A stretch of 64,000 nt of DNA from Thermodesulfobacteriota bacterium. Lineage in GTDB: Bacteria; Desulfobacterota; BSN033; UBA1163. Both the position numbers and the translations under genes were made by a program. The notes beneath the pieces are model-generated. The model did not search any database. It saw nothing but the letters and a program-made list of their open reading frames with translations, and had not been told where the DNA came from. The stretch covers positions 25,319 through 89,318 of the forward strand of contig JASEHH010000003.1 of NCBI GenBank assembly GCA_030017685.1, in the 5' to 3' direction. Below, one piece after another: positions 1-64,000 of this stretch. How positions within the stretch are numbered: position 1 is the first letter of the stretch; every line of letters begins with the position of its first letter.

Positions 1-1752
1 AACATAAAGGGGAGCAGAAAGGTCCTCATGTCCAGTTTGAAGGCATTGATCCCTGTTTTAAGGGGATCGGCGCCGGCCACCCCTGCTGCTGCATAGGCAG
101 CCACACAGACCGGAGGAGTTCCGTCCGCCAGAATTCCAAAGTAGAAGACGAAAAGGTGGATGGCAATGATGGGCACATCCGGATTCATCTCTTTCAGGGC
201 AGGAGCCATGATCGTCGCCATGATCACATAGTTGGCCGTAGTGGGAACACCCATGCCAAGGATCAGACAGGTTACCATCGTGAGAAGAAGTCCTATAAAG
301 AGGTTGCCTCCGGAAAGCCCTATGATGATGTTCGTCATATTTAATCCGGCCCCGGTCAGAGTTACCACCCCTACCACGATACCGGCACAGGCGCAGGTTA
401 CACCAATGCCTGCCATCATCCTTGCGGCCTTATGCATGGCGTCGGCCATATTGATCCCGAACAAAGCGATGGGCTTCCATGAATTCACCTTTTTTTCTTC
501 AGAATTCTTTCCGGAGTGGCTCCCCAATCCGAAGCTTCCCATCACTGACTGTATGAAAAAGATCAAAATGGTTGTGACAATCCCTGCAGAAGCCGAAGTA
601 AGGGGAGTTGCTCTTTTGATAATCAGAAAGTAAAAGAGCACTCCAATGGGCACTAAAAAGTGCAACCCTCTCACCAAGATTGGAAAGAACTTTGGAAGTT
701 CTTTTCGTGGAATCCCTTTTAAACCGAATTTGACAGAAAGGAGATGAACCGCACCCAGAAGGGCAAGCTGGTCGATCACCGCAGGAAGGATAGCTGCGGT
801 CACCACCTCGAGATAAGAAATTCCTAAAAACTCCGCCATGACGAAGGCGGCCGCCCCCATGACAGGAGGCATCAACTGCCCATTTCCGCTTGCCGCAGTT
901 TCTATGGCTCCGGCAATCTCCGGTTTAAACCCCATTCGCTTCATTAAAGGGATCGTTACAGATCCGGTGGTCACTACATTGGCAACCCCGCTTCCAGAGA
1001 TCGTTCCCATAAAGGCGCTCGATACTACGGCAACCTTTGCGGGTCCTCCCTGTGTATGGCCAACCAGAGAAAACGCCATTTTCATAAAGTAGTCCATCGC
1101 CCCGGTCTTTTCGAGGATGGCTCCGAATAGGACAAAGGCAAAGACAAAGGTGGACGAAACCCATAGGGGGACGCCAAAAATGCCTTCCATGGTAAGATAG
1201 AGATGATCCACCACTCTCCGGAACCCATATCCCCGGTGGGCAAGGAGATCGGGCAAATACGGTCCGACAAAGGCGTATGTGATGAAAATGGCCGATATGA
1301 GAGGAAGGGGCAACCCAATCGCCCTTCTTGCCGCTTCCAGGACAAAAAGGATGGTGATCACCCCCATCACGACATCTAACGGAGACGGATTACCGATCCT
1401 CCTGACCAGATCGGCATAAAAGAGGGTGACATAAATGGCGCCAAACCCTCCAATGGCTGCCAGGATAAGGTCATAAACCGGAATTTCTTTCGTTCTTGAC
1501 CTTTTGGTCATGGGAAAGAATAAGAAACAGAGAACCAGGGCAAAACAGAGATGGATCGAACGTTGAAGCGTTCCGGTCAATGTCCCGAAGATGGCTGTAT
1601 AGAGTTGAAAACAGGACATCGCAATGGCGATCGTCCCGGAGATATAGAATAGGACTCCTTTGAGTCGGCGCGCTCCATAATCTGCTCCTTCGGCGATCTC
1701 CTTTGATTTTTCTAATGAAACCTGGTCCGGTGCATTTTTATCGGCTTCCATG
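1..1752 (-). CDS. TAXI-type TRAP transporter fused permease (4TM/12TM), 5'-complete, runs off the window edge
   Basis: My own translation of the reverse strand from ATG at 1752 gives a continuous hydrophobic TRAP-permease-like protein (MEADKNAPDQVSLEKSKEIAEGADYGARRLKGVLFYISGTIAIAMSCFQLYTAIFGTLTGTLQRSIHLCFALVLCFLFFPMTKRSRTKEIPVYD...) with no stop down to position 1. It is absent from the ORF track because it is edge-truncated. It sits downstream of the TAXI receptor and DUF1850 genes. Confidence 0.7.
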
Positions 1753-2163
1753 TCTGAAAATAACCTCCCGAAACAACGGATAGGACTTCACCCCGATGGT
1801 CATCACCTCTCCCTCCCTGAAGGAAGAGAACTCCAATCTCTCACCTTTAAAAATCATGGCCTGCTGGGTCATAGGAGAAACAAAAAAAGAGAAATATTCC
1901 ATCTCCAGAGCATCCGTCTTTACTTTGATCTTCCCGCCTTCAACCATCACATCCTTTTCCGTTGAGGGAAGGCCAGCCCCATAGGATTCGAATCGGGTCT
2001 CGACAGGCTTAATCTTCTTGCCGGAGGTGATGAGGAAGTATCCGGTGACAGGTGTCCTATCGACGGAATGAATGTAGTGAAATTCAAACCCCTCGCCCGG
2101 AGAAACTTTTCTTAAAAAAACGATCAGGCCATCCCTCTTATTCCTCACCTCAAGGGTGTCCAC
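1738..2163 (-). CDS. DUF1850 domain protein (TAXI-TRAP operon-associated)
   Basis: 141-aa ORF between the TAXI receptor and the fused permease. DUF1850 proteins typically occupy this position in TAXI-TRAP operons. It overlaps the permease start by 15 nt. Confidence 0.55.
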   Translation of the reverse strand: MDTLEVRNKRDGLIVFLRKVSPGEGFEFHYIHSVDRTPVTGYFLITSGKKIKPVETRFESYGAGLPSTEKDVMVEGGKIKVKTDALEMEYFSFFVSPMTQQAMIFKGERLEFSSFREGEVMTIGVKSYPLFREVIFRHGSR

Positions 2164-2275
2164 GGGATAGAAGAGGATGGCCAGAAAAAAAACGAAGAGG
2201 AGGCATCCCCACTTCCACCTGAAAGTAAGACACCTCCCCTCTTGTCTTCTATTTTTTAGAAAGTATCCCCAATTA

Positions 2276-2350
2276 TCCCCCTCTCCTCTGGTGCCTGCCC
2301 GCCGAATAAGTTCTTTGGCAGACGGGGGAGAGGGCGGGGGTGAGGGGGAG
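2276..2350. repeat. GC-rich nested palindromic intergenic element (CCCTCTCC...GGAGAGGG family)
   Basis: ccccctctcctctggtgcctgcccgccgaataagttctttggcagacgggggagagggcgggggtgagggggag. The outer arms CCCTCTCC/GGAGAGGG and the inner segment aagttctttggcagRcggg recur at 21385. The tail gagggYKggggtgaggggga recurs at 44481. Confidence 0.45.
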
Positions 2351-2360
2351 CATAAATAGT

Positions 2361-3329
2361 TTATTTCTTCAACCCTTTCTCTTTATAGAATTTGTCTGCC
2401 CCCGGATGGAGGGGAATGGGCATTCCGATGAGGGCTTTTTCCAATTTTACCTCTTTGCCTTTGGCATGGGCGCTTTCAATACGACCGATGTTCTCCCACA
2501 TCGCCTTCGTAATACGATAGACCATATCCTCTTCCATCTCAGCTTTGGCAACCAATATGGCCAGAACAGCCACAGTGGGAACATCGCCTATCCCCTTATA
2601 TATACCGGCAGGGATTCTGTCCTTCGCGTAGAAGGGATATTTCTTGACCAGTGCATCTGCCTCAGCGCCGTCAATCGGAACGATCAGGGTCTCTATCATG
2701 AGGGCTGGATCAACGATCGCAGAAGCTCCAACTCCAACGGTATAAAAGGCGGCATCAATTCGCCCGTCTTTGAGATAATCCGCAGATTCCGCGGCTGATA
2801 ATCTCTCAACTTTGCTCAGGTCTTCAAACTTCAGCCCATATGCTTCCAGAATCTGGATGGCATTCTGTTCTGTCCCGCTTCCCAACGGACCCACAGCCAC
2901 CTTTTTCCCTTTGAGGTCTCTAACCGATGCGATCTTCGCGTCTTTTCTCGCGTGAATATGGCAAGCTTCGGGATAAAGAGCGGCAACTCCGCGGATATTG
3001 GGCACTGCTTTGTCAAACATCGGTTTCGTTCCATGAAGGGCATAAAATGCGATATCATTTTGAAGAATGGCCAGATCCGCATCGCCGGAAGCAATCAACT
3101 TGGCATTGGCAACCGAGGCGCCTGAGGATTCCACCGTAATCTTGATATCCGGGAGTTTCTCATGGGCAATTCTTGAAAGTGCCCCTGCAAGCGGAAAATA
3201 AACCCCTACCACCCAACCGGATGCGATTGAGACGAATTTCCTTGAACCATACGCCAGATCAGAACGCATGGCCGAAACGAAAACGACCAGACACAAAATC
3301 ACCACTCCGACAAAAAATTTTCTTTTCAT
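2361..3329 (-). CDS. TAXI family TRAP transporter solute-binding receptor
   Basis: The translation shows TAXI-receptor-like motifs with a signal peptide (MKRKFFVGVVILCLVVFVSA). An AGGAGG RBS lies 5 nt upstream of the ATG at 3329. The track ORF starts further upstream at 3425. Confidence 0.8.
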   Translation of the reverse strand: MKRKFFVGVVILCLVVFVSAMRSDLAYGSRKFVSIASGWVVGVYFPLAGALSRIAHEKLPDIKITVESSGASVANAKLIASGDADLAILQNDIAFYALHGTKPMFDKAVPNIRGVAALYPEACHIHARKDAKIASVRDLKGKKVAVGPLGSGTEQNAIQILEAYGLKFEDLSKVERLSAAESADYLKDGRIDAAFYTVGVGASAIVDPALMIETLIVPIDGAEADALVKKYPFYAKDRIPAGIYKGIGDVPTVAVLAILVAKAEMEEDMVYRITKAMWENIGRIESAHAKGKEVKLEKALIGMPIPLHPGADKFYKEKGLKK

Positions 3330-3544
3330 CACAACCCCTCCTTTTATTATTAGAAATAGATTACAAAAACAACGGGTTATTACCCCCTGGGTTTCCTTCT
3401 CACCCCCCTTCTTCAACGATATCATTATTTATATGAATTTGGCCCACTTGTCAAATATTTTTCAAAAAATAAAAGCGACGAGAATCATTCCCAATCTTAA
3501 AAAAATATGCTATTAAAAACCTAACTCAACCGGAGGCGTATCTC

Positions 3545-4879
3545 ATGAACTTCTTCGATCTCTATCGACAAAAAACATCCCTTTCAGAAAAGCTTTTCAA
3601 AAGAGCCAAAGAGGTGATGCCAGGGGGTATCTCTCATAATGTCCATTACTTTCCTCCCTACCCCTTCTTCCTGAAGGAGGCAAAAGGTTCAAAAATTCGG
3701 GATGTGGACGGAAACGAATATATCGATCTCTGGATGGGCCACTACACCCATATCCTCGGCCATCATTCTGAAATCATCGTCGAAGCCATTGAACAGCAAT
3801 TAAAAGAGGGAATTCACTGGGGCATCCTCTTTGAAAAACAGGTCGAGTGGGCCGAACTCATCCGTGAATTGATCCCCTGTGCGGAAACGGTCCGGTTCTG
3901 CTGCTCCGGAACCGAGGCAACCATGTATGCGGTTCGCCTCGCACGGGCATTTACAAGGAAGAATACGATTTTAAAGATAGCCGGAGGCTGGCATGGTGCC
4001 AACTCAGACCTCTCTGTGGGAATCAAATTGCCCTATGAAAAAGAGGAGAGCCTCGGCCTCCTGCCTGAACTCCAGCATTACACAAAGACCATCTTTTTTA
4101 ATGATCTCCCAGGGACACTTGAAATGATCCATCAAAACAGGAATGATCTGGCAGGAGTCATTCTTGAACCTATCGTGGGTGAGGGTGGATTCATCCCCGC
4201 CACCGAAGAATATCTGAAAATGCTTCGTTCCGAGACGGAAAAATTGAGAGCTCTTCTCATCTTTGACGAGGTGATTTCTGGATTTCGGGTCGGTCTCGGA
4301 GGAGCTCAGGGACTTTTTAATATCCTCCCAGACCTTACTACCCTTGGGAAGATTATTGGCGGAGGAATGCCAGTTGGGGCGCTCGTGGGAAGAAAGGAGA
4401 TCATGGAAAAGACCTCACCTGAAAAGAAGGCAGACAAATGGGAGAAGATTTTGATTGGTGGCGGGACTTTTTCTTCCCATCCACTAACCGTTGCCGCTGG
4501 AATAACCATCCTTCGTTATTTAAGAGATTTTGAGGAGGAGATCTATCCGGTTTTAGAGGTTAAGGGAGAACGGGTGCGTAAGGGTGTTCAGGAAGCCCTT
4601 CAGCGCGAAGGAGTGGAGACCGTTGTCACAGGGACCGGCTCCCTCTTTCAGACTCACTTCCCTTTCCAGAAAGGAGTAACTCTGAACTCTCCCCATTCGA
4701 TCAATCAATTTACCGATACAGAGAAAAGAGAAGTTGAGTTTCGTATCCGGATGCTGAATCACGGAGTCCATATGATGCACGGCGGCGGAAGCCTGTCGAT
4801 GGCCCATTCTGATGAAGACATTGAAAGGATCATCCAGGCGACAAGAGAGGTAGCAAGGGAAATGGTAAATATAGTTTAG
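3545..4879 (+). CDS. hemL: glutamate-1-semialdehyde 2,1-aminomutase family aminotransferase (HemL-like, class III)
   Basis: 444 aa. The HemL-like blocks CSGTEATMYAVRLARAFT, IFDEVISGFRVGLGGAQ and LGKIIGGGMPVGA (the PLP-lysine region) are present. The N-terminal motif is divergent (GGISHNVHYF instead of GGVNSPVRAF). It is adjacent to the hemY/hemH/hemE genes. Confidence 0.65.
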   Translation: MNFFDLYRQKTSLSEKLFKRAKEVMPGGISHNVHYFPPYPFFLKEAKGSKIRDVDGNEYIDLWMGHYTHILGHHSEIIVEAIEQQLKEGIHWGILFEKQVEWAELIRELIPCAETVRFCCSGTEATMYAVRLARAFTRKNTILKIAGGWHGANSDLSVGIKLPYEKEESLGLLPELQHYTKTIFFNDLPGTLEMIHQNRNDLAGVILEPIVGEGGFIPATEEYLKMLRSETEKLRALLIFDEVISGFRVGLGGAQGLFNILPDLTTLGKIIGGGMPVGALVGRKEIMEKTSPEKKADKWEKILIGGGTFSSHPLTVAAGITILRYLRDFEEEIYPVLEVKGERVRKGVQEALQREGVETVVTGTGSLFQTHFPFQKGVTLNSPHSINQFTDTEKREVEFRIRMLNHGVHMMHGGGSLSMAHSDEDIERIIQATREVAREMVNIV

Positions 4880-5117
4880 AGAAGGTAAGGAATGGTTTAA
4901 AACCGTTCCCTTCAGGGGGATAGCCCTTCCTGCCCACCGACGGACAGGCACAAACGATGAAAATTGATTTATGTTACCTGGAAAAGGCATTCGAGTAAGG
5001 GTTACGAATCCAGTTTGGTAAGAGGGTTAAAAGATTACCACTAAAAATGCGATCGCAATTATAGTGGTAATCCTGACCTTCTAATCATTGTATTTTAATC
5101 CATCAAGGAGGTGTCTT

Positions 5118-5840
5118 ATGGGACGAAAGGGAGTAAAATTATTGGCTGAGGTATTATGTTTCACATTCGTTTTCGGAGGCTTAGCTATGGCAAAGGAGAC
5201 AGCAAAGATCGGCGTCATTGTGGTCGATGTCCAGGGTGACTTCACAAAATTTAAAAATGGTTCTCTAGCCGTGGAAGGGACGGATGAGGCCTATATCAAG
5301 GCTGTGGAGGAGAACACGAAGAAACTCAAGGTCGCAGGCTTCCCGATCTATGCCACTCAAGACTGGCACCCTAAAAACCATGCCTCTTTCTTCACCAATC
5401 ACCCCGGGAAAAAAGCCTTTGATGTGATCAAACTCCATGGAAAGGACCAGGTCCTCTGGCCTCCCCATTGCGTTCAGAAGACTCCCGGTGCGGAAATCTT
5501 ATTGGACAAGAAATTATTTAAGGCCGTTGTGAAGAAGGGAATGGATTCGCAATATGACAGCTATTCAGGCTTTCAGGACGATGGCGGAAAGAAAACAGAG
5601 ATGGATAAAATTTTAAAGAAGGAAAAAATTAAAAAGGTTGTAGTCTATGGCATTGCCACCGATTATTGTGTCAGGGCAACCGCCCTTGACGCAGTTGCCG
5701 CGGGATACAAGGTGTTCATGATCAAAAATCTGAGCAGAGGCGTTGCACCGGACACCTCTCAAAAAGCCATCGACGAGATGAAAGCCAAAGGAATCGTTGT
5801 GCTCGATGATCTGGACTTGGAAAAAGTCAAAGCCAACTAA
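5118..5840 (+). CDS. isochorismatase-family hydrolase (nicotinamidase/pyrazinamidase-like) with N-terminal signal peptide
   Basis: Translation contains VVDVQGDFT, QDWHP, the catalytic-Cys region YGIATDYCVRATALDA, and an N-terminal hydrophobic leader. An AAGGAGG RBS lies 7 nt before the ATG at 5118. The track start at 5088 lacks an RBS. Confidence 0.6.
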   Translation: MGRKGVKLLAEVLCFTFVFGGLAMAKETAKIGVIVVDVQGDFTKFKNGSLAVEGTDEAYIKAVEENTKKLKVAGFPIYATQDWHPKNHASFFTNHPGKKAFDVIKLHGKDQVLWPPHCVQKTPGAEILLDKKLFKAVVKKGMDSQYDSYSGFQDDGGKKTEMDKILKKEKIKKVVVYGIATDYCVRATALDAVAAGYKVFMIKNLSRGVAPDTSQKAIDEMKAKGIVVLDDLDLEKVKAN

Positions 5841-5965
5841 TACAAACGCATTTATTTCTTTGACATGAGGCCCCCTCTCCCTCTCCCCACTGGGGATAGG
5901 GAGAGGGGTGATTTCGTCGAATGTAACAATATTTCATGCGTTCTTATTAGTCGGTGGAGACGAGA

Positions 5966-7468
5966 TTAGTAGTACCGTTTCTCTTCGATGTGGTCCTCGG
6001 CGAGGTCGATCCCCCATTCGGTGAGGATCTTTGAAACGGCCCGCTCACCACTTTCAATGCAATTCGGGACGCCAACCCCTCTGTAGCAGCCGCCGGCGAG
6101 GGCGAGGCCTGGGATCTGAGCGCTACGGTTCTCAATCATCGTGACCCGCTCAAGGTGCCCGAGCGAATACTGCGGCATTCCGAGGTACCACCGAAAGACG
6201 CGCGTAAATAAAGGCTTCGCAAACGGGTTGAGGCTCAGGATGTCACGGAACTCAGCGATTACTATCTGTACGAGCTCCTCGTCCGGGCGTTTCAAAATCT
6301 CCTGGTTGTGCGGACCGCCGACGAAACCACGAAGCAGCACCTTGCCTGCCGGTGCCCGGCCCGGCCACTTAATGGAAGAGTAAGTGGCCGCCATGAGCGC
6401 ATGGCCCTCTACGAGGGGACACAGAACCCCGAACGCATTCAGATCGAAGCCGACCTCGTTCTCGTTGAAGGCGATCGAGATCGTCGCCGAGGAAGAGGTC
6501 GGTATGTTGGCAAGTGCATCTGCGATGGCCTGGTCGTGTGGACGGATGAGGGGCTCGGCCGCCCATGACTCGGTGGCAATGATGACAGCGTCCCCATCGA
6601 TGGTGGAGCCGTCAGAGAGTTGAGCATTCCATCGACTATTGTCAGCACATTGGAGCGATGTGACGGCCACGCCCGTGCGCATTCTCTCACGACCTGCCGC
6701 ATCGGCCATACGATCCGTCAGTTGTTGCATACCATTGACAAACGAGGTGAAAAATGTGCGAGGTTTCTCGCCCGGTTTGGGAGGGTACTTTCGCCGCATC
6801 TCTTCAACCATGCGACGGGCCGCGATAAAGCCTTTCATGAGCGACCCATATTTCTGCTCCATTTCAAGGAGGCGGGGGAAAGTCGCGGCCAGTGACATCT
6901 GCGAGGGATCGGAGGCGTGAACGCCGCCGACGAGTGGTTCCGCCAGACGATCGAGGCACTCGCGGCCCATGCGGCGAACCACGAAGCTCTCGAGCGTCTC
7001 ATCGTTTAACTCACCAGGGACAACTTTCTTCGGCGGGATCAGAAGGTCCATGGCCATCCGTATTTTCCCCGGCCATGAGAAGAGGCCAGTCGTGGCGAAC
7101 GGTATGAACTTCGTGGGTGCAAACATCATGACGCCATCTGGCATCTGATGAAGTTTGCCACGTGACAGGATCCATGTCTTCTTCCGGGAGTCGTCAGTCG
7201 GTAACTCGTCGTCGAAAATCCCTGTGAGCTTAGCAATGCGGTGACAGGCCGGCTTTTCAGTCAGAAAACAGTCCGGACCACCGTCTACGATAAACCTACC
7301 CTTCTCCGAAGGATCGGGCACGATCTCCGTCTGGATCTTGCCGCCGAGGCGACGGTCCTTCTCGATCAGAACGAACTCGATTCCGTGGCCCTCGGATGCG
7401 GCCCTGGTCACTTTGTAGGCCGCGCCAAGCCCGGCAATGCCGCCGCCAACAATGATGATGCGTTTCAT
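5966..7468 (-). CDS. hemY: protoporphyrinogen/coproporphyrinogen III oxidase, HemY family (FAD-dependent)
   Basis: 500 aa with an N-terminal FAD-binding Rossmann motif (MKRIIIVGGGIAGLGAAYK) and HemY-family length. It lies immediately downstream of hemH and hemE on the same strand. The gene has markedly higher GC than its flanks. Confidence 0.75.
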   Translation of the reverse strand: MKRIIIVGGGIAGLGAAYKVTRAASEGHGIEFVLIEKDRRLGGKIQTEIVPDPSEKGRFIVDGGPDCFLTEKPACHRIAKLTGIFDDELPTDDSRKKTWILSRGKLHQMPDGVMMFAPTKFIPFATTGLFSWPGKIRMAMDLLIPPKKVVPGELNDETLESFVVRRMGRECLDRLAEPLVGGVHASDPSQMSLAATFPRLLEMEQKYGSLMKGFIAARRMVEEMRRKYPPKPGEKPRTFFTSFVNGMQQLTDRMADAAGRERMRTGVAVTSLQCADNSRWNAQLSDGSTIDGDAVIIATESWAAEPLIRPHDQAIADALANIPTSSSATISIAFNENEVGFDLNAFGVLCPLVEGHALMAATYSSIKWPGRAPAGKVLLRGFVGGPHNQEILKRPDEELVQIVIAEFRDILSLNPFAKPLFTRVFRWYLGMPQYSLGHLERVTMIENRSAQIPGLALAGGCYRGVGVPNCIESGERAVSKILTEWGIDLAEDHIEEKRYY

Positions 7469-7607
7469 GTAATCTCCAAAACTAAGGATTCTAGGGTTCG
7501 TGGGTTCAAAGTTTCAAGTGTAACATTAAAACTCAACAAAATTCTTTTTTCCTTCATCAAACTACTTGCCCTTTAGACCATAGAACGCTTTCCTAAAAAG
7601 AACTTCC

Positions 7608-8546
7608 CTAGGCCCCTTGAACCCTTGTATCCTTAGACCCTTTTATATGATCTTCAACGATACTCGCAAGCGCTTCTATAAATCTTTCAGAAAAGTTGAG
7701 CGATGGTGTCCGCTTCAATATCATCCCCAACGATTCAGCCTTTTCCTTATAAAGGATATCGATATCGTAGAGGACCTCAATATGATCCGATACAAAACCA
7801 ATGGGTACGATGAGAACCTCTCGAACCCCTATCTTGTTAATCTCCACCAGAATGCTTTCAACATCCGGAGCGATCCACTTCCCCGGGCCGCCCCCTTTGC
7901 TCTGAAAGGCCATATGCCAGGAAAGCGGCTCGATCCTTTTCACAACCTCATCTACACTCTCCTTCATATCGTGAACATAGGGATCGTTCCCAATGACTGA
8001 CTCCGGAAGGCTATGGGCAGTAAAAATAAGGTGGACCCTCCTACTTTCTTCCGGAGTAAATTGTTTCAGCCCCTCTACCACCCTCTCTGCCACCGCTTGT
8101 AAAAAGAGCGGATGGGAATGCCATCCCTCGATAAAAGTGATTTTTAATTTTTCTCCTGAGATTTTATTGGCTCGATTCAACTCCTCCTTATAAGCGCCTG
8201 TGCTGAATCGAGACCGGAAAGGGGCCATTGGAATAGCAACAACCTCTTTGACTCCATCTTGAAGGATCTCCTTCAATGTCTCTTCAACCAACGGCTGACT
8301 GTATCGCATCCCCACATAGGATTTGAACAAATAACCCCTGGAATTCAGTTTCTCTTCCAGGGCCCTGGCCTGCCTCTCCGTGATGGTGGGAAGAGGCGAA
8401 CAACCTCCAATTAAACGATAGCGTTCCTTAACCCTTTCAAGCAGTTCAGGGGAGGGTTTCCGCCCGAAGAGACAGGTCAGCAGAAATTCAACCTCCTCCA
8501 GTGAACGGGGCCCACCAAAAGCTAAGAGAAAAAGGGCTTTCATCAT
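7608..8546 (-). CDS. hemH: ferrochelatase (HemH family)
   Basis: 312 aa with a ferrochelatase-like N-terminus (ALFLLAFGGPRSLEEVEFL...RYRLIGGCSPL). It sits between hemE and hemY. Confidence 0.8.
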   Translation of the reverse strand: MMKALFLLAFGGPRSLEEVEFLLTCLFGRKPSPELLERVKERYRLIGGCSPLPTITERQARALEEKLNSRGYLFKSYVGMRYSQPLVEETLKEILQDGVKEVVAIPMAPFRSRFSTGAYKEELNRANKISGEKLKITFIEGWHSHPLFLQAVAERVVEGLKQFTPEESRRVHLIFTAHSLPESVIGNDPYVHDMKESVDEVVKRIEPLSWHMAFQSKGGGPGKWIAPDVESILVEINKIGVREVLIVPIGFVSDHIEVLYDIDILYKEKAESLGMILKRTPSLNFSERFIEALASIVEDHIKGSKDTRVQGA

Positions 8547-8687
8547 TATATTGAGAAAATAAAAGTATTGGGTTTGGGCTAAGGTTAGGGTAAGGATGCC
8601 AGTTTAGTCTATGGGTAAAGGCAAGGGTTTAAATCATCAGCCCTAACCCATTAACCTTACACCAGACGGGCTTCGTAACCTTAACCT

Positions 8688-9746
8688 TTACCTTTTCCCC
8701 TGTTTGACCTGTGAACTATACTCATGGACCATATCGACTAAGGCAGACACATGTTCAACAGGAGTATTGGGTAAAATGCCATGGCCCAGGTTGAAGATAT
8801 GGCCGGGCCGGCCTCCTGCTTGATCGAGGATGCGCTTAACTTCTTTCTTAATTAAATCGACAGGGCCAAATAGAACCACCGGGTCGAGATTCCCCTGGAT
8901 ACCAACATCATACCCGATGCGCGCCCAGGCCTCGCCCAGATCAACTCTCCAATCCACCCCGATGACATCCCCCCCCGCTTTTTTCATCAATGGTAATAAG
9001 GCCGAAGTAGACGTCCCAAAATGAATCACCGGCACGCTTCTGTCCAGATTGCCAAGGACTTTTTGGGTATAAGGAAAGACATACTCCTCATAATCCGTCG
9101 GGTTTAGACAACCCACCCAGGAGTCAAAAATCTGGAGAGCCTGCACGCCTGCCCGGACCTGGGCGTTGAGATATCGAATCAGCACTTCTGAAACCTTCTC
9201 CATCAGGAGATTCCATGCCGGGCGATTCTGATACATCAACCCTTTTGTGAGGATATAATTCCTGGAATGACCTCCCTCGATCATATAACTCGCAAGGGTG
9301 AAAGGGGCTCCTGAAAACCCGATGAGAGGAATTTTCCCTTCCAGCTCTCTCCGGACAATGCGAATTGACTCCATGAGAAAAGGAATCTCCTCTTCCGGTT
9401 CGATGATCTTCAACCGCTCCACATCCTTCAACTCCCGAACGGGACGATGAAAAACAGGGCCTTCTCCTTTCGCAAATTCAAATTTCACTCCCATCGGTTC
9501 CAGAGGAATAAGGATATCCGAAAAGATGATGGCTGCATCGAGTTTAAACTTGTCAATAGGTTGAAGCGTAACCTGCGCTGCCACTTCAGGATTCTTACAC
9601 ATCTCCAGAAATGAAAATCTCTTTCGGAGGGCCCGGTACTCCTTCATATACCGGCCTGCCTGGCGCATCAACCAGATGGGAGTATAGGGAGTGGGCTTTC
9701 TTCGACAAGCTCTAAGAAAAGGGAACTTCTCTATTGTCTTCCCCAT
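8688..9746 (-). CDS. hemE: uroporphyrinogen decarboxylase
   Basis: 352 aa carrying the HemE signature PIWLMRQAGRYMKEYR near the N-terminus. Confidence 0.9.
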   Translation of the reverse strand: MGKTIEKFPFLRACRRKPTPYTPIWLMRQAGRYMKEYRALRKRFSFLEMCKNPEVAAQVTLQPIDKFKLDAAIIFSDILIPLEPMGVKFEFAKGEGPVFHRPVRELKDVERLKIIEPEEEIPFLMESIRIVRRELEGKIPLIGFSGAPFTLASYMIEGGHSRNYILTKGLMYQNRPAWNLLMEKVSEVLIRYLNAQVRAGVQALQIFDSWVGCLNPTDYEEYVFPYTQKVLGNLDRSVPVIHFGTSTSALLPLMKKAGGDVIGVDWRVDLGEAWARIGYDVGIQGNLDPVVLFGPVDLIKKEVKRILDQAGGRPGHIFNLGHGILPNTPVEHVSALVDMVHEYSSQVKQGKR

Positions 9747-9767
9747 TTTATGTTTCCTACCTTAAAA

Positions 9768-9881
9768 TGAAATGCCAAAATTCAAAGTTCAAATGTCAAA
9801 CCAAATCTAAGGCTCAAATACCAAAAGTCTTTTATTTCGGATTTTGACATTTATTTGGCATTTGAACTTTGACATTTGACA
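9768..9881. repeat. long imperfect palindrome (about 115 bp) in the hemE-pepA spacer
   Basis: aaatgccaaaattcaaagttcaaatgtcaaa ... tttgacatttatttggcatttgaactttgacatttgacatt. The arms are reverse complements of each other (aaatgccaaa/tttggcattt; caaagttcaaatgtcaaa/tttgacatttgaactttg). Confidence 0.45.
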
Positions 9882-11378
9882 TTATGGTTTGCTACTCCAA
9901 TCCCTCAGCATTTGGAGTAGCAACCTCACCCCAACCCCTGTTCCCCCTTTGGGAATATAGGGTCTTTCTTTTTCAATATGAGCTGGACCTGCAATATCCA
10001 GATGGACCCAGGGTGTCTTTTCAACAAACTTACTCAAAAAAATCCCTCCAATGATCGTCCCTGCAGCCCGGGTCCCAACATTTCTGAAATCCGCAGTATC
10101 ACTCTTAAGATAATCAAAGTATTCATCCCAGAGGGGCAACCGCCAAACCTTTTCTCCGCTTCTGGAGGCTTCCTCGATCTTTTTTAAGAGCGTGTCATCA
10201 TTTCCCATAATGCCGATCACATAATCTCCCAGGGCGATCACGCAAGCTCCGGTTAGGGTTGCCAGGTCGATGATAGCTTTTGGTTTATAACGAAGGCTGT
10301 AGGTCAGGGCATCTGCAAGGATGAGCCTTCCCTCTGCATCGGTGCTGATTACCTCAACGGTCTGACCTGAAAGGGTCTTCAACACATCACCCGGCTTATA
10401 GGCCTTTCCGCTCGGAAGATTTTCAGTTGCCGGAATAATCCCCACCAAATGAAGAGGAATCTGGAGCTGGGAAGCTGCCTGCAGGGTGGTCAAAACTGCC
10501 GCCGCCCCTGACATGTCGTCTTTCATCCTCTCCATATTTTCTGAAGGCTTAATCGAGATTCCACCACTGTCGAATGTGATTCCTTTCCCCACCAAAGCGA
10601 TGGTATCCAGCTTCTTCCCTTTATTATATTCCAGAACGATGAATTTCCCGGGTTCCTGGCTCCCTCGGGCCACAGCCGCAAAAGCTCCCATGCCCATGGC
10701 CTCTGCTTCGCTCACCTCCAACACCTGAATCTCCATGGAGTGATCTTTGGCAATCTGTCTGGCTTTTTCAACCAGCAACATGGGAGTGACCTGATTACTG
10801 GGTCCGTTGACCAGATTTCTTGCTGTGCAGACCGCATCTGAGATGATCGTCCCTTTCCTTGACCCCTCCCCAATGGATTGGATCTCTTTATCGGTCTCTC
10901 CGAGAAGGATCACTTCCTCAATCGTTTTGATCTTTCCCCTTTCAAGTGTCTTAAATTCATTGAACTGGTAAGTTCCAAGCAGAAGTCCTGTGACAAAAGA
11001 TTCAGTGAGCTCCTCCTCGAATAGACCTTTGAATGGTTTTATCTGAAACGCAAATTGTTTGATCCCCGAATCCCTTATAAACTGCCCGGCCTTCGAAGCC
11101 GCTCCTCTCCATTTCTCCAGATCGAACTCCTCTTTTTTGCCGAGACCTGTCAGCAAAACCCTTCTCGCAGGAATCGCCCCCTGGGTATGAATAAGCCGGC
11201 ATTGGAACAACTCCCCCTTGAAATCACCCTGGCTGATGAGTGTGGAGAGGTACCCCTTCCATTCCAGATCAACATTTTTGATTGGCCCCTCCAGGGGTTC
11301 TGGCGATTCAAAAGAAAAAAGAAGGAGAAGTTCGGAAGGATATTTCTCTGCTTTCCCTTGCTCAACCCGAATTTGCAT
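9882..11378 (-). CDS. pepA: leucyl aminopeptidase (M17 family)
   Basis: 498 aa containing the M17 signature NTDAEGRL (VISTDAEGRLILADALTY). Confidence 0.85.
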   Translation of the reverse strand: MQIRVEQGKAEKYPSELLLLFSFESPEPLEGPIKNVDLEWKGYLSTLISQGDFKGELFQCRLIHTQGAIPARRVLLTGLGKKEEFDLEKWRGAASKAGQFIRDSGIKQFAFQIKPFKGLFEEELTESFVTGLLLGTYQFNEFKTLERGKIKTIEEVILLGETDKEIQSIGEGSRKGTIISDAVCTARNLVNGPSNQVTPMLLVEKARQIAKDHSMEIQVLEVSEAEAMGMGAFAAVARGSQEPGKFIVLEYNKGKKLDTIALVGKGITFDSGGISIKPSENMERMKDDMSGAAAVLTTLQAASQLQIPLHLVGIIPATENLPSGKAYKPGDVLKTLSGQTVEVISTDAEGRLILADALTYSLRYKPKAIIDLATLTGACVIALGDYVIGIMGNDDTLLKKIEEASRSGEKVWRLPLWDEYFDYLKSDTADFRNVGTRAAGTIIGGIFLSKFVEKTPWVHLDIAGPAHIEKERPYIPKGGTGVGVRLLLQMLRDWSSKP

Positions 11379-11410
11379 AAGTTCTCCTCAGTACCCTTGT
11401 TGCTTTAGGC

Positions 11411-11951
11411 ATTTAAATTCGAAGCACTAAATCCGAAATCGCTTAAACTCTAAACACTAAACTCTAAACCCTAAACAAATCCAAAAGCTAAAACTCAAAA
11501 AGTTATTTCGATTTCTCAACAATTGAACCGAATATCTTCGTGAGCTCTGTTGCTTCCTTGATCAAGTTCTGTTTTTCCATCATTTGCTCTTCTTTTGGTT
11601 CGGTTAACTCAAGCCAGTACCCACTCTCTTTTGCCTCTTTTCTTGATATCTTTATTCTCATTACAAAATCCTTTCTACTTAATGCTTCTTCGCCCTCAAT
11701 ATAGTTGGCCCCCACTGAGCCAGAAGCCTTGATAAGCTGTCTTGCGTCTTCTATATTGCTTAAAGTCTTTGGTAAATTCTTCACGTAGTTTCTTACCATT
11801 TTGGCAAATCTAAGCGTCCTGTCCCTTAAATCATACGGTTTTGAGTTTTGTGTTTTGGATATTTGAGCTTGTTTAGAGTTTAGGATTTCGAGTTTAGGGT
11901 TTAACATCTTCGTTTCATCCCGTCTTGGCGTGATTTCAATATTCGGATTTT
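11411..11951. repeat. approximately 540-bp repeat unit, copy 1 (near-identical to 50230..50767), carrying a four-helix-bundle gene
   Basis: Direct nucleotide comparison of 11411-11951 with 50230-50767 shows near identity (a few substitutions, one N/S difference in the encoded protein). This includes about 90 bp 3' and about 45 bp 5' of the ORF. The ends are built from ctaaa(c)-type repeats that are approximately inverted relative to each other. Confidence 0.8.
11503..11907 (-). CDS. four-helix-bundle protein (TIGR02436-like, the 23S rRNA intervening-sequence protein family)
   Basis: 134 aa translating to MLNPKLEILNSKQAQISKTQNSKPYDLRDRTLRFAKMVRNYVKNLPKTLSNIEDARQLIKASGSVGANYIEGEEALSRKDFVMRIKISRKEAKESGYWLEL. 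This is the typical four-helix-bundle pattern. A second copy lies at 50320..50724. Confidence 0.75.
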   Translation of the reverse strand: MLNPKLEILNSKQAQISKTQNSKPYDLRDRTLRFAKMVRNYVKNLPKTLSNIEDARQLIKASGSVGANYIEGEEALSRKDFVMRIKISRKEAKESGYWLELTEPKEEQMMEKQNLIKEATELTKIFGSIVEKSK

Positions 11952-11960
11952 CTCATTAAG

Positions 11961-13166
11961 CTAATCTCTTTCTTTCAGTTTCGATAGGGCAATGGAGCGA
12001 TTCTTCTCGACGGTAGAAAATTCCTTTACCTTTTTTGCCAAAGTGGGAGGCCATCCCCCCCGTTCAAGAATCCTTGCCAGCATCCAGGGGTTCAAATCAG
12101 AAACTTCCATCCACTTTCCGGCGTTCTTGATGAACTCATCCAATGCCTTTCGATTCGGATCTCCCTTCAAGGGATACTTCTCTTTCATCTCGGTCTTAAT
12201 TTTGGCTACATGGTCACTCCCGTAGATAGCCTCTAACTCCTCCCGTTGAGCATAAGCAAAGAGAGCTTCCTCCACTCTGGCCAGCTCTGCATCAATCTCT
12301 CCAATTAAAATCCCCTTCTTTTCTTTCAGTTCCACATATCGGTTGACCAGATTCACCCCTTCTTCCTGAAGATATTCATTCGGGGGAAGACTCTCCGCCA
12401 CAATCCGATGCCTCCGTTTTGGACAGAGACTCTGATAATCACACCAGCTACAGAGGGGGCTCTCTTGGGGAGAAAAATCCCTGTCTGACTCGATCTTCTT
12501 GATGAGTTCCATCGTCTCCTGCCGGAGTCGTTGAAGCTCCTCAGGAGTTCTCAGAGATTGAACCTCCACATCGAAGGCAAGATAGTGCCAGATCAATTTG
12601 ATTTCCTGTATATCTTTCCATTTTCCCTCCACCCCCATTTGATAGAAGGCCAGCTGTCGGTCTGATTGGACGTCTCCCTGGGTCGGGAGTCTACTGGAGG
12701 TTTTATAATCGTGAATCTCGAGGATAGAGTGGTCCGAGAGTGCAAGACGATCAATCACTCCCCTGATCCAGTACCCCTTTTCCTCTTCGAGGGGAAAATA
12801 GATGGTCTCTTCAAGGCCCAATGTCCTTCCCTGGTCAAAGGGATAATAACGTTTGTAATAGTCTGTGATGCATTTTTCTCCCAGACGGCGATAGTCTTCC
12901 GCATGGTATTCCTTTCTGATGATCTGAACCGACTCACTCCAGTTCTTCTCCCAGCATTGATGATAAAAGGCAAGAAGTTCTTCGAGGGTATTGAGTTTGG
13001 TCATCTTCAGGTCACGGTAGAGCTTTTCCAGGGCATCGTGAACCCTCGAACCCATGAAAGCCTCAATCCCTTCCGTATCCATCTTAATTTTCTGGATGTA
13101 GTGAAGTCGATATTGATAGGGACAGGTTTGATAGGTGGAGAGCTGGGAATGGGAATACGCTGGCAT
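11961..13166 (-). CDS. PD-(D/E)XK nuclease superfamily protein, Cas4/RecB-like with Fe-S cysteine motif
   Basis: 401 aa. The N-terminal SQLSTYQTCPYQYRLHYI plus the C-proximal CSWCDYQSLC give the 1+3 cysteine pattern of Cas4/AddB-type nuclease domains. The core contains D/E..K-like residues. Confidence 0.65.
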   Translation of the reverse strand: MPAYSHSQLSTYQTCPYQYRLHYIQKIKMDTEGIEAFMGSRVHDALEKLYRDLKMTKLNTLEELLAFYHQCWEKNWSESVQIIRKEYHAEDYRRLGEKCITDYYKRYYPFDQGRTLGLEETIYFPLEEEKGYWIRGVIDRLALSDHSILEIHDYKTSSRLPTQGDVQSDRQLAFYQMGVEGKWKDIQEIKLIWHYLAFDVEVQSLRTPEELQRLRQETMELIKKIESDRDFSPQESPLCSWCDYQSLCPKRRHRIVAESLPPNEYLQEEGVNLVNRYVELKEKKGILIGEIDAELARVEEALFAYAQREELEAIYGSDHVAKIKTEMKEKYPLKGDPNRKALDEFIKNAGKWMEVSDLNPWMLARILERGGWPPTLAKKVKEFSTVEKNRSIALSKLKERD

Positions 13167-13276
13167 CCGTTACCTCATCTATGCTTTGCAGAAGGTTATA
13201 ACTATTTTTAACAAGAATTCCTCCCCCTGTCAAAAAACATTTCTCCTTGAAACATGAAGCGGGAGTGTGATACGAG

Positions 13277-14068
13277 ATGGATAGGATGGACTCAGAAAAA
13301 AAGTTGGAAAAACTACAGGAAAAAATAATTCGGTGCCGAAAATGTCCAAGGCTGGTCAATTATTTAAAAGAGGTTCAGGACCGCAGACCCAGGCGATACA
13401 GGGAATGGAACTACTGGTCTAAACCCCTTCCCAGTTTTGGAGACCCGAAGGCCCGGGTTCTTATCATCGGTCTTGCGCCTGCGGCCAATGGGGGAAACCG
13501 GACAGGAAGAATGTTTACAGGGGATCGGAGTGGAGAGTGGTTGTTTGAAGCCCTTCACCGTTTTGGCTTTGCCAATCAACCCAATTCGGCTAGACGGGAT
13601 GACGATTTTGCCTTAAAGGATTGTTACATCACAGCAACGGTCCGCTGCGCTCCTCCGGATAATAAACCCCTGCCCGAAGAGATTGAGAACTGCCGACCTT
13701 ATGTCTTAGAGGAACTCAATCTTTTAAAAAATGTGAAGGTCCTTATTCCGCTGGGACAGATCGCTTTTACACAAACCCTAAAATCTCTAAGGTTAAAAGG
13801 ATACGATATTCCCCCTTTATCTTTTGGCCATGGGAAGTTCTATTCGATTTCAAAACTCCGAACTCCTGACTCCCTGCCTTCGCCGAAACGCTACGTGCAG
13901 GCAGGCGAACTCCGAACTGTCACTCTAATTACAACCTACCACCCGAGCCAGCAGAATACCTTAACCGGCAAACTCACCAGACCGATGTTCTATAAGATCT
14001 TTAAAATGATTTGCTCCGAACTCCCCGCCTACCGGACGGGCAGGCGAGCTTATAGCTCCGAACTTTAA
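13277..14068 (+). CDS. uracil-DNA glycosylase, family 4/5 (Fe-S type), carrying two in-frame repeat-element insertions
   Basis: Translation contains CRKCPRL, GLAPAANGGNRTGRMFTGDRSG and the C-terminal HPS motif (TTYHPSQQ). Two palindromic elements with duplicated flanks are embedded in-frame at 13854-13918 and 14013-14064. Confidence 0.75.
   Translation: MDRMDSEKKLEKLQEKIIRCRKCPRLVNYLKEVQDRRPRRYREWNYWSKPLPSFGDPKARVLIIGLAPAANGGNRTGRMFTGDRSGEWLFEALHRFGFANQPNSARRDDDFALKDCYITATVRCAPPDNKPLPEEIENCRPYVLEELNLLKNVKVLIPLGQIAFTQTLKSLRLKGYDIPPLSFGHGKFYSISKLRTPDSLPSPKRYVQAGELRTVTLITTYHPSQQNTLTGKLTRPMFYKIFKMICSELPAYRTGRRAYSSEL
13854..13918. mobile_element. MITE/REP-like palindromic element (CCTGCC...GGCAGG core) with 11-bp target-site duplication AACTCCGAACT, inserted in-frame in the UDG gene
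   Basis: The sequence reads aactccgaact | cctgactccctgccttcgccgaaacgctacgtgcaggcaggcg | aactccgaact. Element plus duplication add 54 bp (18 codons) and the reading frame is preserved (adds LRTPDSLPSPKRYVQAGE). Confidence 0.55.
14013..14064. mobile_element. second palindromic element with 10-bp target-site duplication GCTCCGAACT at the UDG C-terminus
   Basis: The sequence reads gctccgaact | ccccgcctaccggacgggcaggcgagcttata | gctccgaact, then ttaa. The 42 bp added equal 14 codons in frame, and the stop lies immediately after. Confidence 0.5.
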
Positions 14069-14071
14069 TTT

Positions 14072-14338
14072 ATGATCGTTCACCTTCCCATTGAAGACTG
14101 GCTCGATCTTCACACCTTCTCGCCGAAAGAGATCCCTTCTCTTTTGGAGGAATACCTTGGGGAATGTCAGAGGAAGGGGCTTAAAGAGGTTCGGATCATC
14201 CACGGAAAAGGTAAGGGAGTGCAACGAACTATCGTCCACTCCCTTCTCGAGAAAAATCCTCTTGTCGAATCCTACAGACAGGCTCTCCCTGAGGCAGGTT
14301 CATGGGGTGCTACGATTGTCACTTTGAGAAGACAATAG
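14072..14338 (+). CDS. Smr domain protein
   Basis: 88 aa containing the Smr-like block VRIIHGKGKGVQRTIVHSLL. It starts 4 nt after the UDG stop. Confidence 0.6.
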   Translation: MIVHLPIEDWLDLHTFSPKEIPSLLEEYLGECQRKGLKEVRIIHGKGKGVQRTIVHSLLEKNPLVESYRQALPEAGSWGATIVTLRRQ

Positions 14339-14380
14339 ATTCGGATTGTAAAAAAAAGAATTTTATGGTAGCATTTTTCA

Positions 14381-14536
14381 AAATTTGATGGTCTCGTAAA
14401 AAGTCCCAAAAGTGGTCATTGCGTGCGGAGCGAAGCTATCTCGTATCTCATAAGTGCTTGATTTTATGAAATTGCTTCATCGCTACGCTCCTCTCAATGA
14501 CATGTGGTTGGACTTTTTACGATTTCATCAAATTTA
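14381..14536. repeat. approximately 155-bp extended imperfect inverted repeat upstream of the peptide ABC operon
   Basis: The left arm aaatttgatggtctcgtaaaaagtcccaaaagtggtcattg and the right arm caatgacatgtggttggactttttacgatttcatcaaattt are near reverse complements. The centre (ggagcgaagc...gcttcatcgctacgctcc) is also self-complementary. Confidence 0.45.
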
Positions 14537-14583
14537 ATAATCTTCATTTTCCCTTTTAAAAGGTGAAAAGAAAGGGGGTTTTT

Positions 14584-16128
14584 ATGAAACGACTATTCTG
14601 CTTAATGTTAATTCTCATCCCATCTCTTCTCTTCCTCCCGGTTTCCAGCCCGGCTAAAGTACCCGGAGGAACCGTTACTTATGCGGCCGGTGCAGATCCG
14701 GACCGGCTTGATCCGGCAAATGCAGAGAGCAACCCCTCAGAGGCGGTAAACCGGATGATGTACGAGAACCTCGCCAAATTTGATGAAAAACTGAAGATCG
14801 TCCCCGGGCTCGCCACCAAGTGGGAACAGTCGAAAGATGGCATGACATGGACCTTCTTTCTAAGAAAGGGAGTCAAGTTTCATGACGGCACGCCTTTCAA
14901 TGCAGAGTCGGTCAAAGTTTTTATTGAAAGGATGATTGGACCTGAGAAACCTTCCCGGGCAGGTCTTTATGTCCCCTTTGTGAATTCGGTAGAGATTGTA
15001 GATGACTTCACCATCAAGATCCATTTGAAAACTCCCTTTGCTTTTTTCCTTAACAACCTAGCCCACAGCGCATCAGGAATCATCAGCCCCACGGCTCTGA
15101 AGACTCATGGAAAGGATATTGCCCGTAAACCTGTGGGGACCGGTCCATTCAAGTTTGTCGAATGGATTCATGGCGACCACATCACCCTTGTTCGAAACGA
15201 TGATTACTGGGGAGGGAAGCCCAATCTCGACAAGATCATTATCAGGACGGTCAAGGAGGACAGCGCCCGGGTCATGATGCTCCAGTCAGGGGATGCCCAG
15301 CTGATCGTCCGAATTCCTCCGGAAGACGTTCCCAGACTTGAAAAGGATGCGAAGATTAAACTCGATTCTACGGAAACGCTCCGTGCTCTATACATCGGGA
15401 TCAACTGCTCCAAAAAACCTTTCACAGATGTTCGAGTCAGACAAGCACTCAATTATGCGGTCGATAAAGAGGCCATCGTCAAAAACATCTATCAGGGAAG
15501 GGCATTGACCAGTTCAGGAATTGTTGCTCCTTTGACCACCGGTTACTTTCCGATTCAAGGATACCCCTATGATCCGGAAAAGGCGAAAAAACTCCTCGCT
15601 GAAGCGGGGTATCCCAGTGGCTTCAAAGCAAAGCTCTGGAGCCCTCAGGGCCGTTACCCCAAAGACTTTGAGATGGCTCAAGTGGTTCAACAACAGTTAA
15701 AAAAGGTGGGAATTGACTGCACCCTCGACACAATGGAATGGGCGGCCTATTTAGCCGCAACCCGTAAAGGGCCTGAAGAAAATGAATCCGAACTCTTCCT
15801 GCTTGGATGGGCCCCCTCCACGGCAGAAGCTCGCTGGATTCTCTATCCCCTCTTTACCACCGAACAATGGGTGCCGAAGGGGAACAATCGAAGCTTCTTT
15901 TCAAATAAAGAGTTTGACGAGTTGGTCACCAAATTTACCCGGGCGACGAACAAAGCGGAAATGGATCAATATCTGAAGGCCGCCCAGGAATTGCTGGTCA
16001 AGGAAGCGCCTTCCATCTTTATCCTGGTGACCAAAGAAACCATCGGGATGAGTAAAAAACTCCAGGGCGTGATCAACTCCCCGCTGGAATTGACTTACTT
16101 TGATCATCAGACCTATCTTGAGAAATGA
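14584..16128 (+). CDS. ABC transporter substrate-binding protein, peptide/nickel family 5 (DppA/OppA-like)
   Basis: About 514 aa with a signal peptide and family-5 SBP-like composition. An AAAGGGGG RBS precedes the ATG at 14584. The track start at 14563 is a GTG. It is followed by two permeases and two ATPases. Confidence 0.8.
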   Translation: MKRLFCLMLILIPSLLFLPVSSPAKVPGGTVTYAAGADPDRLDPANAESNPSEAVNRMMYENLAKFDEKLKIVPGLATKWEQSKDGMTWTFFLRKGVKFHDGTPFNAESVKVFIERMIGPEKPSRAGLYVPFVNSVEIVDDFTIKIHLKTPFAFFLNNLAHSASGIISPTALKTHGKDIARKPVGTGPFKFVEWIHGDHITLVRNDDYWGGKPNLDKIIIRTVKEDSARVMMLQSGDAQLIVRIPPEDVPRLEKDAKIKLDSTETLRALYIGINCSKKPFTDVRVRQALNYAVDKEAIVKNIYQGRALTSSGIVAPLTTGYFPIQGYPYDPEKAKKLLAEAGYPSGFKAKLWSPQGRYPKDFEMAQVVQQQLKKVGIDCTLDTMEWAAYLAATRKGPEENESELFLLGWAPSTAEARWILYPLFTTEQWVPKGNNRSFFSNKEFDELVTKFTRATNKAEMDQYLKAAQELLVKEAPSIFILVTKETIGMSKKLQGVINSPLELTYFDHQTYLEK

Positions 16129-16160
16129 TGCCTATCCCTCAATGGGTATGAGGCTACCAG

Positions 16161-16200
16161 AGGGCGACTGAAATCGACGAGTCGCCCTTTTATTTATTTT
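16161..16200 (+). terminator. intra-operon Rho-independent terminator/attenuator after the SBP gene
   Basis: agggcgact-gaaatcgacg-agtcgccct followed by ttttatttatttt. Confidence 0.5.
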
Positions 16201-16212
16201 CCAGGGAGATGG

Positions 16213-17133
16213 ATGGGACGTTACATCTTAAAAAGATCCCTCATGCTTCTGCCTGTCCTTTTGGGAGTTTCGCTGGTCTCCTTTTCCCTGCTCCACATGG
16301 TCCCCGGAGACCCGGCGGAGTTGCTGGCAGGAGAGGAAGCCAATCCAGAATTCATCCAGGCCCTCCGGAAGGAATACGGGTTAGACCAGCCCCTTTACAT
16401 TCAATACTTTCATTTCATCTCCCATGTTGTCCGGGGGGATTTCGGAATCTCTATCCGGAATCGGGAACCTGTCATTAAGCTTCTCAAGGAACGATTCCTC
16501 TTCACCCTCCAGCTTTCTTTTCTCTCGATCCTGATTGCCTGCTTCATCGGTCTGATCGCCGGGGTGATTTCTTCAACCAAGCAGTATTCCCTTTTTGATA
16601 ACATGAGCATGGTAGGCGCCCTTTTCGGTATCTCGATGCCCATCTTCTGGTTCGGTCTGCTCCTGATGCTTGTATTCTCTGTGCATCTGAGATGGTTCCC
16701 GGCCGGTGGAAAAGGAACGATCCTGCACCTCATCCTTCCAGCCATTGCCCTCGGGGCCGCCTCGTCCGCGGTCATCGCCCGCATGACCCGGGCCTCCATG
16801 CTGGAGGTGGTGAGGCAGGATTACATCCGGACTGCCCGGGCCAACGGTCTTCGCGAATTCATCGTCATCTACAAGCATGCTCTGAAAAATGCCATGATCC
16901 CTATCATCACCGTCTTCGGCCTCGAATTCGGATACATGCTCGGCGGGGCTGTATTGACCGAAACGGTCTTTTCATTACCTGGAGTGGGAAGGCTGATGGT
17001 GGAAGGGATCTTCCAACGAGATTACCCCGTCGTTCAAGGTTCGATGCTTCTGGTCGCAACGACCTTCGTCGTGGTCAATCTTCTAACCGATATTGCTTAT
17101 GCTTTTTTTGACCCGAAAATAAGATATGAATGA
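16213..17133 (+). CDS. peptide ABC transporter permease (DppB/OppB-like)
   Basis: 306 aa polytopic membrane protein in an ABC operon context. Its stop overlaps the next gene by 8 nt. Confidence 0.8.
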   Translation: MGRYILKRSLMLLPVLLGVSLVSFSLLHMVPGDPAELLAGEEANPEFIQALRKEYGLDQPLYIQYFHFISHVVRGDFGISIRNREPVIKLLKERFLFTLQLSFLSILIACFIGLIAGVISSTKQYSLFDNMSMVGALFGISMPIFWFGLLLMLVFSVHLRWFPAGGKGTILHLILPAIALGAASSAVIARMTRASMLEVVRQDYIRTARANGLREFIVIYKHALKNAMIPIITVFGLEFGYMLGGAVLTETVFSLPGVGRLMVEGIFQRDYPVVQGSMLLVATTFVVVNLLTDIAYAFFDPKIRYE

Positions 17134-17992
17134 GGCAAAAAGAACGAAAACGATAAGCCAGACGGAAGAGGTCTGGCGGAGACTCAAACGAAACCGTACT
17201 GCCATCATCGGAGGGATGATCGTTTTTCTCTTCGTCTTTGTCGCCATTCTGGCTCCCTGGATTTCTCCTTACCCCCCCAATGAGGGAGATCTGGCGAAAC
17301 GGCTGAAACCTCCTAGCAAGGAACATCTTCTGGGGACGGATGCTCTTGGAAGGGATCAACTGAGCCGGATCATCTTTGGAGCCCGGATTTCCCTTCAGAT
17401 TCAGGTGGTCGCTGTTTTCATCGCTCTCATCATCGGAACGCTCCTTGGCATGGTCGGAGGTTACTATGGGGGAACACTCGACAACCTGATCATGAGACTG
17501 ATGGATATTCTCCTCGCCTTTCCGGGGATCTTCCTCGCCATCTCCATCATCGCCGTTCTGGGTCCCGGCCTGACCAATCTGATGCTGGCCGCGGGGATCT
17601 ACTCGATTCCCCAGTTCGCGAGAATTGCCAGGGGATCTGTCCTTTCTTTAAAAGAAAAGGAGTTCATCGAGGCAGCCCGGGCAGTGGGGGAAAACGACTT
17701 GAATATCCTCTTCCGTTATCTGCTGCCGAACTCCATGGCCCCCCTCATTATTCAGACTACCCTTCGAATGGCCACCGTTCTCCTCACTGCATCCGGCCTG
17801 AGCTTCCTTGGTCTCGGAGTTCAACCCCCCACTCCGGAATGGGGCGCCATGCTTTCTACCGCGAGAGCCTATATGATCACCGCTCCTCACGTGGCCACTG
17901 TTCCGGGGCTGGCGATCATGCTGGTGGTGATGGGCTTCAACCTCTTCGGTGACGGTCTGAGGGACTCGCTTGATCCGAGGTTAAGAGACTGA
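17126..17992 (+). CDS. peptide ABC transporter permease (DppC/OppC-like)
   Basis: 288 aa membrane protein in the same operon. Confidence 0.8.
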   Translation: MNEAKRTKTISQTEEVWRRLKRNRTAIIGGMIVFLFVFVAILAPWISPYPPNEGDLAKRLKPPSKEHLLGTDALGRDQLSRIIFGARISLQIQVVAVFIALIIGTLLGMVGGYYGGTLDNLIMRLMDILLAFPGIFLAISIIAVLGPGLTNLMLAAGIYSIPQFARIARGSVLSLKEKEFIEAARAVGENDLNILFRYLLPNSMAPLIIQTTLRMATVLLTASGLSFLGLGVQPPTPEWGAMLSTARAYMITAPHVATVPGLAIMLVVMGFNLFGDGLRDSLDPRLRD

Positions 17993-18076
17993 TTTGACTT
18001 TGGATTGTGGAATGCGGAATTCGGAATGAAATAAGAATAAAATTACAGACCATGTGTTAGGAAGGGTTTCATAAGA

Positions 18077-19060
18077 ATGGGGACACTTCTGAACATAAAT
18101 AATCTGAAGACCCACTTTTTTTCGTCGGGGCGGACCATCCGGGCTCTTGACGGCGTAAGTTTCCATATCGAGGAAGGAGAAGTCTTCGGGCTCGTGGGAG
18201 AGACAGGTTGCGGAAAATCGGTGACTGCCCTTTCGATTCTAAGGCTCATCCCATTTCCCCCCGGGAAGATCATCAATGGTGAAATCCTCTTCAGGGGAAG
18301 AAATCTTCTCTCCCTTCAGGAGGATGAAATGCGGTCCATCCGGGGGCAGGAGATCTCCATGATTTTTCAGGAGCCGATGACCTCCCTCAATCCCGTATTT
18401 CGCATCGGGGATCAAATGATGGAGGTGATCATGCTCCACCAAAAGTTGAATAGGTCCCGGGCCTTCGAAAAGGCCCTTGAGATGCTCCAGCGGGTCCATA
18501 TCCCGGATGCGGACAGAGTGGTAAAACAATATCCGCACCAATTGAGCGGTGGGATGAGGCAGAGGGTGATGATCGCCATGGAACTCTCCTGCCATCCCTT
18601 CCTCCTGATTGCGGATGAACCCACCACCGCCCTGGACGTCACCATTCAGGCACAGATTCTCAGGCTTATTAAGGAAATAAAAAAGGAATTGCAAACCTCA
18701 ATCCTTTTAATCACACACGATCTGGGGGTGATCGCCGAGATGTGCGATCGGGTGGCCGTGATGTACGCAGGCTCGATAGTCGAGGAGGCAAAGGTCGAAG
18801 AAATCTTTGAAGAACCCAAACATCCCTATACCCAAGGGCTCTGGGGAGCTATCCCGCGAGTAGATCAGGAAAAGGAAGCCCTGGTGGTCATTCCTGGGAT
18901 GGTCCCGGACCTGAGTCAACCTCCGACGGGTTGTAAATTTCATCCTCGATGTCCTTATCGATTTGACCCCTGCGATCAAAAAAAACCTCCTCTTTTTCCG
19001 TTATCCCCCGGACATCTTGTCTCCTGCTATCTCTACGAAGAGGGGAAGAGCCATGAATGA
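18077..19060 (+). CDS. peptide ABC transporter ATP-binding protein (DppD/OppD-like)
   Basis: Translation shows Walker A GETGCGKS, the signature LSGGMRQR and Walker B LLIADEPTTALD, plus a C-terminal oligopeptide-type extension. Confidence 0.85.
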   Translation: MGTLLNINNLKTHFFSSGRTIRALDGVSFHIEEGEVFGLVGETGCGKSVTALSILRLIPFPPGKIINGEILFRGRNLLSLQEDEMRSIRGQEISMIFQEPMTSLNPVFRIGDQMMEVIMLHQKLNRSRAFEKALEMLQRVHIPDADRVVKQYPHQLSGGMRQRVMIAMELSCHPFLLIADEPTTALDVTIQAQILRLIKEIKKELQTSILLITHDLGVIAEMCDRVAVMYAGSIVEEAKVEEIFEEPKHPYTQGLWGAIPRVDQEKEALVVIPGMVPDLSQPPTGCKFHPRCPYRFDPCDQKKPPLFPLSPGHLVSCYLYEEGKSHE

Positions 19061-20018
19061 ACCTCTCCTCAAGGTGAAGGAACTCAAAAAATATTTTCCA
19101 ATCATGCGTGGATGGCGAAAGGGAAAAACCTTTGTCCGTGCTGTGGACGGGATCGATTTTTCCATTCGTCCTGGGGAAACCCTGGGCATGGTGGGAGAGT
19201 CGGGATGTGGAAAAACAACGGTCGGAAGGCTCATCCTTAAGCTCATCGAACCCAGCGAGGGGAAAATTCTCTTTGAAGGGAGGGACCTTGCCCATCTGGA
19301 TAAAAAGGAAATCCATCCCCTGAGGCATGCCTTCCAGATCATCTTTCAGGATCCCTTTGCCTCTCTCAATCCCCGGATGACCGTCAGCGCAATCGTGAGA
19401 CGGCCGATGGAAATCCATGGCCTGGTGGAGCCATCTCAACGGGATGAAAAGGTCTGCCAGCTTCTCGAGTCGGTGGGGCTCATGAGAGAACATCTCAGCC
19501 GATATCCCCACGAATTTTCTGGAGGACAGCGTCAACGGATCGGAATCGCCAGGGCACTGGCCACACAACCCAGACTGATTGTGGCCGACGAACCCACTTC
19601 TGCACTCGACGTATCCGTCCAGGCCCAGATCCTTAATCTGATGAAACAACTCCAGAAGGAGCTGGGATTGACCTATCTTTTCATTTCACACAATATCAGC
19701 GTCATCCGCCACATCAGTGACCGGGTCGCTGTCATGTATTTGGGAAAGATCGTAGAGATGGCAGAAAAAAGGACCCTCTTTCAATCTCCAGCGCATCCCT
19801 ATACAAAAGCCCTGTTAGCTGCCGTCCCCTCTCTTGACCCAAGGCGAAAGAGAGCTGAAATCATCCTTGAGGGAGATGTCCCCAGTCCCATCAACCCTCC
19901 CTCAGGATGCCGGTTCCATACGAGATGCCAATATACCCTTCAAAAATGTTTTGAGGAAGAGCCTTTTCCCCGGCAGGTGGAGGATACGCGATGGGTGGCT
20001 TGTCACCTCTATCCGTGA
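19053..20018 (+). CDS. peptide ABC transporter ATP-binding protein (DppF/OppF-like)
   Basis: Translation shows GESGCGKTT, FSGGQRQR and IVADEPTSALD. The ATG at 19053 overlaps the previous stop (ATGAATGA). The track ORF begins upstream at 18963. Confidence 0.85.
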   Translation: MNEPLLKVKELKKYFPIMRGWRKGKTFVRAVDGIDFSIRPGETLGMVGESGCGKTTVGRLILKLIEPSEGKILFEGRDLAHLDKKEIHPLRHAFQIIFQDPFASLNPRMTVSAIVRRPMEIHGLVEPSQRDEKVCQLLESVGLMREHLSRYPHEFSGGQRQRIGIARALATQPRLIVADEPTSALDVSVQAQILNLMKQLQKELGLTYLFISHNISVIRHISDRVAVMYLGKIVEMAEKRTLFQSPAHPYTKALLAAVPSLDPRRKRAEIILEGDVPSPINPPSGCRFHTRCQYTLQKCFEEEPFPRQVEDTRWVACHLYP

Positions 20019-20110
20019 AATGAAATGATGTGCTCCAGCCAGGGAATAGAAAGTGCTGAGTGTTGGGTTTTGAGTTTGTCACTCCGAACCTAAAAAAGAG
20101 GAGGAAAACA

Positions 20111-21271
20111 ATGTTCACGCTGATTAAAGGGGGAACCCTTTATGGTCCCGAAAAAATGGGGGATCGGGATATCCTCATTGCCGGAAGAACGATAGCCAGA
20201 GTTTCGGAGCATATTGATCTGCCAGAGCAATTCGAGACTCGGGTGATTTCGGCTTCCGGGAAAGTCGTCACGCCTGGGATGATCGATCTGCACGTCCATC
20301 TGCTGGGAGGAGGGGGAGAAGGAGGTCCTCGAACGAGGACGCCGGAGATCACTCTTTCCAAGATCACCCGTGCGGGAGTCACTACGGTAGTGGGTTGCCT
20401 TGGCACGGATGATGTGTCTCGAAGGCCTGAAACCCTTTTAGCCAAGGCCATGCAACTGGAGGAGGAAGGCATTTCAACCTATATCTATTGTGGCTCTTAC
20501 CAGTTTCCGCTTGCCACCATCACTGGATGCGTCCGAAAGGATATCGCCCTTATTCCAAAAGTGATCGGCGTGGGAGAAATTGCAGTTTCTGACCATCGCT
20601 CCTCCCAACCTAGTTTCGAGGAACTCTGCCGGGTCGCGGCAGAGGCACGGGTGGGAGGGATGCTCGGTGGGAAAGCGGGATTAGTCCATCTCCACATGGG
20701 GAGTGGTAAAGGGATGCTCGATCCGATCATGCGGATTGTGAAAGAGACGGAGATCCCGATCGGTCAGTTTCTTCCCACCCATTTAACCCGGACCCTATCG
20801 CTTCTGGAGCAATCCATTCAGTTTGCCAGAATGGGAGGAAATATTGATTTCACTGTGAAGGGACAGGAGTTACAATTCCCGTTGACGACAGCCAGAGCTT
20901 TACAGATGGCGCTCAATGGAGGAGTCAGCATCGAACAGATCACGCTCAGTTCAGATTCAAATGGCTCGATGCCCGTCTACAATGAGAAAGGAGAGATCAT
21001 CAAGCTGGCGGTTGGAGATATTCAATATCTCCATTCGGAATGTAAGGAATTGGTAAAGGGCGGCTTCCCCCTCGATCAGGTTCTAAAAATGGTAACCGCC
21101 AATCCGGCGAAAAGGACTGGAATCGACCGCTGGAAAGGAAGCATTGAAGAAGGTAAAGATGCGGATCTGTTGATCTTAGACAAGGATCTCGAAATAGAAA
21201 CTGTCATTGCAAAAGGGCAAATGATGGTTCACCAGAAAAAAATTCTCATCAAGGGGACTTTTGAGGAGTGA
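20111..21271 (+). CDS. iadA: isoaspartyl dipeptidase (IadA-like amidohydrolase)
   Basis: Translation shows the metal-dependent amidohydrolase pattern (GMIDLHVHLLGGGGEGG..., AVSDHRS, HLHMGSG) typical of beta-aspartyl dipeptidase. A GAGGAGG RBS lies 7 nt before the ATG at 20111. The track start at 20060 is a GTG. Confidence 0.7.
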   Translation: MFTLIKGGTLYGPEKMGDRDILIAGRTIARVSEHIDLPEQFETRVISASGKVVTPGMIDLHVHLLGGGGEGGPRTRTPEITLSKITRAGVTTVVGCLGTDDVSRRPETLLAKAMQLEEEGISTYIYCGSYQFPLATITGCVRKDIALIPKVIGVGEIAVSDHRSSQPSFEELCRVAAEARVGGMLGGKAGLVHLHMGSGKGMLDPIMRIVKETEIPIGQFLPTHLTRTLSLLEQSIQFARMGGNIDFTVKGQELQFPLTTARALQMALNGGVSIEQITLSSDSNGSMPVYNEKGEIIKLAVGDIQYLHSECKELVKGGFPLDQVLKMVTANPAKRTGIDRWKGSIEEGKDADLLILDKDLEIETVIAKGQMMVHQKKILIKGTFEE

Positions 21272-21299
21272 AGCTCCCCGTGCTTCCGCAGGGAGCATT

Positions 21300-21420
21300 T
21301 TGACGACTTCGGCGAAACCCGCCGAAGCATATCCGCCTTCACTGACCCGCCCGCCGAACCTGCCTTCGCCGAAACGCTTCGTGCAGGCAGGCAAGTTCTT
21401 TGGCAGGCGGGAGCTTCGGC
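21300..21420. repeat. nested palindromic element (CCTGCCTTCGCCGAAACGCTTCGTGCAGGCAGG core) in the iadA-peptidase spacer
   Basis: cttcggcgaaacccgccgaag is a hairpin. cccgcccgccgaacctgccttcgccgaaacgcttcgtgcaggcaggcaagttctttggcaggcgggagcttcggc is nearly the same core as the element inside the UDG gene. Confidence 0.5.
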
Positions 21421-21493
21421 AGATACCTTTTCCACATTCATCCCCATTCTTCTGGACGGGGCATCCTGCGAAGGCGGGTGAGGAGAAAATCGG

Positions 21494-22243
21494 ATGAGAC
21501 CACTGATTGGAATCACCTGTTCAAGGGTGGTGGGAGGCGCCTGGGGACTTTACTCCCCGGGGCACTTCATGGATTATACCTTTGATGATTATAGCCAGGC
21601 TGTTCGTTACGGCGGAGGAGCTCCCGTGCTTCTGCCAGTGGCTCAAAATCGGGAAACCCTTCAGACCGTCCTTGAGCGACTGGATGGCCTCATCCTCAGC
21701 GGTGGACCGGATATTAACCCTAAATTCTACGGCGAACAGCCCTTAGAAGGTCTTGGAGAAATTGACGAAGGTCTTGATCAAATGGAGCTTCAGGTTGCGA
21801 AGATGGCTTTCAAAATGGGGCTTCCCATTTTCGCCATCTGTCGGGGCATCCAGATTCTAAATGTCTCCCTCGGAGGAACGCTCTATCAGGACATCGCCAG
21901 CCAGATGGAAGAAAGCATCAACCATACCCAAAAAGCAGATAAGGGAGTCAATACGCATTCGATAAGGATTCAGGGAAAGACATTGCTCCATCAAATTTTA
22001 AAAAGAAAAGTCATCTGGGTGAATGGAAAGCATCATCAGGCGATCAAGGACCTGGCAAAGGGGTTTATCGTCAGCGCTTGGGCGTATGACGGAATCATCG
22101 AGGCCATCGAATACCCGGATAGAAATTTCGTCCTTGGAGTTCAGTGGCATCCTGAAGGATCCTGGAGAGAAGATGCCTATTCAAAGAGACTTTTTCGCGC
22201 CTTTACTCATGCCGCTCGAAAGCCTTCTAAAAGACCGGGCTGA
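21494..22243 (+). CDS. peptidase C26 (gamma-glutamyl hydrolase / class I glutamine amidotransferase-like)
   Basis: 249 aa with GLILSGGPDINP, the catalytic Cys in IFAICRGIQ, and a WHPE-type His region (VQWHPEGS). Confidence 0.7.
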   Translation: MRPLIGITCSRVVGGAWGLYSPGHFMDYTFDDYSQAVRYGGGAPVLLPVAQNRETLQTVLERLDGLILSGGPDINPKFYGEQPLEGLGEIDEGLDQMELQVAKMAFKMGLPIFAICRGIQILNVSLGGTLYQDIASQMEESINHTQKADKGVNTHSIRIQGKTLLHQILKRKVIWVNGKHHQAIKDLAKGFIVSAWAYDGIIEAIEYPDRNFVLGVQWHPEGSWREDAYSKRLFRAFTHAARKPSKRPG

Positions 22244-22279
22244 AATTCCAAGGCGCCCAACTCATCCCAGGGGAAAACC

Positions 22280-22603
22280 TTATACATTCTCCTCTTTCGC
22301 CAGTCTTCCCTTTTCTTTCTGGTAGGCTTCCTTGCCAGCCTCGATAGCCGTGGCCACAATTGATTTCTTTTCTTCAATAACTTCCTTCCCCTTTTCTACA
22401 ACAGAGGTTACCTTGCCCTTTACCTGCTCGATCACTTCATCTGCCTTTCCTCTGGCTTCTCCGGCAAATTCCTTAATCTTTTCTCTTGTCTCCCTCCCTG
22501 ACTTTGGAGCCAATAAGAGCGCAACCCCTGCTCCGATCAGCCCGCCCAGAAAGAATGAAAAGATCAATGGTCCGGCGCTGCATTCACCCTCTTCATGTTT
22601 CAT
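22280..22603 (-). CDS. YtxH domain protein
   Basis: An N-terminal TM segment followed by a KE-rich coiled region (KIKEFAGEARGKADEVIEQVKGKV). An AAGGAGG RBS lies 6 nt before the ATG at 22603. Confidence 0.5.
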   Translation of the reverse strand: MKHEEGECSAGPLIFSFFLGGLIGAGVALLLAPKSGRETREKIKEFAGEARGKADEVIEQVKGKVTSVVEKGKEVIEEKKSIVATAIEAGKEAYQKEKGRLAKEENV

Positions 22604-22646
22604 GGACTGCCTCCTTTCTTTTGCCGACGGCAAAAAAGATATTCCC

Positions 22647-23063
22647 TTATTGATCGTCTTTGTGTTGTTTTAATAGGTTTTTCAAAAAAGTTTGCAAGCC
22701 TACCCTGATACCCGCCTTCATGCCTGAAGCCTCGGCCCTTGCCAATAAACTCACATCTCCAACCATTTCACTCACACGTCTTACATTCTCGCTTGTACCT
22801 TTCACGCTTTCACTGACCCCTTTTATTGAGTTTGAAAAATCTCTTACATCCTCAGCCACCTCATTGATATTGTCAGTAAAATTTCGAAGGCTTTTAAGAG
22901 TCCCCTGAAACTCAGCGAGAGTCGGTTTAATGGACTTCTCGGTCGTCCGGATCAACTCTTTTAATTCTTTGATGGCGCCCTTCAGTTCGATCATGACGAC
23001 GATAAAGATGATGACTCCAGCTATAAAACCAAGAACAATAAGACCCAAAAAGATCGTATTCAT
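22647..23063 (-). CDS. DUF948 domain membrane protein
   Basis: An N-terminal TM helix followed by a coiled-coil with repeated VxxxxxNI/SV blocks. It is paired with a YtxH gene as in ytxG/ytxH loci. Confidence 0.5.
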   Translation of the reverse strand: MNTIFLGLIVLGFIAGVIIFIVVMIELKGAIKELKELIRTTEKSIKPTLAEFQGTLKSLRNFTDNINEVAEDVRDFSNSIKGVSESVKGTSENVRRVSEMVGDVSLLARAEASGMKAGIRVGLQTFLKNLLKQHKDDQ

Positions 23064-23261
23064 CTCCCCTCCGCTTTAAGGCTATTTGGGTATATTATAC
23101 CATAAAACTTTGATCTTTGAAAAAAACTTTTTTAAGGCAGAGACGACCTCGAATACTATCAGGGGTACTTTTTAGCCCCCCTAAAGAGAGCTCTGAAAAA
23201 GTACCTTTTGCTCTCTGATTATAGAGATTTCTGGGCTTTTTCATAAATCTCTTAAAAACAC

Positions 23262-23300
23262 TTGACAATAATAATTCTAATATGATAATTATTCTATTAG
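23262..23300 (+). promoter_or_regulatory. sigma70-like promoter with overlapping Fur/PerR-box-like AT-rich inverted repeat upstream of the Fur-family gene
   Basis: TTGACA (23262-23267), a 17-nt spacer, then ATAATT (23285-23290). The embedded GATAATTATTCTATT resembles 7-1-7 Fur/PerR boxes. Confidence 0.4.
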
Positions 23301-23720
23301 ATGAGCGCAGAGGGAATGGCAAAGTATAAAGAGGCTGGACTAAAACTGACGCCCCAGCGACTGGCGATCCTGAAGTATCTTGAAGGGAATAAGGAACATC
23401 CGTCCGCAGATGAAATCTATAAGGCGGTATCAAAAAAGTTTCCTACCATGTCCTTCGCCACCGTATATAACACCCTGGAGACATTAAGAAGGCATGGTCA
23501 GATCATGGAACTCAACTTCGACCCCTATAAGAAACGCTTCGATCCTAATCCCAAACCCCATCATCACGTCATCTGTGTCAGGTGCCAGAAAATTCTCGAT
23601 GTTCAAAATCACTTTTCTCTCAAACCGCCAAAAATCGAATCTGAGGAGTTTGAAATTATCGGCAGCCACATAGAATTTTATGGGGTCTGTTCAAAGTGCA
23701 AGGATAGGTTAGGGGCTTAA
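23301..23720 (+). CDS. Fur family transcriptional regulator (PerR-like by context)
   Basis: Translation shows a Fur-family fold (LKLTPQRLAILKYL, HHHVICVRCQKI, CSKC) with two CxxC pairs. It lies upstream of rubrerythrin and peroxidases. An alternative start exists at 23316. Confidence 0.7.
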   Translation: MSAEGMAKYKEAGLKLTPQRLAILKYLEGNKEHPSADEIYKAVSKKFPTMSFATVYNTLETLRRHGQIMELNFDPYKKRFDPNPKPHHHVICVRCQKILDVQNHFSLKPPKIESEEFEIIGSHIEFYGVCSKCKDRLGA

Positions 23721-23789
23721 AAAAGCAGAAAACTCATCCCTGTCAATAAAAATTTAATCAACAAATAAAGAGAGAGGAGGAATGTCCTT

Positions 23790-24287
23790 ATGTCGAAGAC
23801 AGAACAGTTTTTAAAGGAGGCATTTGCAGGAGAATCTCAGGCAAACCGAAAATATCTTGCCTTTGCAGGAAAAGCCGATCAGGAGGGTTATCCTCAGGTG
23901 GCGCGTCTTTTCCGTGCCGCAGCCGAGGCAGAGACCGTCCATGCCCACAGTCATTTAAGGGTTCTGGGGGGGATCAAAAGCACCAAAGAGAACCTCCAGG
24001 AGGCTATAGCGGGTGAAACCCATGAGTTTAAGAGCATGTATCCGGAGATGATCGAAGCAGCTAAATCAGAAGGCCAAAAAGATGCGGTTAGAAGTTTCAA
24101 CTTTGCCAATGAGGTTGAGAAGGTCCATGCCCAGCTTTATCAGAAACTGTTAGACGGTCTGGGAAAACCTCAGGAGAATTATCCCTATTATATCTGCCCG
24201 GTCTGTGGATACACGGCTGAAAAAGAGCCTCCCGGAACCTGCCCGGTCTGTGGAGCCAAAGGAGAGATGTTCAAAAAAATAGAATAA
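23790..24287 (+). CDS. rbr: rubrerythrin (ferritin-like diiron domain plus C-terminal rubredoxin-like CxxC...CxxC)
   Basis: Translation shows E...EAETVHAHSH and a C-terminal CPVCGYT...CPVCGA. A GAGGAGG RBS lies 9 nt upstream. Confidence 0.85.
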   Translation: MSKTEQFLKEAFAGESQANRKYLAFAGKADQEGYPQVARLFRAAAEAETVHAHSHLRVLGGIKSTKENLQEAIAGETHEFKSMYPEMIEAAKSEGQKDAVRSFNFANEVEKVHAQLYQKLLDGLGKPQENYPYYICPVCGYTAEKEPPGTCPVCGAKGEMFKKIE

Positions 24288-24305
24288 CCGGAAAAGGAGG
24301 TCTTA

Positions 24306-24821
24306 ATGAAAGAACGAACAGGAATTATAACCATGAAGGGAAACCCCTTAACTCTAATCGGAAACGAGCTCAAAGTCGGTGACGTCGCACCTGACTTTGT
24401 CGCCTTGAACAATGATCTCTCCCCAATAAAATTTTCATCGTTTCGTGGCAAAATCTGCATTCTCTCGTCAGTGCCTTCCCTTGACACACCGGTCTGTGAT
24501 ATGGAGACTCGAAGATTTAATGAAGAGGCAAGCCGTCTGGGTCCGGATGTGATGATTTTAACCATCAGCATGGACCTCCCCTTTGCGCAGAAACGCTGGT
24601 GTGCGGCAAGCGGAGTGGATAAGGTTCAAACCCTGTCAGATCATCGCGATGCCTCTTTCGGCACCTCATATGGGGTGTTGATTAAAGAGCTGCGGCTCCT
24701 TGCCAGGGCTGTCTTTCTGGTGGATCGGAAAGGGACCCTTCAATATATCCAGATCGTCAAGGAGATGACGAGCGAGCCGGACTATGAAGCTATCCTGAAT
24801 GCCTTAAAAAAATTGACATGA
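24306..24821 (+). CDS. tpx: thiol peroxidase (Tpx, atypical 2-Cys peroxiredoxin)
   Basis: Translation shows GDVAPDF, the peroxidatic-Cys region VPSLDTPVCD and a resolving-Cys region RWCAA. An AAGGAGG RBS is present. Confidence 0.8.
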   Translation: MKERTGIITMKGNPLTLIGNELKVGDVAPDFVALNNDLSPIKFSSFRGKICILSSVPSLDTPVCDMETRRFNEEASRLGPDVMILTISMDLPFAQKRWCAASGVDKVQTLSDHRDASFGTSYGVLIKELRLLARAVFLVDRKGTLQYIQIVKEMTSEPDYEAILNALKKLT

Positions 24822-24833
24822 GGGGGTAAAGAT

Positions 24834-25409
24834 ATGAAGAAGATCTATTTAACAATGCCTGTCCTCACCATTCTGCTTCTCACACTGGTGTCTCCCGTTT
24901 TACCTGCCAACAAGCCGCCGGCAAAAGGTGAGACCTTACCTGTATTCAATCTTCCGATTCCTAAAAGTCCCGCTGAAAAAGGTTATCTGGGTCTCTCCGG
25001 CGATGGCCTTTTTAAAATTCCACAGATCAAAGCCAGGGTGGTGATTGTCGAAATCTATAGTATGTATTGTCCTTATTGTCAGAAGGATGCTCCCGGGATC
25101 AACGAATTCTATCAACTAATCGAGAAAAGTTCGAATCTTAAATCCAAGATTAAAATGATCGGAATCGGTGCGGGAAATACATCCTTTGAAGTGGAGGTAT
25201 TTAAGAAGACCTATCAGGTCCCGTTTCCGCTCTTTCCGGATAAGGATTTTACAATCCATAAGGCTTCCGGGGAAGTAAGGACACCCTACTTTATCGTCAT
25301 TAAGATCAATGATGACGGGACTCACCAGATCGTCCATGCCCAGTTAGGGGATTATCCAGGGGCCGAACCATTTCTGGAGATTGTCCTTAAGGCTTCGGGA
25401 CTTAAATAA
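24834..25409 (+). CDS. secreted thioredoxin-fold thiol-disulfide oxidoreductase (TlpA/ResA-like)
   Basis: Signal peptide plus the active-site region YSMYCPYCQKD. Confidence 0.6.
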   Translation: MKKIYLTMPVLTILLLTLVSPVLPANKPPAKGETLPVFNLPIPKSPAEKGYLGLSGDGLFKIPQIKARVVIVEIYSMYCPYCQKDAPGINEFYQLIEKSSNLKSKIKMIGIGAGNTSFEVEVFKKTYQVPFPLFPDKDFTIHKASGEVRTPYFIVIKINDDGTHQIVHAQLGDYPGAEPFLEIVLKASGLK

Positions 25410-25419
25410 GGAAGAGAGG

Positions 25420-26028
25420 ATGAAAAAGATAATAAGGGTTGACCTTGTCTTGATCTCAATGGCCATTTCAATCGGGGCGTTTATTCCGGCAGTTTATGGC
25501 GCATCGGACGCCTTTAAGGAGAATATTTATAAGGTGGGCGCCCTTAAACCGGTTGACAGTAAACTCAATGTGAAGGTCGGAGATCGTGCGCCTGACTTCA
25601 CCCTTCCCTCTGTATCCGGAGAGAAGGTTTCTTTGAGCCAGTATCGCGGAAAGAAGAACGTGGTCCTTTCCTTTGTCCCTGCGGCCTGGACCCCTGTCTG
25701 CTCAGATCAGTGGCCTGGTTATAATATCATAAAAGATGTTTTTCAACAGAACGATGCCATCCTCTTCGGAATTACGGTGGACAATATCCCCACCCTTTTT
25801 GCCTGGACTAACCAGATGGGAAAATTATGGTTCTCTGTGCTCTCAGATTTCTGGCCTCATGGGGCCGTGGCAAAAAAGTATGGTGTCTTGCGCTCCGATG
25901 GAGTCTCAGAGAGGGCGCTTTTTGTAATCGATAAGAAAGGAACCCTTGGATATATTGACGTCCACGACATCAACAAGCGGCCTCCCCTCGAAGACCTGGT
26001 GAGTGCATTGGAGAAACTTAAAAGATAG
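25420..26028 (+). CDS. secreted peroxiredoxin (AhpC/TSA-redoxin family)
   Basis: Signal peptide, GDRAPDFTLPS, peroxidatic-Cys region FVPAAWTPVCSDQ. An ATG at 25420 has a purine-rich RBS. The track ORF starts upstream at 25381, inside the previous gene. Confidence 0.65.
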   Translation: MKKIIRVDLVLISMAISIGAFIPAVYGASDAFKENIYKVGALKPVDSKLNVKVGDRAPDFTLPSVSGEKVSLSQYRGKKNVVLSFVPAAWTPVCSDQWPGYNIIKDVFQQNDAILFGITVDNIPTLFAWTNQMGKLWFSVLSDFWPHGAVAKKYGVLRSDGVSERALFVIDKKGTLGYIDVHDINKRPPLEDLVSALEKLKR

Positions 26029-26029
26029 A

Positions 26030-26105
26030 ACGATGAACCACATTTATTTTTCATCGTTCATCGTTCATTGTTCATGGTTCATCGTTTATCGTTCATCATT
26101 CATCG
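26030..26105. repeat. heptanucleotide tandem repeat (TCGTTCA, about 9 copies) between convergent genes
   Basis: catcgttcatcgttcattgttcatggttcatcgtttatcgttcatcattcatcgtcat. Confidence 0.7.
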
Positions 26106-26582
26106 TCATATTGTAATGATTTCCCCTTCGATCTTTTCTCCGATGTTTAGAATTCCAAGGGTGGCACCATGCCAGAAAGAGCGAGTAGGAGAGCCGGGGT
26201 TGAAAAAAAAGCTGTTCTTCACCCGGTGATTGGCAGGAGCATGGGTATGGCCATAGATGATCGCATCCACCTCATCAAATTCGTCTCTGATCCTTGACTC
26301 GATTCCGAAGGGCGCCCCGCCTCCGTGAATCAAACCTATTCGAAATCCCCCTAATTCAATGACCTGTTTCTGCGGAAAGACCTTCCGGATTTCATAAGGG
26401 TCCATATTCCCGCAAACAGCAATCAACTCTTTGATTCCAGAAAGGTATTCTGCAACAGACCAACTTACAAAGTCCCCTGCATGAACAATCTTCTCCACAT
26501 CCCCGAAATGGAATTCCATCATCTTTTTGAATTCAGAATTTGGTTCCCTTAAATGCGTATCGGAAAGGACACCAATCTTCAT
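26106..26582 (-). CDS. metallophosphoesterase, YfcE/MJ0936-like
   Basis: Translation shows MKIGVLSDTHL, GDFV, GNMD and GHTH motifs of calcineurin-like phosphoesterases. The start at 26582 is the internal Met (the track ORF begins at 26645). Confidence 0.7.
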   Translation of the reverse strand: MKIGVLSDTHLREPNSEFKKMMEFHFGDVEKIVHAGDFVSWSVAEYLSGIKELIAVCGNMDPYEIRKVFPQKQVIELGGFRIGLIHGGGAPFGIESRIRDEFDEVDAIIYGHTHAPANHRVKNSFFFNPGSPTRSFWHGATLGILNIGEKIEGEIITI

Positions 26583-26638
26583 ATTAAACTCCGGTATCGG
26601 AATAGAAATGGAATTTATGTTATTTAAAAAAGGGAGTC

Positions 26639-27136
26639 TTGTCAATTTACATGATGCATTTCCCTTTTTTTCCTAATCTGGGTTATAATAAAAATGTGGC
26701 GATTGGTCGCAAAAAGAAGGCCCTTGTCCATATTGCAAAGGAGGACCTCCACCTCGATGAGGAATCTTATCGCCAGATTCTCAAGGGAGTGGCAGGGGTG
26801 GAGAGTTCAACCCAGTTGAACAAGGAAGGGTTTGAAAAGGTGATGAGACGTTTTCAGGAGATGGGATTTAAAGGCCTCCTCCCCCATCCCTATCATCCCG
26901 CCCCAAAGGGCAGGCTCATCCCTTCAGACAGCCCCCAGGGCCTGGAATCGATCACCTTGAGCCAGAACGATTTTATTTCTTATCTTCTGGAAGGGTTAAA
27001 GTGGGAGGAGGGACATTACCACGCCTTCTGCCAGCGCATCATCAAAAGCCCCCAACCGCGGACCAAAAGGGACGGGCAGAAGATCATCATCGGTCTTATG
27101 GCCATATTGAGAAAAAAAGCAATCCAGAAAATGTAA
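26639..27136 (+). CDS. DUF1018 (phage Mu GemA/gp16-like) domain protein, start uncertain
   Basis: KKKALVHIAKEDLHLDEESYRQILKGVAGVESSTQLNKEGFEKVMRRFQEMGF matches the characteristic DUF1018/GemA block. No other phage genes are nearby. The start codon is ambiguous (TTG at 26639 or GTG at 26696). Confidence 0.5.
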   Translation: MSIYMMHFPFFPNLGYNKNVAIGRKKKALVHIAKEDLHLDEESYRQILKGVAGVESSTQLNKEGFEKVMRRFQEMGFKGLLPHPYHPAPKGRLIPSDSPQGLESITLSQNDFISYLLEGLKWEEGHYHAFCQRIIKSPQPRTKRDGQKIIIGLMAILRKKAIQKM

Positions 27137-27198
27137 CCCCCCTACCCCTCCCTCCCCCGCAAGTGGGGAGGGAAAAGGGGAGGGGGAAGGAGAGAGCT

Positions 27199-27987
27199 AT
27201 GAAAAAATATATCATGATCGGTCTGGCAGTTCTATTGATCGCTTCTCTGGGGCTTGTCACCCTCAGTAAGGAAAAAATTCCTCCCTTCATTGAAATGGAG
27301 GTGAAGGGAGTAAGGATAGATCCCGTTGGTCAGAGCCCGGTCGTCATCCTTGCTGACAGGGATGGGAAAAAAGCGCTCCCCATCTGGATCGGTCTTCTTG
27401 AAGCCAATGCCATCGATAAAGAGCTTAAACAGGTTTCCTCTCCAAGGCCAATGACCCATGATCTCCTTCATTCCATTCTGACACAGACGCATATGAAGGT
27501 GAAGGAGGTAAAGATCGTCGATCTCAAAGAACAGACCTATTATGCCACCCTCTTTCTTATTTTGAACAAAGGGCTGATCGAAGTCGATGCCCGACCGAGC
27601 GATGCCATCATCCTCGCACTGAAATCGAAAGTCCCGATTCTCGTCTCTGCCAAGATTTTGGAGCAACAGGGGCTTGCCCTTTCCAGGCAGGAAGGAATTG
27701 GGGAACGGCATGGAATTCGGATTCAGGAACTCACACCCTCCCTCGCCTCTCACTTCAACTTCAAAGGGCAAAAGGGGGTGCTGGTTTCCGAGGTGCTGAC
27801 AGGGAGCATCTCGGAGGCCTCCGGAATCAAGGCAGGAGATATCATTACCAAGATCAATTTAAAAGAGGCGGGAAGCATTCAGGAATTTGAAGAAATCTTT
27901 GACAAGGCCAAGGCGGGCGATTCGCTACGGATCTTACTTTTTAGAGATGAAAAATTCCAGGAAGTAAATCTATTCCTGAAACCCTGA
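27199..27987 (+). CDS. bifunctional nuclease (BFN/DUF151) domain protein with C-terminal PDZ domain
   Basis: A signal/TM leader, then BFN-like blocks LPIWIG...EANAI...RPMTHDL...IDARPSDAIILAL, then a PDZ-like tail (GVLVSEVLTGSISEASGIKAGDIITKIN). An ATG at 27199 has a GGAAGGAGAG RBS. Confidence 0.55.
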   Translation: MKKYIMIGLAVLLIASLGLVTLSKEKIPPFIEMEVKGVRIDPVGQSPVVILADRDGKKALPIWIGLLEANAIDKELKQVSSPRPMTHDLLHSILTQTHMKVKEVKIVDLKEQTYYATLFLILNKGLIEVDARPSDAIILALKSKVPILVSAKILEQQGLALSRQEGIGERHGIRIQELTPSLASHFNFKGQKGVLVSEVLTGSISEASGIKAGDIITKINLKEAGSIQEFEEIFDKAKAGDSLRILLFRDEKFQEVNLFLKP

Positions 27988-28500
27988 TCCAAACTGAAAA
28001 GGTATTTTGGGATGTGCCTTGAAAGAGAGGACCCCTCACCACCTTTCTCTTCCCCATCCCCGACCGCAACTCCGATTCCCCCATCCCTTCTCCTTTAACG
28101 ATTCTCCGCCAAGGTCACTAATCAGGCACTTTACCAGAAAGTCTCAGAGTTTCCTTTTCTTTAAGTTGTTTTAGAACCTACGTTTACTCCCGTTGTTGTA
28201 AGGATAGCAAAAATAATAGCTTGATTCAGGATGCCATGCAATGTATCTCTTCGAGAGTCACACACGGTTCATGGCCGAATGTCAACATTAAAGCCCCCCC
28301 ATGTTTACAAAGAAGAAGTGGTATTCTGGTTTGCAGATCTTTTCGTGCCTCATCCAACCTATCGCTTTTGATTTTCGCCCTTTCACTCCTATAATCCCCC
28401 CTTTATCGCCTTATGGATCTTTTCATCACCAAACTGTTTATAAAGCATGATTTGTCAAATAAGATGATCTCAAAACTGAAACTCTTAACAAGGAGGAACA

Positions 28501-29193
28501 ATGGATATGGCCCTAATCGAAATGCAAAACATAAAAAAGGACTACTTCTTGGGTGAAACAGTAGTGCATGCCCTCCAAGGGATTGACTTACAAATAGATA
28601 AAGGAGAGTTTGTGGCCATATGGGGACCCTCCGGCTCTGGCAAAACCACGCTTCTGAACCTTATCGGCGCCATTGATGAACCATCGACAGGGGATCTGGC
28701 GATTGCTGGCAAGGAAGTTCGGTCTTTGTCAGATAACCAAAGAAGCGAGCTTCGTAATGAAACGGTCGGTTTTATATTTCAAGGTTTTAACCTAATCCCG
28801 GTTCTCTCCGCCCTGGAGAATGTGATGCTCCCTCTTCAAATTAAAGGTGCATCTTTCGGAGAAGCTAAAGCCAAGGCCTTGAGCCGTTTAAAGCAAGTGG
28901 GCTTAAGTGAACTTATCCATAATCGCCCGGCCAAAATGTCAGGAGGGCAACAACAAAGGGTGTCGATTGCGAGGGCATTGGTAAATGATCCCTCTTTGGT
29001 GATTGCCGATGAACCGACCGCCAATCTGGACACTGAAACAGCCCGCATGATCATTTCCATCATGCGCGAGCTGAATGAAAAAGATGAGATCACTTTTATT
29101 TTTTCTACCCATGATCAACGGCTCCTGGATCAGGTCAAACGCCTGGTGCGCCTGGAGGATGGACGAATCGTCGATGGAGGGATGAAGCGATGA
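28501..29193 (+). CDS. ABC transporter ATP-binding protein (MacB/LolD/FtsE-like)
   Basis: Translation shows GPSGSGKTT, LSGGQQQRVSIARAL and VIADEPTANLD. A GGAGG RBS is present. Confidence 0.85.
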   Translation: MDMALIEMQNIKKDYFLGETVVHALQGIDLQIDKGEFVAIWGPSGSGKTTLLNLIGAIDEPSTGDLAIAGKEVRSLSDNQRSELRNETVGFIFQGFNLIPVLSALENVMLPLQIKGASFGEAKAKALSRLKQVGLSELIHNRPAKMSGGQQQRVSIARALVNDPSLVIADEPTANLDTETARMIISIMRELNEKDEITFIFSTHDQRLLDQVKRLVRLEDGRIVDGGMKR

Positions 29194-30428
29194 GAAAATG
29201 GATGAAAATAGCAATTCGCAATATTCTAAGAAATAAGCGCCGGTCCTTTGTCACTTTGCTCGCGATAGGTGTGGGCTTTTCAGCGATCAGCCTCTTTCGC
29301 GGTTATGTCAGTAATACCTATTCCGGATTAAGGGAATCAGCTATTCGAGGCGAGGGCCTGGGTCATCTAACTATCTACAAGGCTGGCTGGCTCGAGAAAG
29401 GGAAACTTGATCCTGAGCGATATATGTTTTCGAAAGCGGAAGTCGACAAAATAACGAAACTGGTCACGGAAGAAAATGAGGTCATTTTGGCTACCCCTCA
29501 GATTCAGGTTGCCGGTATTGTCTCGAATGGAACCACCTCTACCATTTTCATAGCCCAGGGAGTCGTTCCCAGGGATGATAAGACTATTAAAGGAGCCTGG
29601 GCTGCTTTTAGGCCCATTAATGGAGAGGGATTACATGAGCAGAAGACTTATGGAGTGGAGATTGCCCAGGATTTAGCCAAGTATCTCAACCTCAAACCTG
29701 GCAAGGACGGGGTTGTGATGGTCACTACCCTTAGCGGGCAGATGAATGCCATGGACATACAAGTTGCGGGTGTATATGATTCTGGGTCGGATGCCACTAA
29801 TGACAAATACATGCGTTTCACTTTTGACTTCGCACAGTCCCTTTTTGACACGAAAATGGCTGAAAGAATCGTTTTACTGCTGGAAGACTGGGGAAAGACC
29901 GAGAAGATGCGTGCGCTCCTTCTGACCAAACTAACCAAGGCAGGCATTGCCTGTGAGATAAAGACCTGGAACGAACTATCCTTATTCTATTCAAAGGTTA
30001 GAGGGATGTTTGATATGATCTTCCTATTCCTGTTCTCCATTATCTTAGTCATCGTTGTTATGAGCACTGTCAACACGATGGGTATGGCAGTTTTAGAGAG
30101 AACCAGAGAGATTGGAACCCTGAGGGCCTTGGGCTTAAAGAGAAGGGGTACATCGCTGCTCTTCGCGATGGAAGGCGGCCTGTTGGGCCTTTTCGGCAGT
30201 TTCATAGGAGTAGTATTGCATGTGAGCGTGTGGGCCATTATTCGAGCTTTCTCCCCGACCTACACACCTCCGGGTGCTTCTACACCTGTGCCATTAATTG
30301 TCAACCTTGTACCTCAAACCATGTTCGTGTTGATGCTCTTTCTGATTTTCCTTTCTTTGTTAGCTGCTATCATCCCGGCGAGGCGTGCGGCCAAACAAAA
30401 TGTTGTGGACGCCCTGGGACACGTGTAA
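29190..30428 (+). CDS. ABC transporter permease, FtsX/MacB-like (N-terminal TM, large periplasmic domain, C-terminal 3-TM bundle)
   Basis: 412 aa with FtsX-like topology. Its start overlaps the ATPase stop (ATGA). Confidence 0.75.
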   Translation: MRKWMKIAIRNILRNKRRSFVTLLAIGVGFSAISLFRGYVSNTYSGLRESAIRGEGLGHLTIYKAGWLEKGKLDPERYMFSKAEVDKITKLVTEENEVILATPQIQVAGIVSNGTTSTIFIAQGVVPRDDKTIKGAWAAFRPINGEGLHEQKTYGVEIAQDLAKYLNLKPGKDGVVMVTTLSGQMNAMDIQVAGVYDSGSDATNDKYMRFTFDFAQSLFDTKMAERIVLLLEDWGKTEKMRALLLTKLTKAGIACEIKTWNELSLFYSKVRGMFDMIFLFLFSIILVIVVMSTVNTMGMAVLERTREIGTLRALGLKRRGTSLLFAMEGGLLGLFGSFIGVVLHVSVWAIIRAFSPTYTPPGASTPVPLIVNLVPQTMFVLMLFLIFLSLLAAIIPARRAAKQNVVDALGHV

Positions 30429-30447
30429 ATATATTAGAAGGAGGAAG

Positions 30448-31215
30448 ATGATGAATTGCCAACATAAAAAACGAGATTTGATTCTTTTAGTTTTTACACT
30501 TGTTTCTTGTCTGGGCTTTTTCCTCCCTTCGCTTCATGCCGCCATGGACCCCAAGGAGATCCTCATAAAAGCGGATGGAGCTCGGGGTAACGTGGGAGGA
30601 GTAGAGTGGGAGATCGACATTGAATCCGTTGAAGGAGGGCGTCAACAACAAAGAACAATCAGGGTAACTGCTCGTGATTTCAACTCACTGGCAGACTTTC
30701 TTGCTCCAGCCAATGTGAAAGGCCAAAAGTTATTGATGCTAGACCGCAATATGTGGTTTGTGAAACCAGGTCTTTCTAAAGCAGTCCCTATCTCTCCCCG
30801 GCAAAAACTAATGGGCGGTGCTGCCAATGGCGACATAGCATCGACCAACTATGCCGGCGACTATCAAGCCATTCAAAGTTTGGAGGACACGGCGAATGGA
30901 GAGCCCTGCTATCTCTTTGATTTAAGCGCAGTGGATAAGAAGGCTACTTATGACCGGATTAAATACTGGGTATCCAAAGAGCGGCTGGTGGGCCTCAAGG
31001 CTGAATTTTACACGGTTTCAGGAAAAATGTTTAAGACCGCCACATTCGAATATGAAAACAGCATCACTGTCGATAGTAAGCCGCAACCATTCATTTCCAA
31101 AATGGTTATTACGAGCGCCGTGCTGAAAGAGGATGTCACAACCATGTACTTTCGCAAGGTATTGATCAAGAAGGTTCCTGATTCCGTTTTCAACCTAAAC
31201 CTGCTGTTAAAATAG
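30448..31215 (+). CDS. LolA-like outer-membrane lipoprotein-sorting family protein (secreted)
   Basis: Signal peptide (MMNCQHKKRDLILLVFTLVSCLGFFLPSLHA). The size and position after the ABC/FtsX pair fit the LolA-like family. AGGAGG precedes the ATG at 30448. Confidence 0.45.
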   Translation: MMNCQHKKRDLILLVFTLVSCLGFFLPSLHAAMDPKEILIKADGARGNVGGVEWEIDIESVEGGRQQQRTIRVTARDFNSLADFLAPANVKGQKLLMLDRNMWFVKPGLSKAVPISPRQKLMGGAANGDIASTNYAGDYQAIQSLEDTANGEPCYLFDLSAVDKKATYDRIKYWVSKERLVGLKAEFYTVSGKMFKTATFEYENSITVDSKPQPFISKMVITSAVLKEDVTTMYFRKVLIKKVPDSVFNLNLLLK

Positions 31216-31226
31216 TACCTTTCAAA

Positions 31227-32606
31227 ATGAGTACATGCCTTAGAATGAAGAATCGCCTTTTCACAGTTGTTGTTTTATTAATGGTTGGTTTAGGATGCTT
31301 GCCAGAGACAGGAATGGCCGGTGAGGATAGTCATACAGCCCTTGCCGTGATCCAGAAGACATTGGCCGAGCGCTTCTCGTGGGATTTGCGGATTTTGACC
31401 TATGGTATTATCCAGGAGCCTTCCAATTCAAGCCAAAATTCTGAAAACAACTTTCTGCAAATTCCGCATTACACGGCAGATCTGGAAATACGGCCGGATC
31501 TTCGTCTAAACATAGACCCTTTAGAGCTAAGCGCTAAACCCAGAATGAGACTTGAGTATAGCATCTGGCGAGAAGGGTACCGCAAGGGAGAGTCAGAATG
31601 GGATGACGATTGGTACATCAATGAGTGGTTGGCAAGATGGAAGGTGTGTAACAATCTATTTATATCCTACGGCCGCGAAAACCTGCAATGGGGGCCTTCT
31701 TTTCTTTTTTCTCCTTCAAATCCCTTTTTCCAGGATAATGGTCGTCGTAACCCCTACCTGGAAGTGCCGGGCATGGATTTCGGCCGGTTGGTCTGGATCC
31801 CGGAAAGTTCCTGGACGATATCTTTCATCGCCAATACAGATGAAGGACGTAACAAGACCGCATCCGGCTTTCCGATTGGCTTTCCTCAAGGTACACCATT
31901 TAAAAAGACTTATGCCTTGAAGATAGATTATACAGGCCGGCAGAATTATGGTTCAATCATCTTCTCGCATAGGGAGGATTCCCTGAATTCATTGGGGTTT
32001 TTTGGAGGATGGACTATTTCCGATGCCATCCTGCTCTATGGCGAGGGAGTCATTACTCAAGGTAGTAAGGCATTATACCCCAAGAGGGATAGCTCCCCTT
32101 TCGGGGCTTCAATGCAAAAACTCCATCAAGACGATTCCACTATTAAACCGGTTCTCCTCATCGGAGGCTCCTACACTTTTGCAGCGAGTGGAACCTTGTC
32201 GATGGAATACGCCTATTATAGCCCAGGGTACAGCGATGCTGATTCAGATACCTACTACTCCTTAAGGCGCAGGGCAGCAGGAGCTATCAGCTCTAACGGT
32301 TTGGTATCGGCATTGGGACAAAAAAACCTCACCGAAACGGCCAATACGGGATTAAGATTCTTGCGAAAGAATTATGCACTGTTCCAGTATACTCAGAATA
32401 ATATCAAAAACAAAATCGATCTTACCTTACGCTGGACCCAGAATTTGAATGATGGATCTGGTCAATTTACAACGGTTGTGTCATATTCTATGGGTAATCA
32501 TCTGGAGTTGTTTTCCGTCGGTACCGTAATGGCAGGTGGTAAGAATACAGAGTTTGGGAGTATCCTCGATTATCAATGGATAATCGGTTTAAAGTATAGT
32601 TTCTGA
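31227..32606 (+). CDS. hypothetical outer-membrane beta-barrel protein
   Basis: Signal peptide with alternating polar/aromatic strands. The C-terminal GLKYSF ends in an aromatic residue, typical of outer-membrane proteins. Confidence 0.4.
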   Translation: MSTCLRMKNRLFTVVVLLMVGLGCLPETGMAGEDSHTALAVIQKTLAERFSWDLRILTYGIIQEPSNSSQNSENNFLQIPHYTADLEIRPDLRLNIDPLELSAKPRMRLEYSIWREGYRKGESEWDDDWYINEWLARWKVCNNLFISYGRENLQWGPSFLFSPSNPFFQDNGRRNPYLEVPGMDFGRLVWIPESSWTISFIANTDEGRNKTASGFPIGFPQGTPFKKTYALKIDYTGRQNYGSIIFSHREDSLNSLGFFGGWTISDAILLYGEGVITQGSKALYPKRDSSPFGASMQKLHQDDSTIKPVLLIGGSYTFAASGTLSMEYAYYSPGYSDADSDTYYSLRRRAAGAISSNGLVSALGQKNLTETANTGLRFLRKNYALFQYTQNNIKNKIDLTLRWTQNLNDGSGQFTTVVSYSMGNHLELFSVGTVMAGGKNTEFGSILDYQWIIGLKYSF

Positions 32607-32632
32607 TATAGAAAGCACCGGGTAACCCGAGC

Positions 32633-33712
32633 ATGGAACAAAGCGAAATTTATATCAAGCATTATATCAATGCGAGAAATGTTCTTATTGATTTACTCTA
32701 TACAATTATCATATCCACCTTGATCGCCGCTTTCTTGACCTTTACGGGCATCACCACAAAGTCCTTTATCATTAATTTAATTGTGTCTCAATCTTTCGGG
32801 ATCTCTATTTGCTCGATTATTATGTTTTTACTCTGGATATTTAAACCAGAGAAGAGTGCGTCCCTTGCTTTCATATTCACAATAGGCGTTGGCAGTGGAA
32901 TCCTGATCGGCCTGCAAATAGGGCCTTTTGTCCTTCAGCAGATCTTTTCCATCGCCCTGAAGCCACAGGATAGAGGTCTTCTTCAGACTATCATCATTGC
33001 CATCGCCTTCGGTAGTGCTGTCAGTTATTTCTTCTACGCCAGAGCAAGATTAAGAGTGAGTGAGGAAGAGATCCAGCAGGAAAGGATCAAACGTCTTTCC
33101 AGCGAAAAAGAAGCCCTTGAGGCCAATCTGAGACTGCTCCAAGCACAGATCGAGCCCCATTTCTTGTTCAATACCCTTTCCAATATCCTGAGTCTGATAG
33201 ATACAGACCCGACCAATGGCAAGTCCATGTTAATGGATCTGATTCATTATCTGCGCACCTCTCTGTCAAGGACATTTCCTGATCCAATCACATTGGATCA
33301 GGAAATAGACATGATCAAAGCCTATCTTAATATTCAAAAAATCAGGATGGGCGAAAGGCTGCATTTCAAGATCGAGCTTTCTGATGCAGTCCGGAAACAT
33401 CCCTTCCCGCCTATGTTGCTTCAGCCTCTGGTAGAGAATGCCGTAAAACACGGGCTTGAGCCCAAAATGGAGGGAGGAGCAATCATGATAAAGGTTGGAG
33501 AAGAGGATGAAGTCATAAGAATCGAAATCAGCGATGATGGTCAAGGATTCTCCTCTTTCAACAAGACCGGGGTAGGTATCGGAAACGTGAGAGAACGCAT
33601 TAGATTGCTTTATGGAGAAAAAGGGCGTTTAATATTAGAAGAAAACAAGCCAAATGGAGTAAGGGCGATCATCGAGGTGCCCAAGCATGATCTACAAAGC
33701 TATTATTGCTGA
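32633..33712 (+). CDS. sensor histidine kinase, LytS/YehU-type (multi-TM sensor + His_kinase + HATPase_c)
   Basis: About 5 TM helices, then the HPHFLFNTL H-box and a HATPase region (PLVENAVKHGL...DDGQGF). Confidence 0.75.
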   Translation: MEQSEIYIKHYINARNVLIDLLYTIIISTLIAAFLTFTGITTKSFIINLIVSQSFGISICSIIMFLLWIFKPEKSASLAFIFTIGVGSGILIGLQIGPFVLQQIFSIALKPQDRGLLQTIIIAIAFGSAVSYFFYARARLRVSEEEIQQERIKRLSSEKEALEANLRLLQAQIEPHFLFNTLSNILSLIDTDPTNGKSMLMDLIHYLRTSLSRTFPDPITLDQEIDMIKAYLNIQKIRMGERLHFKIELSDAVRKHPFPPMLLQPLVENAVKHGLEPKMEGGAIMIKVGEEDEVIRIEISDDGQGFSSFNKTGVGIGNVRERIRLLYGEKGRLILEENKPNGVRAIIEVPKHDLQSYYC

Positions 33713-34451
33713 TGATGAAAAGGAGTTGAGGACATACCTCAAATCCATTCTATCAGAGATTTGGCCGGAGCTCTTGATTTGCGGCGAGGCCAAAAATGGT
33801 AAAGAAGCCCTTGAATTAGTGGAATCAAAACGGCCGCAGATCGCCTTCCTTGATATCAGAATGCCTGGTCTTTCAGGTATGGAGGTGGCAAAAAGAATCG
33901 CAGGTCTCTGTCGTATCGTATTTGTAACCGCCTTCGATCAGTATGCAGTAGAAGCCTTTGAGAAGGAGGCTGTTGATTATCTCCTCAAACCTGTATCGAA
34001 AGACAGACTGATTCAGACCATTCAACGCCTCAAGAACCAATTGAGTTCTTCCACTGAACCACCTGCAAGGCTGGCTGAGGTTGTAGAGCAGGTCCTTTCC
34101 AAGTTGCCGGGTAGGGGGGGGTCTGATTTCCTGCGTTGGATTAAAACGCAAAACAAAGAGAGTATCCGTCTCATACCAGTGGAGGAGGCAGACTACTTCA
34201 AGGCCGAAGATAAATACACTCTGGTCATAACGAAAGAAGGGGAGTCCCTTATTAAAAAGAGCATTAAAGAATTGGTCCAGGAACTCGATCCCGGTCAATT
34301 CTGGCAGATACACCGGGGAACCATAGTGAATGTCTCCAAAATAGACAAAGTGAGTCGTTCACTCACAGGACGGGGAATATTGAAACTTAAAGAAAGACCG
34401 GAGCTTCTCACCGTAAGCCGCAACTACCTACATTTGTTTAAACAAATGTAA
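33687..34451 (+). CDS. LytR/AlgR-family response regulator (REC + LytTR DNA-binding domain)
   Basis: Translation shows a REC domain (IADDE...FLDIRMPGLSG) and a LytTR C-terminus (YFKAEDKYTLVITKEGESLIKKSIKEL...QIHRGTIVN). Confidence 0.8.
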   Translation: MIYKAIIADDEKELRTYLKSILSEIWPELLICGEAKNGKEALELVESKRPQIAFLDIRMPGLSGMEVAKRIAGLCRIVFVTAFDQYAVEAFEKEAVDYLLKPVSKDRLIQTIQRLKNQLSSSTEPPARLAEVVEQVLSKLPGRGGSDFLRWIKTQNKESIRLIPVEEADYFKAEDKYTLVITKEGESLIKKSIKELVQELDPGQFWQIHRGTIVNVSKIDKVSRSLTGRGILKLKERPELLTVSRNYLHLFKQM

Positions 34452-34532
34452 CCGGCCCGAAACCGAATACTTTTGATGACGGCTTTATGATGAGTTCAAA
34501 AAAGGGACCGAGAGATCACAGCATTCAAAGCC

Positions 34533-34940
34533 TCAGTTCAGAAGCCGTTTGACGATCGGGACCTTGAAGAACTGGACTCCTTCTTCCTTCAGGATTACTT
34601 CCTCCTCTGTCGTGGCCGTTCCCCGGATGTTTCTCTTTTCTTCTTCTCCATGGTGGATTTTGAGCGCCTCCTGGGCAAATTTGGCTCCCACATCTTCGAA
34701 GTGTTTGTCCACATACTCATGAATTAACTGCAAGGCCTGCTGAGCAACCTCCTCTCCCTTCTTTCTCTCTCCATCGCTCTTCTTAATCATGAATGGAGAA
34801 AAGGTTTTCACCACCTGGGTATCATCGCAGATGGGGCAGTTGATGATGCCGGCAGACTGCTGCTCCTCAAAGCAGGAGCTGTCTTTAAACCAGCACTCAA
34901 AAAGATGGCCATTGGAACAGATGAGATCGTAAGCAATCAT
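34533..34940 (-). CDS. DUF1178 family zinc-ribbon protein
   Basis: MIAYDLICSNGHLFECWF...CPICDD matches the DUF1178 pattern. The start at 34940 is an internal Met of the track ORF. Confidence 0.5.
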   Translation of the reverse strand: MIAYDLICSNGHLFECWFKDSSCFEEQQSAGIINCPICDDTQVVKTFSPFMIKKSDGERKKGEEVAQQALQLIHEYVDKHFEDVGAKFAQEALKIHHGEEEKRNIRGTATTEEEVILKEEGVQFFKVPIVKRLLN

Positions 34941-35054
34941 TCTGACACCCCAATATAATTTAACACCTTCCTCCAAATTTTGGCAAACTATTTCTCGCAA
35001 TTGCAAAGGAGAAAAAAAAGGGGTAATATTTAATATAAAAGAAAGGAGGCAACC

Positions 35055-35606
35055 ATGAGAAAAAAGTTATTCCATCAGGGGATTTTCATATTTCTCTTGT
35101 TACTGCTCCTTCTCCCCCTTTCCAATGCGGAAGCGAAGAAAAAGGTGGAGTTGGTTGGGAGAGAGATACTTAATTTTACCCTACCCTCCACCCAGGATCG
35201 TGTGATCACTTACGCCGATGAGTATTATGGCAAGTACCACCTGGTCATCACCTTTTTCCCTGCGGCCTTCACACCCATCTGAACAGGCGAGATGGAGGGC
35301 CATCAGAGGAACCTCTACCTCTATGAGCGCTTCAACGCCCGGGTCCTGGGCGTCAGTAGGGACGATGTGATAACTTTAAAATACTTTGCCAATAGCCTCG
35401 ATTTAACCTTCCCTCTCCTTTCCAATGTCACCTCTTTTCTGGGTGTCAGTGTCGATGCTCAACCTGATGGTAGGCCCATCTTCAGCAGGCGGACGATTAT
35501 CATCGACAAGGCAGGTATCATTCGTTATGTGAGGGATGGTTCGCCGGATTTCAAGGATATCCTCCTCTTCCTTAAAAAACTGAACCAGAAAGGAGGAAAA
35601 CCATGA
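35055..35606 (+). CDS. secreted PrxQ/Bcp-type peroxiredoxin with in-frame TGA at the peroxidatic Cys codon (candidate selenoprotein, or otherwise a nonsense pseudogene)
   Basis: Track ORFs 35055..35282 and 35292..35606 are in the same frame, separated only by TGA at 35280-35282. The translation ...VITFFPAAFTPI[TGA]TGEM...ARVLGVSRDD...FPLLSN aligns with PrxQ FFPxxFTPVCTTE...GVSxDS...FPLLSD, placing the TGA exactly at the catalytic Cys. A hairpin gatgg-aggg-ccatc starts 9 nt downstream. Confidence 0.55.
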
Positions 35607-36214
35607 AGAGAATAAGTCTTCTGTTCCTGTGTTTGTTTTTAATGATGGCCTGGCTTTCCGGATGCGCAACCTTTGAGACAGAGAAAAAGGCTGTTCCCTA
35701 TCGGTTGACCGCCCAGGGAACGGTGATCTGGGAGGACGAGTTCGAGTTTTTACCTCCCCCTCCAGACTGGAAACTCCTCCGGGTGGAGGGAGAAGGAGGG
35801 GACATTAACTTCGGGTTTACGCGATCAGACCCCGGAACCTTCCCCTCGATGACTTCATTCGCTTACGATGAGGAACCCTTCGGCTGCTCAACCAAATTTG
35901 AAGACAGGGAAAGAGAGTTTTTCAAACGGTTTCTCTTTAATGCCATCCTCCAGTTTCAGGTATTAGAGAAAAAGAAGACTCAGGTGCTTGGTGGAGAAGG
36001 ACTGGAGGTGGTCGTTGAGGGAAAGGACCCGGTCAAAAAAGAGAAAGTGAGGGCCAAAGTCGTCTTTGGCAAACGGGGCGAACGGATCGTGGGTTTCTAT
36101 ATCACCCAGTGGAGGCATTTGGACGGGACCTATGACCTCTCAGCTTTTGAAGTCTTTGACAGATTTGTGAAGTCTTTTAAGCTTCTCAAAAAATCTTTTT
36201 ATGAAACCCTATAG
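35603..36214 (+). CDS. hypothetical lipoprotein
   Basis: Signal peptide with lipobox LSGC. Translationally coupled to the Prx gene (ATGA overlap). Confidence 0.5.
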   Translation: MKRISLLFLCLFLMMAWLSGCATFETEKKAVPYRLTAQGTVIWEDEFEFLPPPPDWKLLRVEGEGGDINFGFTRSDPGTFPSMTSFAYDEEPFGCSTKFEDREREFFKRFLFNAILQFQVLEKKKTQVLGGEGLEVVVEGKDPVKKEKVRAKVVFGKRGERIVGFYITQWRHLDGTYDLSAFEVFDRFVKSFKLLKKSFYETL

Positions 36215-36241
36215 AAAGGTTGGGTTGTTGATTTATTGAAT

Positions 36242-36280
36242 AAAAAAGGGTGAGAGAAATCTTCTCTCACCCTTTTTTAT
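36242..36280. terminator. bidirectional Rho-independent terminator between convergent genes
   Basis: aaaaa-gggtgagagaa-atc-ttctctcaccc-ttttttat. A perfect 12-bp stem with A/T tracts on both sides. Confidence 0.6.
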
Positions 36281-37457
36281 TCAGCGAAGTCACGCCCAGG
36301 CAGAGGACAAATCCGATCAACGAGACGAAAAGGGTCAACTGAAAAGAACCTGTCAAATCTCTCAGATATCCTCCGAGAATGGTCCCTAAAAACTGTCCGA
36401 TGCCATGGACCAAGGTTACCCAGCCATAGAGGGTCGCACTTTTCTCCGTCTCCTCATCACCCACGCATGCCGCAATCACTGTAACCGTTCCTAAAAAGGT
36501 CGCCCCAAAAAGAAAAGCTGAGAGGCCAAGAAGGAAGGTCTGATGAAACAGCAGGGGGATCAATACAGATAAGGAAATCAAGCCATTGTTCCAGACCAAG
36601 GCTTCCCTTCTGCCTATGCGGTCTGAAAGGAATCCCCATATCCATCCGCTCACCACGCACATCCAGCCGAAAATCGACCAGATCGCTCCCGCAACTCCCT
36701 CTGTCAGTCGGATCTCTTCGACGAGAAAAGCAACAAAATAGGTGACATAGATGTTGTAGGCCAATCCGAAAATAAAATAGATGAGAAAGATGGCCCGAAG
36801 GGTCAGACCGCTACCTTTGACCCTGTCTGGCCCTAGAGCGGTCCTTTGGTCGCCCTGGAGCAAAGGGGGGGCCTTGTGGGATGGTTTCTCCTTTAAAAGA
36901 AGGAATGAAATAAGCCCGACCAGAAGGGTAAGCAAAGCCATAAAAATCCAGCACTCCCTCCATGCCTCTCCGCCCAGAGTGGAGAGGAGATAGGGAAGCA
37001 GAAGGCCCGTGATGATGATTCCAAACCCTGTCCCTCCCGTGACAATCCCTAAGGCTCCACCCAATCTCTCTCTTTCAAACCATGTCATGGGCAGGGTGGT
37101 CATGGAAATATGAGCCCCTCCCCCAGCGCCTCCCATGGCAAAAGTGAAGAAGAGAAGGGGAATAAATTCTGACAACCTGCTGATAAAGAACATGGAGATT
37201 GTTCCGCATAGCATCGAGGTGATGACAATTCTTTTGGAACCGAACCGTGTCGCCAGAATTCCGCCAATCAAAGAAAAAAGGAGGTATCCCGCAAGGATGC
37301 CACCGCTCAGAAGCCCCATCTCGAAGTAGTTGAATCGAAGGGACTCCCTCATGCTGGGGAGCAGCATGGGATAGGCAAAACGGCCAAACCCCAGACCTGC
37401 CATCTTGACGAGAACTCCTACTCCGACAATGATCCAGCCATAGTAAACCGTTTTCAT
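36267..37457 (-). CDS. MFS transporter
   Basis: 396 aa with 12 predicted TM segments and MFS-like loop motifs. Confidence 0.7.
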   Translation of the reverse strand: MKTVYYGWIIVGVGVLVKMAGLGFGRFAYPMLLPSMRESLRFNYFEMGLLSGGILAGYLLFSLIGGILATRFGSKRIVITSMLCGTISMFFISRLSEFIPLLFFTFAMGGAGGGAHISMTTLPMTWFERERLGGALGIVTGGTGFGIIITGLLLPYLLSTLGGEAWRECWIFMALLTLLVGLISFLLLKEKPSHKAPPLLQGDQRTALGPDRVKGSGLTLRAIFLIYFIFGLAYNIYVTYFVAFLVEEIRLTEGVAGAIWSIFGWMCVVSGWIWGFLSDRIGRREALVWNNGLISLSVLIPLLFHQTFLLGLSAFLFGATFLGTVTVIAACVGDEETEKSATLYGWVTLVHGIGQFLGTILGGYLRDLTGSFQLTLFVSLIGFVLCLGVTSLNKKG

Positions 37458-37542
37458 CGCCTTAGACCATATCCTCCAATATTGACGAAGTCAACCCTTT
37501 CTGATATGGATAAATCGAGACCAGAGAAAGGAGAAAAGGTCA

Positions 37543-38082
37543 ATGAAGGAAATGGTTCATCAATCTGTTTTAGAAGTGGTTCAGGGGGATATTACCCAGC
37601 AAGATACCGAGGCCATAGGAAATGCGGCCAATTCCCGGCTGGCAGGAGGGGGTGGTGTCGATGGCGCCATCCACCGGGCTGGTGGACCTACGATTATGGC
37701 TGATCTTAGGGCGAAATATACCGGATGCCCCACGGGGTCGGCGGTCATTACGGGTGGAGGGAATTTAAAGGCAAAATATGTGCTTCATGCTGTTGGTCCC
37801 ATCTACTCCGGATCCCCAAAAGATGCTCAGCTCCTTTCGAGCGCCTATAGGACCTGCCTGGAACTCTGCACCCAGCATCAAATCTCTGCTATCGCTTTTC
37901 CCTCGATCAGCACGGGTGTGTATGGTTACCCTGTGGAGGAAGCATCCCGTGTTGCTTTAAAAACAGTGAAGGACTATTTGAAGGGCCACCCCGAAATCAA
38001 ACTGGTGAGATTCGTCCTCTTCGACTCAAAAACTTACAGCGTCTATGAGGAGGCGTTGAAGGAACTAACCAAAACGGAATAA
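37543..38082 (+). CDS. macro domain protein (O-acetyl-ADP-ribose deacetylase, YmdB-like)
   Basis: Translation shows VQGDITQQDTEAIGNAANSRLAGGGGVDGAIHRAGG and the macro-domain C-terminal GVYGYP. Confidence 0.8.
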   Translation: MKEMVHQSVLEVVQGDITQQDTEAIGNAANSRLAGGGGVDGAIHRAGGPTIMADLRAKYTGCPTGSAVITGGGNLKAKYVLHAVGPIYSGSPKDAQLLSSAYRTCLELCTQHQISAIAFPSISTGVYGYPVEEASRVALKTVKDYLKGHPEIKLVRFVLFDSKTYSVYEEALKELTKTE

Positions 38083-38177
38083 AATTCCAAATCCCCCCAA
38101 AACTTCACCTAATACTGTTTAATGGAAGGTAAACCCGAAAGTCGTGGATACCTGCTTAAAAGAGAGAATGATCAAAA

Positions 38178-38417
38178 TCAGCGGCGGCCCTTAACCGTCC
38201 GTTGGAGTGACTTAGGCAATTCTTTTTCTATCTGTTCATAAGACAAATGGGGAAGACTTGCCTGTTTGCGGGCATGCTCAATCGTCATGGCAACCAAATT
38301 GCCACCGGTATCGAGATCGATATAAATATTTTCATTTATCTCTTTGGTTTCAGCAACCTTGCGGTCGGAAAACTCAACTAAGGCTGTGTCGGTGTCTGAA
38401 AAATACTTTATCTTCAT
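38178..38417 (-). CDS. DUF2283 domain protein (putative antitoxin-like partner)
   Basis: MKIKYFSDTDTALVEFSD... is the DUF2283 pattern. It overlaps the upstream DUF4258 gene by 4 nt. Confidence 0.5.
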   Translation of the reverse strand: MKIKYFSDTDTALVEFSDRKVAETKEINENIYIDLDTGGNLVAMTIEHARKQASLPHLSYEQIEKELPKSLQRTVKGRR

Positions 38418-38656
38418 TTCGTTCCTCCCTTAAATCTCCTATCAAAAAAAACATTATGAACTGTTTCTCCGTCTGGAAGCAAGATTACTCGGAGAAACCT
38501 TCCCTCCTCCCTGATCTTTTTCCACTTTCGAATCCTCTTATCCGACTGAACCTCCATAAAGTCTGGGTTCTTAATCGCATCTTCAATCCACTCCATCTTT
38601 ATTTTAGCACGATCAGGTCTCTGCATCGTATAGAGGAAATATTGAGTAAATTTCAT
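38414..38656 (-). CDS. DUF4258 domain protein (putative toxin-like partner)
   Basis: 80-aa basic protein, co-oriented and overlapping with the DUF2283 gene. Confidence 0.5.
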   Translation of the reverse strand: MKFTQYFLYTMQRPDRAKIKMEWIEDAIKNPDFMEVQSDKRIRKWKKIREEGRFLRVILLPDGETVHNVFFDRRFKGGTK

Positions 38657-38872
38657 CTTCTGGTTTTTTCGCCTAACAATAATTATGCTGCGGCGATGTT
38701 TATCATAAAAACAAAATCTTCCAGCCCCTTGAGGGAATTCTCAGGAACAGACTTGTTAATTGTGAAACCTGGTTATTAATATACACGTTTTTAAAACTTT
38801 TGGGAAGTGAGAAAGGAATTTGCAAGCATAGGGATTAGTGGCTACGATTACAATTGGTCGCTCCTGCCAAGT

Positions 38873-40279
38873 TCAGGAGTCTGATGATGATAGGTGGGTC
38901 TGTTGAGGGTCTTCCTGGTAATCCCTGTAAGCATTTTTTAGTTGATTGAGGACACGGGTTGACTTCTTCATAAGGGAAGGGATCTCTTTTAAAGGAAATT
39001 TCTTTAAGATGTAAAGGATCTGTTTACTCATGGGAACCGCTTTTTTATAGAGATCATAATATTCTCGATAGAACTCATTGAGCGGAAGAGACGTCGGGAG
39101 CAAAGTATGAATAAAGTCGAAGTAGTCATAGTCATGGGTGATCAATTGATCCTTCACCTCTTCATAGAGGTCAGTGCCGGGCAGAGGGGTAAGTACCGCA
39201 AAGCTGGCGAAACTTAATCCCAGCTCCCGGCAATATTGCCTTAGGGCTCTGAAATCCGCTTTGTTGAATTCCTGTCTCACGATGAAAGAGGCATAGACCT
39301 CAATATCAAGATATTGAAGGATCTTTATCGCCTTCTTATTGTCACCTGCTGTGGAGCCTTTCCGAATGTAGCTGAGGTCTTCGTCTTTGAGGAATTCGAG
39401 CCCTACAAAGACCCTTTCAAGACCAATCCCTCTCCACATCTCCAGAAGTTCAGGATTTCTGCAAATGGTATCGCTTCTCCCATAAAGAAAGTATTGCTTT
39501 CTTATCCCTGCCTCTTTGATCAGCCCTGCAAGCTTTTTCATTCTTGAAGCATCGACGAGTGATTCATCGTCAGCAAAGAAGACGAATTCCTCTGCCAAGC
39601 CAGCTAACTCCTGGACAACGCTCTCCGGATTTCTCCTCAAATAACGCCCCTCCGCCAGTTTCCACTGGGCGCAAAACTTGCATCGAAATGGACATCCCTT
39701 CGAGGTCCGTATCGACGCCAAGGGCCTCATCCATTCTGAGTAGTAGTGACTCCGGTACTTCTTTGTTAACTTCCTCTCCGGAAAAGGAAAGCGATCGAGA
39801 TCGGCTATCGCCTGACCATCGGTTCTGACAAGGCGATCCCCTTTCGGAATGGCGATTCCTGGGATGCCATCTAAGCTCTCTCCTCTCTCGAATCTTGTGA
39901 TGATTTCCTGGAATGCAAAGACCCCTTCCCCAATGACAATGAGATCAACAAACGGGGAAAGGAAGTCTTCTGCCACCATGGTAGCATGATGACCACCCAC
40001 CACCGTGAGAACCTGAGGATTCCATGCCTTTATCTCTTCAAAGAGCCTTCTAACCATGTTTACATGCACAGTGTATGCGGTGATGCCAACAACGTCAGGG
40101 AAGAAGTCTGCGAAAATTCCTTGCAGGTCCTTTTCGAGCCGGAGGTCAAGGATTCTTACATCGTGGTCCTTTGCCACTCCTGCGGCGATGTATTCAAGGG
40201 CAAGTGGCTCATAGATAAACACGTCCTCTCCGCCTATGGTTAAAGGCGCTTTGGCCGGTTCGATTAATAATATTTTCAT
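38873..40279 (-). CDS. B12-binding domain-containing radical SAM protein (class B, DUF4070-type C-terminus)
   Basis: An N-terminal cobalamin-binding Rossmann region (GITAYTVHVN...VVGGHHAT), then the CX3CX2C motif GCPFRCKFC. Confidence 0.8.
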   Translation of the reverse strand: MKILLIEPAKAPLTIGGEDVFIYEPLALEYIAAGVAKDHDVRILDLRLEKDLQGIFADFFPDVVGITAYTVHVNMVRRLFEEIKAWNPQVLTVVGGHHATMVAEDFLSPFVDLIVIGEGVFAFQEIITRFERGESLDGIPGIAIPKGDRLVRTDGQAIADLDRFPFPERKLTKKYRSHYYSEWMRPLASIRTSKGCPFRCKFCAQWKLAEGRYLRRNPESVVQELAGLAEEFVFFADDESLVDASRMKKLAGLIKEAGIRKQYFLYGRSDTICRNPELLEMWRGIGLERVFVGLEFLKDEDLSYIRKGSTAGDNKKAIKILQYLDIEVYASFIVRQEFNKADFRALRQYCRELGLSFASFAVLTPLPGTDLYEEVKDQLITHDYDYFDFIHTLLPTSLPLNEFYREYYDLYKKAVPMSKQILYILKKFPLKEIPSLMKKSTRVLNQLKNAYRDYQEDPQQTHLSSSDS

Positions 40280-40295
40280 CCAGTCTTCTCTCGCT

Positions 40296-40889
40296 TTACT
40301 TTTTTGGTCTTGAAAAAGTGAATCCCTGTTCCTGTTTGGGCTCGATAAAACTATCGACTCCCTTTTTTAAAATCAATGACACCAGCTCATCCGCTCTGGA
40401 GGTCACTATGGTTTTCCATCGGGTGATGTTGCCTTTGAGTTCACCTTTGCGAATCATATCGTTAATCCTGTCAACATCAAATATCCTAAACGAGAAGCGG
40501 CCGTCGTCTGAAATTTTATAAGGGACGATGTAATAGCCCAATTCCTCCGCATCTTCCTTTTTGGCAATCATCTCCCTTTCTTTGAGACAAAGAAATTTTT
40601 CCTGCTTAATTTGGGTGGTATAACCCTCATAGATATCGAGCTTGATTTTATTCTTAGAATCTATCTCAACACTAATAATATCTATCCACCCTGATTTTCG
40701 TGGATAAATATATAGCCTCACCTTTTCATCCTTCTCGGTTATCTCCCATTCGCCCAATAACGCCGGATCCGGTTCCGATGACTTAGGCGGAGGAATCGGG
40801 TTGATAAACTCAGCCACACAGGAAGTGAGCAAAGGGATTAATCCAAACCACAGGGCCAATAGACGAACACAGCGAAACTTTCTTGGCAT
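40296..40889 (-). CDS. hypothetical lipoprotein
   Basis: Signal peptide with lipobox LLTSC. Start chosen at the Met preceding the signal peptide. Lies 16 nt downstream of the radical SAM gene on the same strand. Confidence 0.4.
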   Translation of the reverse strand: MPRKFRCVRLLALWFGLIPLLTSCVAEFINPIPPPKSSEPDPALLGEWEITEKDEKVRLYIYPRKSGWIDIISVEIDSKNKIKLDIYEGYTTQIKQEKFLCLKEREMIAKKEDAEELGYYIVPYKISDDGRFSFRIFDVDRINDMIRKGELKGNITRWKTIVTSRADELVSLILKKGVDSFIEPKQEQGFTFSRPKK

Positions 40890-41107
40890 GAATCTCCTCC
40901 TTTTTAACCAGTCATCATTAAACCTGCTGAAAATACAAACAATTTCATCACCTTGTTTCAAATCGCTTAAAATAAGCCTTATTGCTGTAAAAAGATTAAA
41001 AACTTTTAATCTTTTTTTAATCCTCCTCTAATGTGAGTGGTGTATACTTATTCTCAACGAAAGAGAAAATTCTCTTTCCTCCTCCTCCTTAAAAACCTTA
41101 ACCCAAT

Positions 41108-41147
41108 TAAATCCACCAAGCCAAAGGCTCGGTGGATTTTTTATTTT
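41108..41147. terminator. Rho-independent terminator hairpin at the 3' end of the oxidoreductase gene
   Basis: aaatccaccaagcc-aaag-gctcggtggattt flanked by T-rich sequence (ttttttatttt). Confidence 0.45.
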
Positions 41148-42346
41148 AATTGATTGAAATCGAACCCCTCTTTCAAGATGGAATTCTTGATCTCCTTGAT
41201 GTCCACCTCCTTTTCGATGGCACTGAGTAGCTCTGCCCTTCCTCTGGTCTCCCCAAGCAGGATACAACCGACGATTTTATCCTCCTTGAATGTGACCTTG
41301 CAGTAGCTGCATTTCTCACGATCACTTCTCACCACACACTCGAACTTCCCCTCTGCGTCGATTTCCCCTGCGGAGGTGAGATCAATTCCTACCACCTTAA
41401 GGGTATTGGAAACAACCGTGCCTTCATAGGACTCATTTCCTCCTGCCATATTGACTCCGGCAATCTCGCCCTGTTTCTGGGCAGCAGGCCAGATCCCATA
41501 AACTCGGCCCCGATGTTCTGCCACATCTCCAGCCGCAAAGATGTCTTTGGCCCTCGTTTCCAGCCCGTCATTGACCAGAATTCCATTCTTCATCTCCAGC
41601 CCCATCTCCTTGGCCAGTTGAATATTCGGCCTTACCCCTGCAGAGATGATCGCCATCTGGCCTTCTACCACCCTGCCATCCTTAAGGCGGACCCCCTCAA
41701 CCTTCTCTTTCCCCAGAATCTCCTCGGACTGTCCATTGAGAAAGAAGAAGAAACCCATGGTTTCCATCTTTGCCTGAAGGATCTGGGCACCCTCCGGGTC
41801 CATCTGTCTTGGAAGAATTCTGGGATTATGCTCAATCACTGCCACCTTAATGGACCGTCTCAATAAGGCTCCGCCTGTCTCCAAACCGACCAGCCCCCCT
41901 CCAATGAGGATCGCCTGGCTGATCTTCTCTGAGAATGCTTTCATTCCAATCGCATCCTTCATCGTTCGAAGGGTAAAAACTCCTTCCTTTTCTGTCCCCT
42001 TGATGGGAGGCACAAAGGCGTTCCCACCTGTGGCTATAAGCAGGCTATCATAAGAATAAGTTTTCCCCTGTTTGCTCAAGACCTCTTTTTTGTCCGGACG
42101 AACCTCAACAACCGGCTCTTCCAGATGGAGGGAGATGTTTTTCCCCTGATAAAACTCTTTGGTGTGGATGGTAATCTCCTTGATCGCCACCTCTCCTGCA
42201 ACCAGTTCCGGGAATCGAACCCGGTAGTAAAAGGGATAACCTTCCCCTGTAAAGATGTGGATTTCACCCTTTGGGTCTCTTTCTCTGATCCTGACCGCTG
42301 CCCTTGCGCCTGCCACTCCGTTTCCGATGATGAGATACCGTTTCAT
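41141..42346 (-). CDS. FAD-dependent pyridine nucleotide-disulfide oxidoreductase (NADH oxidase / rubredoxin reductase-like)
   Basis: Translation shows the N-terminal GNGVAGARAA FAD site, a second GGGLVGLE NAD site, and the C-terminal cysteines CSYC...C. Confidence 0.65.
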   Translation of the reverse strand: MKRYLIIGNGVAGARAAVRIRERDPKGEIHIFTGEGYPFYYRVRFPELVAGEVAIKEITIHTKEFYQGKNISLHLEEPVVEVRPDKKEVLSKQGKTYSYDSLLIATGGNAFVPPIKGTEKEGVFTLRTMKDAIGMKAFSEKISQAILIGGGLVGLETGGALLRRSIKVAVIEHNPRILPRQMDPEGAQILQAKMETMGFFFFLNGQSEEILGKEKVEGVRLKDGRVVEGQMAIISAGVRPNIQLAKEMGLEMKNGILVNDGLETRAKDIFAAGDVAEHRGRVYGIWPAAQKQGEIAGVNMAGGNESYEGTVVSNTLKVVGIDLTSAGEIDAEGKFECVVRSDREKCSYCKVTFKEDKIVGCILLGETRGRAELLSAIEKEVDIKEIKNSILKEGFDFNQLK

Positions 42347-42831
42347 TTACAGCCTCCTCTGAGATGGAAAGTCGAATGTGGAACGCGGAGGGTGGTTTTT
42401 AAAAAATCTGCTTCTACTTTCCACATTCCACTTTCCACACTCTGATGTTATAGATACCAAAATTTCCATGCCCAAACAAGAAGTTTTTAGAAGGAAGCAT
42501 CTCCAATATCGTGATGACAGAATGGACTCCAGAGGGGCAGGTAGGCCAGACTCCGAAATCTTTAGGATTGCGGATCATTAGAGGTTTAAGGGAAACTTTC
42601 GTAGTCAATGGAAATGAGGTTTTTATTGGTCTTGGAGCATCTTGAGTCAATCCTTAAGCGGTGCCGCCCTAAATCTTTCCCGCCTGCCCCTCTGGATTTG
42701 GCATTCCCATGGATTTCTATCACTGGAAAAGAGATGCTTACTTTTAGAAAAACACAATGGTATTTTGGACGAAAAAGAGTTAAAATTGTTGTTATGTTTA
42801 ATGGGGGGAAGAGATAAATCATGGAGGTGAA

Positions 42832-43230
42832 ATGATGAAATTATTAACCCTCATCATATCTTTTTCGATGGCTATTGGATGTTTAACCCCTGCCTTTTCT
42901 GCCGAGGCGCCAAGGATAACCAAAGAGGAGTTGAAGGCTTTGCTCGGCAATCCGGATCTCGTCATCATCGATGTCCGTTATGGCAGGGATTGGACCAACA
43001 GTGATATAAAGATCAAAAGCGCCGTAAGAGAAGACCCGGATGATTTAAAATCCTGGGCAAACAAATACTCACCGGATAAGACCATTGTCCTTTACTGAAC
43101 CTGACCCAGTGAAGGGACCAGTGCCAGTCTGGCACAGGAACTAATTGAGATGGGATTTAAGAAAGCCTTCGCCCTCAAAGGCGGCTGGAAGGAATGGTCT
43201 AAAGCAGGCTATCCGATAGAGAAGAAGTGA
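42832..43230 (+). CDS. secreted single-domain rhodanese-like protein interrupted by in-frame TGA codons at the expected active-site Cys (candidate selenoprotein or pseudogene)
   Basis: Signal peptide with lipobox-like AIGC. The translation ...DKTIVLY[TGA]T[TGA]PSEGTSASLAQELIEMGFKKAFALKGGWKEWSKAGYPIE matches the rhodanese pattern (VVLYC......AA..L...GF.......GG...W..AG.P) with a TGA at the Cys position (43096-98) and another at 43102-04. The hairpin gtgcca-gtc-tggcac (43121-43135) lies 17-23 nt downstream. Confidence 0.4.
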
Positions 43231-44042
43231 TATTCTCGCCCATCATTCTCAATGCTGGATCGTCACTAAAAGTTTCTCTGGATCAGCCCATTGATGTTGC
43301 ATTAACCCTTTCGATGGCTGACCTGAAAGCGCTGTTTATCGACCCGGAGAGGGGCCAGGTCCAATATCATGCGATCCGCAACTCTGAGAAGTTTGAAAAG
43401 TATAAAGACCTCACGAAAGGATTGCAATCCTTCGATCTCCAATCCTTAAAAGACCGCGGACAGAGACTTGCCTTCTGGGTTAATATTTATAATGCAGCCG
43501 TGATCCACGGGGTCATCGAGCTGGGGTTAAAGCATTCGGTCAAAGAAGTTTATAATTTTTTTGATCGAATCGTCTATGAGATCGGAGGATATCGTTTCTC
43601 GTTAAACGATATGGAGCATGGCATCCTTCGGGGCAACCGGAGGCCACCCTACCGGCTTTTAAGACCCTGGGGTAAAAATGATCCACGTTTAGCATTCGCC
43701 ACCCTGCCGATGGATGCAAGAATCCACTTCGCATTGGTCTGTGGCGCAAGGTCCTGTCCACCCATTGGATTTTATGAATCCGGGCAGATCGACTTTCAGC
43801 TTCAACTTGCTGCAGAGAGCTTCATCAATAGTTCCCAGGTCAGGATCCTTCCGGAGGATAATTCGATCTTGATTTCAATGATTTTCAAATGGTATAAGGC
43901 AGATTTTGGGGGAAATGATCGAGCGATTGTGGATACGATTCTCAATTTCCTCGATGAGGGGGAGAAAAAGAATTTTTTAAGAGAAAATAAGAATCGAGTT
44001 CGTATTAAGTATCAACCCTATGACTGGAATCTGAATCAATAA
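43227..44042 (+). CDS. DUF547 domain protein
   Basis: 271 aa. The block FWVNIYNAAVIHGVIE...GILRG...RIHFALVCGARSCPP is characteristic of DUF547. GTG start overlapping the rhodanese stop. Confidence 0.55.
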   Translation: MIFSPIILNAGSSLKVSLDQPIDVALTLSMADLKALFIDPERGQVQYHAIRNSEKFEKYKDLTKGLQSFDLQSLKDRGQRLAFWVNIYNAAVIHGVIELGLKHSVKEVYNFFDRIVYEIGGYRFSLNDMEHGILRGNRRPPYRLLRPWGKNDPRLAFATLPMDARIHFALVCGARSCPPIGFYESGQIDFQLQLAAESFINSSQVRILPEDNSILISMIFKWYKADFGGNDRAIVDTILNFLDEGEKKNFLRENKNRVRIKYQPYDWNLNQ

Positions 44043-44114
44043 TCAGGTCTTAATCGCCCCCTGATGGATAAACAGGATTCTTGCGTATGCGAACAGGTTC
44101 AGGAGGTCATTCCG

Positions 44115-44417
44115 ATGAGAAAAACTTCTTATCGAATCCATCGAAATCGACAGGCTAAAAAGGCGGACCCGAATAAATCCGTCGAAGAGATCGTCAGGGA
44201 ATTGCAACAGACCCCTCTTAGAAAAAGCGATTACAGGGAACAATCTCTTAATATTCATGGTTTCATCTGTGCCCGATGCGGAAGGGAGTTTGATCATAAG
44301 ACAAGCCATCTTCTCACAGTCCACCACAAAGATGGAAATCACCTGAACAATCCCCCGGATGGGTCGAACTGGGAAAACCTCTGCGTTTACTGCCACGATG
44401 AAGAGCACAACTGGTAA
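44115..44417 (+). CDS. HNH endonuclease family protein (YajD-like)
   Basis: ICARCGREF...LTVHHKDGNHLNN...NLCVYCHDEEH is the HNH motif with its Zn-binding cysteines. AGGAGG lies 8 nt before the ATG at 44115. Confidence 0.65.
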   Translation: MRKTSYRIHRNRQAKKADPNKSVEEIVRELQQTPLRKSDYREQSLNIHGFICARCGREFDHKTSHLLTVHHKDGNHLNNPPDGSNWENLCVYCHDEEHNW

Positions 44418-44439
44418 ATTCAGATTAGTTGCCCAGAAA

Positions 44440-44590
44440 ATAATCTGATTGTCTCCCTCTCCACTGGCGGGAGAGGGTTGGGGTGAGGGGGAACAGGCGA
44501 TGGTTACCCCCACCTCAATCCTCCCCCCTGCCTACCGGCCCCGGTCCCGACCGAGGGCGGGGCAGGCAGGCGTCGAGGGGGAGGATAAAG
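44440..44590. repeat. cluster of GC-rich nested palindromes (CCCTCTCC/GGAGAGGG and CCTGCCTACCGG...GGCAGG families)
   Basis: tctccctctccactggcgggagaggg (compare 5875-5910), gagggttggggtgagggggaa (compare 2321), and cctcccccctgcctaccggccccggtcccgaccgagggcggggcaggcaggcgtcgagggggagg. Confidence 0.45.
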
Positions 44591-44659
44591 CTTGGCAATT
44601 TTCATTGTTTAAGGGTGACGCATTCGTTATGAAAGATGACCCGGAAACTAAATGAGGGG

Positions 44660-45556
44660 TTATCTACGGCGGGATCGTTTCTGTCTCTCCCATCGCCGAT
44701 GGATCCAGAGCCATTGTTCAGGGTACTGGCGGATGATCGATTCGAGAACCCGGTTAAAGAGCTGAGTATTGGCTTCCACATCCTGCCTGAAAACGCCGGT
44801 ATGGATGATTTCGAGAGGGTCCCTGATGATGAGACGGTGTTTCCAGAATCCCTCCCGGACCATGAAAACGGGCAGGACAGGAGCGCGGCTTTTGATGGCC
44901 ATGACTGCCAGGCCGGAAGTGGTCGGCACCTTTCTTCCGAAAAAGTCGGCCCAGACCCCTTTGCTTCGCTTTCCCCTCTGATCAAACAGAATTGCAACAA
45001 TCTGGTTCCGGGAAAGGGCCTGCAAAACTTTCTTTGTCGCATTCACAGGAGGAATGATCTCCAGACCTATTTTATTTCTGGTTCCGATAATCCATCGATC
45101 CAACCGTGGATTCTTTTTGATGGGTTTGGCAATGGCCAGGATCGGCCTGTTGATGACCTTCGACATCAGAGCCATCAGTTCCCAGTTCCCGAAATGCCCG
45201 AGGAGAAGAAGCGCTCCTCTGTTCTCATCGAGAACCTTCAATGCCTTATCGAGCCCTTCCACGGCTACTTTTCTATCATAGGTTTCCATATCCATCTTTG
45301 GAATCTGGAAAAATTCGATGGCCATCATTCCAAGATTCTGAAAGTTCTTTCTGGCTATGGAATGCATCTCCTCTTCCGACTTCTCGTGACCGAAGGCAAG
45401 ATGAAGATTTTGAATGGCGATTTTCCGATGTTTTACGTCGAGGAGGTGCATCACATTTCCCAACTGCCTTCCGATCCAGAGGGCAAACCCCTCCGGCAGA
45501 AGATTGATGAAGAAGCCGAATAATCTGAGCGTCAGGTAGATGAGAAGAGAAGTCAT
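44660..45556 (-). CDS. lysophospholipid/lipid A biosynthesis acyltransferase (LpxL/HtrB family)
   Basis: 298 aa with an N-terminal TM anchor and LpxL-family length and composition (HLGNWE...). Sits among LPS-core genes. Confidence 0.65.
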   Translation of the reverse strand: MTSLLIYLTLRLFGFFINLLPEGFALWIGRQLGNVMHLLDVKHRKIAIQNLHLAFGHEKSEEEMHSIARKNFQNLGMMAIEFFQIPKMDMETYDRKVAVEGLDKALKVLDENRGALLLLGHFGNWELMALMSKVINRPILAIAKPIKKNPRLDRWIIGTRNKIGLEIIPPVNATKKVLQALSRNQIVAILFDQRGKRSKGVWADFFGRKVPTTSGLAVMAIKSRAPVLPVFMVREGFWKHRLIIRDPLEIIHTGVFRQDVEANTQLFNRVLESIIRQYPEQWLWIHRRWERQKRSRRR

Positions 45557-45612
45557 CTCACAATTTTAAATGATTCATTCCAGGCTTAAATTGACATTTT
45601 GATTCTGCAATC

Positions 45613-45692
45613 CCTGCCTACCGCAGGCAGGCGAATTCCGCCATGCACCACGTTGGGTGCATGGCAGCCCTAAACCTCACATGGTTTAGGGC
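45613..45692. repeat. three consecutive perfect hairpins in the trm112-lpxL spacer
   Basis: cctgcctaccgcaggcagg, gccatgcacc-acgtt-gggtgcatggc, and gccctaaacc-tcacat-ggtttagggc. Confidence 0.5.
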
Positions 45693-45700
45693 GAAATACC

Positions 45701-45883
45701 TTACCCCTCTTCCTCCTGGTAGGGCAGGGCCTCGTCAATCAGCATGACCGGGATATCGTCTTTGATCTGATAGAGCAATCGACACGATTTACAGATCAAC
45801 CCATCCCCTGCCTTGTTAAGGAAGATATCCCCCTTGCATTTCGGACAGGCTAAAATGTCGAGCAATTCCTTGCTGAGCGCCAT
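45701..45883 (-). CDS. Trm112 family protein (DUF343)
   Basis: 60 aa with DILACPKCKG...LICKSCRLLYQIKDDIPVML, the Trm112/YcaR zinc-ribbon pattern. Confidence 0.7.
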   Translation of the reverse strand: MALSKELLDILACPKCKGDIFLNKAGDGLICKSCRLLYQIKDDIPVMLIDEALPYQEEEG

Positions 45884-46155
45884 CGTTATCCTCCTTTTAA
45901 AAATTTCGTTTAACGTAACCCCTCAGTTAAAGAGAGAAAAAAGGGTCGGGAGGTTCTTCTGGAAAAACCTTGAAGCGAAACCTCTATCCGTTAAACTGCT
46001 TAGGTTCGTTTCCTAAAACCACCATGCAAAGGACAGGATGGCTGGTTCGCATAACCTCTATGATCGCTTTTCAAGGTTTTGGAAGGAGAACCTTCCGACC
46101 CTTTCTGGTCAAGTACCTCCCATAAGCGAGACATTACCGCCTGACCTACCACTTT

Positions 46156-46740
46156 CTACTTTCTACTTTCCCTGTTAAGAATCCACTGGACCGCCTCAAA
46201 AAGGTCCTGAGCTACATAATCCGGCTTTGACTTCCATTGTTCTCCGAAATATTCCCGCTCCCCTTTGCCATATCCTGTGAGGACCAGAATGGTCTTTGCC
46301 CCAATCCGATGGCCAAATTCGACATCCGCCCCCCGGTCCCCGATCATATAACTTTTAGAACAGTCGATCTCCAGATCCTTCACGGCTTCTTCGATCAGAC
46401 CCGTCTCAGGTTTTCGACACCGGCATTTCTGACGGTATGGAGGCTCTCCTGCATCGGGATGATGGGGGCAGTAATAGATTCCATCGAGATGTGCTCCTGC
46501 ATCCCTTAAATGGTCTTCCATCTTCCGGTGGACCAGGTGGATTAAGGACTCCGGGAAATATCCCCTTGCCACACCCGCCTGATTGGTGACAACAACGACC
46601 TTTATCCCATTCTGGTTCAATAACCGGATCGCCTCACCGACTCGGGGAAGTAGTCTAAACCGTTCGAGATGATTCACATACCCCATCTCTTCATTAATCG
46701 TTCCATCCCGGTCCAGAAAAACCGCCCTGTGCCTCCCCAT
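46156..46740 (-). CDS. gmhB: D-glycero-beta-D-manno-heptose 1,7-bisphosphate 7-phosphatase (HAD-IIIA)
   Basis: Translation shows AVFLDRDGTIN, VVVTNQAGVARGYF and the CRCRKPETG Zn-binding motif. Start taken at MGRHRAVFLDRDG. Confidence 0.75.
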   Translation of the reverse strand: MGRHRAVFLDRDGTINEEMGYVNHLERFRLLPRVGEAIRLLNQNGIKVVVVTNQAGVARGYFPESLIHLVHRKMEDHLRDAGAHLDGIYYCPHHPDAGEPPYRQKCRCRKPETGLIEEAVKDLEIDCSKSYMIGDRGADVEFGHRIGAKTILVLTGYGKGEREYFGEQWKSKPDYVAQDLFEAVQWILNRESRK

Positions 46741-46841
46741 CCCCCTATCTCCCTCTGACCGTGTCCCATAAGTCATCTGCTGGACACAGGGAGACGGGGT
46801 ATAATTGGTTCAATTGAGGCTCCAACATAACATATTTGTGT

Positions 46842-46915
46842 GTCATTCCCGTGAAAACGGGAATCCAGGACCAACAGGAAATACCTGGATTCCTGCTTCC
46901 GCAGGAATGACAAAC
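46842..46915. repeat. REP/MITE-like nested palindromic element (about 74 bp)
   Basis: gtcattcccgtgaaaacgggaatccaggaccaacaggaaatacctggattcctgcttccgcaggaatgacaaac. Three internal hairpins (attcccg/cgggaat, ccagg/cctgg, ttcctgc/gcaggaa) sit inside the outer gtcattcc/ggaatgac arms. Confidence 0.55.
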
Positions 46916-46997
46916 TTAAAGAATAATAATGATTTCGACTTGTTAACAACATAGAACTTAGCCCCTTGTGTCCAGCCCCCCCATTTATGGGTAAGGA

Positions 46998-47828
46998 TCA
47001 GTATCTCCCTATCTCCCCATCACCCCATCTCCCTAACTCAAACCGATCCGGAGGCGTGAACCTCAGGAAGGACCGGTGGACCATCCAGTCTCCCACATTG
47101 AAATAGAGACATCTCTTTCCGTCTATCCGCTCCTCCATCTCCTCCGGAAAGTGGGAGTGGCCAAGAATCACCCTATCAAAACCCTCTAAAAATTTTTGAT
47201 GGGCAAAGCTTTTGAATTCCGGAGGCGGGCCGGAGGAAAGGACGGCATGATTTTTATGATAACTCCTTTGACTGAGCCACTTCGCAACATGACGGGAGAA
47301 TCTGGGACCAACTCTCTCGATAAGACCGTAGGTCCACCGGTTCTTGATCATTCTCCGGAAGGTCCGGTATCTCCATAGTTTCGGATTGGATAAGTCTCCA
47401 TGAGAGATAAAAACCCTTCTTCCTCCCAGCCGCTCCTCATTCCCTTCAGGATAAACCTCCACCTCCATCCCGAATCTTTCTGAGAAGAAGGAGTGGAGGA
47501 AGAAATCGTGATTTCCCTCAAAATATTTGATTCGAATCCCCCGGCGAAATAAGTTTTGAAGACCTTCCAAAATGGGAAGGTAATCTGCAAAAGGAAAGGG
47601 CTTCCCGCGGGCAGGATTATCTTTAAAACCGAAGAGAAATTCGAACAGGTCACCCAGGATCACCAGATGGTCCATCCGCTCCTTCTCCGAATTTAAGAAT
47701 CTGAGAAAGACCTCCATCGCCTCGGGTTCTCTTCCACTAAAATGGGCATCGGAGACGAAGATCCAGTCCTTTTCAGTTTGAGTCAATATAAATCCTTCCC
47801 GTAATTCTTCAGTCTCAACTAAAACCAA
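46998..47828 (-). CDS. metallophosphoesterase, UDP-2,3-diacylglucosamine hydrolase (LpxH)-like
   Basis: Translation shows calcineurin-like motifs (DAHF, GDLFEF, GNHD, GHSH). Lies in a lipid A/LPS-core neighbourhood. Start uncertain. Confidence 0.55.
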   Translation of the reverse strand: MVLVETEELREGFILTQTEKDWIFVSDAHFSGREPEAMEVFLRFLNSEKERMDHLVILGDLFEFLFGFKDNPARGKPFPFADYLPILEGLQNLFRRGIRIKYFEGNHDFFLHSFFSERFGMEVEVYPEGNEERLGGRRVFISHGDLSNPKLWRYRTFRRMIKNRWTYGLIERVGPRFSRHVAKWLSQRSYHKNHAVLSSGPPPEFKSFAHQKFLEGFDRVILGHSHFPEEMEERIDGKRCLYFNVGDWMVHRSFLRFTPPDRFELGRWGDGEIGRY

Positions 47829-47830
47829 TG

Positions 47831-47926
47831 CTGTTCACATAAGCCGTTCGTGCTGAGCTTGTCGAAGCATGAACGGCTTCAATTACCCACCCTTCGACAG
47901 GCTCAGGGTGAACGGTTTTTCCTTAA
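47831..47926. repeat. structured palindromic element with two related hairpins
   Basis: gccgttcgtgc-tgagcttgtcgaa-gcatgaacggc followed by cttcgacaggctcag (the reverse complement of the first loop) and ggtgaacgg. Confidence 0.4.
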
Positions 47927-47980
47927 CTGAACCGTATTGCAACTAAAACCCATTAACAAAGATGGCTGACTGAGGGCTTA

Positions 47981-49285
47981 CTACCTTCCTACGCCGCAGT
48001 AACGAAAGCCCAGCCGCTTCATATGGGCGGGATCGTAAACATTTCTCAGGTCGATGAAGATAGGCTCCTTCAATAACGCTTTAATGCGAAGGAGGTCGAG
48101 TCGCCGGAATTGATTCCACTCAGTTGCCAGAACAAGGGCATCGGCTCCACTGGCCACATCGTAAGCATCCTTCCCGTACTCCACCTCAGGAAGGACCGTC
48201 TTTGCTTCCTCCATGGCTGCCGGGTCGAAGGTCTTCACCTTTGCTTCCATTTCGAGAAGCCCTTGGATGATGGCAATCGAGGAGGACTCCCGGATATCAT
48301 TCGTATTCGGTTTAAAGGAAAGTCCAAGGATGCCGATCCTTTTCCCCCTGAGATCCCCGACCATCTCCTTAATCTTATCCACCATCCTCCTCTTCTGATC
48401 CTCATTCGCCTGAATGACGGAATCGAGGACTCTAAAGGTGTATCCTTTTTCACGGGCTATTTTCGAAAGGGCACGGGTATCCTTCGGAAAGCACGAGCCT
48501 CCATAACCCGGACCCGGATGAAGAAATTTTTTACCAATCCTTCCGTCCAATCCCATGGCCTTTGCCACATGGTGAACATCCGCTCCCACCTTCTCGCAGA
48601 GATTGGCAATCTCATTGATGAAGGTCACCTTCGTGGCTAAAAAACCGTTCGTCGCATATTTGATCATCTCCGCAGATTCGAGGGAGGTAAGGATAAACGG
48701 AGTCTCGATCAGATATAAGGCGCTGTAAATATCCTTCATGATGGCCACCGCCTGCTCGCTCTCCGCGCCGATGACGACCCGATCCGGCCGCATGAAGTCC
48801 TCTATGGCAGAGCCTTCCCTCAGAAATTCCGGATTGGAAACGATGTCGAAGGGAGCAGGCTGCGGTTGATGTTTCTGAATCAATTCCTTCAGCCAGCGGG
48901 CCGTACCTACCGGGACGGTCGATTTCATCACCGCCACTTTGTAACCATCCATCCAGGGGGCAATCTCCTTGCCCACTTCTTCAACGAACCGGAGATCGGC
49001 CGAACCGTCCTCATTGGGAGGCGTTCCTACAGCGATGAAGATCACCAGGCTTGATTTTACTCCCTCTTCGATGCTTGAAGAAAAACGGAGTCTGCCTTCC
49101 CTTGTACCCTTCGCCACCAGGTTATCCAGCCCCGGTTCATAGACCGTGATTTTCCCCTGCCTGAGGAGATCGATCTTCTGGATATCGTTATCCACACAGA
49201 TCAGATTCATTCCGAACTCTGCCAGACAGGCTCCTGTCACCAGTCCCACATAACCTGTTCCGATCACGCAGATATTCATGGTCAA
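47981..49285 (-). CDS. ugd: UDP-glucose 6-dehydrogenase (nucleotide-sugar dehydrogenase family)
   Basis: NICVIGTGYVGLVTGACLAEFG is the N-terminal NAD motif. The catalytic Cys lies in GGSCFPKD. Confidence 0.8.
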   Translation of the reverse strand: MTMNICVIGTGYVGLVTGACLAEFGMNLICVDNDIQKIDLLRQGKITVYEPGLDNLVAKGTREGRLRFSSSIEEGVKSSLVIFIAVGTPPNEDGSADLRFVEEVGKEIAPWMDGYKVAVMKSTVPVGTARWLKELIQKHQPQPAPFDIVSNPEFLREGSAIEDFMRPDRVVIGAESEQAVAIMKDIYSALYLIETPFILTSLESAEMIKYATNGFLATKVTFINEIANLCEKVGADVHHVAKAMGLDGRIGKKFLHPGPGYGGSCFPKDTRALSKIAREKGYTFRVLDSVIQANEDQKRRMVDKIKEMVGDLRGKRIGILGLSFKPNTNDIRESSSIAIIQGLLEMEAKVKTFDPAAMEEAKTVLPEVEYGKDAYDVASGADALVLATEWNQFRRLDLLRIKALLKEPIFIDLRNVYDPAHMKRLGFRYCGVGR

Positions 49286-49294
49286 CTCCTTTAC

Positions 49295-50167
49295 TTAAAC
49301 GGACGCCATCTCCTTTTGAGGGATGGATAAAAAGTCCTTCAGGGCTTCAGACCAGGGCCGGAGTTTGATTCCGATCTCCTGTTTAAATTTCTCTGTGCTG
49401 AGGACCGAATAGGATGGCCGGGCCGCTTTCCGGTTCAGCTCTCCGGAGGAGATGGGAAGGACTTTCACTTCCTCCATTCCCGAAAGTCTTAGAATGGCCT
49501 GGCCAAAGTCATACCAGGAACAGATATCACTGTTGGTCACATGAAAGATTCCGCTTGCTTTTTTCCGGATCAACAGGGCGATAGCCCTGGAAAGATCAAC
49601 CGTGTAAGTGGGAGAGCCGATCTGGTCGTTCACAATCGAGAGGACTTTCTTCTCTTTTGCCTGGCGGAGAATGGTCGTGACGAAATTCCTTCCATGTCCA
49701 CCATAGAGCCACTGGGTTCGGATGATCAATCCATCTCCGGCTAATTTCAAGACAGACTGCTCCCCTTTCCATTTTGAACGGCCGTAGATGCTGAGGGGAT
49801 TGGGAGGATCGTCTTCGAGATAAGGCTTGTCCTTCTCTCCGTCGAAGACATAGTCGGTGCTCAGATAAATCACTTTTGCCCCGCATCGCCTGACACCCAT
49901 GGCGACATGCCTCATCCCATCCGCATTGACGGCAAAAGCTTCCTGCTCATTCGACTCACAACCATCCACATCGGTGTAGCCAGCCAAATTAATTACGATC
50001 GCAGGTCGAAACCCCTCGATCTTGGTGACGGTCTCCTGCTCCTTTCGGATATCGATCTCATCGATGTCCCATCCCAGGACTTCGTCGTCGGAAAAAGAGA
50101 GCTGGAGCTCCTTCATCAGATCTCTTCCCAGCATTCCTTTAGCTCCGATCACCAATATCCGGTTCAT
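49295..50167 (-). CDS. rfbD: dTDP-4-dehydrorhamnose reductase
   Basis: 290 aa with MNRILVIGAKGMLG and the RmlD-like YGRSK catalytic region. Confidence 0.85.
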   Translation of the reverse strand: MNRILVIGAKGMLGRDLMKELQLSFSDDEVLGWDIDEIDIRKEQETVTKIEGFRPAIVINLAGYTDVDGCESNEQEAFAVNADGMRHVAMGVRRCGAKVIYLSTDYVFDGEKDKPYLEDDPPNPLSIYGRSKWKGEQSVLKLAGDGLIIRTQWLYGGHGRNFVTTILRQAKEKKVLSIVNDQIGSPTYTVDLSRAIALLIRKKASGIFHVTNSDICSWYDFGQAILRLSGMEEVKVLPISSGELNRKAARPSYSVLSTEKFKQEIGIKLRPWSEALKDFLSIPQKEMASV

Positions 50168-50229
50168 CTCTTAAATGAATCTCCAACACTCTCCTGTTGA
50201 TTTCCGAATCAACCGCTATCCTAAAAGGT

Positions 50230-50767
50230 TTAAATCCGAAGCACGAAATCCGAAACCGCTTAAACTCTAAACACTAAACTCTAAACCCTAAATAAATCCA
50301 AAAGCTAAAACTCAAAAAGTTATTTCGACTTCTCAACAATTGAACCGAATATCTTCGTAAGCTCTGTTGCTTCCTTGATCAAACTCTGTTTTTCCATCAT
50401 TTGCTCTTCTTTTGGTTCGGTTAATTCAAGCCAGTACCCACTCTCTTTTGCCTCTTTTCTTGATATCTTTATTCTCATTACAAAATCCTTTCTACTTAAT
50501 GCTTCTTCGCCCTCAATATAGTTGGCCCCCACTGAGCCAGAAGCCTTGATAAGCTGTCTTGCGTCTTCTATATTGCTTAAAGTCTTTGGTAAATTCTTCA
50601 CGTAGTTTCTTACCATTTTGGCAAATCTAAGCGTCCTGTCCCTTAAATCATACGGTTTTGAGTTTTGTGTTTTGGATATTTGAGCTTGTTTAGAGTTTAG
50701 GATTTCGAGTTTAGGGTTTAACATCTTCGTTTCATCCCGTCCTGGCGTGATTTCAATATTCGGATTT
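50230..50767. repeat. approximately 540-bp repeat unit, copy 2 (near-identical to 11411..11951), inserted between rfbB and rfbD
   Basis: Nucleotide-level near identity with copy 1 across the ORF and both flanks. Confidence 0.8.
50320..50724 (-). CDS. four-helix-bundle protein (TIGR02436-like), second copy
   Basis: 134 aa. Identical to the 11503..11907 product except for one residue (N/S). Confidence 0.75.
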   Translation of the reverse strand: MLNPKLEILNSKQAQISKTQNSKPYDLRDRTLRFAKMVRNYVKNLPKTLSNIEDARQLIKASGSVGANYIEGEEALSRKDFVMRIKISRKEAKESGYWLELTEPKEEQMMEKQSLIKEATELTKIFGSIVEKSK

Positions 50768-50787
50768 CGTATTGTTGAATCTTCTCG

Positions 50788-51804
50788 TTATCGGTCCTGA
50801 TACATCCGTTTGTAATAGTCGAGATACTCCCCTGTCTTGATCTTCTTCCACCATTCCCGGTGGGTTTGATACCATTCAATCGTCTGGTTGATCCCTTGTT
50901 CAAAAGAGACCGTGGGCGTCCACCCCAGTTCCCTTTTTATCTTGGAAAAATCAATGGCATAACGCCGATCGTGACCGGGACGGTCCGCAACGAATCGGAT
51001 CAGGGAATGGGGTTTTCCCAGTCGATCCAGGATGCTCTTCGCCACATAGAGATTGGTCCTCTCACTTCCGCCCCCTATGTTGTAAACCTCCCCTTCCCTC
51101 CCCTGTCGCAGGACTTGATCCAGAGCCCGACAGTGGTCCTCCACATAGATCCAGTCCCGGATATACATCCCATCGCCGTACATGGGAAGCTCCTTATCTT
51201 CCATGGCATTGGAAACCATCAGCGGGATCAGTTTTTCGGGAAATTGGTGGGGGCCATAATTATTGGAACATCGCGTGATGACGGTGGGAAGGCCATAAGT
51301 ATGGTAATAGGCTCGGACCATCATATCCGCCGCTGTCTTGCTCGCCGAATAGGGGCTGTTGGGAGCCAGCGAAGTCTCCTCGGTAAAAGCTCCTGTCTCT
51401 CCCAGGGAGCCATAGACCTCATCGGTTGAGATATGAAGAAAACGGATCTTCTGCCCCGGGAAAACCTTTCTCACCGCCTCCAGCAGGGCAAACGTCCCGA
51501 AGATGTTCGTTCTCATAAAGGCGCCCGGATCTTCGATGGAGCGGTCCACATGCGATTCAGCCGCAAAGTTGACGATGGCATCCACCCCTTTCCGGATCAA
51601 TTCCTCCATGCGGGCCGCCTCGGCAATGTCCCCCCGGATGAAATGGTAACGGGGAGAATGGGAAAGGTCGGAAAGGTTTTCCAGATTTCCGGCATAGGTC
51701 AGTTTATCGACATTGATGATCGAGACCTTCGGATAGTTCTTCAAATAATATCGAATGAAATTGCTTCCAATAAATCCACAGCCGCCTGTCACGAGTAGTC
51801 TCAT
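50788..51804 (-). CDS. rfbB: dTDP-glucose 4,6-dehydratase
   Basis: Translation shows MRLLVTGGCGFIGSNF, the catalytic YSASK, and RmlB length. Confidence 0.9.
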   Translation of the reverse strand: MRLLVTGGCGFIGSNFIRYYLKNYPKVSIINVDKLTYAGNLENLSDLSHSPRYHFIRGDIAEAARMEELIRKGVDAIVNFAAESHVDRSIEDPGAFMRTNIFGTFALLEAVRKVFPGQKIRFLHISTDEVYGSLGETGAFTEETSLAPNSPYSASKTAADMMVRAYYHTYGLPTVITRCSNNYGPHQFPEKLIPLMVSNAMEDKELPMYGDGMYIRDWIYVEDHCRALDQVLRQGREGEVYNIGGGSERTNLYVAKSILDRLGKPHSLIRFVADRPGHDRRYAIDFSKIKRELGWTPTVSFEQGINQTIEWYQTHREWWKKIKTGEYLDYYKRMYQDR

Positions 51805-51845
51805 TATTCTCTGACCTCTTGTAATTCTCGAACGAGTTGCACCCC

Positions 51846-51992
51846 TTAAATCCGAAATCCGAATATCGGGCGAAGCTTCCCGAAGGGATCAATCCGAAAC
51901 AAATCCAAAATCCAAATGACTCAATTTTCAAAACGTTACATTAATTTCTGTTTTATGTGTGATTGGAATCTTTTTCGGATTTCGGATTTCGT
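51846..51992. repeat. long-range inverted repeat in the rfbC-rfbB spacer
   Basis: ttaaatccgaaatccgaa (51846-51863) and ttcggatttcggatttcg (51975-51992) are reverse complements. An internal hairpin cgggcgaagcttcccg is also present. Confidence 0.45.
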
Positions 51993-52012
51993 GCTTCGAA
52001 TTTCCGATTTTG

Positions 52013-52471
52013 TTAGCCATCCTTCCTCGCCCAATCGTAAGGGATATCCTTCCCGTGAGGAGGGAGACGGTATTCATCGGGTGCGTTGTAAGCATAAACG
52101 GCTGTCGGGATATTGATGATAATCGCCTCCTCCTCGCTGACGCACTTCCACCCATGATAGATCATATTGGGCACCTGGACTAACATCGGGTGATGGACAC
52201 CAATGAAAAATTGATTGATCTCCCCCCGGGTAGGAGATTTTTCCCTTGGATCGTAGAGGACGAGTTTGATCATTCCCTGGACGGCCGCTATATGATCGGT
52301 CTGGATCTTGTGGTAGTGCCAGGCCTTCACCACCTGCGGATAGGTCGTGGTGATATAGACCTGACCGAATTTTAAGAAGAAATCATCATCTGCCCGGAGG
52401 ATCTCCATCACCCTCCCCCGCTCATCCGGAATCACCTTTAAGGGTTTCGTCCTCACGCCGTGTATCATCAC
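52013..52471 (-). CDS. rfbC: dTDP-4-dehydrorhamnose 3,5-epimerase
   Basis: Translation shows RmlC cupin motifs (VIPDERG...AWHYH...AAVQG). Confidence 0.85.
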   Translation of the reverse strand: MMIHGVRTKPLKVIPDERGRVMEILRADDDFFLKFGQVYITTTYPQVVKAWHYHKIQTDHIAAVQGMIKLVLYDPREKSPTRGEINQFFIGVHHPMLVQVPNMIYHGWKCVSEEEAIIINIPTAVYAYNAPDEYRLPPHGKDIPYDWARKDG

Positions 52472-52580
52472 ATCCTCCTATTCAAATCATGTTTAAGGTT
52501 AGAGGTGAAAGGTTTTAGGCAAATGATTCTCCCTCTAACCTTTAGACTCAAACCTAACGCTAAGGTTTGGCATTCACTTG

Positions 52581-53309
52581 TCAAACCTTATTGGCTCCGG
52601 TTTGTGACACCAGCTCATTGGCCCGAAGCAGGGACTCGAAGGTTCCCGCATCGGTCCACCAGCCTTTCAGAATATCATAGGTCATCGATCCTTTTCCAAT
52701 ATATCGATTGTTCACATCGGTGATCTCCAGCTCTCCCCGATCAGAAGGCTTCAGAGTCTTAATAAAATCAAAGACGGTGGAATCATAGAAATAGATTCCG
52801 ATCACCGCATATTTTGATTTTGGCTGTTTGGGTTTCTCTTCAATCTGGGCAATTCGGTCCCCTTTCAATTCAGCAACGCCGAATCGATGCGGGTCAGGGA
52901 CCTCTTTGAGGAGGATCTTCGCCCCTTGCTTCTGCTTTCGGAAAGCCTCCGCCGCCCTTCGAATATTCTTCTCAATGATGTTATCGCCCAATACCACGCA
53001 GATTCCCTCACCGGCAGCAAAAAATTCCGCAAGACCGAGAGCCTCGGCAATCCCTCCCTCTCCCTGCTGGTAGGTATAGTTAATATGCTTAAGCCCGAAC
53101 TCTTTTCCGTTTCCAAGCAGTCTCAGAAAATCACCGGCATTATTTCCACCGGTGACGATCAGGATATCATCGATGCCCGCATTAATCAGGATCTGGATCG
53201 GGTAATAGATCATCGGTTTATCATAGACCGGAAGCAGATGTTTGTTGGTCACTTTCGTCAATGGATAGAGCCGTGTTCCCAATCCCCCCGCCAAAATCAC
53301 TCCCTTCAT
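52581..53309 (-). CDS. glucose-1-phosphate thymidylyltransferase-like sugar nucleotidyltransferase (short-form RmlA)
   Basis: Translation shows MKGVILAGGLGTRLYPLT, the nucleotidyltransferase signature. At 242 aa it is shorter than canonical RmlA. It is first in the rfb gene string. Confidence 0.7.
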   Translation of the reverse strand: MKGVILAGGLGTRLYPLTKVTNKHLLPVYDKPMIYYPIQILINAGIDDILIVTGGNNAGDFLRLLGNGKEFGLKHINYTYQQGEGGIAEALGLAEFFAAGEGICVVLGDNIIEKNIRRAAEAFRKQKQGAKILLKEVPDPHRFGVAELKGDRIAQIEEKPKQPKSKYAVIGIYFYDSTVFDFIKTLKPSDRGELEITDVNNRYIGKGSMTYDILKGWWTDAGTFESLLRANELVSQTGANKV

Positions 53310-53336
53310 CCTTTCCTCCCTTCTGTTGCCCGTTCT

Positions 53337-55490
53337 TTACAAACTCATATAAAAAGGTTTCTTCCCAAACGAACCCAGACCCAGCAGATTGAGATAGACC
53401 TGAAACTTTAATTCCTTCTTCTGGACCCCATCAGGAGATCGCCCCTTATCCTCCACCGTCAGTCCCAATGTCCAGCACTGCGCCTGGTATTCTGCCCCAT
53501 AGATATTCTCCACCTTCCAGTGATCTTTTAAATTATAGCGCATCGAGCCATAGAGATAGAGAGGAGGGATCGTCTTGATCCGGGTGCCCGCATTGACCTC
53601 TTTAATGTTGCGCTGGGCATATCGGTATTGAACCTGAAGCGCATCATTCCGGTTATCCTTGATGTTGATGGAGGCATTCCCAACTTCCAGATTTCCATGA
53701 TAGGGGCTGAACTCTCCATCTAATTTCGCAGAAAGGTGAGGGCTGAAATTCCACCAGAGTTCTCCCTGGATATTGGAAAAAAACCTCCCATTGCCCTTTG
53801 AATCCCGCGTGAAGGGGTCTCCAAGACTATAGGACTGGAAGATTTTCAGCTTTGCGTATTCCGAGGGTCCGGAACTCATCCCTTCTTTCTCGGGTTTTCC
53901 TATAAGGCGTTGTGTGAAGCCATAGGTGATCTGATTCGAATACGGGATTCGATCCAAATCGTCGAAGGTGGGAAGCTCTTTCTGGTTGACCGGGGGACTG
54001 TAATGGTAGCCGATCATGGGCTCGATGGTATGCATCCATTTCGCCACCTTATAAAGTCTGGAAATTCCCGGAACCGCTCCCGCCTCGTAGACCCGGTAAA
54101 ATTCTGTGGAGACCTCCGTGTTTGCCACAACGGTCTCACGCGACTCCCATCCTTTATATTGCCGGGCCGGATCATCAAAAGACTTATACAGGGTCTCTCT
54201 TGGCCCCACACTCGATTCCACCTTCAAGACATTGAAGAGCCTCATCGGATAGGAGAGTCTTGGAAAGAGGTCTCCCCGGTGCGCCTCCACGCCTTTCTCC
54301 CGCCAGAAATTAGTGTAAGAGGCGCTTGCATCGAAGAAGAGCGGCGTATTGAAAAGGGATTGGGGGTGGGCAGAAAAACTTATTTGCGGTAGCCTCTGAA
54401 CCGTCCCGTCATTACTCTCTCTGGTCAGATCCTGAAAAACGGATGCCTCTGCCAGGAAACTGAATTGGTCCCAGTTTTTGCCTCCGAAGAGGGTGGACCT
54501 TAACTGTCCCCTGCTTCTTGAGTCGATCTTCGCCTCTCCCGGAAGGTCTTCATCAAAATCGCTGTGGTAGCGGATGTCGCTCACGCGATTGATATTGCCC
54601 TTTAAATAGAAGTCGTATGGAAATTTCTGTTGATGCTGGCCGAAGAAGGCATAGCGATTCTTATTAAAAACTTGATCATCGATGAAATGGAAGCTGACCT
54701 GTCCCCTGGTCTCCGGAGTGAAGGCGTAGCGGTATTCCAAACCTTCTTTAAAACCCCTCTTCCCCAAATAATCCAGATAAAGAGTGGCATCCATGTCTTT
54801 GGTAATGGCCCAGAAGAAAGCGTTCTTCACCTCGGGACCGTACTTTTTCGAATACCCCACACGGGGAAGGAGAAAGCCCGTCTGTCTCTCCCTTCTCACG
54901 GGAAAGAGTCCCCAGGGAAGATAGAGAGATGGAATGCCTTCGAGATAAAAGGTTGGACCCTTGGCAATCCCATATCCTTCGACCGTGACCTCCAATTCTT
55001 TGACCGTAAATTTCCACGGAGGCCGCGCCGCATCGCAGGTGGTGAAAGAACCTTCTCGAATTCGATACCGGTTCTCTCCTAATTTCTCCCCCTCCTTGCT
55101 CGTGATATGAAAATTCTGATCCTTGAGAAAGAGTCTGGCCTGATAGATCTTACCCAGCCGGGTATCGAGGTTGATCTCCAACCGCTCGCACTCGAGAACA
55201 TCTTCTCCTTCCCTTAATACAACATTTCCCCAGGCCACCAGATCTTTCGTCGTCATATTCAGTTGAGCGTGATCTCCTTTGAGAAAGAGATCCCCTCTTT
55301 TCACTTCCACCCTTCCATGGGCCTCATAGACCTGCCTGTCCCGTTCATAAGAAAGCTCATCCGCCTCAATCTCCACGGGCCCTTCCCCCTTCTCCACCTT
55401 CACATCGGCGATCTTTCCATCGGAGACAGGGGGATGAAAGAGGGTGAGGAGGATGGATAAGGAGCTCAAAACGAACCAGCGATATCTCAT
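53337..55490 (-). CDS. lptD: LPS-assembly protein LptD (OstA family)
   Basis: 717 aa with a signal peptide, an N-terminal OstA-like region and a large C-terminal beta-barrel. Confidence 0.8.
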   Translation of the reverse strand: MRYRWFVLSSLSILLTLFHPPVSDGKIADVKVEKGEGPVEIEADELSYERDRQVYEAHGRVEVKRGDLFLKGDHAQLNMTTKDLVAWGNVVLREGEDVLECERLEINLDTRLGKIYQARLFLKDQNFHITSKEGEKLGENRYRIREGSFTTCDAARPPWKFTVKELEVTVEGYGIAKGPTFYLEGIPSLYLPWGLFPVRRERQTGFLLPRVGYSKKYGPEVKNAFFWAITKDMDATLYLDYLGKRGFKEGLEYRYAFTPETRGQVSFHFIDDQVFNKNRYAFFGQHQQKFPYDFYLKGNINRVSDIRYHSDFDEDLPGEAKIDSRSRGQLRSTLFGGKNWDQFSFLAEASVFQDLTRESNDGTVQRLPQISFSAHPQSLFNTPLFFDASASYTNFWREKGVEAHRGDLFPRLSYPMRLFNVLKVESSVGPRETLYKSFDDPARQYKGWESRETVVANTEVSTEFYRVYEAGAVPGISRLYKVAKWMHTIEPMIGYHYSPPVNQKELPTFDDLDRIPYSNQITYGFTQRLIGKPEKEGMSSGPSEYAKLKIFQSYSLGDPFTRDSKGNGRFFSNIQGELWWNFSPHLSAKLDGEFSPYHGNLEVGNASINIKDNRNDALQVQYRYAQRNIKEVNAGTRIKTIPPLYLYGSMRYNLKDHWKVENIYGAEYQAQCWTLGLTVEDKGRSPDGVQKKELKFQVYLNLLGLGSFGKKPFYMSL

Positions 55491-56785
55491 AATCCTCCCC
55501 TGGGCAGGAAGTAGTATCTGGCTTCTCCAACCGTATAGAGTGATCCGGTAATACAGAGGATATCTTCCTCGCCTGCGAGAGAGAGACCCCTGTCAATCGC
55601 CTTCCTAAAATCTTCGATGACCTCAGCCTTCTTTCCATTCCGTCCCAGGGCCTTCCTGAGCAAAGCAGGAGAGGCGGCGCGGTCCGTGCCGGGCCGGGTG
55701 AAAATGATGTGATCTGCGAGAGGAGACAGGGAATGGAGGATGGAATGGACGTCCTTGTCCTTCATGATCCCGATCAGAAGGATGAGATGGTGATACTGAA
55801 AATCTTTCTCCAGGGATTCTCTCAAAGAGAGGGCTCCTTCGGGATTATGTGCGCCATCGAGGAGAACTCGAGGGGAGGAGCTTACCATTTCCAATCTTCC
55901 AGGCCATTCAACCACCTTCAATCCTTCGACTATGGCATCGTTCGAAACACGGTATCCCAGATCGTCCAGGATTTCCATAGCTCCGAGGGCGGTCGTGGCA
56001 TTGACCATTTGATGGGATCCCCGGAGGTTGAGAGAAAGGTCCCACAGTTTTCGATGAAGGCCTTCATAGCTGAAACTCCCCTCCCCTGCTAAAACATAAT
56101 GGAATTCCTTGCCGACCCGGAAAAAAGGGGCTTTTTTCTCACGGCAGATTTTTGAAAAGAGGCGGAGCACCTTGGGCTGTGTCGCAGCCGTGATGAGGGG
56201 GCGGCTCTCTTTGATGATCCCTGCCTTTTCTCCTGCAATCCTTAAGATGCCCTTGCCGAGAACATCTTCATGGTCCTTGCCAATATTGGTAATGATGGAG
56301 AGAAGAGGATCGATCACATTGGTCGAATCGAGTCTCCCTCCCAGACCCACCTCCAGGACAGCCAGATCAACCATCTTCTGTTTGAAATAGAGAAAAACCA
56401 TCGCAGTGGTAAAATCGAAGAAGGTGAAGGGAGGGGCAATTCCGGCTGCATCAATCCTCTCCCTCATCCATTCCGTCAGGGACGCCACCTCCTCCTTCTC
56501 GATCTCCTTTTCATTCACCTTCATCCGTTCGGTGAATCGGATGAGATGTGGGGAAGTGTAGAGACCTACCCTGTAACCCTCTTTTCGCAAGATCGAAGCG
56601 ATGATGGCCGCAGTGGAACCTTTTCCGTTCGTTCCTCCGATATGGATGGCCTGAATTTCCCGGTGGGGGTTTCCGACGGCCTCGAGAATCTCCTCGATCT
56701 TCGTCAATCCGAAGATCATCCCAAACTTTTCGAGACCATAGAGATAGTCGAGCGATCGTTGATAGCCATTCTTGTTCATTTCCAA
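55487..56785 (-). CDS. folC: bifunctional folylpolyglutamate synthase/dihydrofolate synthase
   Basis: Translation shows the Mur-ligase P-loop GTNGKGS and FolC length. Confidence 0.8.
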   Translation of the reverse strand: MEMNKNGYQRSLDYLYGLEKFGMIFGLTKIEEILEAVGNPHREIQAIHIGGTNGKGSTAAIIASILRKEGYRVGLYTSPHLIRFTERMKVNEKEIEKEEVASLTEWMRERIDAAGIAPPFTFFDFTTAMVFLYFKQKMVDLAVLEVGLGGRLDSTNVIDPLLSIITNIGKDHEDVLGKGILRIAGEKAGIIKESRPLITAATQPKVLRLFSKICREKKAPFFRVGKEFHYVLAGEGSFSYEGLHRKLWDLSLNLRGSHQMVNATTALGAMEILDDLGYRVSNDAIVEGLKVVEWPGRLEMVSSSPRVLLDGAHNPEGALSLRESLEKDFQYHHLILLIGIMKDKDVHSILHSLSPLADHIIFTRPGTDRAASPALLRKALGRNGKKAEVIEDFRKAIDRGLSLAGEEDILCITGSLYTVGEARYYFLPRGGL

Positions 56786-56786
56786 T

Positions 56787-57647
56787 CTATTCCTTTAGCG
56801 ATTCTATCTTGAGCATTTTGAGGAGGGAGGAAAGGGTGTGCCGGAGATCTTTCCGTTCAACGATGAGATCGACCATCCCATGCTGGAGAAGGTATTCCGC
56901 CCGTTGGAATCCCTCCGGAAGTTCCGCTCGAATCGTATCCTTGATCACCCTTGGCCCTGCAAATCCGATCATTGCTTTTGGCTCGGCGATGATGACATCA
57001 CCCAGCATGGCAATGCTGGCCGACACCCCCCCTGTGGTCGGATCGGTCAGAACCGAGATGTAGGGAAGCCTTGCTTCCTGGAGCCTGCCAAGGGCTGCGC
57101 TGGTCTTGGCCATCTGCATCAGAGAGAGAATCCCTTCCTGCATCCTGGCTCCTCCTGAGGCGCAAAAGATGATCACGCCGACTCTCTTCTCAATCGCCCT
57201 TTCAATCAGACGGGTGATCTTTTCCCCTACGACCGAACCCATGCTTCCGCCCATAAAATTGAATTCAAAGATGCCGACCATCACCGGTTCGCCCTCGAAC
57301 TGTGCCTCTCCGCAGATGACGGCATCATTCTGACCGGTCGTTTCTTGAGATTCTTTGACCCGGTGCGGGTACTTCTTCGAATCTTTGAATTCCAGGGGAT
57401 CGAGGGAAGTAAGATCTGAGTCGTACTCAAGGAAGGTTCCCGGATCAACCAGGCACTCCATTCGTTTCCGGGCAGGTATCTGAAAGTGATAATTGCACTT
57501 TGGACAGACCTGAAGATTTCGTTCGACGACCTTCCGGTAGATCATCTCATTGCAGGACTTACACTTTAACCAGAGCTCATCGAAGAGCTTCGGGTCCTCA
57601 CGCCTCTCTTTCTTCTCTTCCTCTTCTCCCTTCTTAAACCAAGCCAT
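56787..57647 (-). CDS. accD: acetyl-CoA carboxylase carboxyltransferase subunit beta
   Basis: An N-terminal zinc ribbon ([26 protein letters not shown]) followed by a carboxyltransferase domain. Start taken at [11 protein letters not shown]. Confidence 0.85.
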
Positions 57648-57766
57648 CGAATCGATCGATCCTCTCTTTTGGATGTTTAAAGCTAACAAAATAAGGGTGA
57701 GATGTCAATGAAATGAGAACTTCCGGGACGATTGAATCTCATTCTTGGCTGTGGTATTTTAAAGCG

Positions 57767-59038
57767 ATGAACAGGAAGGTGAAGATCGAGTCCATGGCCT
57801 TTAAAGGAAATGGAGTGGGACATATCGATGGCAAAGTCATCTTCGTCCCTTACACCGTGACCGGAGATGAGGTATCGGTAGAGATCGCCGAAGATAAAAA
57901 AAGCTACTCCGTAGGCGGGCTGAAGGAAATTCTAATTCCATCTCCTTGGAGGATCAATCCTCCCTGTCCATATTTTGGCGACTGCGGGGGCTGTCAATGG
58001 CAGCACATCGACCCGTCTGTCCATGAAGCGTTGAAGAAAGAGATCCTAAAAGAGTCGCTTCAAAGATTGGCAGGACTGAAAGAGATCCCTCCTCTCTCCG
58101 CCGTTCCCTCACCCCAACCCTATGGATATCGGATCAGAATCCAGCTGAAGGCTGAGGGAAATAAGATCGGTTTCTTTGGGGAAAAATCTCATCGGGTTGT
58201 TGAGATTGACCGGTGCCCCATCGCCCATCCCATGATCAATGCAATCCTCCAACACATTCGAAAAGAGCGATTCCCTTTTTCCGGAATGGAAGGATTTGAG
58301 ATCAATGTCTCTCCCGAGGAAGGAAAAGGGATATTGATCTTCCATTTGAATCTGTCTGGGCAAAGGAGAAAAATTCCTTTTAAAGAACTCCTCCAATCCA
58401 TCCCTCTTTTAAAGGGCATCGCCGTGGTGAGGAAAAAGAGGTGGACCTATCTCGGCGATCCAACTCTGAACGTCACGGTGACATTGATAAGGCATGGTTG
58501 GGAAAAAACCTTCCGTCTGCGTGTCTCTCCGGGGAGTTTCTGCCAGGTGAACCTCGGATTGAATCAAGAACTCATTCGAGCGGTTCTCGAATTTAGTGAA
58601 TTGAAAGAAAACAAACGGGTTCTTGACCTTTATGCGGGTATTGGAAATTTTACCCTCCCATTAGCCACGGAAGCAAAATGGGTCATCGGGATTGACGAGA
58701 GTAAGAAAGCCATCGCAGATGCCCGTTTCAATGCGGAGAGGAATGGTGTCAAAAACTGCCAATTCATCTCTGGAAGTGTGGAAGAGATGCTAAACGAGTT
58801 TGGAGAAGTGTTAGACCTCATCGTTCTCGATCCCCCAAGGGCAGGCTGCAAGAAGGTCGTCGATCAAATGGTAAGATTGGAGCCTGAAAAAATCGTCTAT
58901 GTCTCCTGCGAACCGACCACCCTCTCCCGGGACCTTCGCCTCTTCTGTGAAAGAGGATACTTCCTCCGGAAACTCTGCCTCATCGATATGTTCCCGCAGA
59001 CCTATCATATGGAAGTCGTAGGGCTTCTCACGCATTAA
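57767..59038 (+). CDS. 23S rRNA (uracil-C5)-methyltransferase RlmD/RumA-like (TRAM + Fe-S + class I SAM methyltransferase)
   Basis: A TRAM-like N-terminus, then the 4-Cys cluster CPYFGDCGGCQWQH, then the SAM-binding LDLYAGIGNF and DPPRAG. Confidence 0.75.
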   Translation: MNRKVKIESMAFKGNGVGHIDGKVIFVPYTVTGDEVSVEIAEDKKSYSVGGLKEILIPSPWRINPPCPYFGDCGGCQWQHIDPSVHEALKKEILKESLQRLAGLKEIPPLSAVPSPQPYGYRIRIQLKAEGNKIGFFGEKSHRVVEIDRCPIAHPMINAILQHIRKERFPFSGMEGFEINVSPEEGKGILIFHLNLSGQRRKIPFKELLQSIPLLKGIAVVRKKRWTYLGDPTLNVTVTLIRHGWEKTFRLRVSPGSFCQVNLGLNQELIRAVLEFSELKENKRVLDLYAGIGNFTLPLATEAKWVIGIDESKKAIADARFNAERNGVKNCQFISGSVEEMLNEFGEVLDLIVLDPPRAGCKKVVDQMVRLEPEKIVYVSCEPTTLSRDLRLFCERGYFLRKLCLIDMFPQTYHMEVVGLLTH

Positions 59039-59148
59039 AACCGCAGGAGGATGGAGGAGCGGTCCTTCGGCCCTTGAGGATAGAGGCCAAATCTCTTGCC
59101 TCAAACAAAGTGCTCCTCAAGCGAAGCGATCCTCAAGCATCGAAAACC

Positions 59149-60021
59149 TTAGATAACCTTATTGAGCGGATATTCGATGATCCCCACTGCCCCCCGTTTC
59201 AACAATTTCGGGATGAGTTCCCGCACGACCTTTTCGGAGACCATCACTTCTATGGCAAACCAGTCGCTCTGAAAGAGGTTCGAAATCGTGGGTGCTGTGA
59301 TCGAGGGTAAAATTTCCATTACGCCCTTGAGGTCATTGGCTGAAACATTCATCTTCAGCCCCACCATCCCTTCGGCCCGGAGTGCCCCCTGGAGAAGAAG
59401 GGAGATCTGTTCGATCTTCTCCCTTTTCCACGGATCCTCATAGGACCGGCGATTGGCGATAAACTGGGTATTGGTCTGAAGGAGTTCTGCGACAATACGA
59501 AGTTTATTGGCCCGAAGCGTGCTTCCTGTCTCTGTCACCTCCACAATGGCATCGCACAACCCTTCGATCACCTTGCCTTCGGTGGCTCCCCAAGAGAACT
59601 CCACATCCACCTTGACACCCCTTTCGATAAAATAGCGCCGGGTAAAATTGACCAGTTCGGTAAAGATCTTCCTCCCCTCCAGATCTTTCAGGGTGCGGAT
59701 CGGCGAGTCTTCGGCAACCACCAGCACCCATCGGGCAGGAACCTGGCTTGTTTTTGAGTAAACCAGGTCTTGAACAACCACCACATCCGAGTTGTTTTCG
59801 AGGATCCAGTCCTTACCGGTCAACCCTACATCCAGAGTGCCTGCCTCCACAAACCTCGACATCTCCTGGGCCCGGGCCAGAGTACAGCGGATCTCCTCAT
59901 CATCCACCATAGGGAAGTAGCTGCGGGAACTGACCATGATCTTCCAGCCTGATTTCCTGAAGAGTTCAATCGTGGCGCTCTCAAGGCTCCCCTTTGGAAT
60001 TCCTAATTTCAGCATCTTCAC
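59149..60021 (-). CDS. hisG: ATP phosphoribosyltransferase, long form
   Basis: 290 aa with a HisG-like N-terminus ([11 protein letters not shown]) and a C-terminal regulatory domain. Confidence 0.85.
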
Positions 60022-60395
60022 TTTCCGTATACCTCCTTCGGATCAAAAATTCTCTTCCCTGAAACTTTCCATTCACCCTCTTCATGCCGGTGATGAAAAC
60101 AACTTTGAAAACCTGTATGGCAGGCCGCTCCTCCGATCTGGTCGACTTTTAGAAGAAGGGTATCTCCGTCACAGTCGAGCCAAATCTCCCTGACTTCCTG
60201 AACATGGCCCGATGTCTCCCCTTTTAACCAGAGTTTTTTGCGGGACCTTGACCAGAAGGTAGCCTTTCCTGTCTTCAGTGTCTCTTCCCACGACTTTCGG
60301 TTCATATACCCCAGCATCAGGACTTGATTGGTCGAAGCGTCCTGAATGACGACCGGGATGAGTCCATCCCCTTTTTTAAAATCGATCTCAATCAC
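60018..60395 (-). CDS. hisI: phosphoribosyl-AMP cyclohydrolase
   Basis: 125 aa with [17 protein letters not shown] and the CDGD metal site. GTG start with an AGGAG RBS. Confidence 0.85.
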
Positions 60396-60414
60396 GCTAT
60401 TTCTCCTTCCGTCG

Positions 60415-60567
60415 AAGTTCGGAGTAGTTTAGTTCGCCTGCCTTCGCCGAAGCGGCTTGCCTACATTGAAGCTTTAGCACAAGCAGGCTACGCGCAGGCA
60501 GGTAGTTCGGAGTCTTAAATCTTCTATGTCTTTTTACTCCGAACTCCCAACTCATTACTCCGAACTG
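60415..60567. mobile_element. CCTGCC...GGCAGG palindromic element flanked by TAGTTCGG duplications, plus a tandem TACTCCGAACT pair, at the hisI/DUF72 junction
   Basis: The sequence reads agttcggag tagtt tagttcg | cctgccttcgccgaagcggcttgcctacattgaagctttagcacaagcaggctacgcgcaggcagg | tagttcggag ... tactccgaactcccaactcattactccgaactg. The last motif supplies the C-terminal SSE-stop of the DUF72 gene. Confidence 0.5.
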
Positions 60568-61361
60568 TGTTTCATCAGCAACTTGGCCATCTGAGCCGCA
60601 TTCTTGGCCGCAGAACCGGCATGGCAATTATTAAAAAAGATAAACGTCTTTGCCGTTTTCTTAGAAATGTCCTCGATGTCCGGGACAAACTCCTTCAACT
60701 CTTCCTCACTGTAAAGGTAATCATACCTCACCGAAGTAGGAACATTGAACCAATTGGGGTTCCTTCCATGGAATCGAAAATAACTAATTTCGGATGTTGT
60801 TCTCGGAATGTAGGGCATCAGTTTCGGCAGTTTGGGTTCATCCACGATGCAAAAACCAACGCCGTTCTTCGACAAGAATTCAAAGGTCCCTTCCTTCATC
60901 CAGGTCTGGTTCCGAAATTCAAAGACAAGGGCAACATCCCCCATCTCCTCTTTGAACCTTTCGAGATAGCCGAAATTCTCCCGGTTGGGGAAAAACCCGT
61001 AGGGAAACTGAGCCAGGACACCCGCAAGCTTACCATCCCCGATCAGAGGATCAAGGCTGTATTTAAACTTCTTAAAGGTATCCTGATTGTCTATCATCTC
61101 TCCCGTTTCTTTGTTCCGAATCTCATGGGTCATCCCCTTGAAGGATTTGACGATGAATTCAAAACCGCCTGAGGTCTTCTGGGACATCGCCGCAAAACTC
61201 TTCTGAGAAGGAAGGGTATAATAGGTGAAGTTCACCTCCAGGGCATTAAACCCAAGCTCTTTTTCATAAAAAGATAACATCTCCCTTTCCGGAAGACCAG
61301 GAGGATAGACCGTGCCCTTCCAGTCCGCAAATGAAAATCCACTCGTCCCGATCTTGATCAT
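60555..61361 (-). CDS. DUF72 domain protein (UPF0759)
   Basis: MIKIGTSGFSFADWKGTVYP is the DUF72 N-terminal signature. Confidence 0.7.
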   Translation of the reverse strand: MIKIGTSGFSFADWKGTVYPPGLPEREMLSFYEKELGFNALEVNFTYYTLPSQKSFAAMSQKTSGGFEFIVKSFKGMTHEIRNKETGEMIDNQDTFKKFKYSLDPLIGDGKLAGVLAQFPYGFFPNRENFGYLERFKEEMGDVALVFEFRNQTWMKEGTFEFLSKNGVGFCIVDEPKLPKLMPYIPRTTSEISYFRFHGRNPNWFNVPTSVRYDYLYSEEELKEFVPDIEDISKKTAKTFIFFNNCHAGSAAKNAAQMAKLLMKHSSE

Positions 61362-61468
61362 CTATACATTTTATATTTAATCCATTTTAGACTTAAATTC
61401 AGCAAGCGCCTTCAGATAGCGTATAATCTATTCCAATGTCTTTTTCTGGTATTCTTTGAGTTCCATAA

Positions 61469-61777
61469 TTATAGGACTGCTGACTTCTCCGGCTGTTCTT
61501 CATCTATTTGGGGGGTCATCCATGAGGGCAACGGTTCACCGGTTGCCTCACTATAAAGTGTTTCAGGAGCAATATCTACATCTCCAGGCCAGCATAAAAC
61601 TCCTATCTCTTTGTTAATATAAAATTGCTTGAAATACTGGAGATCAGAAAAACGACTGAACACTCCCCCTTTTTTATCATAACCTTTGAAATCGATGACC
61701 CCTTTTTTCCCATTCTCGAAGGTAAGTTCCAGTCTATACCCCTCTATATACTTTGCTTCAATTACATCGTAGTACAT
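61469..61777 (-). CDS. DUF2442 domain protein
   Basis: 102 aa. The small beta-rich YYDVIEAKYIEGYRLELTFENG pattern is typical of DUF2442. Confidence 0.5.
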   Translation of the reverse strand: MYYDVIEAKYIEGYRLELTFENGKKGVIDFKGYDKKGGVFSRFSDLQYFKQFYINKEIGVLCWPGDVDIAPETLYSEATGEPLPSWMTPQIDEEQPEKSAVL

Positions 61778-61789
61778 AAAGTCACCTCC

Positions 61790-62050
61790 TTACTTTAACG
61801 GCTCGATCGGGAAAAGAGGTTTTTTCTCCATTGCCAATTCCCAATCCTTTAAAAGCTCAACTTTGTGTAAATCGGCCCATTCCATAACAAGCCCCAGTGC
61901 CCTTGGAGGCAGATATCCCTCCAACACTGCAAAATCTGCTATTCTTATCGATGCCTTATATTCCCCGTATCTTGCGTGAAAATGGGGTGGATAATGTTCG
62001 CTATGGAACATGGCTATTATAATGCCAAAAAATCTGCTTATCTCTGGCAT
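61790..62050 (-). CDS. DUF4160 domain protein
   Basis: MPEISRFFGIIIAMFHSEHYPPHFHARYGEYKA is the DUF4160 signature. Lies directly upstream of the DUF2442 gene (12-nt gap). Confidence 0.5.
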   Translation of the reverse strand: MPEISRFFGIIIAMFHSEHYPPHFHARYGEYKASIRIADFAVLEGYLPPRALGLVMEWADLHKVELLKDWELAMEKKPLFPIEPLK

Positions 62051-62218
62051 TCTATTCCTTCAACTTTTAAATCTCAAAATGATGAAATTATCTTCAATGA
62101 CCCGGCCCCATTTTAAAGATAGACGAACAGGAGGGTATTGTCAACTCTGATATTGGCACTCCGATATTGGGTATAATTTTGCTTGAGTCCTTCAACAAAT
62201 TAGCCTATATTGGTAGCC

Positions 62219-64000
62219 ATGAAGAACGCTACGGTAATGGAATTCCATATCTCTCGCAAGGCGCGGGACCTCTACATGTTCGACGAATCCTTTTTTACTG
62301 TAAGCGGAAATGTCATCTTCCCCAATTTCCGTGCGGTAAGATTATTCGTCCAGAGGATGAATGAGAAAAGGGACCTCGTCAGCTTTCCGGAGCAGACCAT
62401 TAAACCCGGTCAGATGAATGCGATGGGGCTGATTGATGAGATTCTCCACTACATCATCGGTCTATTCGGGAGTGAGAAAAATCCTCAGGTGATGAAACAG
62501 GCGCTTGATTGGCTCTATGAAAAATTCGGCAAATTGAGGGTGGATGAGGCCCTGCGAAATTTTGCAGAGGAATTTCCCACGGTTGCTGTCTTTCGAGGAG
62601 AGATACCTCCTGAAATTTATTTGGAGGGTGAAACAGAAGGAGTGGACAACCGCCAGATCATCTTAGAAGAGATGCTCATGCTTTGGCTGGCCAACAGGAA
62701 CCCTGCTTTCTCTCCTTTCGTCGAACTTTTTGATGACTCCGCTCTTCAAAAAGAGACCCTTTACCTCCGGATCATGGAACAACTTCTCGTCTTCTTCAAT
62801 TCACAGTCTCCTTTTGGCCCTGACCATCAAAATCTGATCGATATGCTTCGAAGTCCTGCGATTGCTGTTCCACATTCTCTCTCGGGACAACTCGAATACA
62901 TACGGGAAAGATGGGGATTTTTATTGGACAGGTACTTCTCCCTCCTTCTCAGCAGCCTGGATCTCATTAAAGAGGAAGAGATTGCGGAGATGCGAAGGAT
63001 GACATTCTGGAGCCGCGCCCCTGCTCCTGTGTATGAATTCACCGGAATGGAGGGAGAGCCGGAGGGATTCAGTCCAGACCTGGAGTGGATGCCCAGATTG
63101 GTGCTACTCGCAAAAAACATCTATGTCTGGCTCCATCAGCTCTCAAGGAAATATCAGCGCTCCATCTACCGGCTCGATCAGATCCCTGACGAAGAGCTGG
63201 ATCGATTAGCCTACTGGGGCTTCACCGGACTCTGGCTCATTGGCCTATGGGAGCGGAGTCTCGCATCAAAAAGAATTAAGGAACTTTTAGGCAGTCCTGA
63301 CGCGGTGGCTTCTGCCTACTCCCTTTTCGATTATGAGATCGCTGGCGACCTCGGCGGTGAAGAGGCCTTCCAGAATCTAAAAAACCGTGCCTGGAGTCGC
63401 GGAATTCGTCTGGCAAGCGATATGGTGCCTAACCATATGGGCATTGATTCGAGATGGGTGATTGAACATCCGGACTGGTTCATCTCGTCAGAAGAGAGCC
63501 CCTTCCCAGCCTATCGTTTCAGCGGGCCAGACCTCTCCTGGCATGGAGAGGTTGGAATCCATCTTGAGGATCACTATTTCGACCAGAGTGATGCGGCGGT
63601 GGTATTCAAGCGGGTGGATCATAGAACAGGCGGGGAACAGTATATCTATCACGGAAATGATGGCACCCGAATGCCCTGGAACGATACCGCCCAGCTCAAT
63701 TTCCTAAAGGAAGAAGTCAGGGAAGCCGTCATCCAGAACATTCTCCATGTCGCCCGTAATTTTACCGTCATCCGTTTCGATGCGGCCATGACCCTGACCA
63801 AAAAGCATTATCAGCGACTCTGGTTTCCGGAGCCGGGGACAGGCGGCGCGATCCCGTCACGGGCGGAACATGGGATGACCAGAGAAGAGTTTCATCACCA
63901 TATGCCCGAAGAATTCTGGCGTCAGGTCGTGGATCGCATTGCCCGGGAGGCGCCCGGAACCTTGCTCCTCGCTGAGGCCTTCTGGCTGCTGGAGGGATAT
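62219..64000 (+). CDS. alpha-amylase family (GH13-like) protein with a long N-terminal extension, 3'-truncated by the window edge
   Basis: My own translation from ATG 62219 (MKNATVMEFHISRKARDLYMFDESFF...) is open to the window end. It contains GH13-like region I (DMVPNHMG) and region II (IRFDAAMTL). It is not in the ORF track because it is edge-truncated. Confidence 0.6.
   Translation, partial: MKNATVMEFHISRKARDLYMFDESFFTVSGNVIFPNFRAVRLFVQRMNEKRDLVSFPEQTIKPGQMNAMGLIDEILHYIIGLFGSEKNPQVMKQALDWLYEKFGKLRVDEALRNFAEEFPTVAVFRGEIPPEIYLEGETEGVDNRQIILEEMLMLWLANRNPAFSPFVELFDDSALQKETLYLRIMEQLLVFFNSQSPFGPDHQNLIDMLRSPAIAVPHSLSGQLEYIRERWGFLLDRYFSLLLSSLDLIKEEEIAEMRRMTFWSRAPAPVYEFTGMEGEPEGFSPDLEWMPRLVLLAKNIYVWLHQLSRKYQRSIYRLDQIPDEELDRLAYWGFTGLWLIGLWERSLASKRIKELLGSPDAVASAYSLFDYEIAGDLGGEEAFQNLKNRAWSRGIRLASDMVPNHMGIDSRWVIEHPDWFISSEESPFPAYRFSGPDLSWHGEVGIHLEDHYFDQSDAAVVFKRVDHRTGGEQYIYHGNDGTRMPWNDTAQLNFLKEEVREAVIQNILHVARNFTVIRFDAAMTLTKKHYQRLWFPEPGTGGAIPSRAEHGMTREEFHHHMPEEFWRQVVDRIAREAPGTLLLAEAFWLLEGY

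Follow-up and report, generated by a model that had tools for sequence, protein, structure and literature searches.

How specialised lipids, as distinct from lipoproteins and LPS, get to the outer membrane in diderm bacteria is largely unknown, and the described systems that bear on the question differ in their parts. DevBCA exports the polyketide-derived heterocyst glycolipids, and in mycobacteria LppX, with MmpL7/DrrABC, handles PDIM. For the aryl polyene cluster proteins ApeL, ApeM and ApeN, a LolA-like carrier has been proposed to serve in specialised-lipid trafficking (PMC8253772), and for Borrelia BBJ23-BBJ29 a computational prediction puts a MacB-like transporter together with a LolA-like protein and a barrel (PMC13078400). 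Here we describe a defined four-protein candidate for such a route, encoded in a window of 64,000 nucleotides (the whole stretch of DNA analysed) from a sulfate-reducer-type bacterium of the Thermodesulfobacteriota.

The four-protein module resembles LolCDE-LolA-LolB in having a type VII transporter (separate ATPase, four-TM permease) and a soluble carrier of the LolA/LolB clan, and its cargo is likewise presumed to be taken from the outer leaflet of the inner membrane to the outer membrane. Its ATPase and permease, however, score well under the LolD and LolC/E cut-offs, its carrier belongs to PF17131 and not to the LolA family (PF03548), its outer-membrane partner appears to be an integral 18-stranded barrel where the Lol pathway has the lipoprotein LolB, and, again unlike the Lol pathway, it lies in one operon with its own regulator and is linked in relatives to polyketide-lipid synthesis. 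With MacAB-TolC and DevBCA-HgdD the module shares the FtsX/MacB-fold transporter family with its mechanotransmission, but in place of a membrane-fusion adaptor and TolC-type duct it has a shuttle and a predicted 18-stranded barrel of the monomer type. The parallel with ApeL/ApeM/ApeN and LppX is a LolA-fold carrier that belongs to a lipid cluster and is proposed to deliver a lipid of polyketide or fatty-acid type to the outer membrane. In those systems, however, the pumps are of the RND/MMPL kind and the receptor is LolB-like or a lipoprotein, where the module has an ABC transporter of the MacB type together with an integral barrel. The predicted Borrelia system corresponds in its homodimeric MacB-like transporter, SPase-I-secreted LolA-like protein and dedicated barrel, all in one cluster, but BBJ25 is an Omp85 barrel, and the barrel of the module is not of that 16-stranded, POTRA-bearing kind.

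Gene content of the locus

All six open reading frames lie on the forward strand (Table 1) and are tightly packed: the first two overlap by 4 nt, the next three junctions are gaps of 19, 11 and 26 nt in gene order, and the regulator gene overlaps the kinase gene by 26 nt. The sequence-only reading had recognised six co-oriented, packed genes, and both the reading frames and the domain assignments agree with it; since the same gene order recurs in dozens of genomes, the arrangement is not a matter of chance. The same reading had remarked on the lack of a MacA-type adaptor and of TolC, and indeed no HlyD/MFP or TolC/OEP domain was found in the six genes or in the scanned flanking genes, nor in the orthologous loci inspected. 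The neighbours of the module in the window are oxidative-stress, peptide-transport and unrelated genes, and no biosynthetic or cargo gene adjoins it there.

Table 1. Features of the module and its control region (positions in the window)
Feature	Position	Strand	Evidence
Putative LytTR operator, three direct repeats CCCTTTCACTCCTAT / CCCCTTTATCGCCTT / TCTTTTCATCACCAA	28378..28432	+	PWM
Candidate activator-dependent sigma-70 promoter	28437..28465	+	-35 TTTATA 28437-28442, 17-nt spacer, -10 TAAGAT 28460-28465
RBS AAGGAGG	28490-28496	+	Read from sequence
ABC ATPase, type VII (MacB/Lol-type) subunit, 230 aa	28501..29193	+	ABC_tran E 1e-33
FtsX/MacB-fold permease, 412 aa	29190..30428	+	FtsX E 4e-19; MacB_PCD E 1e-5
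LolA_like PF17131 carrier, soluble periplasmic	30448..31215	+	118.4 bits vs cut-off 30, E 4e-34
Predicted 18-stranded outer-membrane beta-barrel, 459 aa	31227..32606	+	AF2 model; no Pfam/NCBIfam model
LytS-type histidine kinase, 359 aa	32633..33712	+	His_kinase PF06580 E 2e-24; HATPase_c E 2e-7
Response regulator with LytTR DNA-binding domain, 254 aa	33687..34451	+	Response_reg E 2e-24; LytTR E 7e-22

The transporter has the features of type VII (MacB/FtsX-fold) systems, namely a separate ATPase and a four-TM permease with a C-terminal FtsX domain and a large periplasmic domain, the last being borderline as a MacB_PCD match (26.4 bits against a gathering score of 27); orthologues of the permease have precomputed MacB_PCD matches. 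Its TM profile gives four hydrophobic segments (residues 20-38, 276-294, about 324-351 and 377-395), with a periplasmic domain of about 237 aa between the first and second. The best NCBIfam matches of the ATPase are LolD, DevA and MacB, every one under its cut-off; against the LolD equivalogs it scores 251.2 bits where 307.75 is required (TIGR02211) and 212 where 360 is required (NF008639). The permease is similarly below the LolC/E score (TIGR02212, 94.4 bits against 362.45), and its matches to proteins in the PDB (YtrF, LolE, LolC, MacB and LolF) are weak, those to LolE, LolC and LolF having E values of only 1e-10 to 1e-6. Because there is a single permease gene, the permease presumably acts as a homodimer.

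The carrier gene was listed with a GTG start at 30385 (30385-31215), but the true start is likely to be the ATG at 30448, giving a protein of 255 aa with an SPase-I signal peptide. Such signal peptides are found across the homologues (...SLHA/AMSPKEIL), with no conserved lipobox Cys. PF17131 is the only Pfam match, well above the gathering score, and the closest solved relative is NE2245 (3BUU; E 3e-29).

The 459-aa protein has no family match in Pfam or NCBIfam and is the founder of a family of about 840 clusters. It has a signal peptide, ends in ...KYSF, and is predicted by an AlphaFold model (pLDDT 86.5) to be an 18-stranded barrel of the Occ/AlgE/Wzi structural class; its nearest folds are those of Occ-family channels for the uptake of specific substrates, BenP among them. 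Although the modelled fold is the 18-stranded monomeric one of OprD/Occ, AlgE and Wzi, there is no Pfam match to these families and identity is only 8-11%; the barrel differs from them also in its genomic partners, in a two-helix insertion in L7 and in an invariant motif of its own in the long loop L3 (GRENLQWGPSxLxSPSNPFFxDNGRxNP, residues about 149-182). This loop is its most conserved element. The new family has a clear motif open to mutation. An Omp85 (BamA/TamA) identity was considered for the barrel and rejected, as it is not a 16-stranded barrel with POTRA domains.

A four-gene unit with optional regulators

Related loci come from genomes that each represent a species (Syntrophorhabdus, Smithella, Syntrophaceae, Desulfobacteraceae and others). 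Of the 63 that have 3.3 kb or more of sequence upstream, 60 (95%) carry the genes for ATPase, permease and LolA-like protein immediately before the barrel gene and in its orientation. The four genes thus form a fixed unit, conserved in well over a hundred species-level genomes; its outer flanks are not conserved among relatives, and it therefore travels as a cassette. The barrel has paralogues that carry N-terminal AMIN or SPOR peptidoglycan-binding domains, and in one N-terminally cut metagenomic protein a LolA_like domain is fused in frame to a barrel that has no signal peptide of its own. The synteny, the fusion, these paralogues and the polyketide clusters described below bear out the earlier view that the first four genes specify one trans-envelope device, whose function we infer. 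The accompanying suggestion that the LolA-like and barrel proteins may fill the roles of adaptor and TolC is refined in one point, the carrier being a soluble shuttle of the Lol type and not a bridging adaptor like MacA.

The kinase and regulator genes directly follow the module here, as the sequence-only reading had it, but they do so in only 35 of 65 related loci, and are an optional addition to the machine, not a fixed part of it. Where they are absent the downstream genes are heterogeneous; in other lineages a sigma-54 activator takes their place, and the operon of many relatives has an additional gene for a secreted TPR protein.

A proposed export route and its alternatives

What might the module carry? 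Its distant subfamily, whose proteins are 60-62% (ATPase), 44-46% (permease), 47-52% (carrier) and 34-40% (barrel) identical to those of the window, provides a pointer to the likely class of cargo. In five of the six lineages looked up there, the module is inside a polyketide lipid-synthesis cluster, directly behind a highly reducing polyketide synthase (KS-AT-DH-MT-ER-KR-ACP) and accompanied by a PPTase gene or by genes for a fatty-acyl-reductase-like enzyme and a sulfotransferase. As no biosynthetic gene adjoins the module in the window and the barrel of the subfamily is only 34-40% identical, the polyketide link is transferred to the window from these relatives. Neither the barrel nor the LolA-like protein falls in a characterised uptake or lipid system. 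We consider it probable, at roughly 0.55, that the products of genes 1 to 4 make up a self-contained route of the Lol kind by which something hydrophobic, most probably a specialised lipid, is exported, and that genes 5 and 6 make the operon self-inducing.

Domains, topology, synteny, the barrel fold, the operator-like repeats with their conservation and, in relatives, the polyketide linkage are what the analysis shows. We infer which way transport runs, how the cargo is handed over and what kind of molecule it is, as well as the signal and the binding of the regulator. ATP hydrolysis in the cytoplasm would move the large periplasmic domains of the homodimeric type VII transporter, and this motion would pull cargo from the outer leaflet of the inner membrane; the soluble LolA-like protein would take the cargo over, shield it across the periplasm, and dock at the periplasmic face of the dedicated 18-stranded barrel, which would then insert the cargo into the outer membrane or release it outside. 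More tentatively, and with rather less than even confidence, we suggest that the barrel family with its PF17131 partner may be a port, hitherto unrecognised, by which free lipids leave through the outer membrane or are inserted into it, fed by a MacB-type transporter. This would be a fourth lipid route, beside Lol, Lpt and Mla/Tam-type routes, bringing polyketide lipids of Desulfobacterota (possibly sulfated alkyl lipids) to the surface, with the LytS-type kinase sensing cargo or transporter load in the lineage of the window.

The module might instead be an inducible detoxification or resistance pump, expelling exogenous amphiphilic or hydrophobic toxins (antimicrobial peptides, bile-like detergents, solvents or hydrocarbons), taken from the outer leaflet of the inner membrane or from the periplasm, through the barrel, while the intramembrane kinase detects membrane insult or transporter activity as in Bce-type modules. 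The MacB/FtsX fold is used also by the MacAB and BceAB resistance systems, and the kinase without an extracytoplasmic domain, together with the apparent self-induction of the operon, is the typical layout of a resistance module (BceRS-AB). Inducible two-component control would suit a pump that serves in stress or detoxification no less than it suits the export of lipids, and the absence of biosynthetic genes nearby in the window and the sigma-54 activators of other lineages agree with such a role. We nevertheless think it unlikely, because the module of relatives sits in lipid biosynthesis clusters and not beside regulators, many lineages have consensus promoters and no sensor at all, and known efflux and resistance pumps have no dedicated lipid-carrier protein. 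The polyketide, reductase and sulfotransferase linkage, pointing as it does to free lipids, also weighs against a second, specialised lipoprotein-sorting pathway, in which the transporter would extract particular lipoproteins for the LolA-like protein to carry, the barrel being a LolB substitute or a Slam-like surface translocon. Such a pathway would accord with LolD and LolC/E being the named families that the ATPase and permease match best, and with a carrier of the LolA/LolB clan, and the secreted TPR protein in the operons of many relatives recalls Slam proteins, which consist of TPR plus barrel. For the Borrelia analogue, moreover, lipoproteins have been put forward as one of the possible cargoes (PMC13078400). 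We judge this distinctly improbable: the scores are far under the cut-offs (LolD 251 against 308, LolC/E 94 against 362), no conserved lipoprotein gene travels with the module in the loci inspected, and an essential housekeeping role would not be expected behind an inducible promoter, or to be absent from most bacteria.

Very little credence attaches to traffic in the opposite direction, with hydrophobic growth substrates (long-chain alkanes, fatty acids or aromatics) entering through the barrel, shuttled by the LolA-like protein and inserted into or passed through the inner membrane by the ABC transporter. We know of no type VII ABC transporter with a transmembrane substrate path, nor of any importer among them; a solute-binding protein is missing, the loci inspected show no catabolic genes linked to the module, and the biosynthetic polyketide clusters argue for outward movement. 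Yet the organisms that carry the module include Syntrophorhabdus and Smithella (among them strains from alkane-degrading enrichments), the closest folds of the barrel are uptake channels, and Thalassolituus, on n-C28, induces both an MMPL-LolA-like fusion and the uncharacterised porin next to it (PMC6304351).

Control of the operon

The kinase and regulator form a LytS/LytTR pair, PF06580 and HATPase_c domains in the one being matched by REC and LytTR domains in the other. The kinase has four to five N-terminal TM helices and, by its TM profile, no periplasmic domain (its PDB match is 6SWJ, E 2e-21), and is presumed to be an intramembrane sensor. The regulator scores below the equivalogs BtsR (NF008677, 141.7 bits against 246) and LytR (109 against 375). 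The pair resembles LytSR, BtsSR and AgrCA in its domains and in a presumed direct-repeat operator before a weak -35, but differs from them in its short sensor, with no 5TMR_LYT or GAF match, in having three repeats rather than two, and in its presumed target, an operon for envelope transport to which the regulator's genes themselves belong.

LytTR regulators recognise direct repeats placed shortly before the -35, and the sites of AgrA agree with the pattern in the window (PMC4227749). Here three repeats (consensus CCyTTyCrTCrCC) start at 28378, 28398 and 28418, 20 nt from start to start; they have the form expected of a LytTR operator, 9-10 bp direct repeats about two helical turns apart immediately before the -35, and probably constitute one. 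With a triple-site PWM score of 38.7, this is the sole strong match in the window, both strands considered; a microsatellite comes second with 16.3, and the maximum from shuffling is 12.0. The candidate promoter beside it appears to be weak and activator-dependent; TAAGAT/TAAAAT and TTTATA/TTTCAT are kept in relatives at equal distance from the third repeat. The membrane-embedded kinase would sense a membrane- or cargo-related signal and phosphorylate the regulator, which would bind the repeats, centred roughly at -47, -67 and -87, and activate the weak promoter so as to drive all six genes, a positive autoregulation. The predicted operator is an easy handle for finding the inducing signal. 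An alternative promoter-like sequence, TTGATT-16-TATAAT, overlaps repeat 1 and would change the promoter geometry.

In orthologous loci the triple repeat is kept upstream of the operon, or upstream of the extra TPR gene. Of 28 loci that have the two-component system it occurs in 23, and of 21 that lack it in 7 (Fisher p 9e-4, kinship being ignored and the PWM having been seeded from some of the sequences tested). Four of those seven (L002, L003, L017 and L022) hold decayed remnants of the two-component system, L002, L003 and L017 being copies of one place. Near-consensus promoters of the form TTGACA-N17-TATATG stand instead in several Smithella-type loci that lack the system. The module seems to be sensor-controlled in some lineages and apparently constitutive in others, which makes a useful contrast. 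Finally, as a further link to lipid synthesis, in three close relatives a gene for a Tat-exported flavoprotein of the CrtI family lies under the same putative operator.

The gene cluster and its distribution

The six open reading frames of the cluster, which comes from a Thermodesulfobacteriota MAG, are real, lie in one orientation (+ strand) and adjoin one another by overlaps or by gaps of 11-26 nt. HMM searches (Pfam, NCBIfam) bear out the domains assigned to them in the sequence-only reading: a four-gene module for an ABC ATPase, an FtsX/MacB permease, a LolA-like protein and a predicted outer-membrane barrel, followed by a LytS-type kinase and a LytTR regulator. That reading had also remarked on the lack of a MacA-type adaptor or TolC, and we likewise found no HlyD adaptor or TolC gene in the cluster or the scanned neighbours. 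The LolA-like reading frame, as listed, begins with GTG, and the N-termini of homologues place its start at an ATG at 30448. These homologues have an SPase-I signal peptide (cleavage between ...SLHA and AMSPKEIL) and no conserved lipobox Cys, so the protein is soluble and periplasmic; a lipobox-like string (LVSC) in the window protein had raised the possibility of a lipoprotein, which was rejected on the same lack of conservation.

Features of the window and of related loci in other genomes (window coordinates, unless the handle of a related locus, L plus a number, is given)
Feature	Position	Remarks
Oxidative-stress cluster	23790-26028	rubrerythrin and three peroxiredoxin/redoxin genes; just upstream of the module
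Tandem heptamer TTCATCG	26050-26106	8.1 copies; between last peroxiredoxin gene and phosphoesterase gene
Non-coding stretch, 323 nt	27993-28315	between nuclease/PDZ gene and repeats
Three direct repeats, CCyTTyCrTCrCC	28378-28432	20 nt apart; upstream of ATPase gene
Promoter-like elements	TTTATA 28437-28442; TAAGAT 28460-28465	17-nt spacer; then Shine-Dalgarno and ATG
ABC ATPase	28501-29193	best named matches LolD, DevA, MacB, each below curated cut-off (HMM search)
FtsX permease, 412 aa	29190-30428	MacB-type periplasmic domain; four hydrophobic helices; about 237 residues between TM1 and TM2
LolA_like (PF17131) protein	30385-31215 as listed	118 bits
Barrel, 459 aa	31227-32606	no Pfam or NCBIfam match
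Kinase, PF06580 + HATPase_c	32633-33712	4-5 N-terminal TM helices, no periplasmic domain
REC + LytTR regulator	33687-34451	HMM search
104-aa ORF	35292-35606	only C-terminal half of AhpC-TSA profile matched (positions 55-124)
Rubredoxin-reductase-like flavoprotein	41141-42346 (-)	downstream of the module
CrtI-family flavoprotein	L004 2303-4064; L012 about 2500-4136; L011 1441-3186	545 aa, Tat signal
Secreted TPR protein, ~224 aa	L001 4600-5274	about 17 other loci, e.g. L007-L011, L024, L043, L047, L048, L052, L068, L069, L074, L083
LolA-like/barrel pair, Smithella type	L051 5960-11537; L073 5300-11312; L070	no ABC genes
PKS, reductase, LolA-like, barrel, sulfotransferase	L091 7892-12526; L094; a third locus
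Decayed kinase (membrane region) or regulator	L003/L017 about 9547-10059 (L003 coordinates); L022 8414-8524	downstream of barrel

When each GTDB species, represented by a single genome, was scanned with a mid-diversity alignment, 165 relatives emerged, the best 80 of which are nearly all from Desulfobacterota-type MAGs (among them Syntrophorhabdus, Smithella, Syntrophaceae, Desulfobacteraceae and Desulfatiglandaceae). Where at least 3.3 kb was available upstream of the barrel gene, co-oriented ATPase, permease and LolA-like genes directly preceded it in 60 of 63 loci; in the remaining three, the LolA-like gene was the only one of these present. The genes further out vary between genomes, so the four-gene unit behaves as a cassette. 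The two-component system is less constant: among the 65 loci with at least 2.3 kb downstream of the barrel gene, it follows in 35, is partial in 3 and is lacking in 27. Thus the arrangement singled out in the sequence-only reading recurs widely as far as its first four genes are concerned, but not as a fixed set of six. In many relatives, though not in the window, a gene for a secreted TPR protein forms a seventh operon member, immediately before the ATPase gene and downstream of the probable operator.

An unnamed family of outer-membrane barrels

The window barrel matches a 453-aa NCBI entry at 100% identity. Its homologues (811 by word index; 841 clusters at 50% identity with E <= 1e-3) are without exception unnamed and lack Pfam domains; searches for a sequence family gave nothing meaningful from Pfam (E <= 1, 47 diverse members), NCBIfam or a PDB profile search. 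Neither Pfam nor NCBIfam has a model for the family. An AF2 model from 65 aligned sequences (pLDDT 86.5, pTM 0.80), which superseded a poor one from 27 close sequences (pLDDT 61), agrees with the earlier prediction of an outer-membrane barrel: the chain starts with a signal peptide and a short helix (residues 38-49), crosses the membrane in 18 strands that are joined by short turns at one face and by long loops at the opposite one, and ends in ...KYSF. L3 is long (residues 152-182, or from about 149), L6 contains a beta-hairpin and L7 two long helices (337-372). From the order of the strands we infer that the best-conserved stretch, GRENLQWGPSxLxSPSNPFFxDNGRxNPxxExxGxDF (in members at 28-46% identity), would lie in L3, which in classical porins is the loop that forms the constriction.

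One N-terminally cut protein, known from a single metagenomic sequence, has a LolA_like domain fused in frame to a barrel without a signal peptide of its own, and is consistent with a carrier that acts where the barrel opens to the periplasm. Some distant relatives carry N-terminal peptidoglycan-binding domains (AMIN or SPOR). ABC and LolA-like genes are absent from the surroundings of one AMIN-barrel paralogue (P0139), so not all members of the family work with this transporter.

Clues to the cargo

What might the module carry? Its neighbours in the window are unrelated to it (rubrerythrin, three peroxiredoxin/redoxin genes, a phosphoesterase, a nuclease/PDZ protein, DUF1178, an MFS transporter and others), with no lipid-synthesis genes among those scanned. 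A further short reading frame behind the regulator gene probably represents a peroxiredoxin gene that is truncated or has a mis-called start. A flavoprotein gene resembling rubredoxin reductase lies beyond it; nothing seen ties this gene or the oxidative-stress cluster to the module. Downstream genes in loci lacking the two-component system (LysE, DUF374, DedA, FabI, Wzy_C, peptidase C1) proved too mixed to indicate a cargo.

Three associations in relatives say more. In the two closest relatives of the window (L004 and L012), and in L011, a gene for a flavoprotein of the CrtI/carotenoid-isomerase family separates the ATPase gene from the operator. L004 has two copies of the operator, one on each side of this flavoprotein gene, and the window can be aligned with each of the two promoter copies but is missing the gene, consistent with its loss through recombination between them. 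In the Smithella-type subfamily, a LolA-like gene and one for a 510-aa barrel precede Stealth-family, glycosyltransferase and flippase-type genes, a hint that this subfamily is linked to a glycan or glycolipid.

The third association, with polyketide synthesis, is the most informative. In one subfamily, whose barrels are some 400 aa long, all four window proteins have full-length homologues (identities: ATPase 60-62%, permease 44-46%, carrier 47-52%, barrel 34-40%). Their genes immediately follow that for a highly reducing polyketide synthase (PKS), in one case with the domain order KS-AT-DH-MT-ER-KR-ACP. The link was seen in five of six lineages looked up, the sixth ending at a contig edge. 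The gene order is PKS-PPTase-ATPase-permease-carrier-barrel, PKS-PKS/PPTase-ATPase-permease-carrier-barrel or, in three loci, PKS-acyl reductase (NAD_binding_4)-carrier-barrel-sulfotransferase; two of these three have the ATPase and permease genes downstream, and the third has only an opposite-strand ATPase gene before the contig ends. These gene orders indicate that in PKS-linked lineages the module handles a polyketide-derived, fully reduced lipid, and the reductase and sulfotransferase suggest a sulfated long-chain alcohol. If so, this lipid may represent an unrecognised class in sulfate reducers. In L091 the PKS-module cluster adjoins the sulfate-reduction genes aprBA.

A proposed export relay and its alternatives

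We propose, with a probability only a little better than even (about 0.55), that the four genes specify a Lol-like export relay. A homodimeric type VII ABC transporter would extract a hydrophobic molecule from the outer leaflet of the inner membrane by mechanotransmission, a soluble LolA-fold carrier would shield it in the periplasm, and the dedicated barrel would receive it from the carrier. The parts of this relay are members of known superfamilies, and its logic is similar to that of Lol; searchable literature yielded no description of the four-gene unit, only analogues. A LolA-like carrier has been proposed, though not demonstrated, for aryl polyenes (ApeL/ApeM/ApeN; PMC8253772), and a MacB-like transporter with a LolA-like protein and a barrel was proposed computationally for the Borrelia BBJ23-29 cluster (PMC13078400), where the barrel is an Omp85 protein. 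By description, similar partnerships are the MMPL, 'lipoprotein-sorting protein' and hypothetical genes co-induced under haem limitation in Porphyromonas (PMC10470040), and the MMPL-LolA-like fusion induced with an adjacent unannotated porin on n-C28 in Thalassolituus (PMC6304351).

The main alternative is an inducible detoxification pump, with the same mechanics but an exogenous cargo; sensor control and the absence of nearby biosynthesis genes favour it in the window lineage, while the PKS-linked loci indicate a lipid made by the cell. The equivalog scores, on which a housekeeping LolCDE identity for the transporter was rejected, also make specialised lipoprotein sorting less likely, as does the fact that no lipoprotein gene accompanies the module. 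Least likely is the uptake of hydrophobic substrates, since the polyketide linkage points outward; we know of no importer of this ABC type.

Proposed regulation by the two-component system

What is new is that a LytS/LytTR pair and a probable operator of three repeats are coupled to the four-gene unit. AgrA and other LytTR regulators bind to direct repeats that lie just ahead of a weak promoter (PMC4227749), and the repeats and promoter-like elements before the ATPase gene have this geometry; the repeats are thus a probable LytTR operator, through which the regulator would activate its own six-gene operon, with a predicted transcript start near 28472. An alternative promoter-like sequence overlapping the first repeat (TTGATT-16-TATAAT) was judged less likely on account of the poorer conservation of its hexamers. 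With a position-weight matrix for three sites spaced 19-22 nt, seeded from some of the tested loci, the operator scored 38.7, against 16.3 for the runner-up (a microsatellite) on both strands of the 64-kb window and a maximum of 12.0 in shuffled sequences. In orthologous loci the triple repeat lies on the coding strand, 95-270 nt before the ATPase gene, or about 770-890 nt ahead of it, upstream of the TPR gene, where that gene intervenes. It was present in 23 of 28 loci with the two-component system versus 7 of 21 without (Fisher p 9e-4, kinship being ignored and the matrix partly seeded from these sequences).

Four of these seven exceptions (L002, L003, L017 and L022, the first three being copies of one place) have decayed remnants of the system. 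In the genomes of L003, L017 and L022 it is otherwise lost and the operator repeats are kept; in one species the membrane region of the kinase can still be recognised, as a remnant, in a 1.8-kb gap behind the barrel gene. Several Smithella-type loci that lack the system instead carry promoters close to the consensus (TTGACA-N17-TATATG). In L050 the LytS/LytTR position behind the barrel gene is taken by genes for a DUF4388 protein and a sigma-54 enhancer-binding protein, which suggests independent recruitment of a different regulator; ORFs of similar size occupy this position in L056, L060 and L072 (that of L072, when scanned, having no Pfam match).

No Rfam family was detected between 26000 and 36000. 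The closest relative, L004 (94% orthologue), lacks the 323-nt non-coding stretch ahead of the operator, which has no Rfam match and no ORF of note. A tandem heptamer further upstream was the runner-up in the operator scan because each unit is identical to the core of the LytTR half-site proposed here (TTTCATCGC) and a run of three measures 21 nt; this array could be a coincidence or a second regulator-binding array.

Follow-up and report, generated by a model that had tools for sequence, protein, structure and literature searches.

The stretch of DNA that was analysed, referred to as the window, comprises 64 kb from a Thermodesulfobacteriota bacterium. On its + strand, the open reading frames 35055..35282 and 35292..35606 form one reading frame, with a TGA at 35280-35282 as the sole interruption. 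The sequence-only reading of this DNA had described just such an arrangement, with the break lying in FFPAAFTPI-TGA-TGEM, and both are plainly seen in the letters. We consider it very probable that positions 35055-35606 constitute a single gene for a secreted (periplasmic) peroxiredoxin with one selenocysteine (Sec), hereafter Sec-Prx, whose export and Sec insertion are both predicted. The gene and its 5' region carry the following features:

35001..35029, + strand: weak candidate sigma-70-like promoter, TTGCAA (35001-35006), 17-nt spacer, TAATAT (35024-35029), proposed from reading the sequence
35042..35049, + strand: Shine-Dalgarno sequence AAAGGAGG, 5 nt 5' of the Sec-Prx ATG
35055..35606, + strand: Sec-Prx coding sequence with the putative UGA-Sec as codon 76 of 183 (read-through frame, PF00578 match, 80 homologous loci)
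35055..35135, + strand: predicted Sec-type signal peptide MRKKLFHQGIFIFLLLLLLLPLSNAEA, about 27 residues, with probable cleavage after A-E-A (residue composition, hydropathy)
35259..35282, + strand: active-site motif P69-A-A-F-T73-P-I-U76 (PxxxTxxU) with the putative Sec codon TGA at 35280-35282 (sequence, homologue alignment)
35487..35489, + strand: codon of Arg145, the peroxiredoxin active-site arginine, in the motif R-R-T-I-I-I-D (alignment)

The predicted signal peptide displays a basic n-region, a hydrophobic core (Kyte-Doolittle mean reaching 3.75) and a c-region of small residues. The N-termini of the Sec-Prx homologues resemble it, which is consistent with the secreted protein that had been claimed earlier. 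Many homologues likewise have TTGCAA and then an A/T-rich box in their upstream regions, at the same spacing to the gene as here. The candidate promoter, at 8/12, falls short of the cutoff applied in the consensus scan; that scan returned neither a + strand promoter nor a terminator for the operon. The 7-1-7 repeat TAATATT-T-AATATAA at 35024-35038 was considered as a Fur/PerR operator and rejected, since it lacks conservation upstream of homologues. Repeats of this form are not enriched in the window either (9 matches against 4.5 expected, a count reached in 7 of 100 shuffles), and the one at 35024-35038 is more likely a -10 region than a Fur/PerR operator.

The peroxiredoxin and its lipoprotein partner

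With the TGA read as Cys, the product matches the Pfam profile AhpC-TSA (PF00578) over its whole length (positions 1-124 of 124, residues 34-159, E 2.6e-19; 69.8 bits against a curated cutoff of 26), hence a single domain spans the TGA; an alignment to family models had been proposed with the sequence-only reading. Among solved structures, the top match is AhpE of M. tuberculosis (Rv2238c; PDB 1xxu, 1xvw, 4x0x; E ~1e-12), aligned over residues 7-137 of the mature protein. BCP/PrxQ (NF006960; PDB 2ywn, 3drn, 2cx3; E 1e-10 to 1e-11, and 2e-10 for BCP) forms the second-best group by sequence. None of the NCBIfam peroxiredoxin equivalogs reaches its cutoff with Sec-Prx, the BCP/PrxQ models NF006960 and NF053650 scoring 44.5 against 140 and 41.3 against 260. 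The label "PrxQ/Bcp-type" given to the protein earlier is no more than approximate, because an AhpE-like 1-Cys peroxiredoxin is the best match, slightly ahead of BCP/PrxQ. The JGI name for Sec-Prx fragments is also "peroxiredoxin Q/BCP". Many BCPs carry a second Cys five residues past the peroxidatic site, whereas Sec-Prx does not.

The active site can be followed residue by residue. In the 78 unique aligned homologues, P69 (-7), T73 (-3) and the TGA itself are invariant, and Arg145 is retained in 78/78 despite the use of six Arg codons. The AhpE segment FFPLAFTGIC aligns with the active-site motif (common pattern FFPxAFTxI-C/U), and the R of its NRGTFVVD aligns with Arg145 (common pattern R-x-T-F/I-V/I-D). 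U76 apart, the Sec-Prx protein contains no Cys at all, so that an external reductant would be needed for recycling; AhpE, too, is devoid of a resolving cysteine. The two proteins are nevertheless remote homologues (phmmer ~52 bits only), and AhpE has Cys, whereas the protein here would combine Sec with a predicted signal peptide in anaerobic Thermodesulfobacteriota. AhpE works in the cytoplasm, where mycoredoxin/mycothiol regenerates it.

PrxU of Eubacterium (Peptoclostridium) acidaminophilum, covered by NF040737, is an experimentally verified Sec-peroxiredoxin and carries its Sec at the peroxidatic position, as predicted here. It belongs to another subfamily, and the best-aligned region of its 233-position model is AhpC/2-Cys-like. 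The parallel with PrxU that had been drawn from the sequence survives as a precedent for Sec in a peroxiredoxin, but not as kinship (24.2 bits, under the cutoff of 270).

Directly behind Sec-Prx lies a second gene:

35603..36214, + strand: lipoprotein of 203 aa with lipobox LSGC and no known function (open reading frame, homologues)

The Sec-Prx stop overlaps its start as ATGA (35603-35606), so the translational coupling noted earlier is present, and the lipoprotein gene sits directly 3' of Sec-Prx in 67 of the 80 homologous loci. All 646 homologues of the lipoprotein are annotated as hypothetical, and no Pfam or NCBIfam family matches it. Its AF2 model is of low confidence (pLDDT 45, pTM 0.42), because the alignment was confined to sequences of at least 76 % identity; the loci L035-L080 contain lipoprotein homologues of 36-60 % identity. 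The lipobox Cys is 94 % conserved. A role of the lipoprotein as donor of the resolving Cys was rejected, its sole non-lipobox Cys (Cys95) being conserved at 47 %. In close relatives, Sec-Prx is found in a redox island together with genes for a Fur/PerR-like protein, rubrerythrin, Tpx, a flavoprotein disulfide reductase and a Sec-rhodanese.

We propose that Sec-Prx, co-translated with the conserved lipoprotein, would cross the inner membrane by way of the predicted signal peptide. In the mature enzyme, Thr73 and Arg145 would activate U76 within the canonical PxxxTxxU...R pocket, and its selenolate would attack a peroxide and be converted to a selenenic acid. Hydrogen peroxide, an organic hydroperoxide or peroxynitrite are candidate substrates, and an external reductant would presumably recycle the enzyme, as in 1-Cys peroxiredoxins like AhpE. 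Candidates for this reductant are periplasmic thioredoxin-like proteins, among them the product of a ResA-like open reading frame at 24834-25409, as well as c-type cytochromes and sulfide.

The main competing view accepts a true selenoprotein and assigns it a role other than peroxide reduction, for example as a periplasmic thiol/selenol-disulfide oxidoreductase or in Se/S trafficking with the lipoprotein. The missing resolving Cys would fit such a role, with no periplasmic reductant identified, as would a partner of no known function, the unreached NCBIfam peroxiredoxin cutoffs and a Se/S-carrier cluster near the homologous locus in L082. However, the full PxxxTxxU...R constellation is invariant, the nearest characterised relatives (AhpE and BCP) are bona fide peroxidases, and Fur, rubrerythrin and Tpx genes adjoin Sec-Prx in relatives. 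We consider a non-peroxidase role unlikely, if the best placed of the alternatives.

Conservation of the TGA and of the RNA behind it

Homologous loci were fetched from other genomes, namely Syntrophaceae, Geobacteraceae, Desulfuromonadales, Syntrophales and Syntrophorhabdales MAGs, covering several orders of Thermodesulfobacteriota. At 51-90 % identity, all 80 loci display TGA at the peroxidatic codon and remain in frame through it; the orthologue comparison revealed no further stop or frameshift in any of them. Cys is found at the aligned site in distant full-length homologues (P0280, FFPKAFTSGC; P0303, FYPKAFTGGC; P0301, FFPLAFSGVC; P0242), as it is in AhpE (FTGIC). This distribution bears out the earlier statement that the TGA stands in place of the catalytic Cys. 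The best 120 database proteins are all C-terminal fragments of 102-111 aa, indicating that gene callers split the Sec-Prx gene everywhere. On either side of the TGA, amino acids are conserved while synonymous sites are free (78 unique sequences), which reflects purifying selection on both halves. The occurrence of TGA at the peroxidatic codon is far beyond chance. The central claim, that this codon stands for Sec at the peroxidatic site of an exported peroxiredoxin, is supported by the checks made here.

Two overlapping RNA folds lie 3' of the TGA:

35284..35341, + strand: candidate SECIS, a long imperfect hairpin of ~58 nt (folding, homologue comparison, synonymous constraint)
35291..35304, + strand: small hairpin GAUGG-AGGG-CCAUC, the 5' arm of the long hairpin and an alternative local fold (85 % of cells paired)

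Normalised synonymous entropy drops to 0.28 over codons +4 to +24 versus 0.84 elsewhere (Mann-Whitney p = 2.6e-10), which points to a putative RNA element that overlaps the coding sequence at the very place expected of a bacterial SECIS. The long hairpin folds with an MFE of -25.5 kcal/mol (z = -2.5). Its apical part (35301-35325) is CAU-bulged C-AGAGG / CCUCU-AUG around the loop AACCUCUA at 35310-35317. Six divergent homologues adopt the same architecture (z -2.1 to -6.3) with changed bases, AGAGG/CCUCU being replaced by GCGG/CCGC or AGAGA/UCUCU. Overall, 89.7 % of cells are paired in the long hairpin, and G-C to A-U double changes occur at pair 30-39. Covariation is sparse because the hairpin region is 90 % identical. 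The default RNAalifold consensus of the region is weak, with 4 bp only, and single-sequence folds with explicit pair counting were more informative than these defaults. Rfam returned neither a SECIS nor any family besides, whether cut at the gathering threshold or relaxed to E 10.

The apical stem can be drawn in two registers. Register A, the MFE structure and the one supported by covariation, has an 8-nt loop on 5+3 bp, lies 27 nt from the UGA and is present in 63/72 sequences. Register B closes a 4-nt loop, GAAC, with 4 bp at 26 nt from the UGA (55/72 sequences; -18.5 kcal/mol). The bSECIS consensus, as drawn in Fig. 2 of PMC13188914, specifies a spacing of 16-37 nt, a loop of 3-9 nt, an upper stem of 4-16 bp, a G as first or second nucleotide of the apical loop and an MFE of -7.5 kcal/mol or lower. 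Both registers agree with it in spacing, loop size, upper stem and MFE. The G is found in register A in 0/63 sequences and in register B, which is without covariation support, in 51/55. The SECIS check proposed with the earlier reading favours a stem-loop here, with the two registers differing over the loop G. The element here resembles the consensus as a stem-loop 3' of the UGA within the coding sequence, with a loop of 4 or 8 nt and an upper stem of 4-8 bp. It differs in its unusual length (~58 nt), in constraint that extends out to codon +24 and, for the register that covariation supports, in lacking a G at either of the two leading loop nucleotides.

The sequence-only reading had pointed to the small hairpin as lying where a bacterial SECIS would be expected. 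This hairpin does exist at 35291-35304, but its SECIS role was rejected: its spacing to the UGA, 13 nt, is too short for the 16-37 nt of the consensus, its pairing is disrupted in the divergent L060/L064-L066 group, and a 14-nt fold leaves the constraint at codons +12 to +24 unexplained. With the small hairpin formed, the fold is 8.4 kcal/mol less stable than the MFE structure. Of the two, the long hairpin (35284-35341) is the likelier functional SECIS. A ribosome starting at the ATG at 35055, behind the strong Shine-Dalgarno sequence, would reach the UGA at codon 76, where the long hairpin, acting as a bacterial SECIS in the mRNA, would recruit SelB.GTP.Sec-tRNA(Sec) and lead to Sec insertion instead of termination.

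Other explanations of the TGA

Three alternatives deny the presence of Sec altogether. According to the first, the UGA would end a secreted peptide of 75 residues, and a C-terminal part of 104 residues would start independently at the ATG at 35292. This ATG lies only 9 nt 3' of the TGA, and the 104-aa frame has been called in hundreds of assemblies. Inspection of the sequence, however, found no Shine-Dalgarno sequence upstream of 35292, whereas both flanking true starts, those of Sec-Prx and of the lipoprotein, carry the same strong AAAGGAGG. The Met at +4 belongs to a conserved TGEMEGH motif, and the Pfam domain runs continuously across the TGA. The C-terminal piece would have neither signal peptide nor active site, and neither half corresponds to a known autonomous fold. 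Two separate products are therefore highly improbable.

Decoding of the UGA as Trp, Cys or Gly, by near-cognate read-through or a reassigned code, carries about the same very small likelihood. The database homologues P0265, P0272 and P0283 are indeed printed with W at this site, but the simplest account of these entries is gene calling with genetic code 4. TGA ends 19 of the 58 long open reading frames in the window and is thus an ordinary stop, which speaks against a reassignment. Furthermore, a peroxidatic Trp or Gly would be catalytically dead, conserved structured RNA directly after a UGA is a signature of SelB-dependent recoding, and the same window holds a member of a curated selenoprotein family. 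One observation counts against the Sec reading itself: SelA, SelB and SelD were looked for among all long open reading frames and at both ends of the window, and neither their genes nor one for tRNA-Sec (selC) lies within these 64 kb. Indirectly, the second curated selenoprotein gene of the window and the Sec use documented for the Syntrophus and Geobacter lineages would fit a genome with Sec-insertion machinery.

That the gene is a peroxiredoxin killed by a nonsense mutation at its Cys codon has a negligible chance of being correct: TGC or TGT is one base from TGA and public annotations hold the locus as fragments, but TGA in 80/80 loci from several orders without other stops or frameshifts, invariant catalytic residues amid strong synonymous turnover on both sides, nucleotide-level constraint 3' of the TGA and a conserved, coupled downstream partner all argue against it, and the divergence of the loci (51-90 % identity) excludes recent copies of one mobile pseudogene.

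Catalogued Sec-peroxiredoxins and a second selenoprotein gene

The Sec-peroxiredoxin of TxxU type is an already established family, to which the gene here, as judged from its sequence, adds one more member. Surveys record such proteins in Syntrophus aciditrophicus, Syntrophobacter fumaroxidans and Geobacter metallireducens (PMC1794560 Table 3; PMC13188914). The catalogued members (PMC1794560; PMC1088965; PMC13188914) share PF00578, the TxxU motif (here T73-P-I-U76) and the lineages with Sec-Prx. The likeness to entries such as WP_011365628.1 is drawn here by family, motif and lineage, and Cys homologues are widespread. In the portions of these surveys drawn upon here, the signal peptide, coupled lipoprotein and SECIS of this clade do not appear.

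General knowledge of selenoproteins is left unchanged by the Sec-Prx gene. Across hundreds of public assemblies, it is broken into fragments named "hypothetical" or "redoxin domain"; with such splitting and no NCBIfam cutoff reached, a dedicated selenoprotein model would mend many annotations. The clade retains Sec without exception over several orders, together with predicted export and the pairing with a lipoprotein. It thus offers a defined system for asking why selenium is spent by strict anaerobes on defence against peroxides in the periplasm, and which reductant serves a 1-Sec peroxiredoxin there. We tentatively suggest, as a possibility that we would not favour over its negation, that Sec-Prx and the coupled lipoprotein might form an uncharacterised, obligately selenium-dependent module of periplasmic peroxide defence in anaerobic Thermodesulfobacteriota. 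Such a module would comprise a 1-Sec enzyme without resolving thiol, a lipoprotein for its recycling or anchoring, and a long SECIS without apical-loop G.

A separate gene, 7.5 kb from Sec-Prx, provides supporting context:

42832..43230, + strand: rhodanese-like selenoprotein gene, LY-U-T-U-P, with TGAs at 43096-43098 and 43102-43104 (NF041203, homologues)
43118..43138, + strand: SECIS hairpin of the rhodanese-like gene, loop GUC at 43127-43129 (fold; consensus GU-loop)

A rhodanese-like frame with TGA at its active site had been noticed in the sequence-only reading; the frame is there, yet it contains two in-frame TGAs (UxU) rather than one. Of the 92 candidates from a generic scan for frames that continue past a TGA, most were noise. 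The UxUP loop of this gene kept the motif scans U..G.[RKT] and GH[IVLM].[GN][AS] from matching it, and it was found only when the short open reading frames in the gap between 42.3 and 43.3 kb were listed. It scores 178.8 bits against NF041203 (rhodanese_LYCAU; cutoff 115), and its second TGA is the Sec site of that family. Both TGAs are retained in L081, L082 and L083, and among the clusters of rhodanese homologues, 21 stop at LY| and 94 at LYCx|.

Peroxiredoxin gene and its coupled lipoprotein gene

The reading frames 35055..35282 and 35292..35606 (+) form a single frame with the TGA at 35280-35282 as its sole interruption, and the coordinates of the sequence-only reading were all correct. 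With this TGA (codon 76) read as Cys, the product has 183 residues and matches the Pfam profile AhpC-TSA from end to end (profile 1-124/124, residues 34-159, E 2.6e-19, 69.8 bits, cutoff 26), as well as Redoxin. A full-profile match indicates that a single domain spans the TGA, as the split frame proposed earlier, with TGA at the peroxidatic Cys codon, had implied. The active site reads P69-A-A-F-T73-P-I-[TGA]-T-G-E-M, the PxxxTxxC motif of peroxiredoxins, in which the TGA takes the peroxidatic position, and the active-site Arg is R145 within R-R-T-I-I-I-D. The product contains no cysteine. At its N-terminus (MRKKLFHQGIFIFLLLLLLLPLSNAEA), charge, hydrophobic core and small residues are laid out as in a Sec-type signal peptide, from which a periplasmic location is predicted.

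The stop codon overlaps the start of the following lipoprotein gene in an ATGA (35603-35606), in agreement with the translational coupling suggested before. A Shine-Dalgarno sequence (AAAGGAGG) precedes both starts, 35055 and 35603; the ATG inside the frame, at 35292, has none. The lipoprotein gene (203 aa, lipobox LSGC) stands immediately after the peroxiredoxin gene in 67 of 80 homologous loci, down to about 36 % identity. All of its 646 homologues bear the annotation 'hypothetical', and neither Pfam nor NCBIfam has a family for it. A role as resolving-thiol donor was ruled out because its sole non-lipobox Cys is poorly conserved; the AlphaFold model, built from a shallow alignment, is unreliable (pLDDT 45).

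Conservation of the TGA codon and of the downstream hairpin

Searched against 5.8 billion proteins, the conceptual full-length product gave 542 matches. The best 120 all measure 102-111 residues and align with no more than the C-terminal 55-57 % of the query; across hundreds of assemblies, gene callers have therefore split the gene at this one position. Likewise, when the C-terminal frame was run exhaustively with HMMER against 1.84 billion cluster representatives, only 70 relatives came out, mostly fragments starting straight after a stop. Scanning one genome per species yielded 80 homologous loci (51-90 % identity, aligned through the stop) from Syntrophaceae, Geobacteraceae, Desulfuromonadales, Syntrophales, Syntrophorhabdales and unclassified Thermodesulfobacteriota MAGs. 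The comparison of orthologues for a Cys codon versus TGA gave a uniform answer, TGA in 80/80. In the codon alignment of 78 unique sequences, the amino acid never changes at P69, T73, R145 and many further columns before and after the TGA, while their synonymous codons vary freely (six codons for R145), indicating that both halves are translated and under purifying selection. Of the 58 long ORFs in the window, 19 end at TGA as an ordinary terminator, which rules out a reassigned genetic code.

A few full-length database homologues carry Cys at the Sec-aligned site (P0280 FFPKAFTSGC, P0303 FYPKAFTGGC, P0301 FFPLAFSGVC, and P0242), providing the classical Sec/Cys pair. P0242 (186 aa), the only full-length relative above 50 % identity, lacks the PxxxT part (FIANAFGPNC) yet retains GHQRNLYLYE, and may be a degenerate or neofunctionalised Cys paralogue. 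In three remote homologues, the database sequence shows Trp at the peroxidatic site (P0265 FTPVW, P0272 FTSVW, P0283 FTGGW). Most likely they too are Sec-peroxiredoxins, with the TGA translated by gene callers working under genetic code 4; if so, a second type of artefact would affect selenoproteins in the databases.

Among 72 distinct homologues, the 66-nt stretch starting with the UGA shows 90 % identity, well above what the encoded protein demands. At codons +4 to +24 (counted 3' from the TGA), the normalised entropy of synonymous codons is 0.28 versus 0.84 in the rest of the gene (Mann-Whitney p = 2.6e-10), forming a clean trough centred on codons +12 to +21, where single codons prevail:

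Leu+13: CTC in 68/68
Arg+16: CGC in 63/65
Ala+19: GCC in 62/62

The window sequence folds here into a long imperfect hairpin (35284-35341, -25.5 kcal/mol, z = -2.5) with the tip CAU-(bulged C)-AGAGG / CCUCU-AUG and the loop AACCUCUA. Six divergent homologues, folded independently, adopt the same architecture (z -2.1 to -6.3) while the bases of the apical and middle stems differ: AGAGG/CCUCU is replaced by GCGG/CCGC in three loci (L060, L064, L065) and by AGAGA/UCUCU in the group of L049. When pairs were counted explicitly, 89.7 % of the cells proved paired; pair 30-39 shows six double changes from G-C to A-U, and covariation beyond it is sparse, as expected at this level of identity.

In the published description of a bSECIS (PMC13188914), the loop measures 3-9 nt, the upper stem has 4-16 bp, 16-37 nt separate the UGA and the apical loop, one of the first two loop positions is G, and the MFE is <= -7.5 kcal/mol. 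A bSECIS-type structure, as anticipated, is found downstream of the UGA, and its MFE register satisfies all constraints save the G rule. An alternative register of the same tip (AGAG / GAAC loop / CUCU, -18.5 kcal/mol in context) satisfies them with the G rule included; it is possible in 51/72 sequences, without covariation support. The candidate SECIS hence matches the consensus in this alternative register only. The 14-nt hairpin put forward earlier as the SECIS (35291-35304) does exist, but forms the 5' arm of this larger structure. Its distance from the UGA is only 13 nt, it is disrupted in L060 and L064-L066, and it is unable to account for constraint reaching codon +24. No Rfam family matched the recoding element.

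Judged by its sequence, the gene encodes a selenocysteine peroxiredoxin, has a functional-looking SECIS and is mis-split by automated annotation; the earlier interpretation was essentially right and the finding is real.

A second selenoprotein gene and the gene neighbourhood

The rhodanese-like ORF pointed out earlier for a TGA at its active-site Cys is present, with two such codons rather than one:

42832-43230 (+), rhodanese-like ORF reading ...TIVLY-TGA-ACC-TGA-CCC... (LY-U-T-U-P)
43096-43098 and 43102-43104 (+), its TGA codons, one codon apart
43118-43138, consensus-type SECIS (stem GUGCCA/UGGCAC, G-U-N loop), 28 and 22 nt after the first and second UGA, presumably serving both

With U read as C, the product clearly belongs to NCBIfam NF041203, 'rhodanese_LYCAU (seleno)protein' (178.8 bits, cutoff 115). 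The second TGA is the known Sec site of this family and the first stands at its Cys. Homologue clusters in the protein database end at 'LYCx|' (94) or at 'LY|' (21, the closest relatives), and both TGAs, together with the frame after them, persist in the DNA of three independent relatives (L081-L083). The UxU form has been on record since 2007 (PMC1976440). This gene provides independent sequence-level support for Sec competence.

Within the 64-kb window, no tRNA gene was found, nor SelA, SelB or SelD among nearly all ORFs of at least 130 aa and both edge-running ORFs.

In L081 and L082, one compact island comprises a Fur-family regulator, rubrerythrin, Tpx, DUF1178, the split peroxiredoxin and the lipoprotein, followed by Macro, a flavoprotein disulfide reductase, the split rhodanese and DUF547. 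All these genes are present in the window, scattered over 23.3-44 kb, including:

23301-26028 (+), oxidative-stress cluster, contiguous with the peroxiredoxin locus in L081 and L082: Fur-family (PerR-like) regulator, rubrerythrin, Tpx-type thiol peroxidase (NF001808, 206 bits), ResA-like thioredoxin-fold protein with signal peptide, further AhpC/TSA protein
34533-35006 (-), divergent DUF1178 (zinc-ribbon) gene, adjoining the peroxiredoxin gene in 17/80 loci
41141-42346, divergent flavoprotein disulfide reductase with rubredoxin-reductase C-terminal domain, upstream of the rhodanese gene
43227-44042 (+), DUF547 gene, its start overlapping the rhodanese stop (GTGA); same position in L081 (10411-11268) and L083 (3821-4639)

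The last two and the rhodanese gene may form a conserved three-gene redox unit, function unassigned. The listed TTG start of the DUF1178 gene is probably over-extended, because the Pfam match starts at residue 23; with a start at M23 (about 34940), the intergenic promoter region measures about 114 nt. The peroxiredoxin gene is preceded by a TTGCAA-17 nt-TAATAT box that recurs in many homologues and may be its promoter, scoring below the consensus-scan threshold. An apparent Fur/PerR-like inverted repeat in that upstream region was dropped, being neither conserved nor enriched.

A further cluster in L082 (GCA_026415035.1, JAOAHX010000024.1), at 12957-17432, consists of a YedE-like Sulf_transp, TusA, DsrE/TusA, an aminotransferase resembling cysteine desulfurase, and PF11823 'Se_S_carrier'; the Sec-rhodanese lies about 3 kb away and the peroxiredoxin about 7 kb. 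This set may handle selenium or sulfur.

Relation to known selenoproteins and further window features

By sequence, the closest solved structure is AhpE, the M. tuberculosis 1-Cys peroxiredoxin (E about 1e-12), which fits a protein without resolving Cys; archaeal and bacterial BCP/PrxQ follow (E about 1e-10). The product reaches no NCBIfam equivalog cutoff and, at 24 bits against a cutoff of 270, is not a member of PrxU, the experimentally studied Sec-peroxiredoxin. It belongs, at the level of kind, to 'Peroxiredoxin (Prx), PF00578, TxxU', listed among validated prokaryotic selenoproteins (PMC13188914) and found 43 times in Sargasso Sea data (PMC1088965). The lineage is known as an extensive Sec user: Syntrophus aciditrophicus, Syntrophobacter fumaroxidans and Geobacter metallireducens have 19, 31 and 8 selenoproteins, with a Prx in each set (PMC1794560 Table 3). 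Given the taxa involved, the present gene most likely belongs to the same family as these catalogued deltaproteobacterial Prx.

The gene is not novel in kind, and what it adds to the catalogues is modest: strict Sec retention across a broad clade, the predicted periplasmic location, a 1-Sec active site without internal thiol, the conserved coupled lipoprotein of unassigned function, and a long candidate SECIS that fits the consensus only in an alternative register.

Two ORFs that run off the window ends are absent from its ORF listing: a TRAP-type fused permease (3-1787 (-), at least 595 aa), adjoining DUF1850 and an NMT1-like binding protein, and an alpha-amylase-family-like ORF (62204-64000 (+), at least 599 aa). 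The '23S rRNA-intervening sequence protein' (PF05635, 134 aa) occurs twice, at 11503-11907 (-) and 50320-50724 (-); the copies, about 39 kb apart and 99 % identical (133/134), represent a recent duplication or a small mobile cassette.

Follow-up and report, generated by a model that had tools for sequence, protein, structure and literature searches.

The analyzed window, a stretch of 64,000 nucleotides from a Thermodesulfobacteriota bacterium, carries a gene predicted to encode an exported single-domain rhodanese, which was assigned to the C-x-U selenoprotein family NF041203 and, within it, to a subform with TGA at both ends of the motif (U-x-U). The features of the locus are the following:

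42823..42827, + strand: Shine-Dalgarno sequence GGAGG, read from the sequence, 4 nt 5' of the ATG at 42832 and 7 nt 5' of the ATG at 42835
42832..43230, + strand: predicted selenoprotein gene, complete, of 132 codons including two Sec-UGA, with terminator TGA at 43228-30
42832..42903, + strand: predicted signal peptide MMKLLTLIISFSMAIGCLTPAFSA, with probable cleavage at AFSA/EA
43096..43098, + strand: first UGA, residue 89, predicted Sec in place of the partner Cys that is conserved in C-x-U genes
43102..43104, + strand: second UGA, residue 91, predicted Sec, invariant in the family, at the canonical catalytic position of rhodaneses
43105..43227, + strand: 41 codons past the second UGA, PSEGTSASLAQELIEMGFKKAFALKGGWKEWSKAGYPIEKK, predicted to form the active-site loop, a helix and the C-terminal half of the rhodanese
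43118..43138, + strand: predicted bacterial SECIS hairpin, with a covarying core helix at 43121-25/43131-35 (GUGCC/GGCAC)
43227..44042, + strand: DUF547 gene, with a GTG start that overlaps the stop codon of the rhodanese gene (GTGA); Pfam DUF547, E=4.4e-38

Up to the first TGA, the rhodanese ORF is translated as MMKLLTLIISFSMAIGCLTPAFSAEAPRITKEEL...DKTIVLY; TGA (43096-98), ACC and the second TGA (43102-04) follow, and no frame change occurs between the two TGAs and the terminator at 43228-30. On re-reading, all of the sequence facts given in a preliminary description of this DNA (the ORF from 42832, the two in-frame TGAs, the continued frame and the hairpin at 43121-43135) were found to be correct. 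A second ATG at 42835, beside that at 42832, offers an alternative start, and the gene calls of relatives begin at either of them (MMKLL in P0003, MKLL in P0005). The gene itself terminates in TGA, which indicates that UGA is not reassigned genome-wide. In terms of annotation, the 88-codon "hypothetical protein" proposed by gene callers would represent the front part of a selenoprotein of 132 residues; entries shortened likewise, and ending in ...LY or ...YCA, number dozens in the databases.

When Cys was placed at both TGAs, the 132-residue product matched Pfam Rhodanese (PF00581) over residues 30-124 (E=1.4e-14). With the same substitutions, NCBIfam NF041203 ("rhodanese_LYCAU, rhodanese-related (seleno)protein") was matched with 178.8 bits, against a curated cut-off of 115 bits, from residue 13 to 132 of the query and from position 6 to 126 of the 126 positions of the profile. 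The family name gives the motif L-Y-C-A-U, that is, Cys, any one residue, and Sec. Of these, the Sec is present in the window gene (TGA 43102-04) and the Cys is absent, TGC/TGT being replaced by TGA 43096-98; the motif is in a variant state here, which does not exclude the gene from the family. The initial reading of the ORF as a rhodanese selenoprotein was thus upheld by the match to a curated selenoprotein family and by strong comparative support. In selenoproteome reviews the C-x-U family appears as "COG0607 form 2" or as "rhodanese-like form 3, NF041203, CxU, 1 Sec" (PMC9312934; PMC13188914), and a UxU form of rhodanese-related sulfurtransferase was reported from the delta-symbionts of Olavius algarvensis (Zhang and Gladyshev 2007, PMC1976440, Fig. 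3A), beyond which a literature search on "UxU" and selenocysteine retrieved no further relevant paper. Both the family and its U-x-U variant have been published previously, and the locus does not represent a new kind of system. The subform is thinly documented, in one sentence from 2007, and reviews still give the family as CxU with one Sec; the additions made here are descriptive only, and comprise the frequency of U-x-U, its repeated origin, the unchanged position of the SECIS and the assignment of the catalytic codon.

A protein search yielded 119 relatives, nearly all of them with shortened gene calls. Approximately 90 of the 119 end in ...YCA, ...YCT or ...YCD, which corresponds to a stop at the third motif position, and the 22 nearest to the window gene end in ...LY or ...FY, with the stop at the first motif position as in the window. 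Scanning the GTDB species representatives resulted in 332 loci, of which the best 80 were analyzed; most of them come from Desulfobacterota/"Deltaproteobacteria" MAGs, two are from isolates of Desulfacinum, and some belong to Methylomirabilota and Nitrospirota. Among cultured organisms, the C-x-U form was identified in Desulfacinum infernum DSM 9756 (L022), and no carrier of the U-x-U form was detected. A metagenome scan provided 57 more loci, and the total number of family genes with the motif region was 132. The comparison of orthologues suggested in the preliminary description (Cys vs. TGA, one or two TGAs) gave a simple pattern: the third motif codon was TGA in 132/132 genes, combined with a first codon TGC in 80, TGT in 40 and TGA in 12 of the 132. 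Stops within the motif were never TAA or TAG. At the true ends of the first 81 genes, by contrast, all three stop codons occur (TGA 36, TAA 23, TAG 22), and the length past the second TGA was exactly 41 codons in nearly all homologues.

Genes of the U-x-U type thus represented ~9% of the sampled family genes, and were confirmed at the DNA level in 12 independent contigs (the window, L001, L003, L015, L068, L069, L071, L081, L082, L083, L093 and L102), which stem from different projects and habitats (Desulfobacterota-type MAGs from groundwater, lake and soil). The arrangement is exactly that described for the Olavius algarvensis UxU form; that report, however, consists of one sentence on marine symbiont contigs (PMC1976440), while the present genes come from groundwater, lake and soil MAGs and show repeated origins. 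With regard to Cys, position 1 is Cys in most genes of NF041203, and Cys at position 3 was found in the homologues P0120 (C-T-C), almost identical to the C-T-U gene of L123, and P0151 (C-A-C). Pairing of Cys and Sec among homologues is the standard SECIS-independent criterion for selenoproteins (PMC13188914). By comparison, both in-frame TGAs are thus shown to be conserved coding positions.

The catalytic Cys had been placed at the first TGA in the preliminary description; alignment, spacing, structural model and conservation all favored the second one instead (43102-04, residue 91). Both domains of 6mxv, the best PDB match, aligned without gaps and with the cysteine of C-G-x-G-F-R-S on residue 91, and only the alignment to YnjE, a weak one that requires a gap of 2 residues, has its Cys at residue 89 instead. 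Moreover, the canonical spacing C-X4-[R/T]-S is seen in U91-P-S-E-G-T96-S97. In the AlphaFold2 model of the homologue P0010 (pLDDT 84.5), Y89 is the last residue of the strand, residues 90-97 form the loop and the helix starts with 98; the loop reads C-A-S-P-D-G-G-R, and the third motif position stands exactly six before the modeled start of the helix. Based on the model and the alignments, residue 91 is the canonical rhodanese catalytic position, and residue 89 a vicinal partner two residues upstream. The second TGA and the loop had also been called odd. The loop composition P-S-E-G-T does depart from C-R-x-G-x-R, yet both traits are typical of the family, and a C-x-U gene would become U-x-U by replacement of the partner Cys.

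A Foldseek search of the P0010 model against the PDB retrieved generic single-domain rhodaneses only, including GlpE (1gmx) and Sud (1qxn), and the Wolinella Sud structure 1qxn was also matched by sequence (E=9.6e-6). Fold, size and export are shared with the Wolinella Sud polysulfide-sulfur transferase, E. coli PspE and GlpE-type COG0607 rhodaneses, in all of which, as here, a single catalytic residue is located at the strand-loop-helix junction. These proteins, however, use one Cys without a vicinal partner, whereas a Sec accompanied by Cys or Sec two residues upstream is predicted in the present family, and their loop is C-R-x-G-x-R instead of U-P-S-E-G-T. A functional analogy to these rhodaneses is something that we infer only from such likeness.

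Single-sequence folding of the window hairpin in a 50-nt context was not significant (z=-1.1), and support for this element was therefore taken from comparative data. In a gapless alignment (A2; 81 sequences, 60 columns from the first motif codon onwards), the RNAalifold consensus was a single 5-bp helix, formed by columns 26-30 with 36-40 and closing a 5-nt loop, with double compensatory changes in 4 of the 5 pairs. Pair 27-39 was U-A in 57 sequences, C-G in 17 and U-G in 6, with none broken; because both columns are synonymous third positions (Ser AGU/AGC, Ala GCA/GCG), this covariation is selected at the RNA level. Rarer stem variants still pair (CUCCGC/GCGGAG in L034, GAGCGCA/UGCGCUC in L048 and GUUCC/GGGAC in L066). 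Pairing was observed in 76.7% of cells, compared to 20-42% in controls with a slid 3' partner, and the helix was intact in 123/125 complete genes. None of 500 shuffles equaled the observed covariation, the stem Ser codon was AGY in 123/124 genes (vs. 40% elsewhere in the same genes), and the stem Ala codon was GCC in 122/123 (vs. 42% elsewhere in these genes). As phylogenetic relatedness is not accounted for in the shuffle and Fisher tests, their P-values are inflated, while the direction is unambiguous.

In the window, the hairpin GUGCCA-GUC-UGGCAC extends from 43121 to 43135, with the loop AGUCU at 43126-30, whose A and U are able to pair and then leave a loop of 3 nt. Below an A.A mismatch, two further CC/GG pairs extend it to 43118-43138, a segment with a folding energy of -9.6 kcal/mol (z=-2.5). 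Loop position 2 is an invariant G (column 32), followed in all loop variants by G or U. As counted on A2, the spacing between UGA and apical loop is 21 nt for the UGA at 43102-04 and 27 nt for that at 43096-98. The published bSECIS model comprises a loop of 3-9 nt, a stem of 4-16 bp, a G in loop position 1-2 followed by G/U (PMC13188914, Fig. 2A), a UGA-loop spacing of 16-37 nt and an MFE of -7.5 kcal/mol or lower (PMC13188914), and the window hairpin, with its stem of 5-6 bp and 5-nt loop, falls within all of the bSECISearch criteria for both UGAs. The SECIS check proposed at the outset thus turned a SECIS-like hairpin into a covarying element, intact across the family and in line with the bacterial model, and from these comparisons the hairpin at 43121-43135 can be considered a real SECIS.

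The position of the hairpin was identical in C-x-U and U-x-U genes, and the comparison between both groups revealed no RNA feature adapted specifically to the first UGA. Two further candidate structures were rejected: a CCC...GGG mini-stem at 43105-16, considered as a second hairpin for the first UGA, which is found in the window and L001 and absent in L003, and an extended lower stem, whose pairs 23-43, 24-42 and 25-41 are only partly conserved. Searches in Rfam gave nothing over the whole window at gathering thresholds, and a permissive scan of 43060-43200 gave chance miRNA/snoRNA matches only, no model fitting this SECIS. The SECIS of E. coli fdhF has a bulged U and a long lower stem. With it and with the bSECISearch consensus, the window element shares a G+C-rich upper stem (4 bp or more), a small apical loop in which positions 2-3 are G and G/U, and a location in the coding region just 3' of the UGA; it appears to lack, however, the conserved bulged U and the long lower stem of fdhF and, unlike that element, it would serve two UGAs 6 nt apart.

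Regarding export, a hydrophobic leader was present in 87/87 family members with an intact N-terminus, and a signal-peptidase-I-like site of the A-F-S-A/E-A type was conserved. The signal peptide recognized in the preliminary description is supported. The AIGC lipobox also named there is present in the window but not conserved, which leaves lipidation doubtful: a lipobox-like Cys motif, tested as [LVI][ASTVI][GAS]C closing the leader, was detected in only 14/87 leaders, and the position of the lipobox Cys of the window is occupied by C, L, W, Y or G in the nearest relatives. Export of a selenoprotein to the periplasm has been shown experimentally for MccSep of Geobacter, a member of the same phylum (PMC13510729).

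Fitch parsimony on a neighbor-joining tree of the mature proteins required at least 4 switches between Cys and Sec, starting from Cys at the root. The exact count is soft, given the ~100 residues on which the tree is based; at least three separate U-x-U groups are clear, and the subform is taken to have arisen at least three or four times. For instance, L071 (U-x-U) shares 85% identity with L076 (C-x-U) and only ~50% with the window gene. Compared to typical members of NF041203, the window gene has the same type of leader, the 41-codon tail, the invariant Sec codon and the SECIS at the same position; typical members, however, have Cys first and are given one Sec per protein in reviews, whereas in the window the first Cys codon is also TGA. 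Within the clade of the window gene, dN/dS of the 41 post-UGA codons was 0.03-0.25, indicative of purifying selection: 0.025 for window vs. L081 (13 synonymous and 2 non-synonymous differences), 0.11 for window vs. L083 and 0.25 for window vs. L003, all for the post-UGA segment. N-terminal dN/dS values of distant pairs, whose sequences were unaligned, were left out.

Based on these comparisons, we consider it very probable that the gene encodes a U-x-U selenoprotein, in which both UGAs are recoded by means of one SECIS, the protein is exported and Sec91 is the nucleophile. The two TGAs lie within a short near-repeat (CTGAAC CTGACC), as would suit a sequencing, assembly or slippage artefact, yet the identical arrangement recurs in independent assemblies that differ at flanking synonymous sites, and no frame change is seen, which makes an origin of this kind hardly credible. 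It is also very improbable, if somewhat less so, that the locus is a decayed copy, that is, a C-x-U gene turned into a pseudogene by a TGY-to-TGA nonsense mutation at codon 89. Such a change from TGC/TGT to TGA needs a single base, and genuine decay is known in the family, with a TAA at a Gln codon 18 codons past the Sec in L024 (Desulfacinum hydrothermale) and a frameshift in L124. Nevertheless, the codons past the TGAs are under strong purifying selection, as evidenced by the few non-synonymous differences from L081. The SECIS, the overlapping gene downstream, the frame and the length of 41 codons have all been preserved, and TGA stands at codon 89 in at least 12 contigs and 22 protein clusters from several separate lineages. 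The slippage artefact, pseudogenisation and sequencing error raised as alternatives in the preliminary description were consequently rejected, as the TGAs recur independently and the post-TGA codons are under purifying selection.

A further alternative, which we regard as unlikely although less remote than the previous two, is that only the second UGA encodes Sec and the first mostly terminates translation, or is decoded as Trp or Cys through near-cognate suppression, in which case U-x-U genes would yield little full-length protein, or a W/C-x-U protein. The SECIS would agree with this, being at the same place in C-x-U and U-x-U genes and positioned for the second UGA, as would the base that follows each codon (A, G or U after the first UGA, C after the second in ~3/4 of the 81 aligned genes). 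In E. coli, moreover, studies of fdhF showed the spacing between UGA and SECIS to be restrictive, which also counts in its favor, and two successive recodings should be inefficient, so that termination at the first UGA may dominate. On the other hand, the spacing of 27 nt falls inside the natural range of 16-37 nt (PMC13188914), and the TGA at the first position has been kept across a clade with dS of ~0.4-1.1. It arose repeatedly and only at the codon of a redox-active Cys, which is the usual signature of a Cys-to-Sec replacement, and other close double-Sec motifs have been predicted in bacteria, namely a Prx-like UxxU (PMC9312934) and the UxxxxU of TsoB, NF045694 (PMC13188914).

According to the favored U-x-U selenoprotein model, SelB with Sec-tRNASec would recode both UGAs in succession on the single hairpin, and the 132-residue precursor would leave through the Sec translocon and be cut after AFSA. 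Sec91, within U-P-S-E-G-T-S, would be the nucleophile to which a donor in the periplasm passes sulfane sulfur, or a related chalcogen, a role which homology suggests to be parallel to that in PspE and Sud-type rhodaneses. More speculatively, residue 89 might act as a vicinal resolving partner, through a Se-S bond in the C-x-U proteins and, in the present one, a Se-Se bond, and this would result in a redox-active center rather than a pure sulfur carrier. The complete proposal, with both UGAs decoded as Sec from one SECIS and a mature periplasmic enzyme cycling through a vicinal U-x-U diselenide, is possible and is put forward tentatively, with more doubt than trust. If it holds, U-x-U would be a natural, repeatedly evolved upgrade of the C-x-U selenenylsulfide center, a natural case of one bacterial SECIS serving two spacings (21 and 27 nt) in one mRNA, and the tightest known natural diselenide motif.

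In eukaryotes, SelL contains a UxxU diselenide. This protein, the Prx-like UxxU proteins and TsoB (UxxxxU) resemble the U-x-U genes in having two Sec within few positions and a presumed diselenide-type redox center, and in the bacterial ones a single SECIS presumably serves both Sec, as proposed here; they differ in fold (thioredoxin-like or DsbD-like) and in spacing, that of U-x-U being the tightest. The U-x-U genes would offer a convenient natural system for the tolerance of bacterial SelB towards UGA-to-SECIS spacing and for the benefit of a vicinal diselenide over a selenenylsulfide.

With respect to gene context, DUF547 was found directly downstream in 14/127 loci, all of one lineage and including both C-x-U and U-x-U genes, and can be regarded as a probable lineage-specific operon partner. 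A Pyr_redox_2/Rubredoxin_C flavoprotein gene lies upstream in divergent orientation, and is linked in 11/127 loci, again of one lineage with C-x-U and U-x-U. Together with HNH and lipid-A acyltransferase genes, DUF547 and this reductase are syntenic within one lineage only. De novo clustering of neighbors from the 127 loci detected no family-wide conserved neighbor, and the context thus gives no firm functional clue; the largest cluster corresponded to a membrane protein of 441 aa with no Pfam match, present in 19 of the 127 loci.

As for the Sec machinery, no selA, selB or selD was found among ~30 ORFs scanned by Pfam in the 64-kb window, and ARAGORN detected no tRNA, including tRNA-Sec, in the same window. 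A scan of the window for further TGA-bridged ORFs returned adjacent-gene artefacts only and missed both real candidates, the second of which is the following:

35055-35600: AhpC/TSA ("PrxQ-like") ORF, candidate selenoprotein, with TGA 35280-82 at the peroxidatic Cys (FTPI-U-TGE) and a signal peptide

When translated with Cys at the TGA, this ORF matched Pfam AhpC-TSA with E=2.6e-19, and the presence of a second TGA-containing candidate in the same window was counted as indirect support for the use of Sec by the organism.

The window holds a second open reading frame (ORF) with an in-frame TGA, encoding an AhpC/TSA protein, and another ORF that resembles thiol peroxidases and has an ordinary Cys:

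35055-35600, + strand, AhpC/TSA (PrxQ-like) ORF with signal peptide and in-frame TGA at 35280-82
24306-24821, + strand, Cys-containing thiol-peroxidase-like ORF, 27% identical to E. coli BCP (tblastn)

The TGA at 35280-82 falls exactly at the peroxidatic-Cys position (FTPI-U-TGEMEGH), and with Cys substituted there the translated ORF matched Pfam AhpC-TSA (E=2.6e-19), while the search against NCBIfam returned no selenoprotein-specific model at cut-off. This ORF probably encodes a second exported selenoprotein. The ORF at 24306-24821, as assigned by tblastn, shows through its ordinary Cys that Cys-type peroxiredoxins are also kept by the organism beside the putative Sec form.

Among the 127 loci of the neighbour analysis, the commonest non-syntenic neighbour of the rhodanese family was a gene for a 441-aa multi-pass membrane protein without Pfam hit, located directly upstream of the rhodanese gene on the same strand in 19 loci and absent from the window. 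One example, from the homologous locus L029, is given with the DUF547 gene that follows the rhodanese gene in the window:

L029:3216-4538, + strand, 441-aa membrane protein gene ending ~50 nt before the rhodanese start
43227-44042, + strand, DUF547 gene whose GTG start overlaps the rhodanese stop codon (GTGA)

This start/stop overlap suggests translational coupling of the rhodanese and DUF547 genes. Their pairing was kept in 14 loci of a single lineage, by C-x-U and U-x-U members alike.

In some homologues the catalytic position holds neither Cys nor Sec: two protein database entries (C-A-S in P0010, S-G-S in P0026) and loci L127-L132 (Y-D-S-D-P-E-E). Their rhodanese domains may lack catalytic activity but keep the remaining fold. 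The Desulfacinum hydrothermale DSM 13146 copy (L024:6259-6390) carried a TAA 18 codons past the Sec codon, reading GF*KVY against GFQKVY in relatives; the copy in this isolate is a true pseudogene, or else the TAA is an error of sequencing. This TAA is a useful contrast to the conserved TGAs. The motif region is ...ITYC-T-W-PSEESSARAARILLD in more distant homologues (entries P0150-P0161), whose N-terminus is of a transmembrane type; here W represents either a TGA translated as Trp by the gene caller (code 4 or 25) or a genuine TGG; in the former case, these proteins would be additional selenoproteins.

Adjacent tandem pairs of C-x-U rhodanese paralogues were observed at five loci (L096, L097, L098, L099 and L107; two matches per locus), one paralogue reading ...FYCD-U-PNEQTSA and the other ...VYCA-U-xDEATSA, each with its own TGA.
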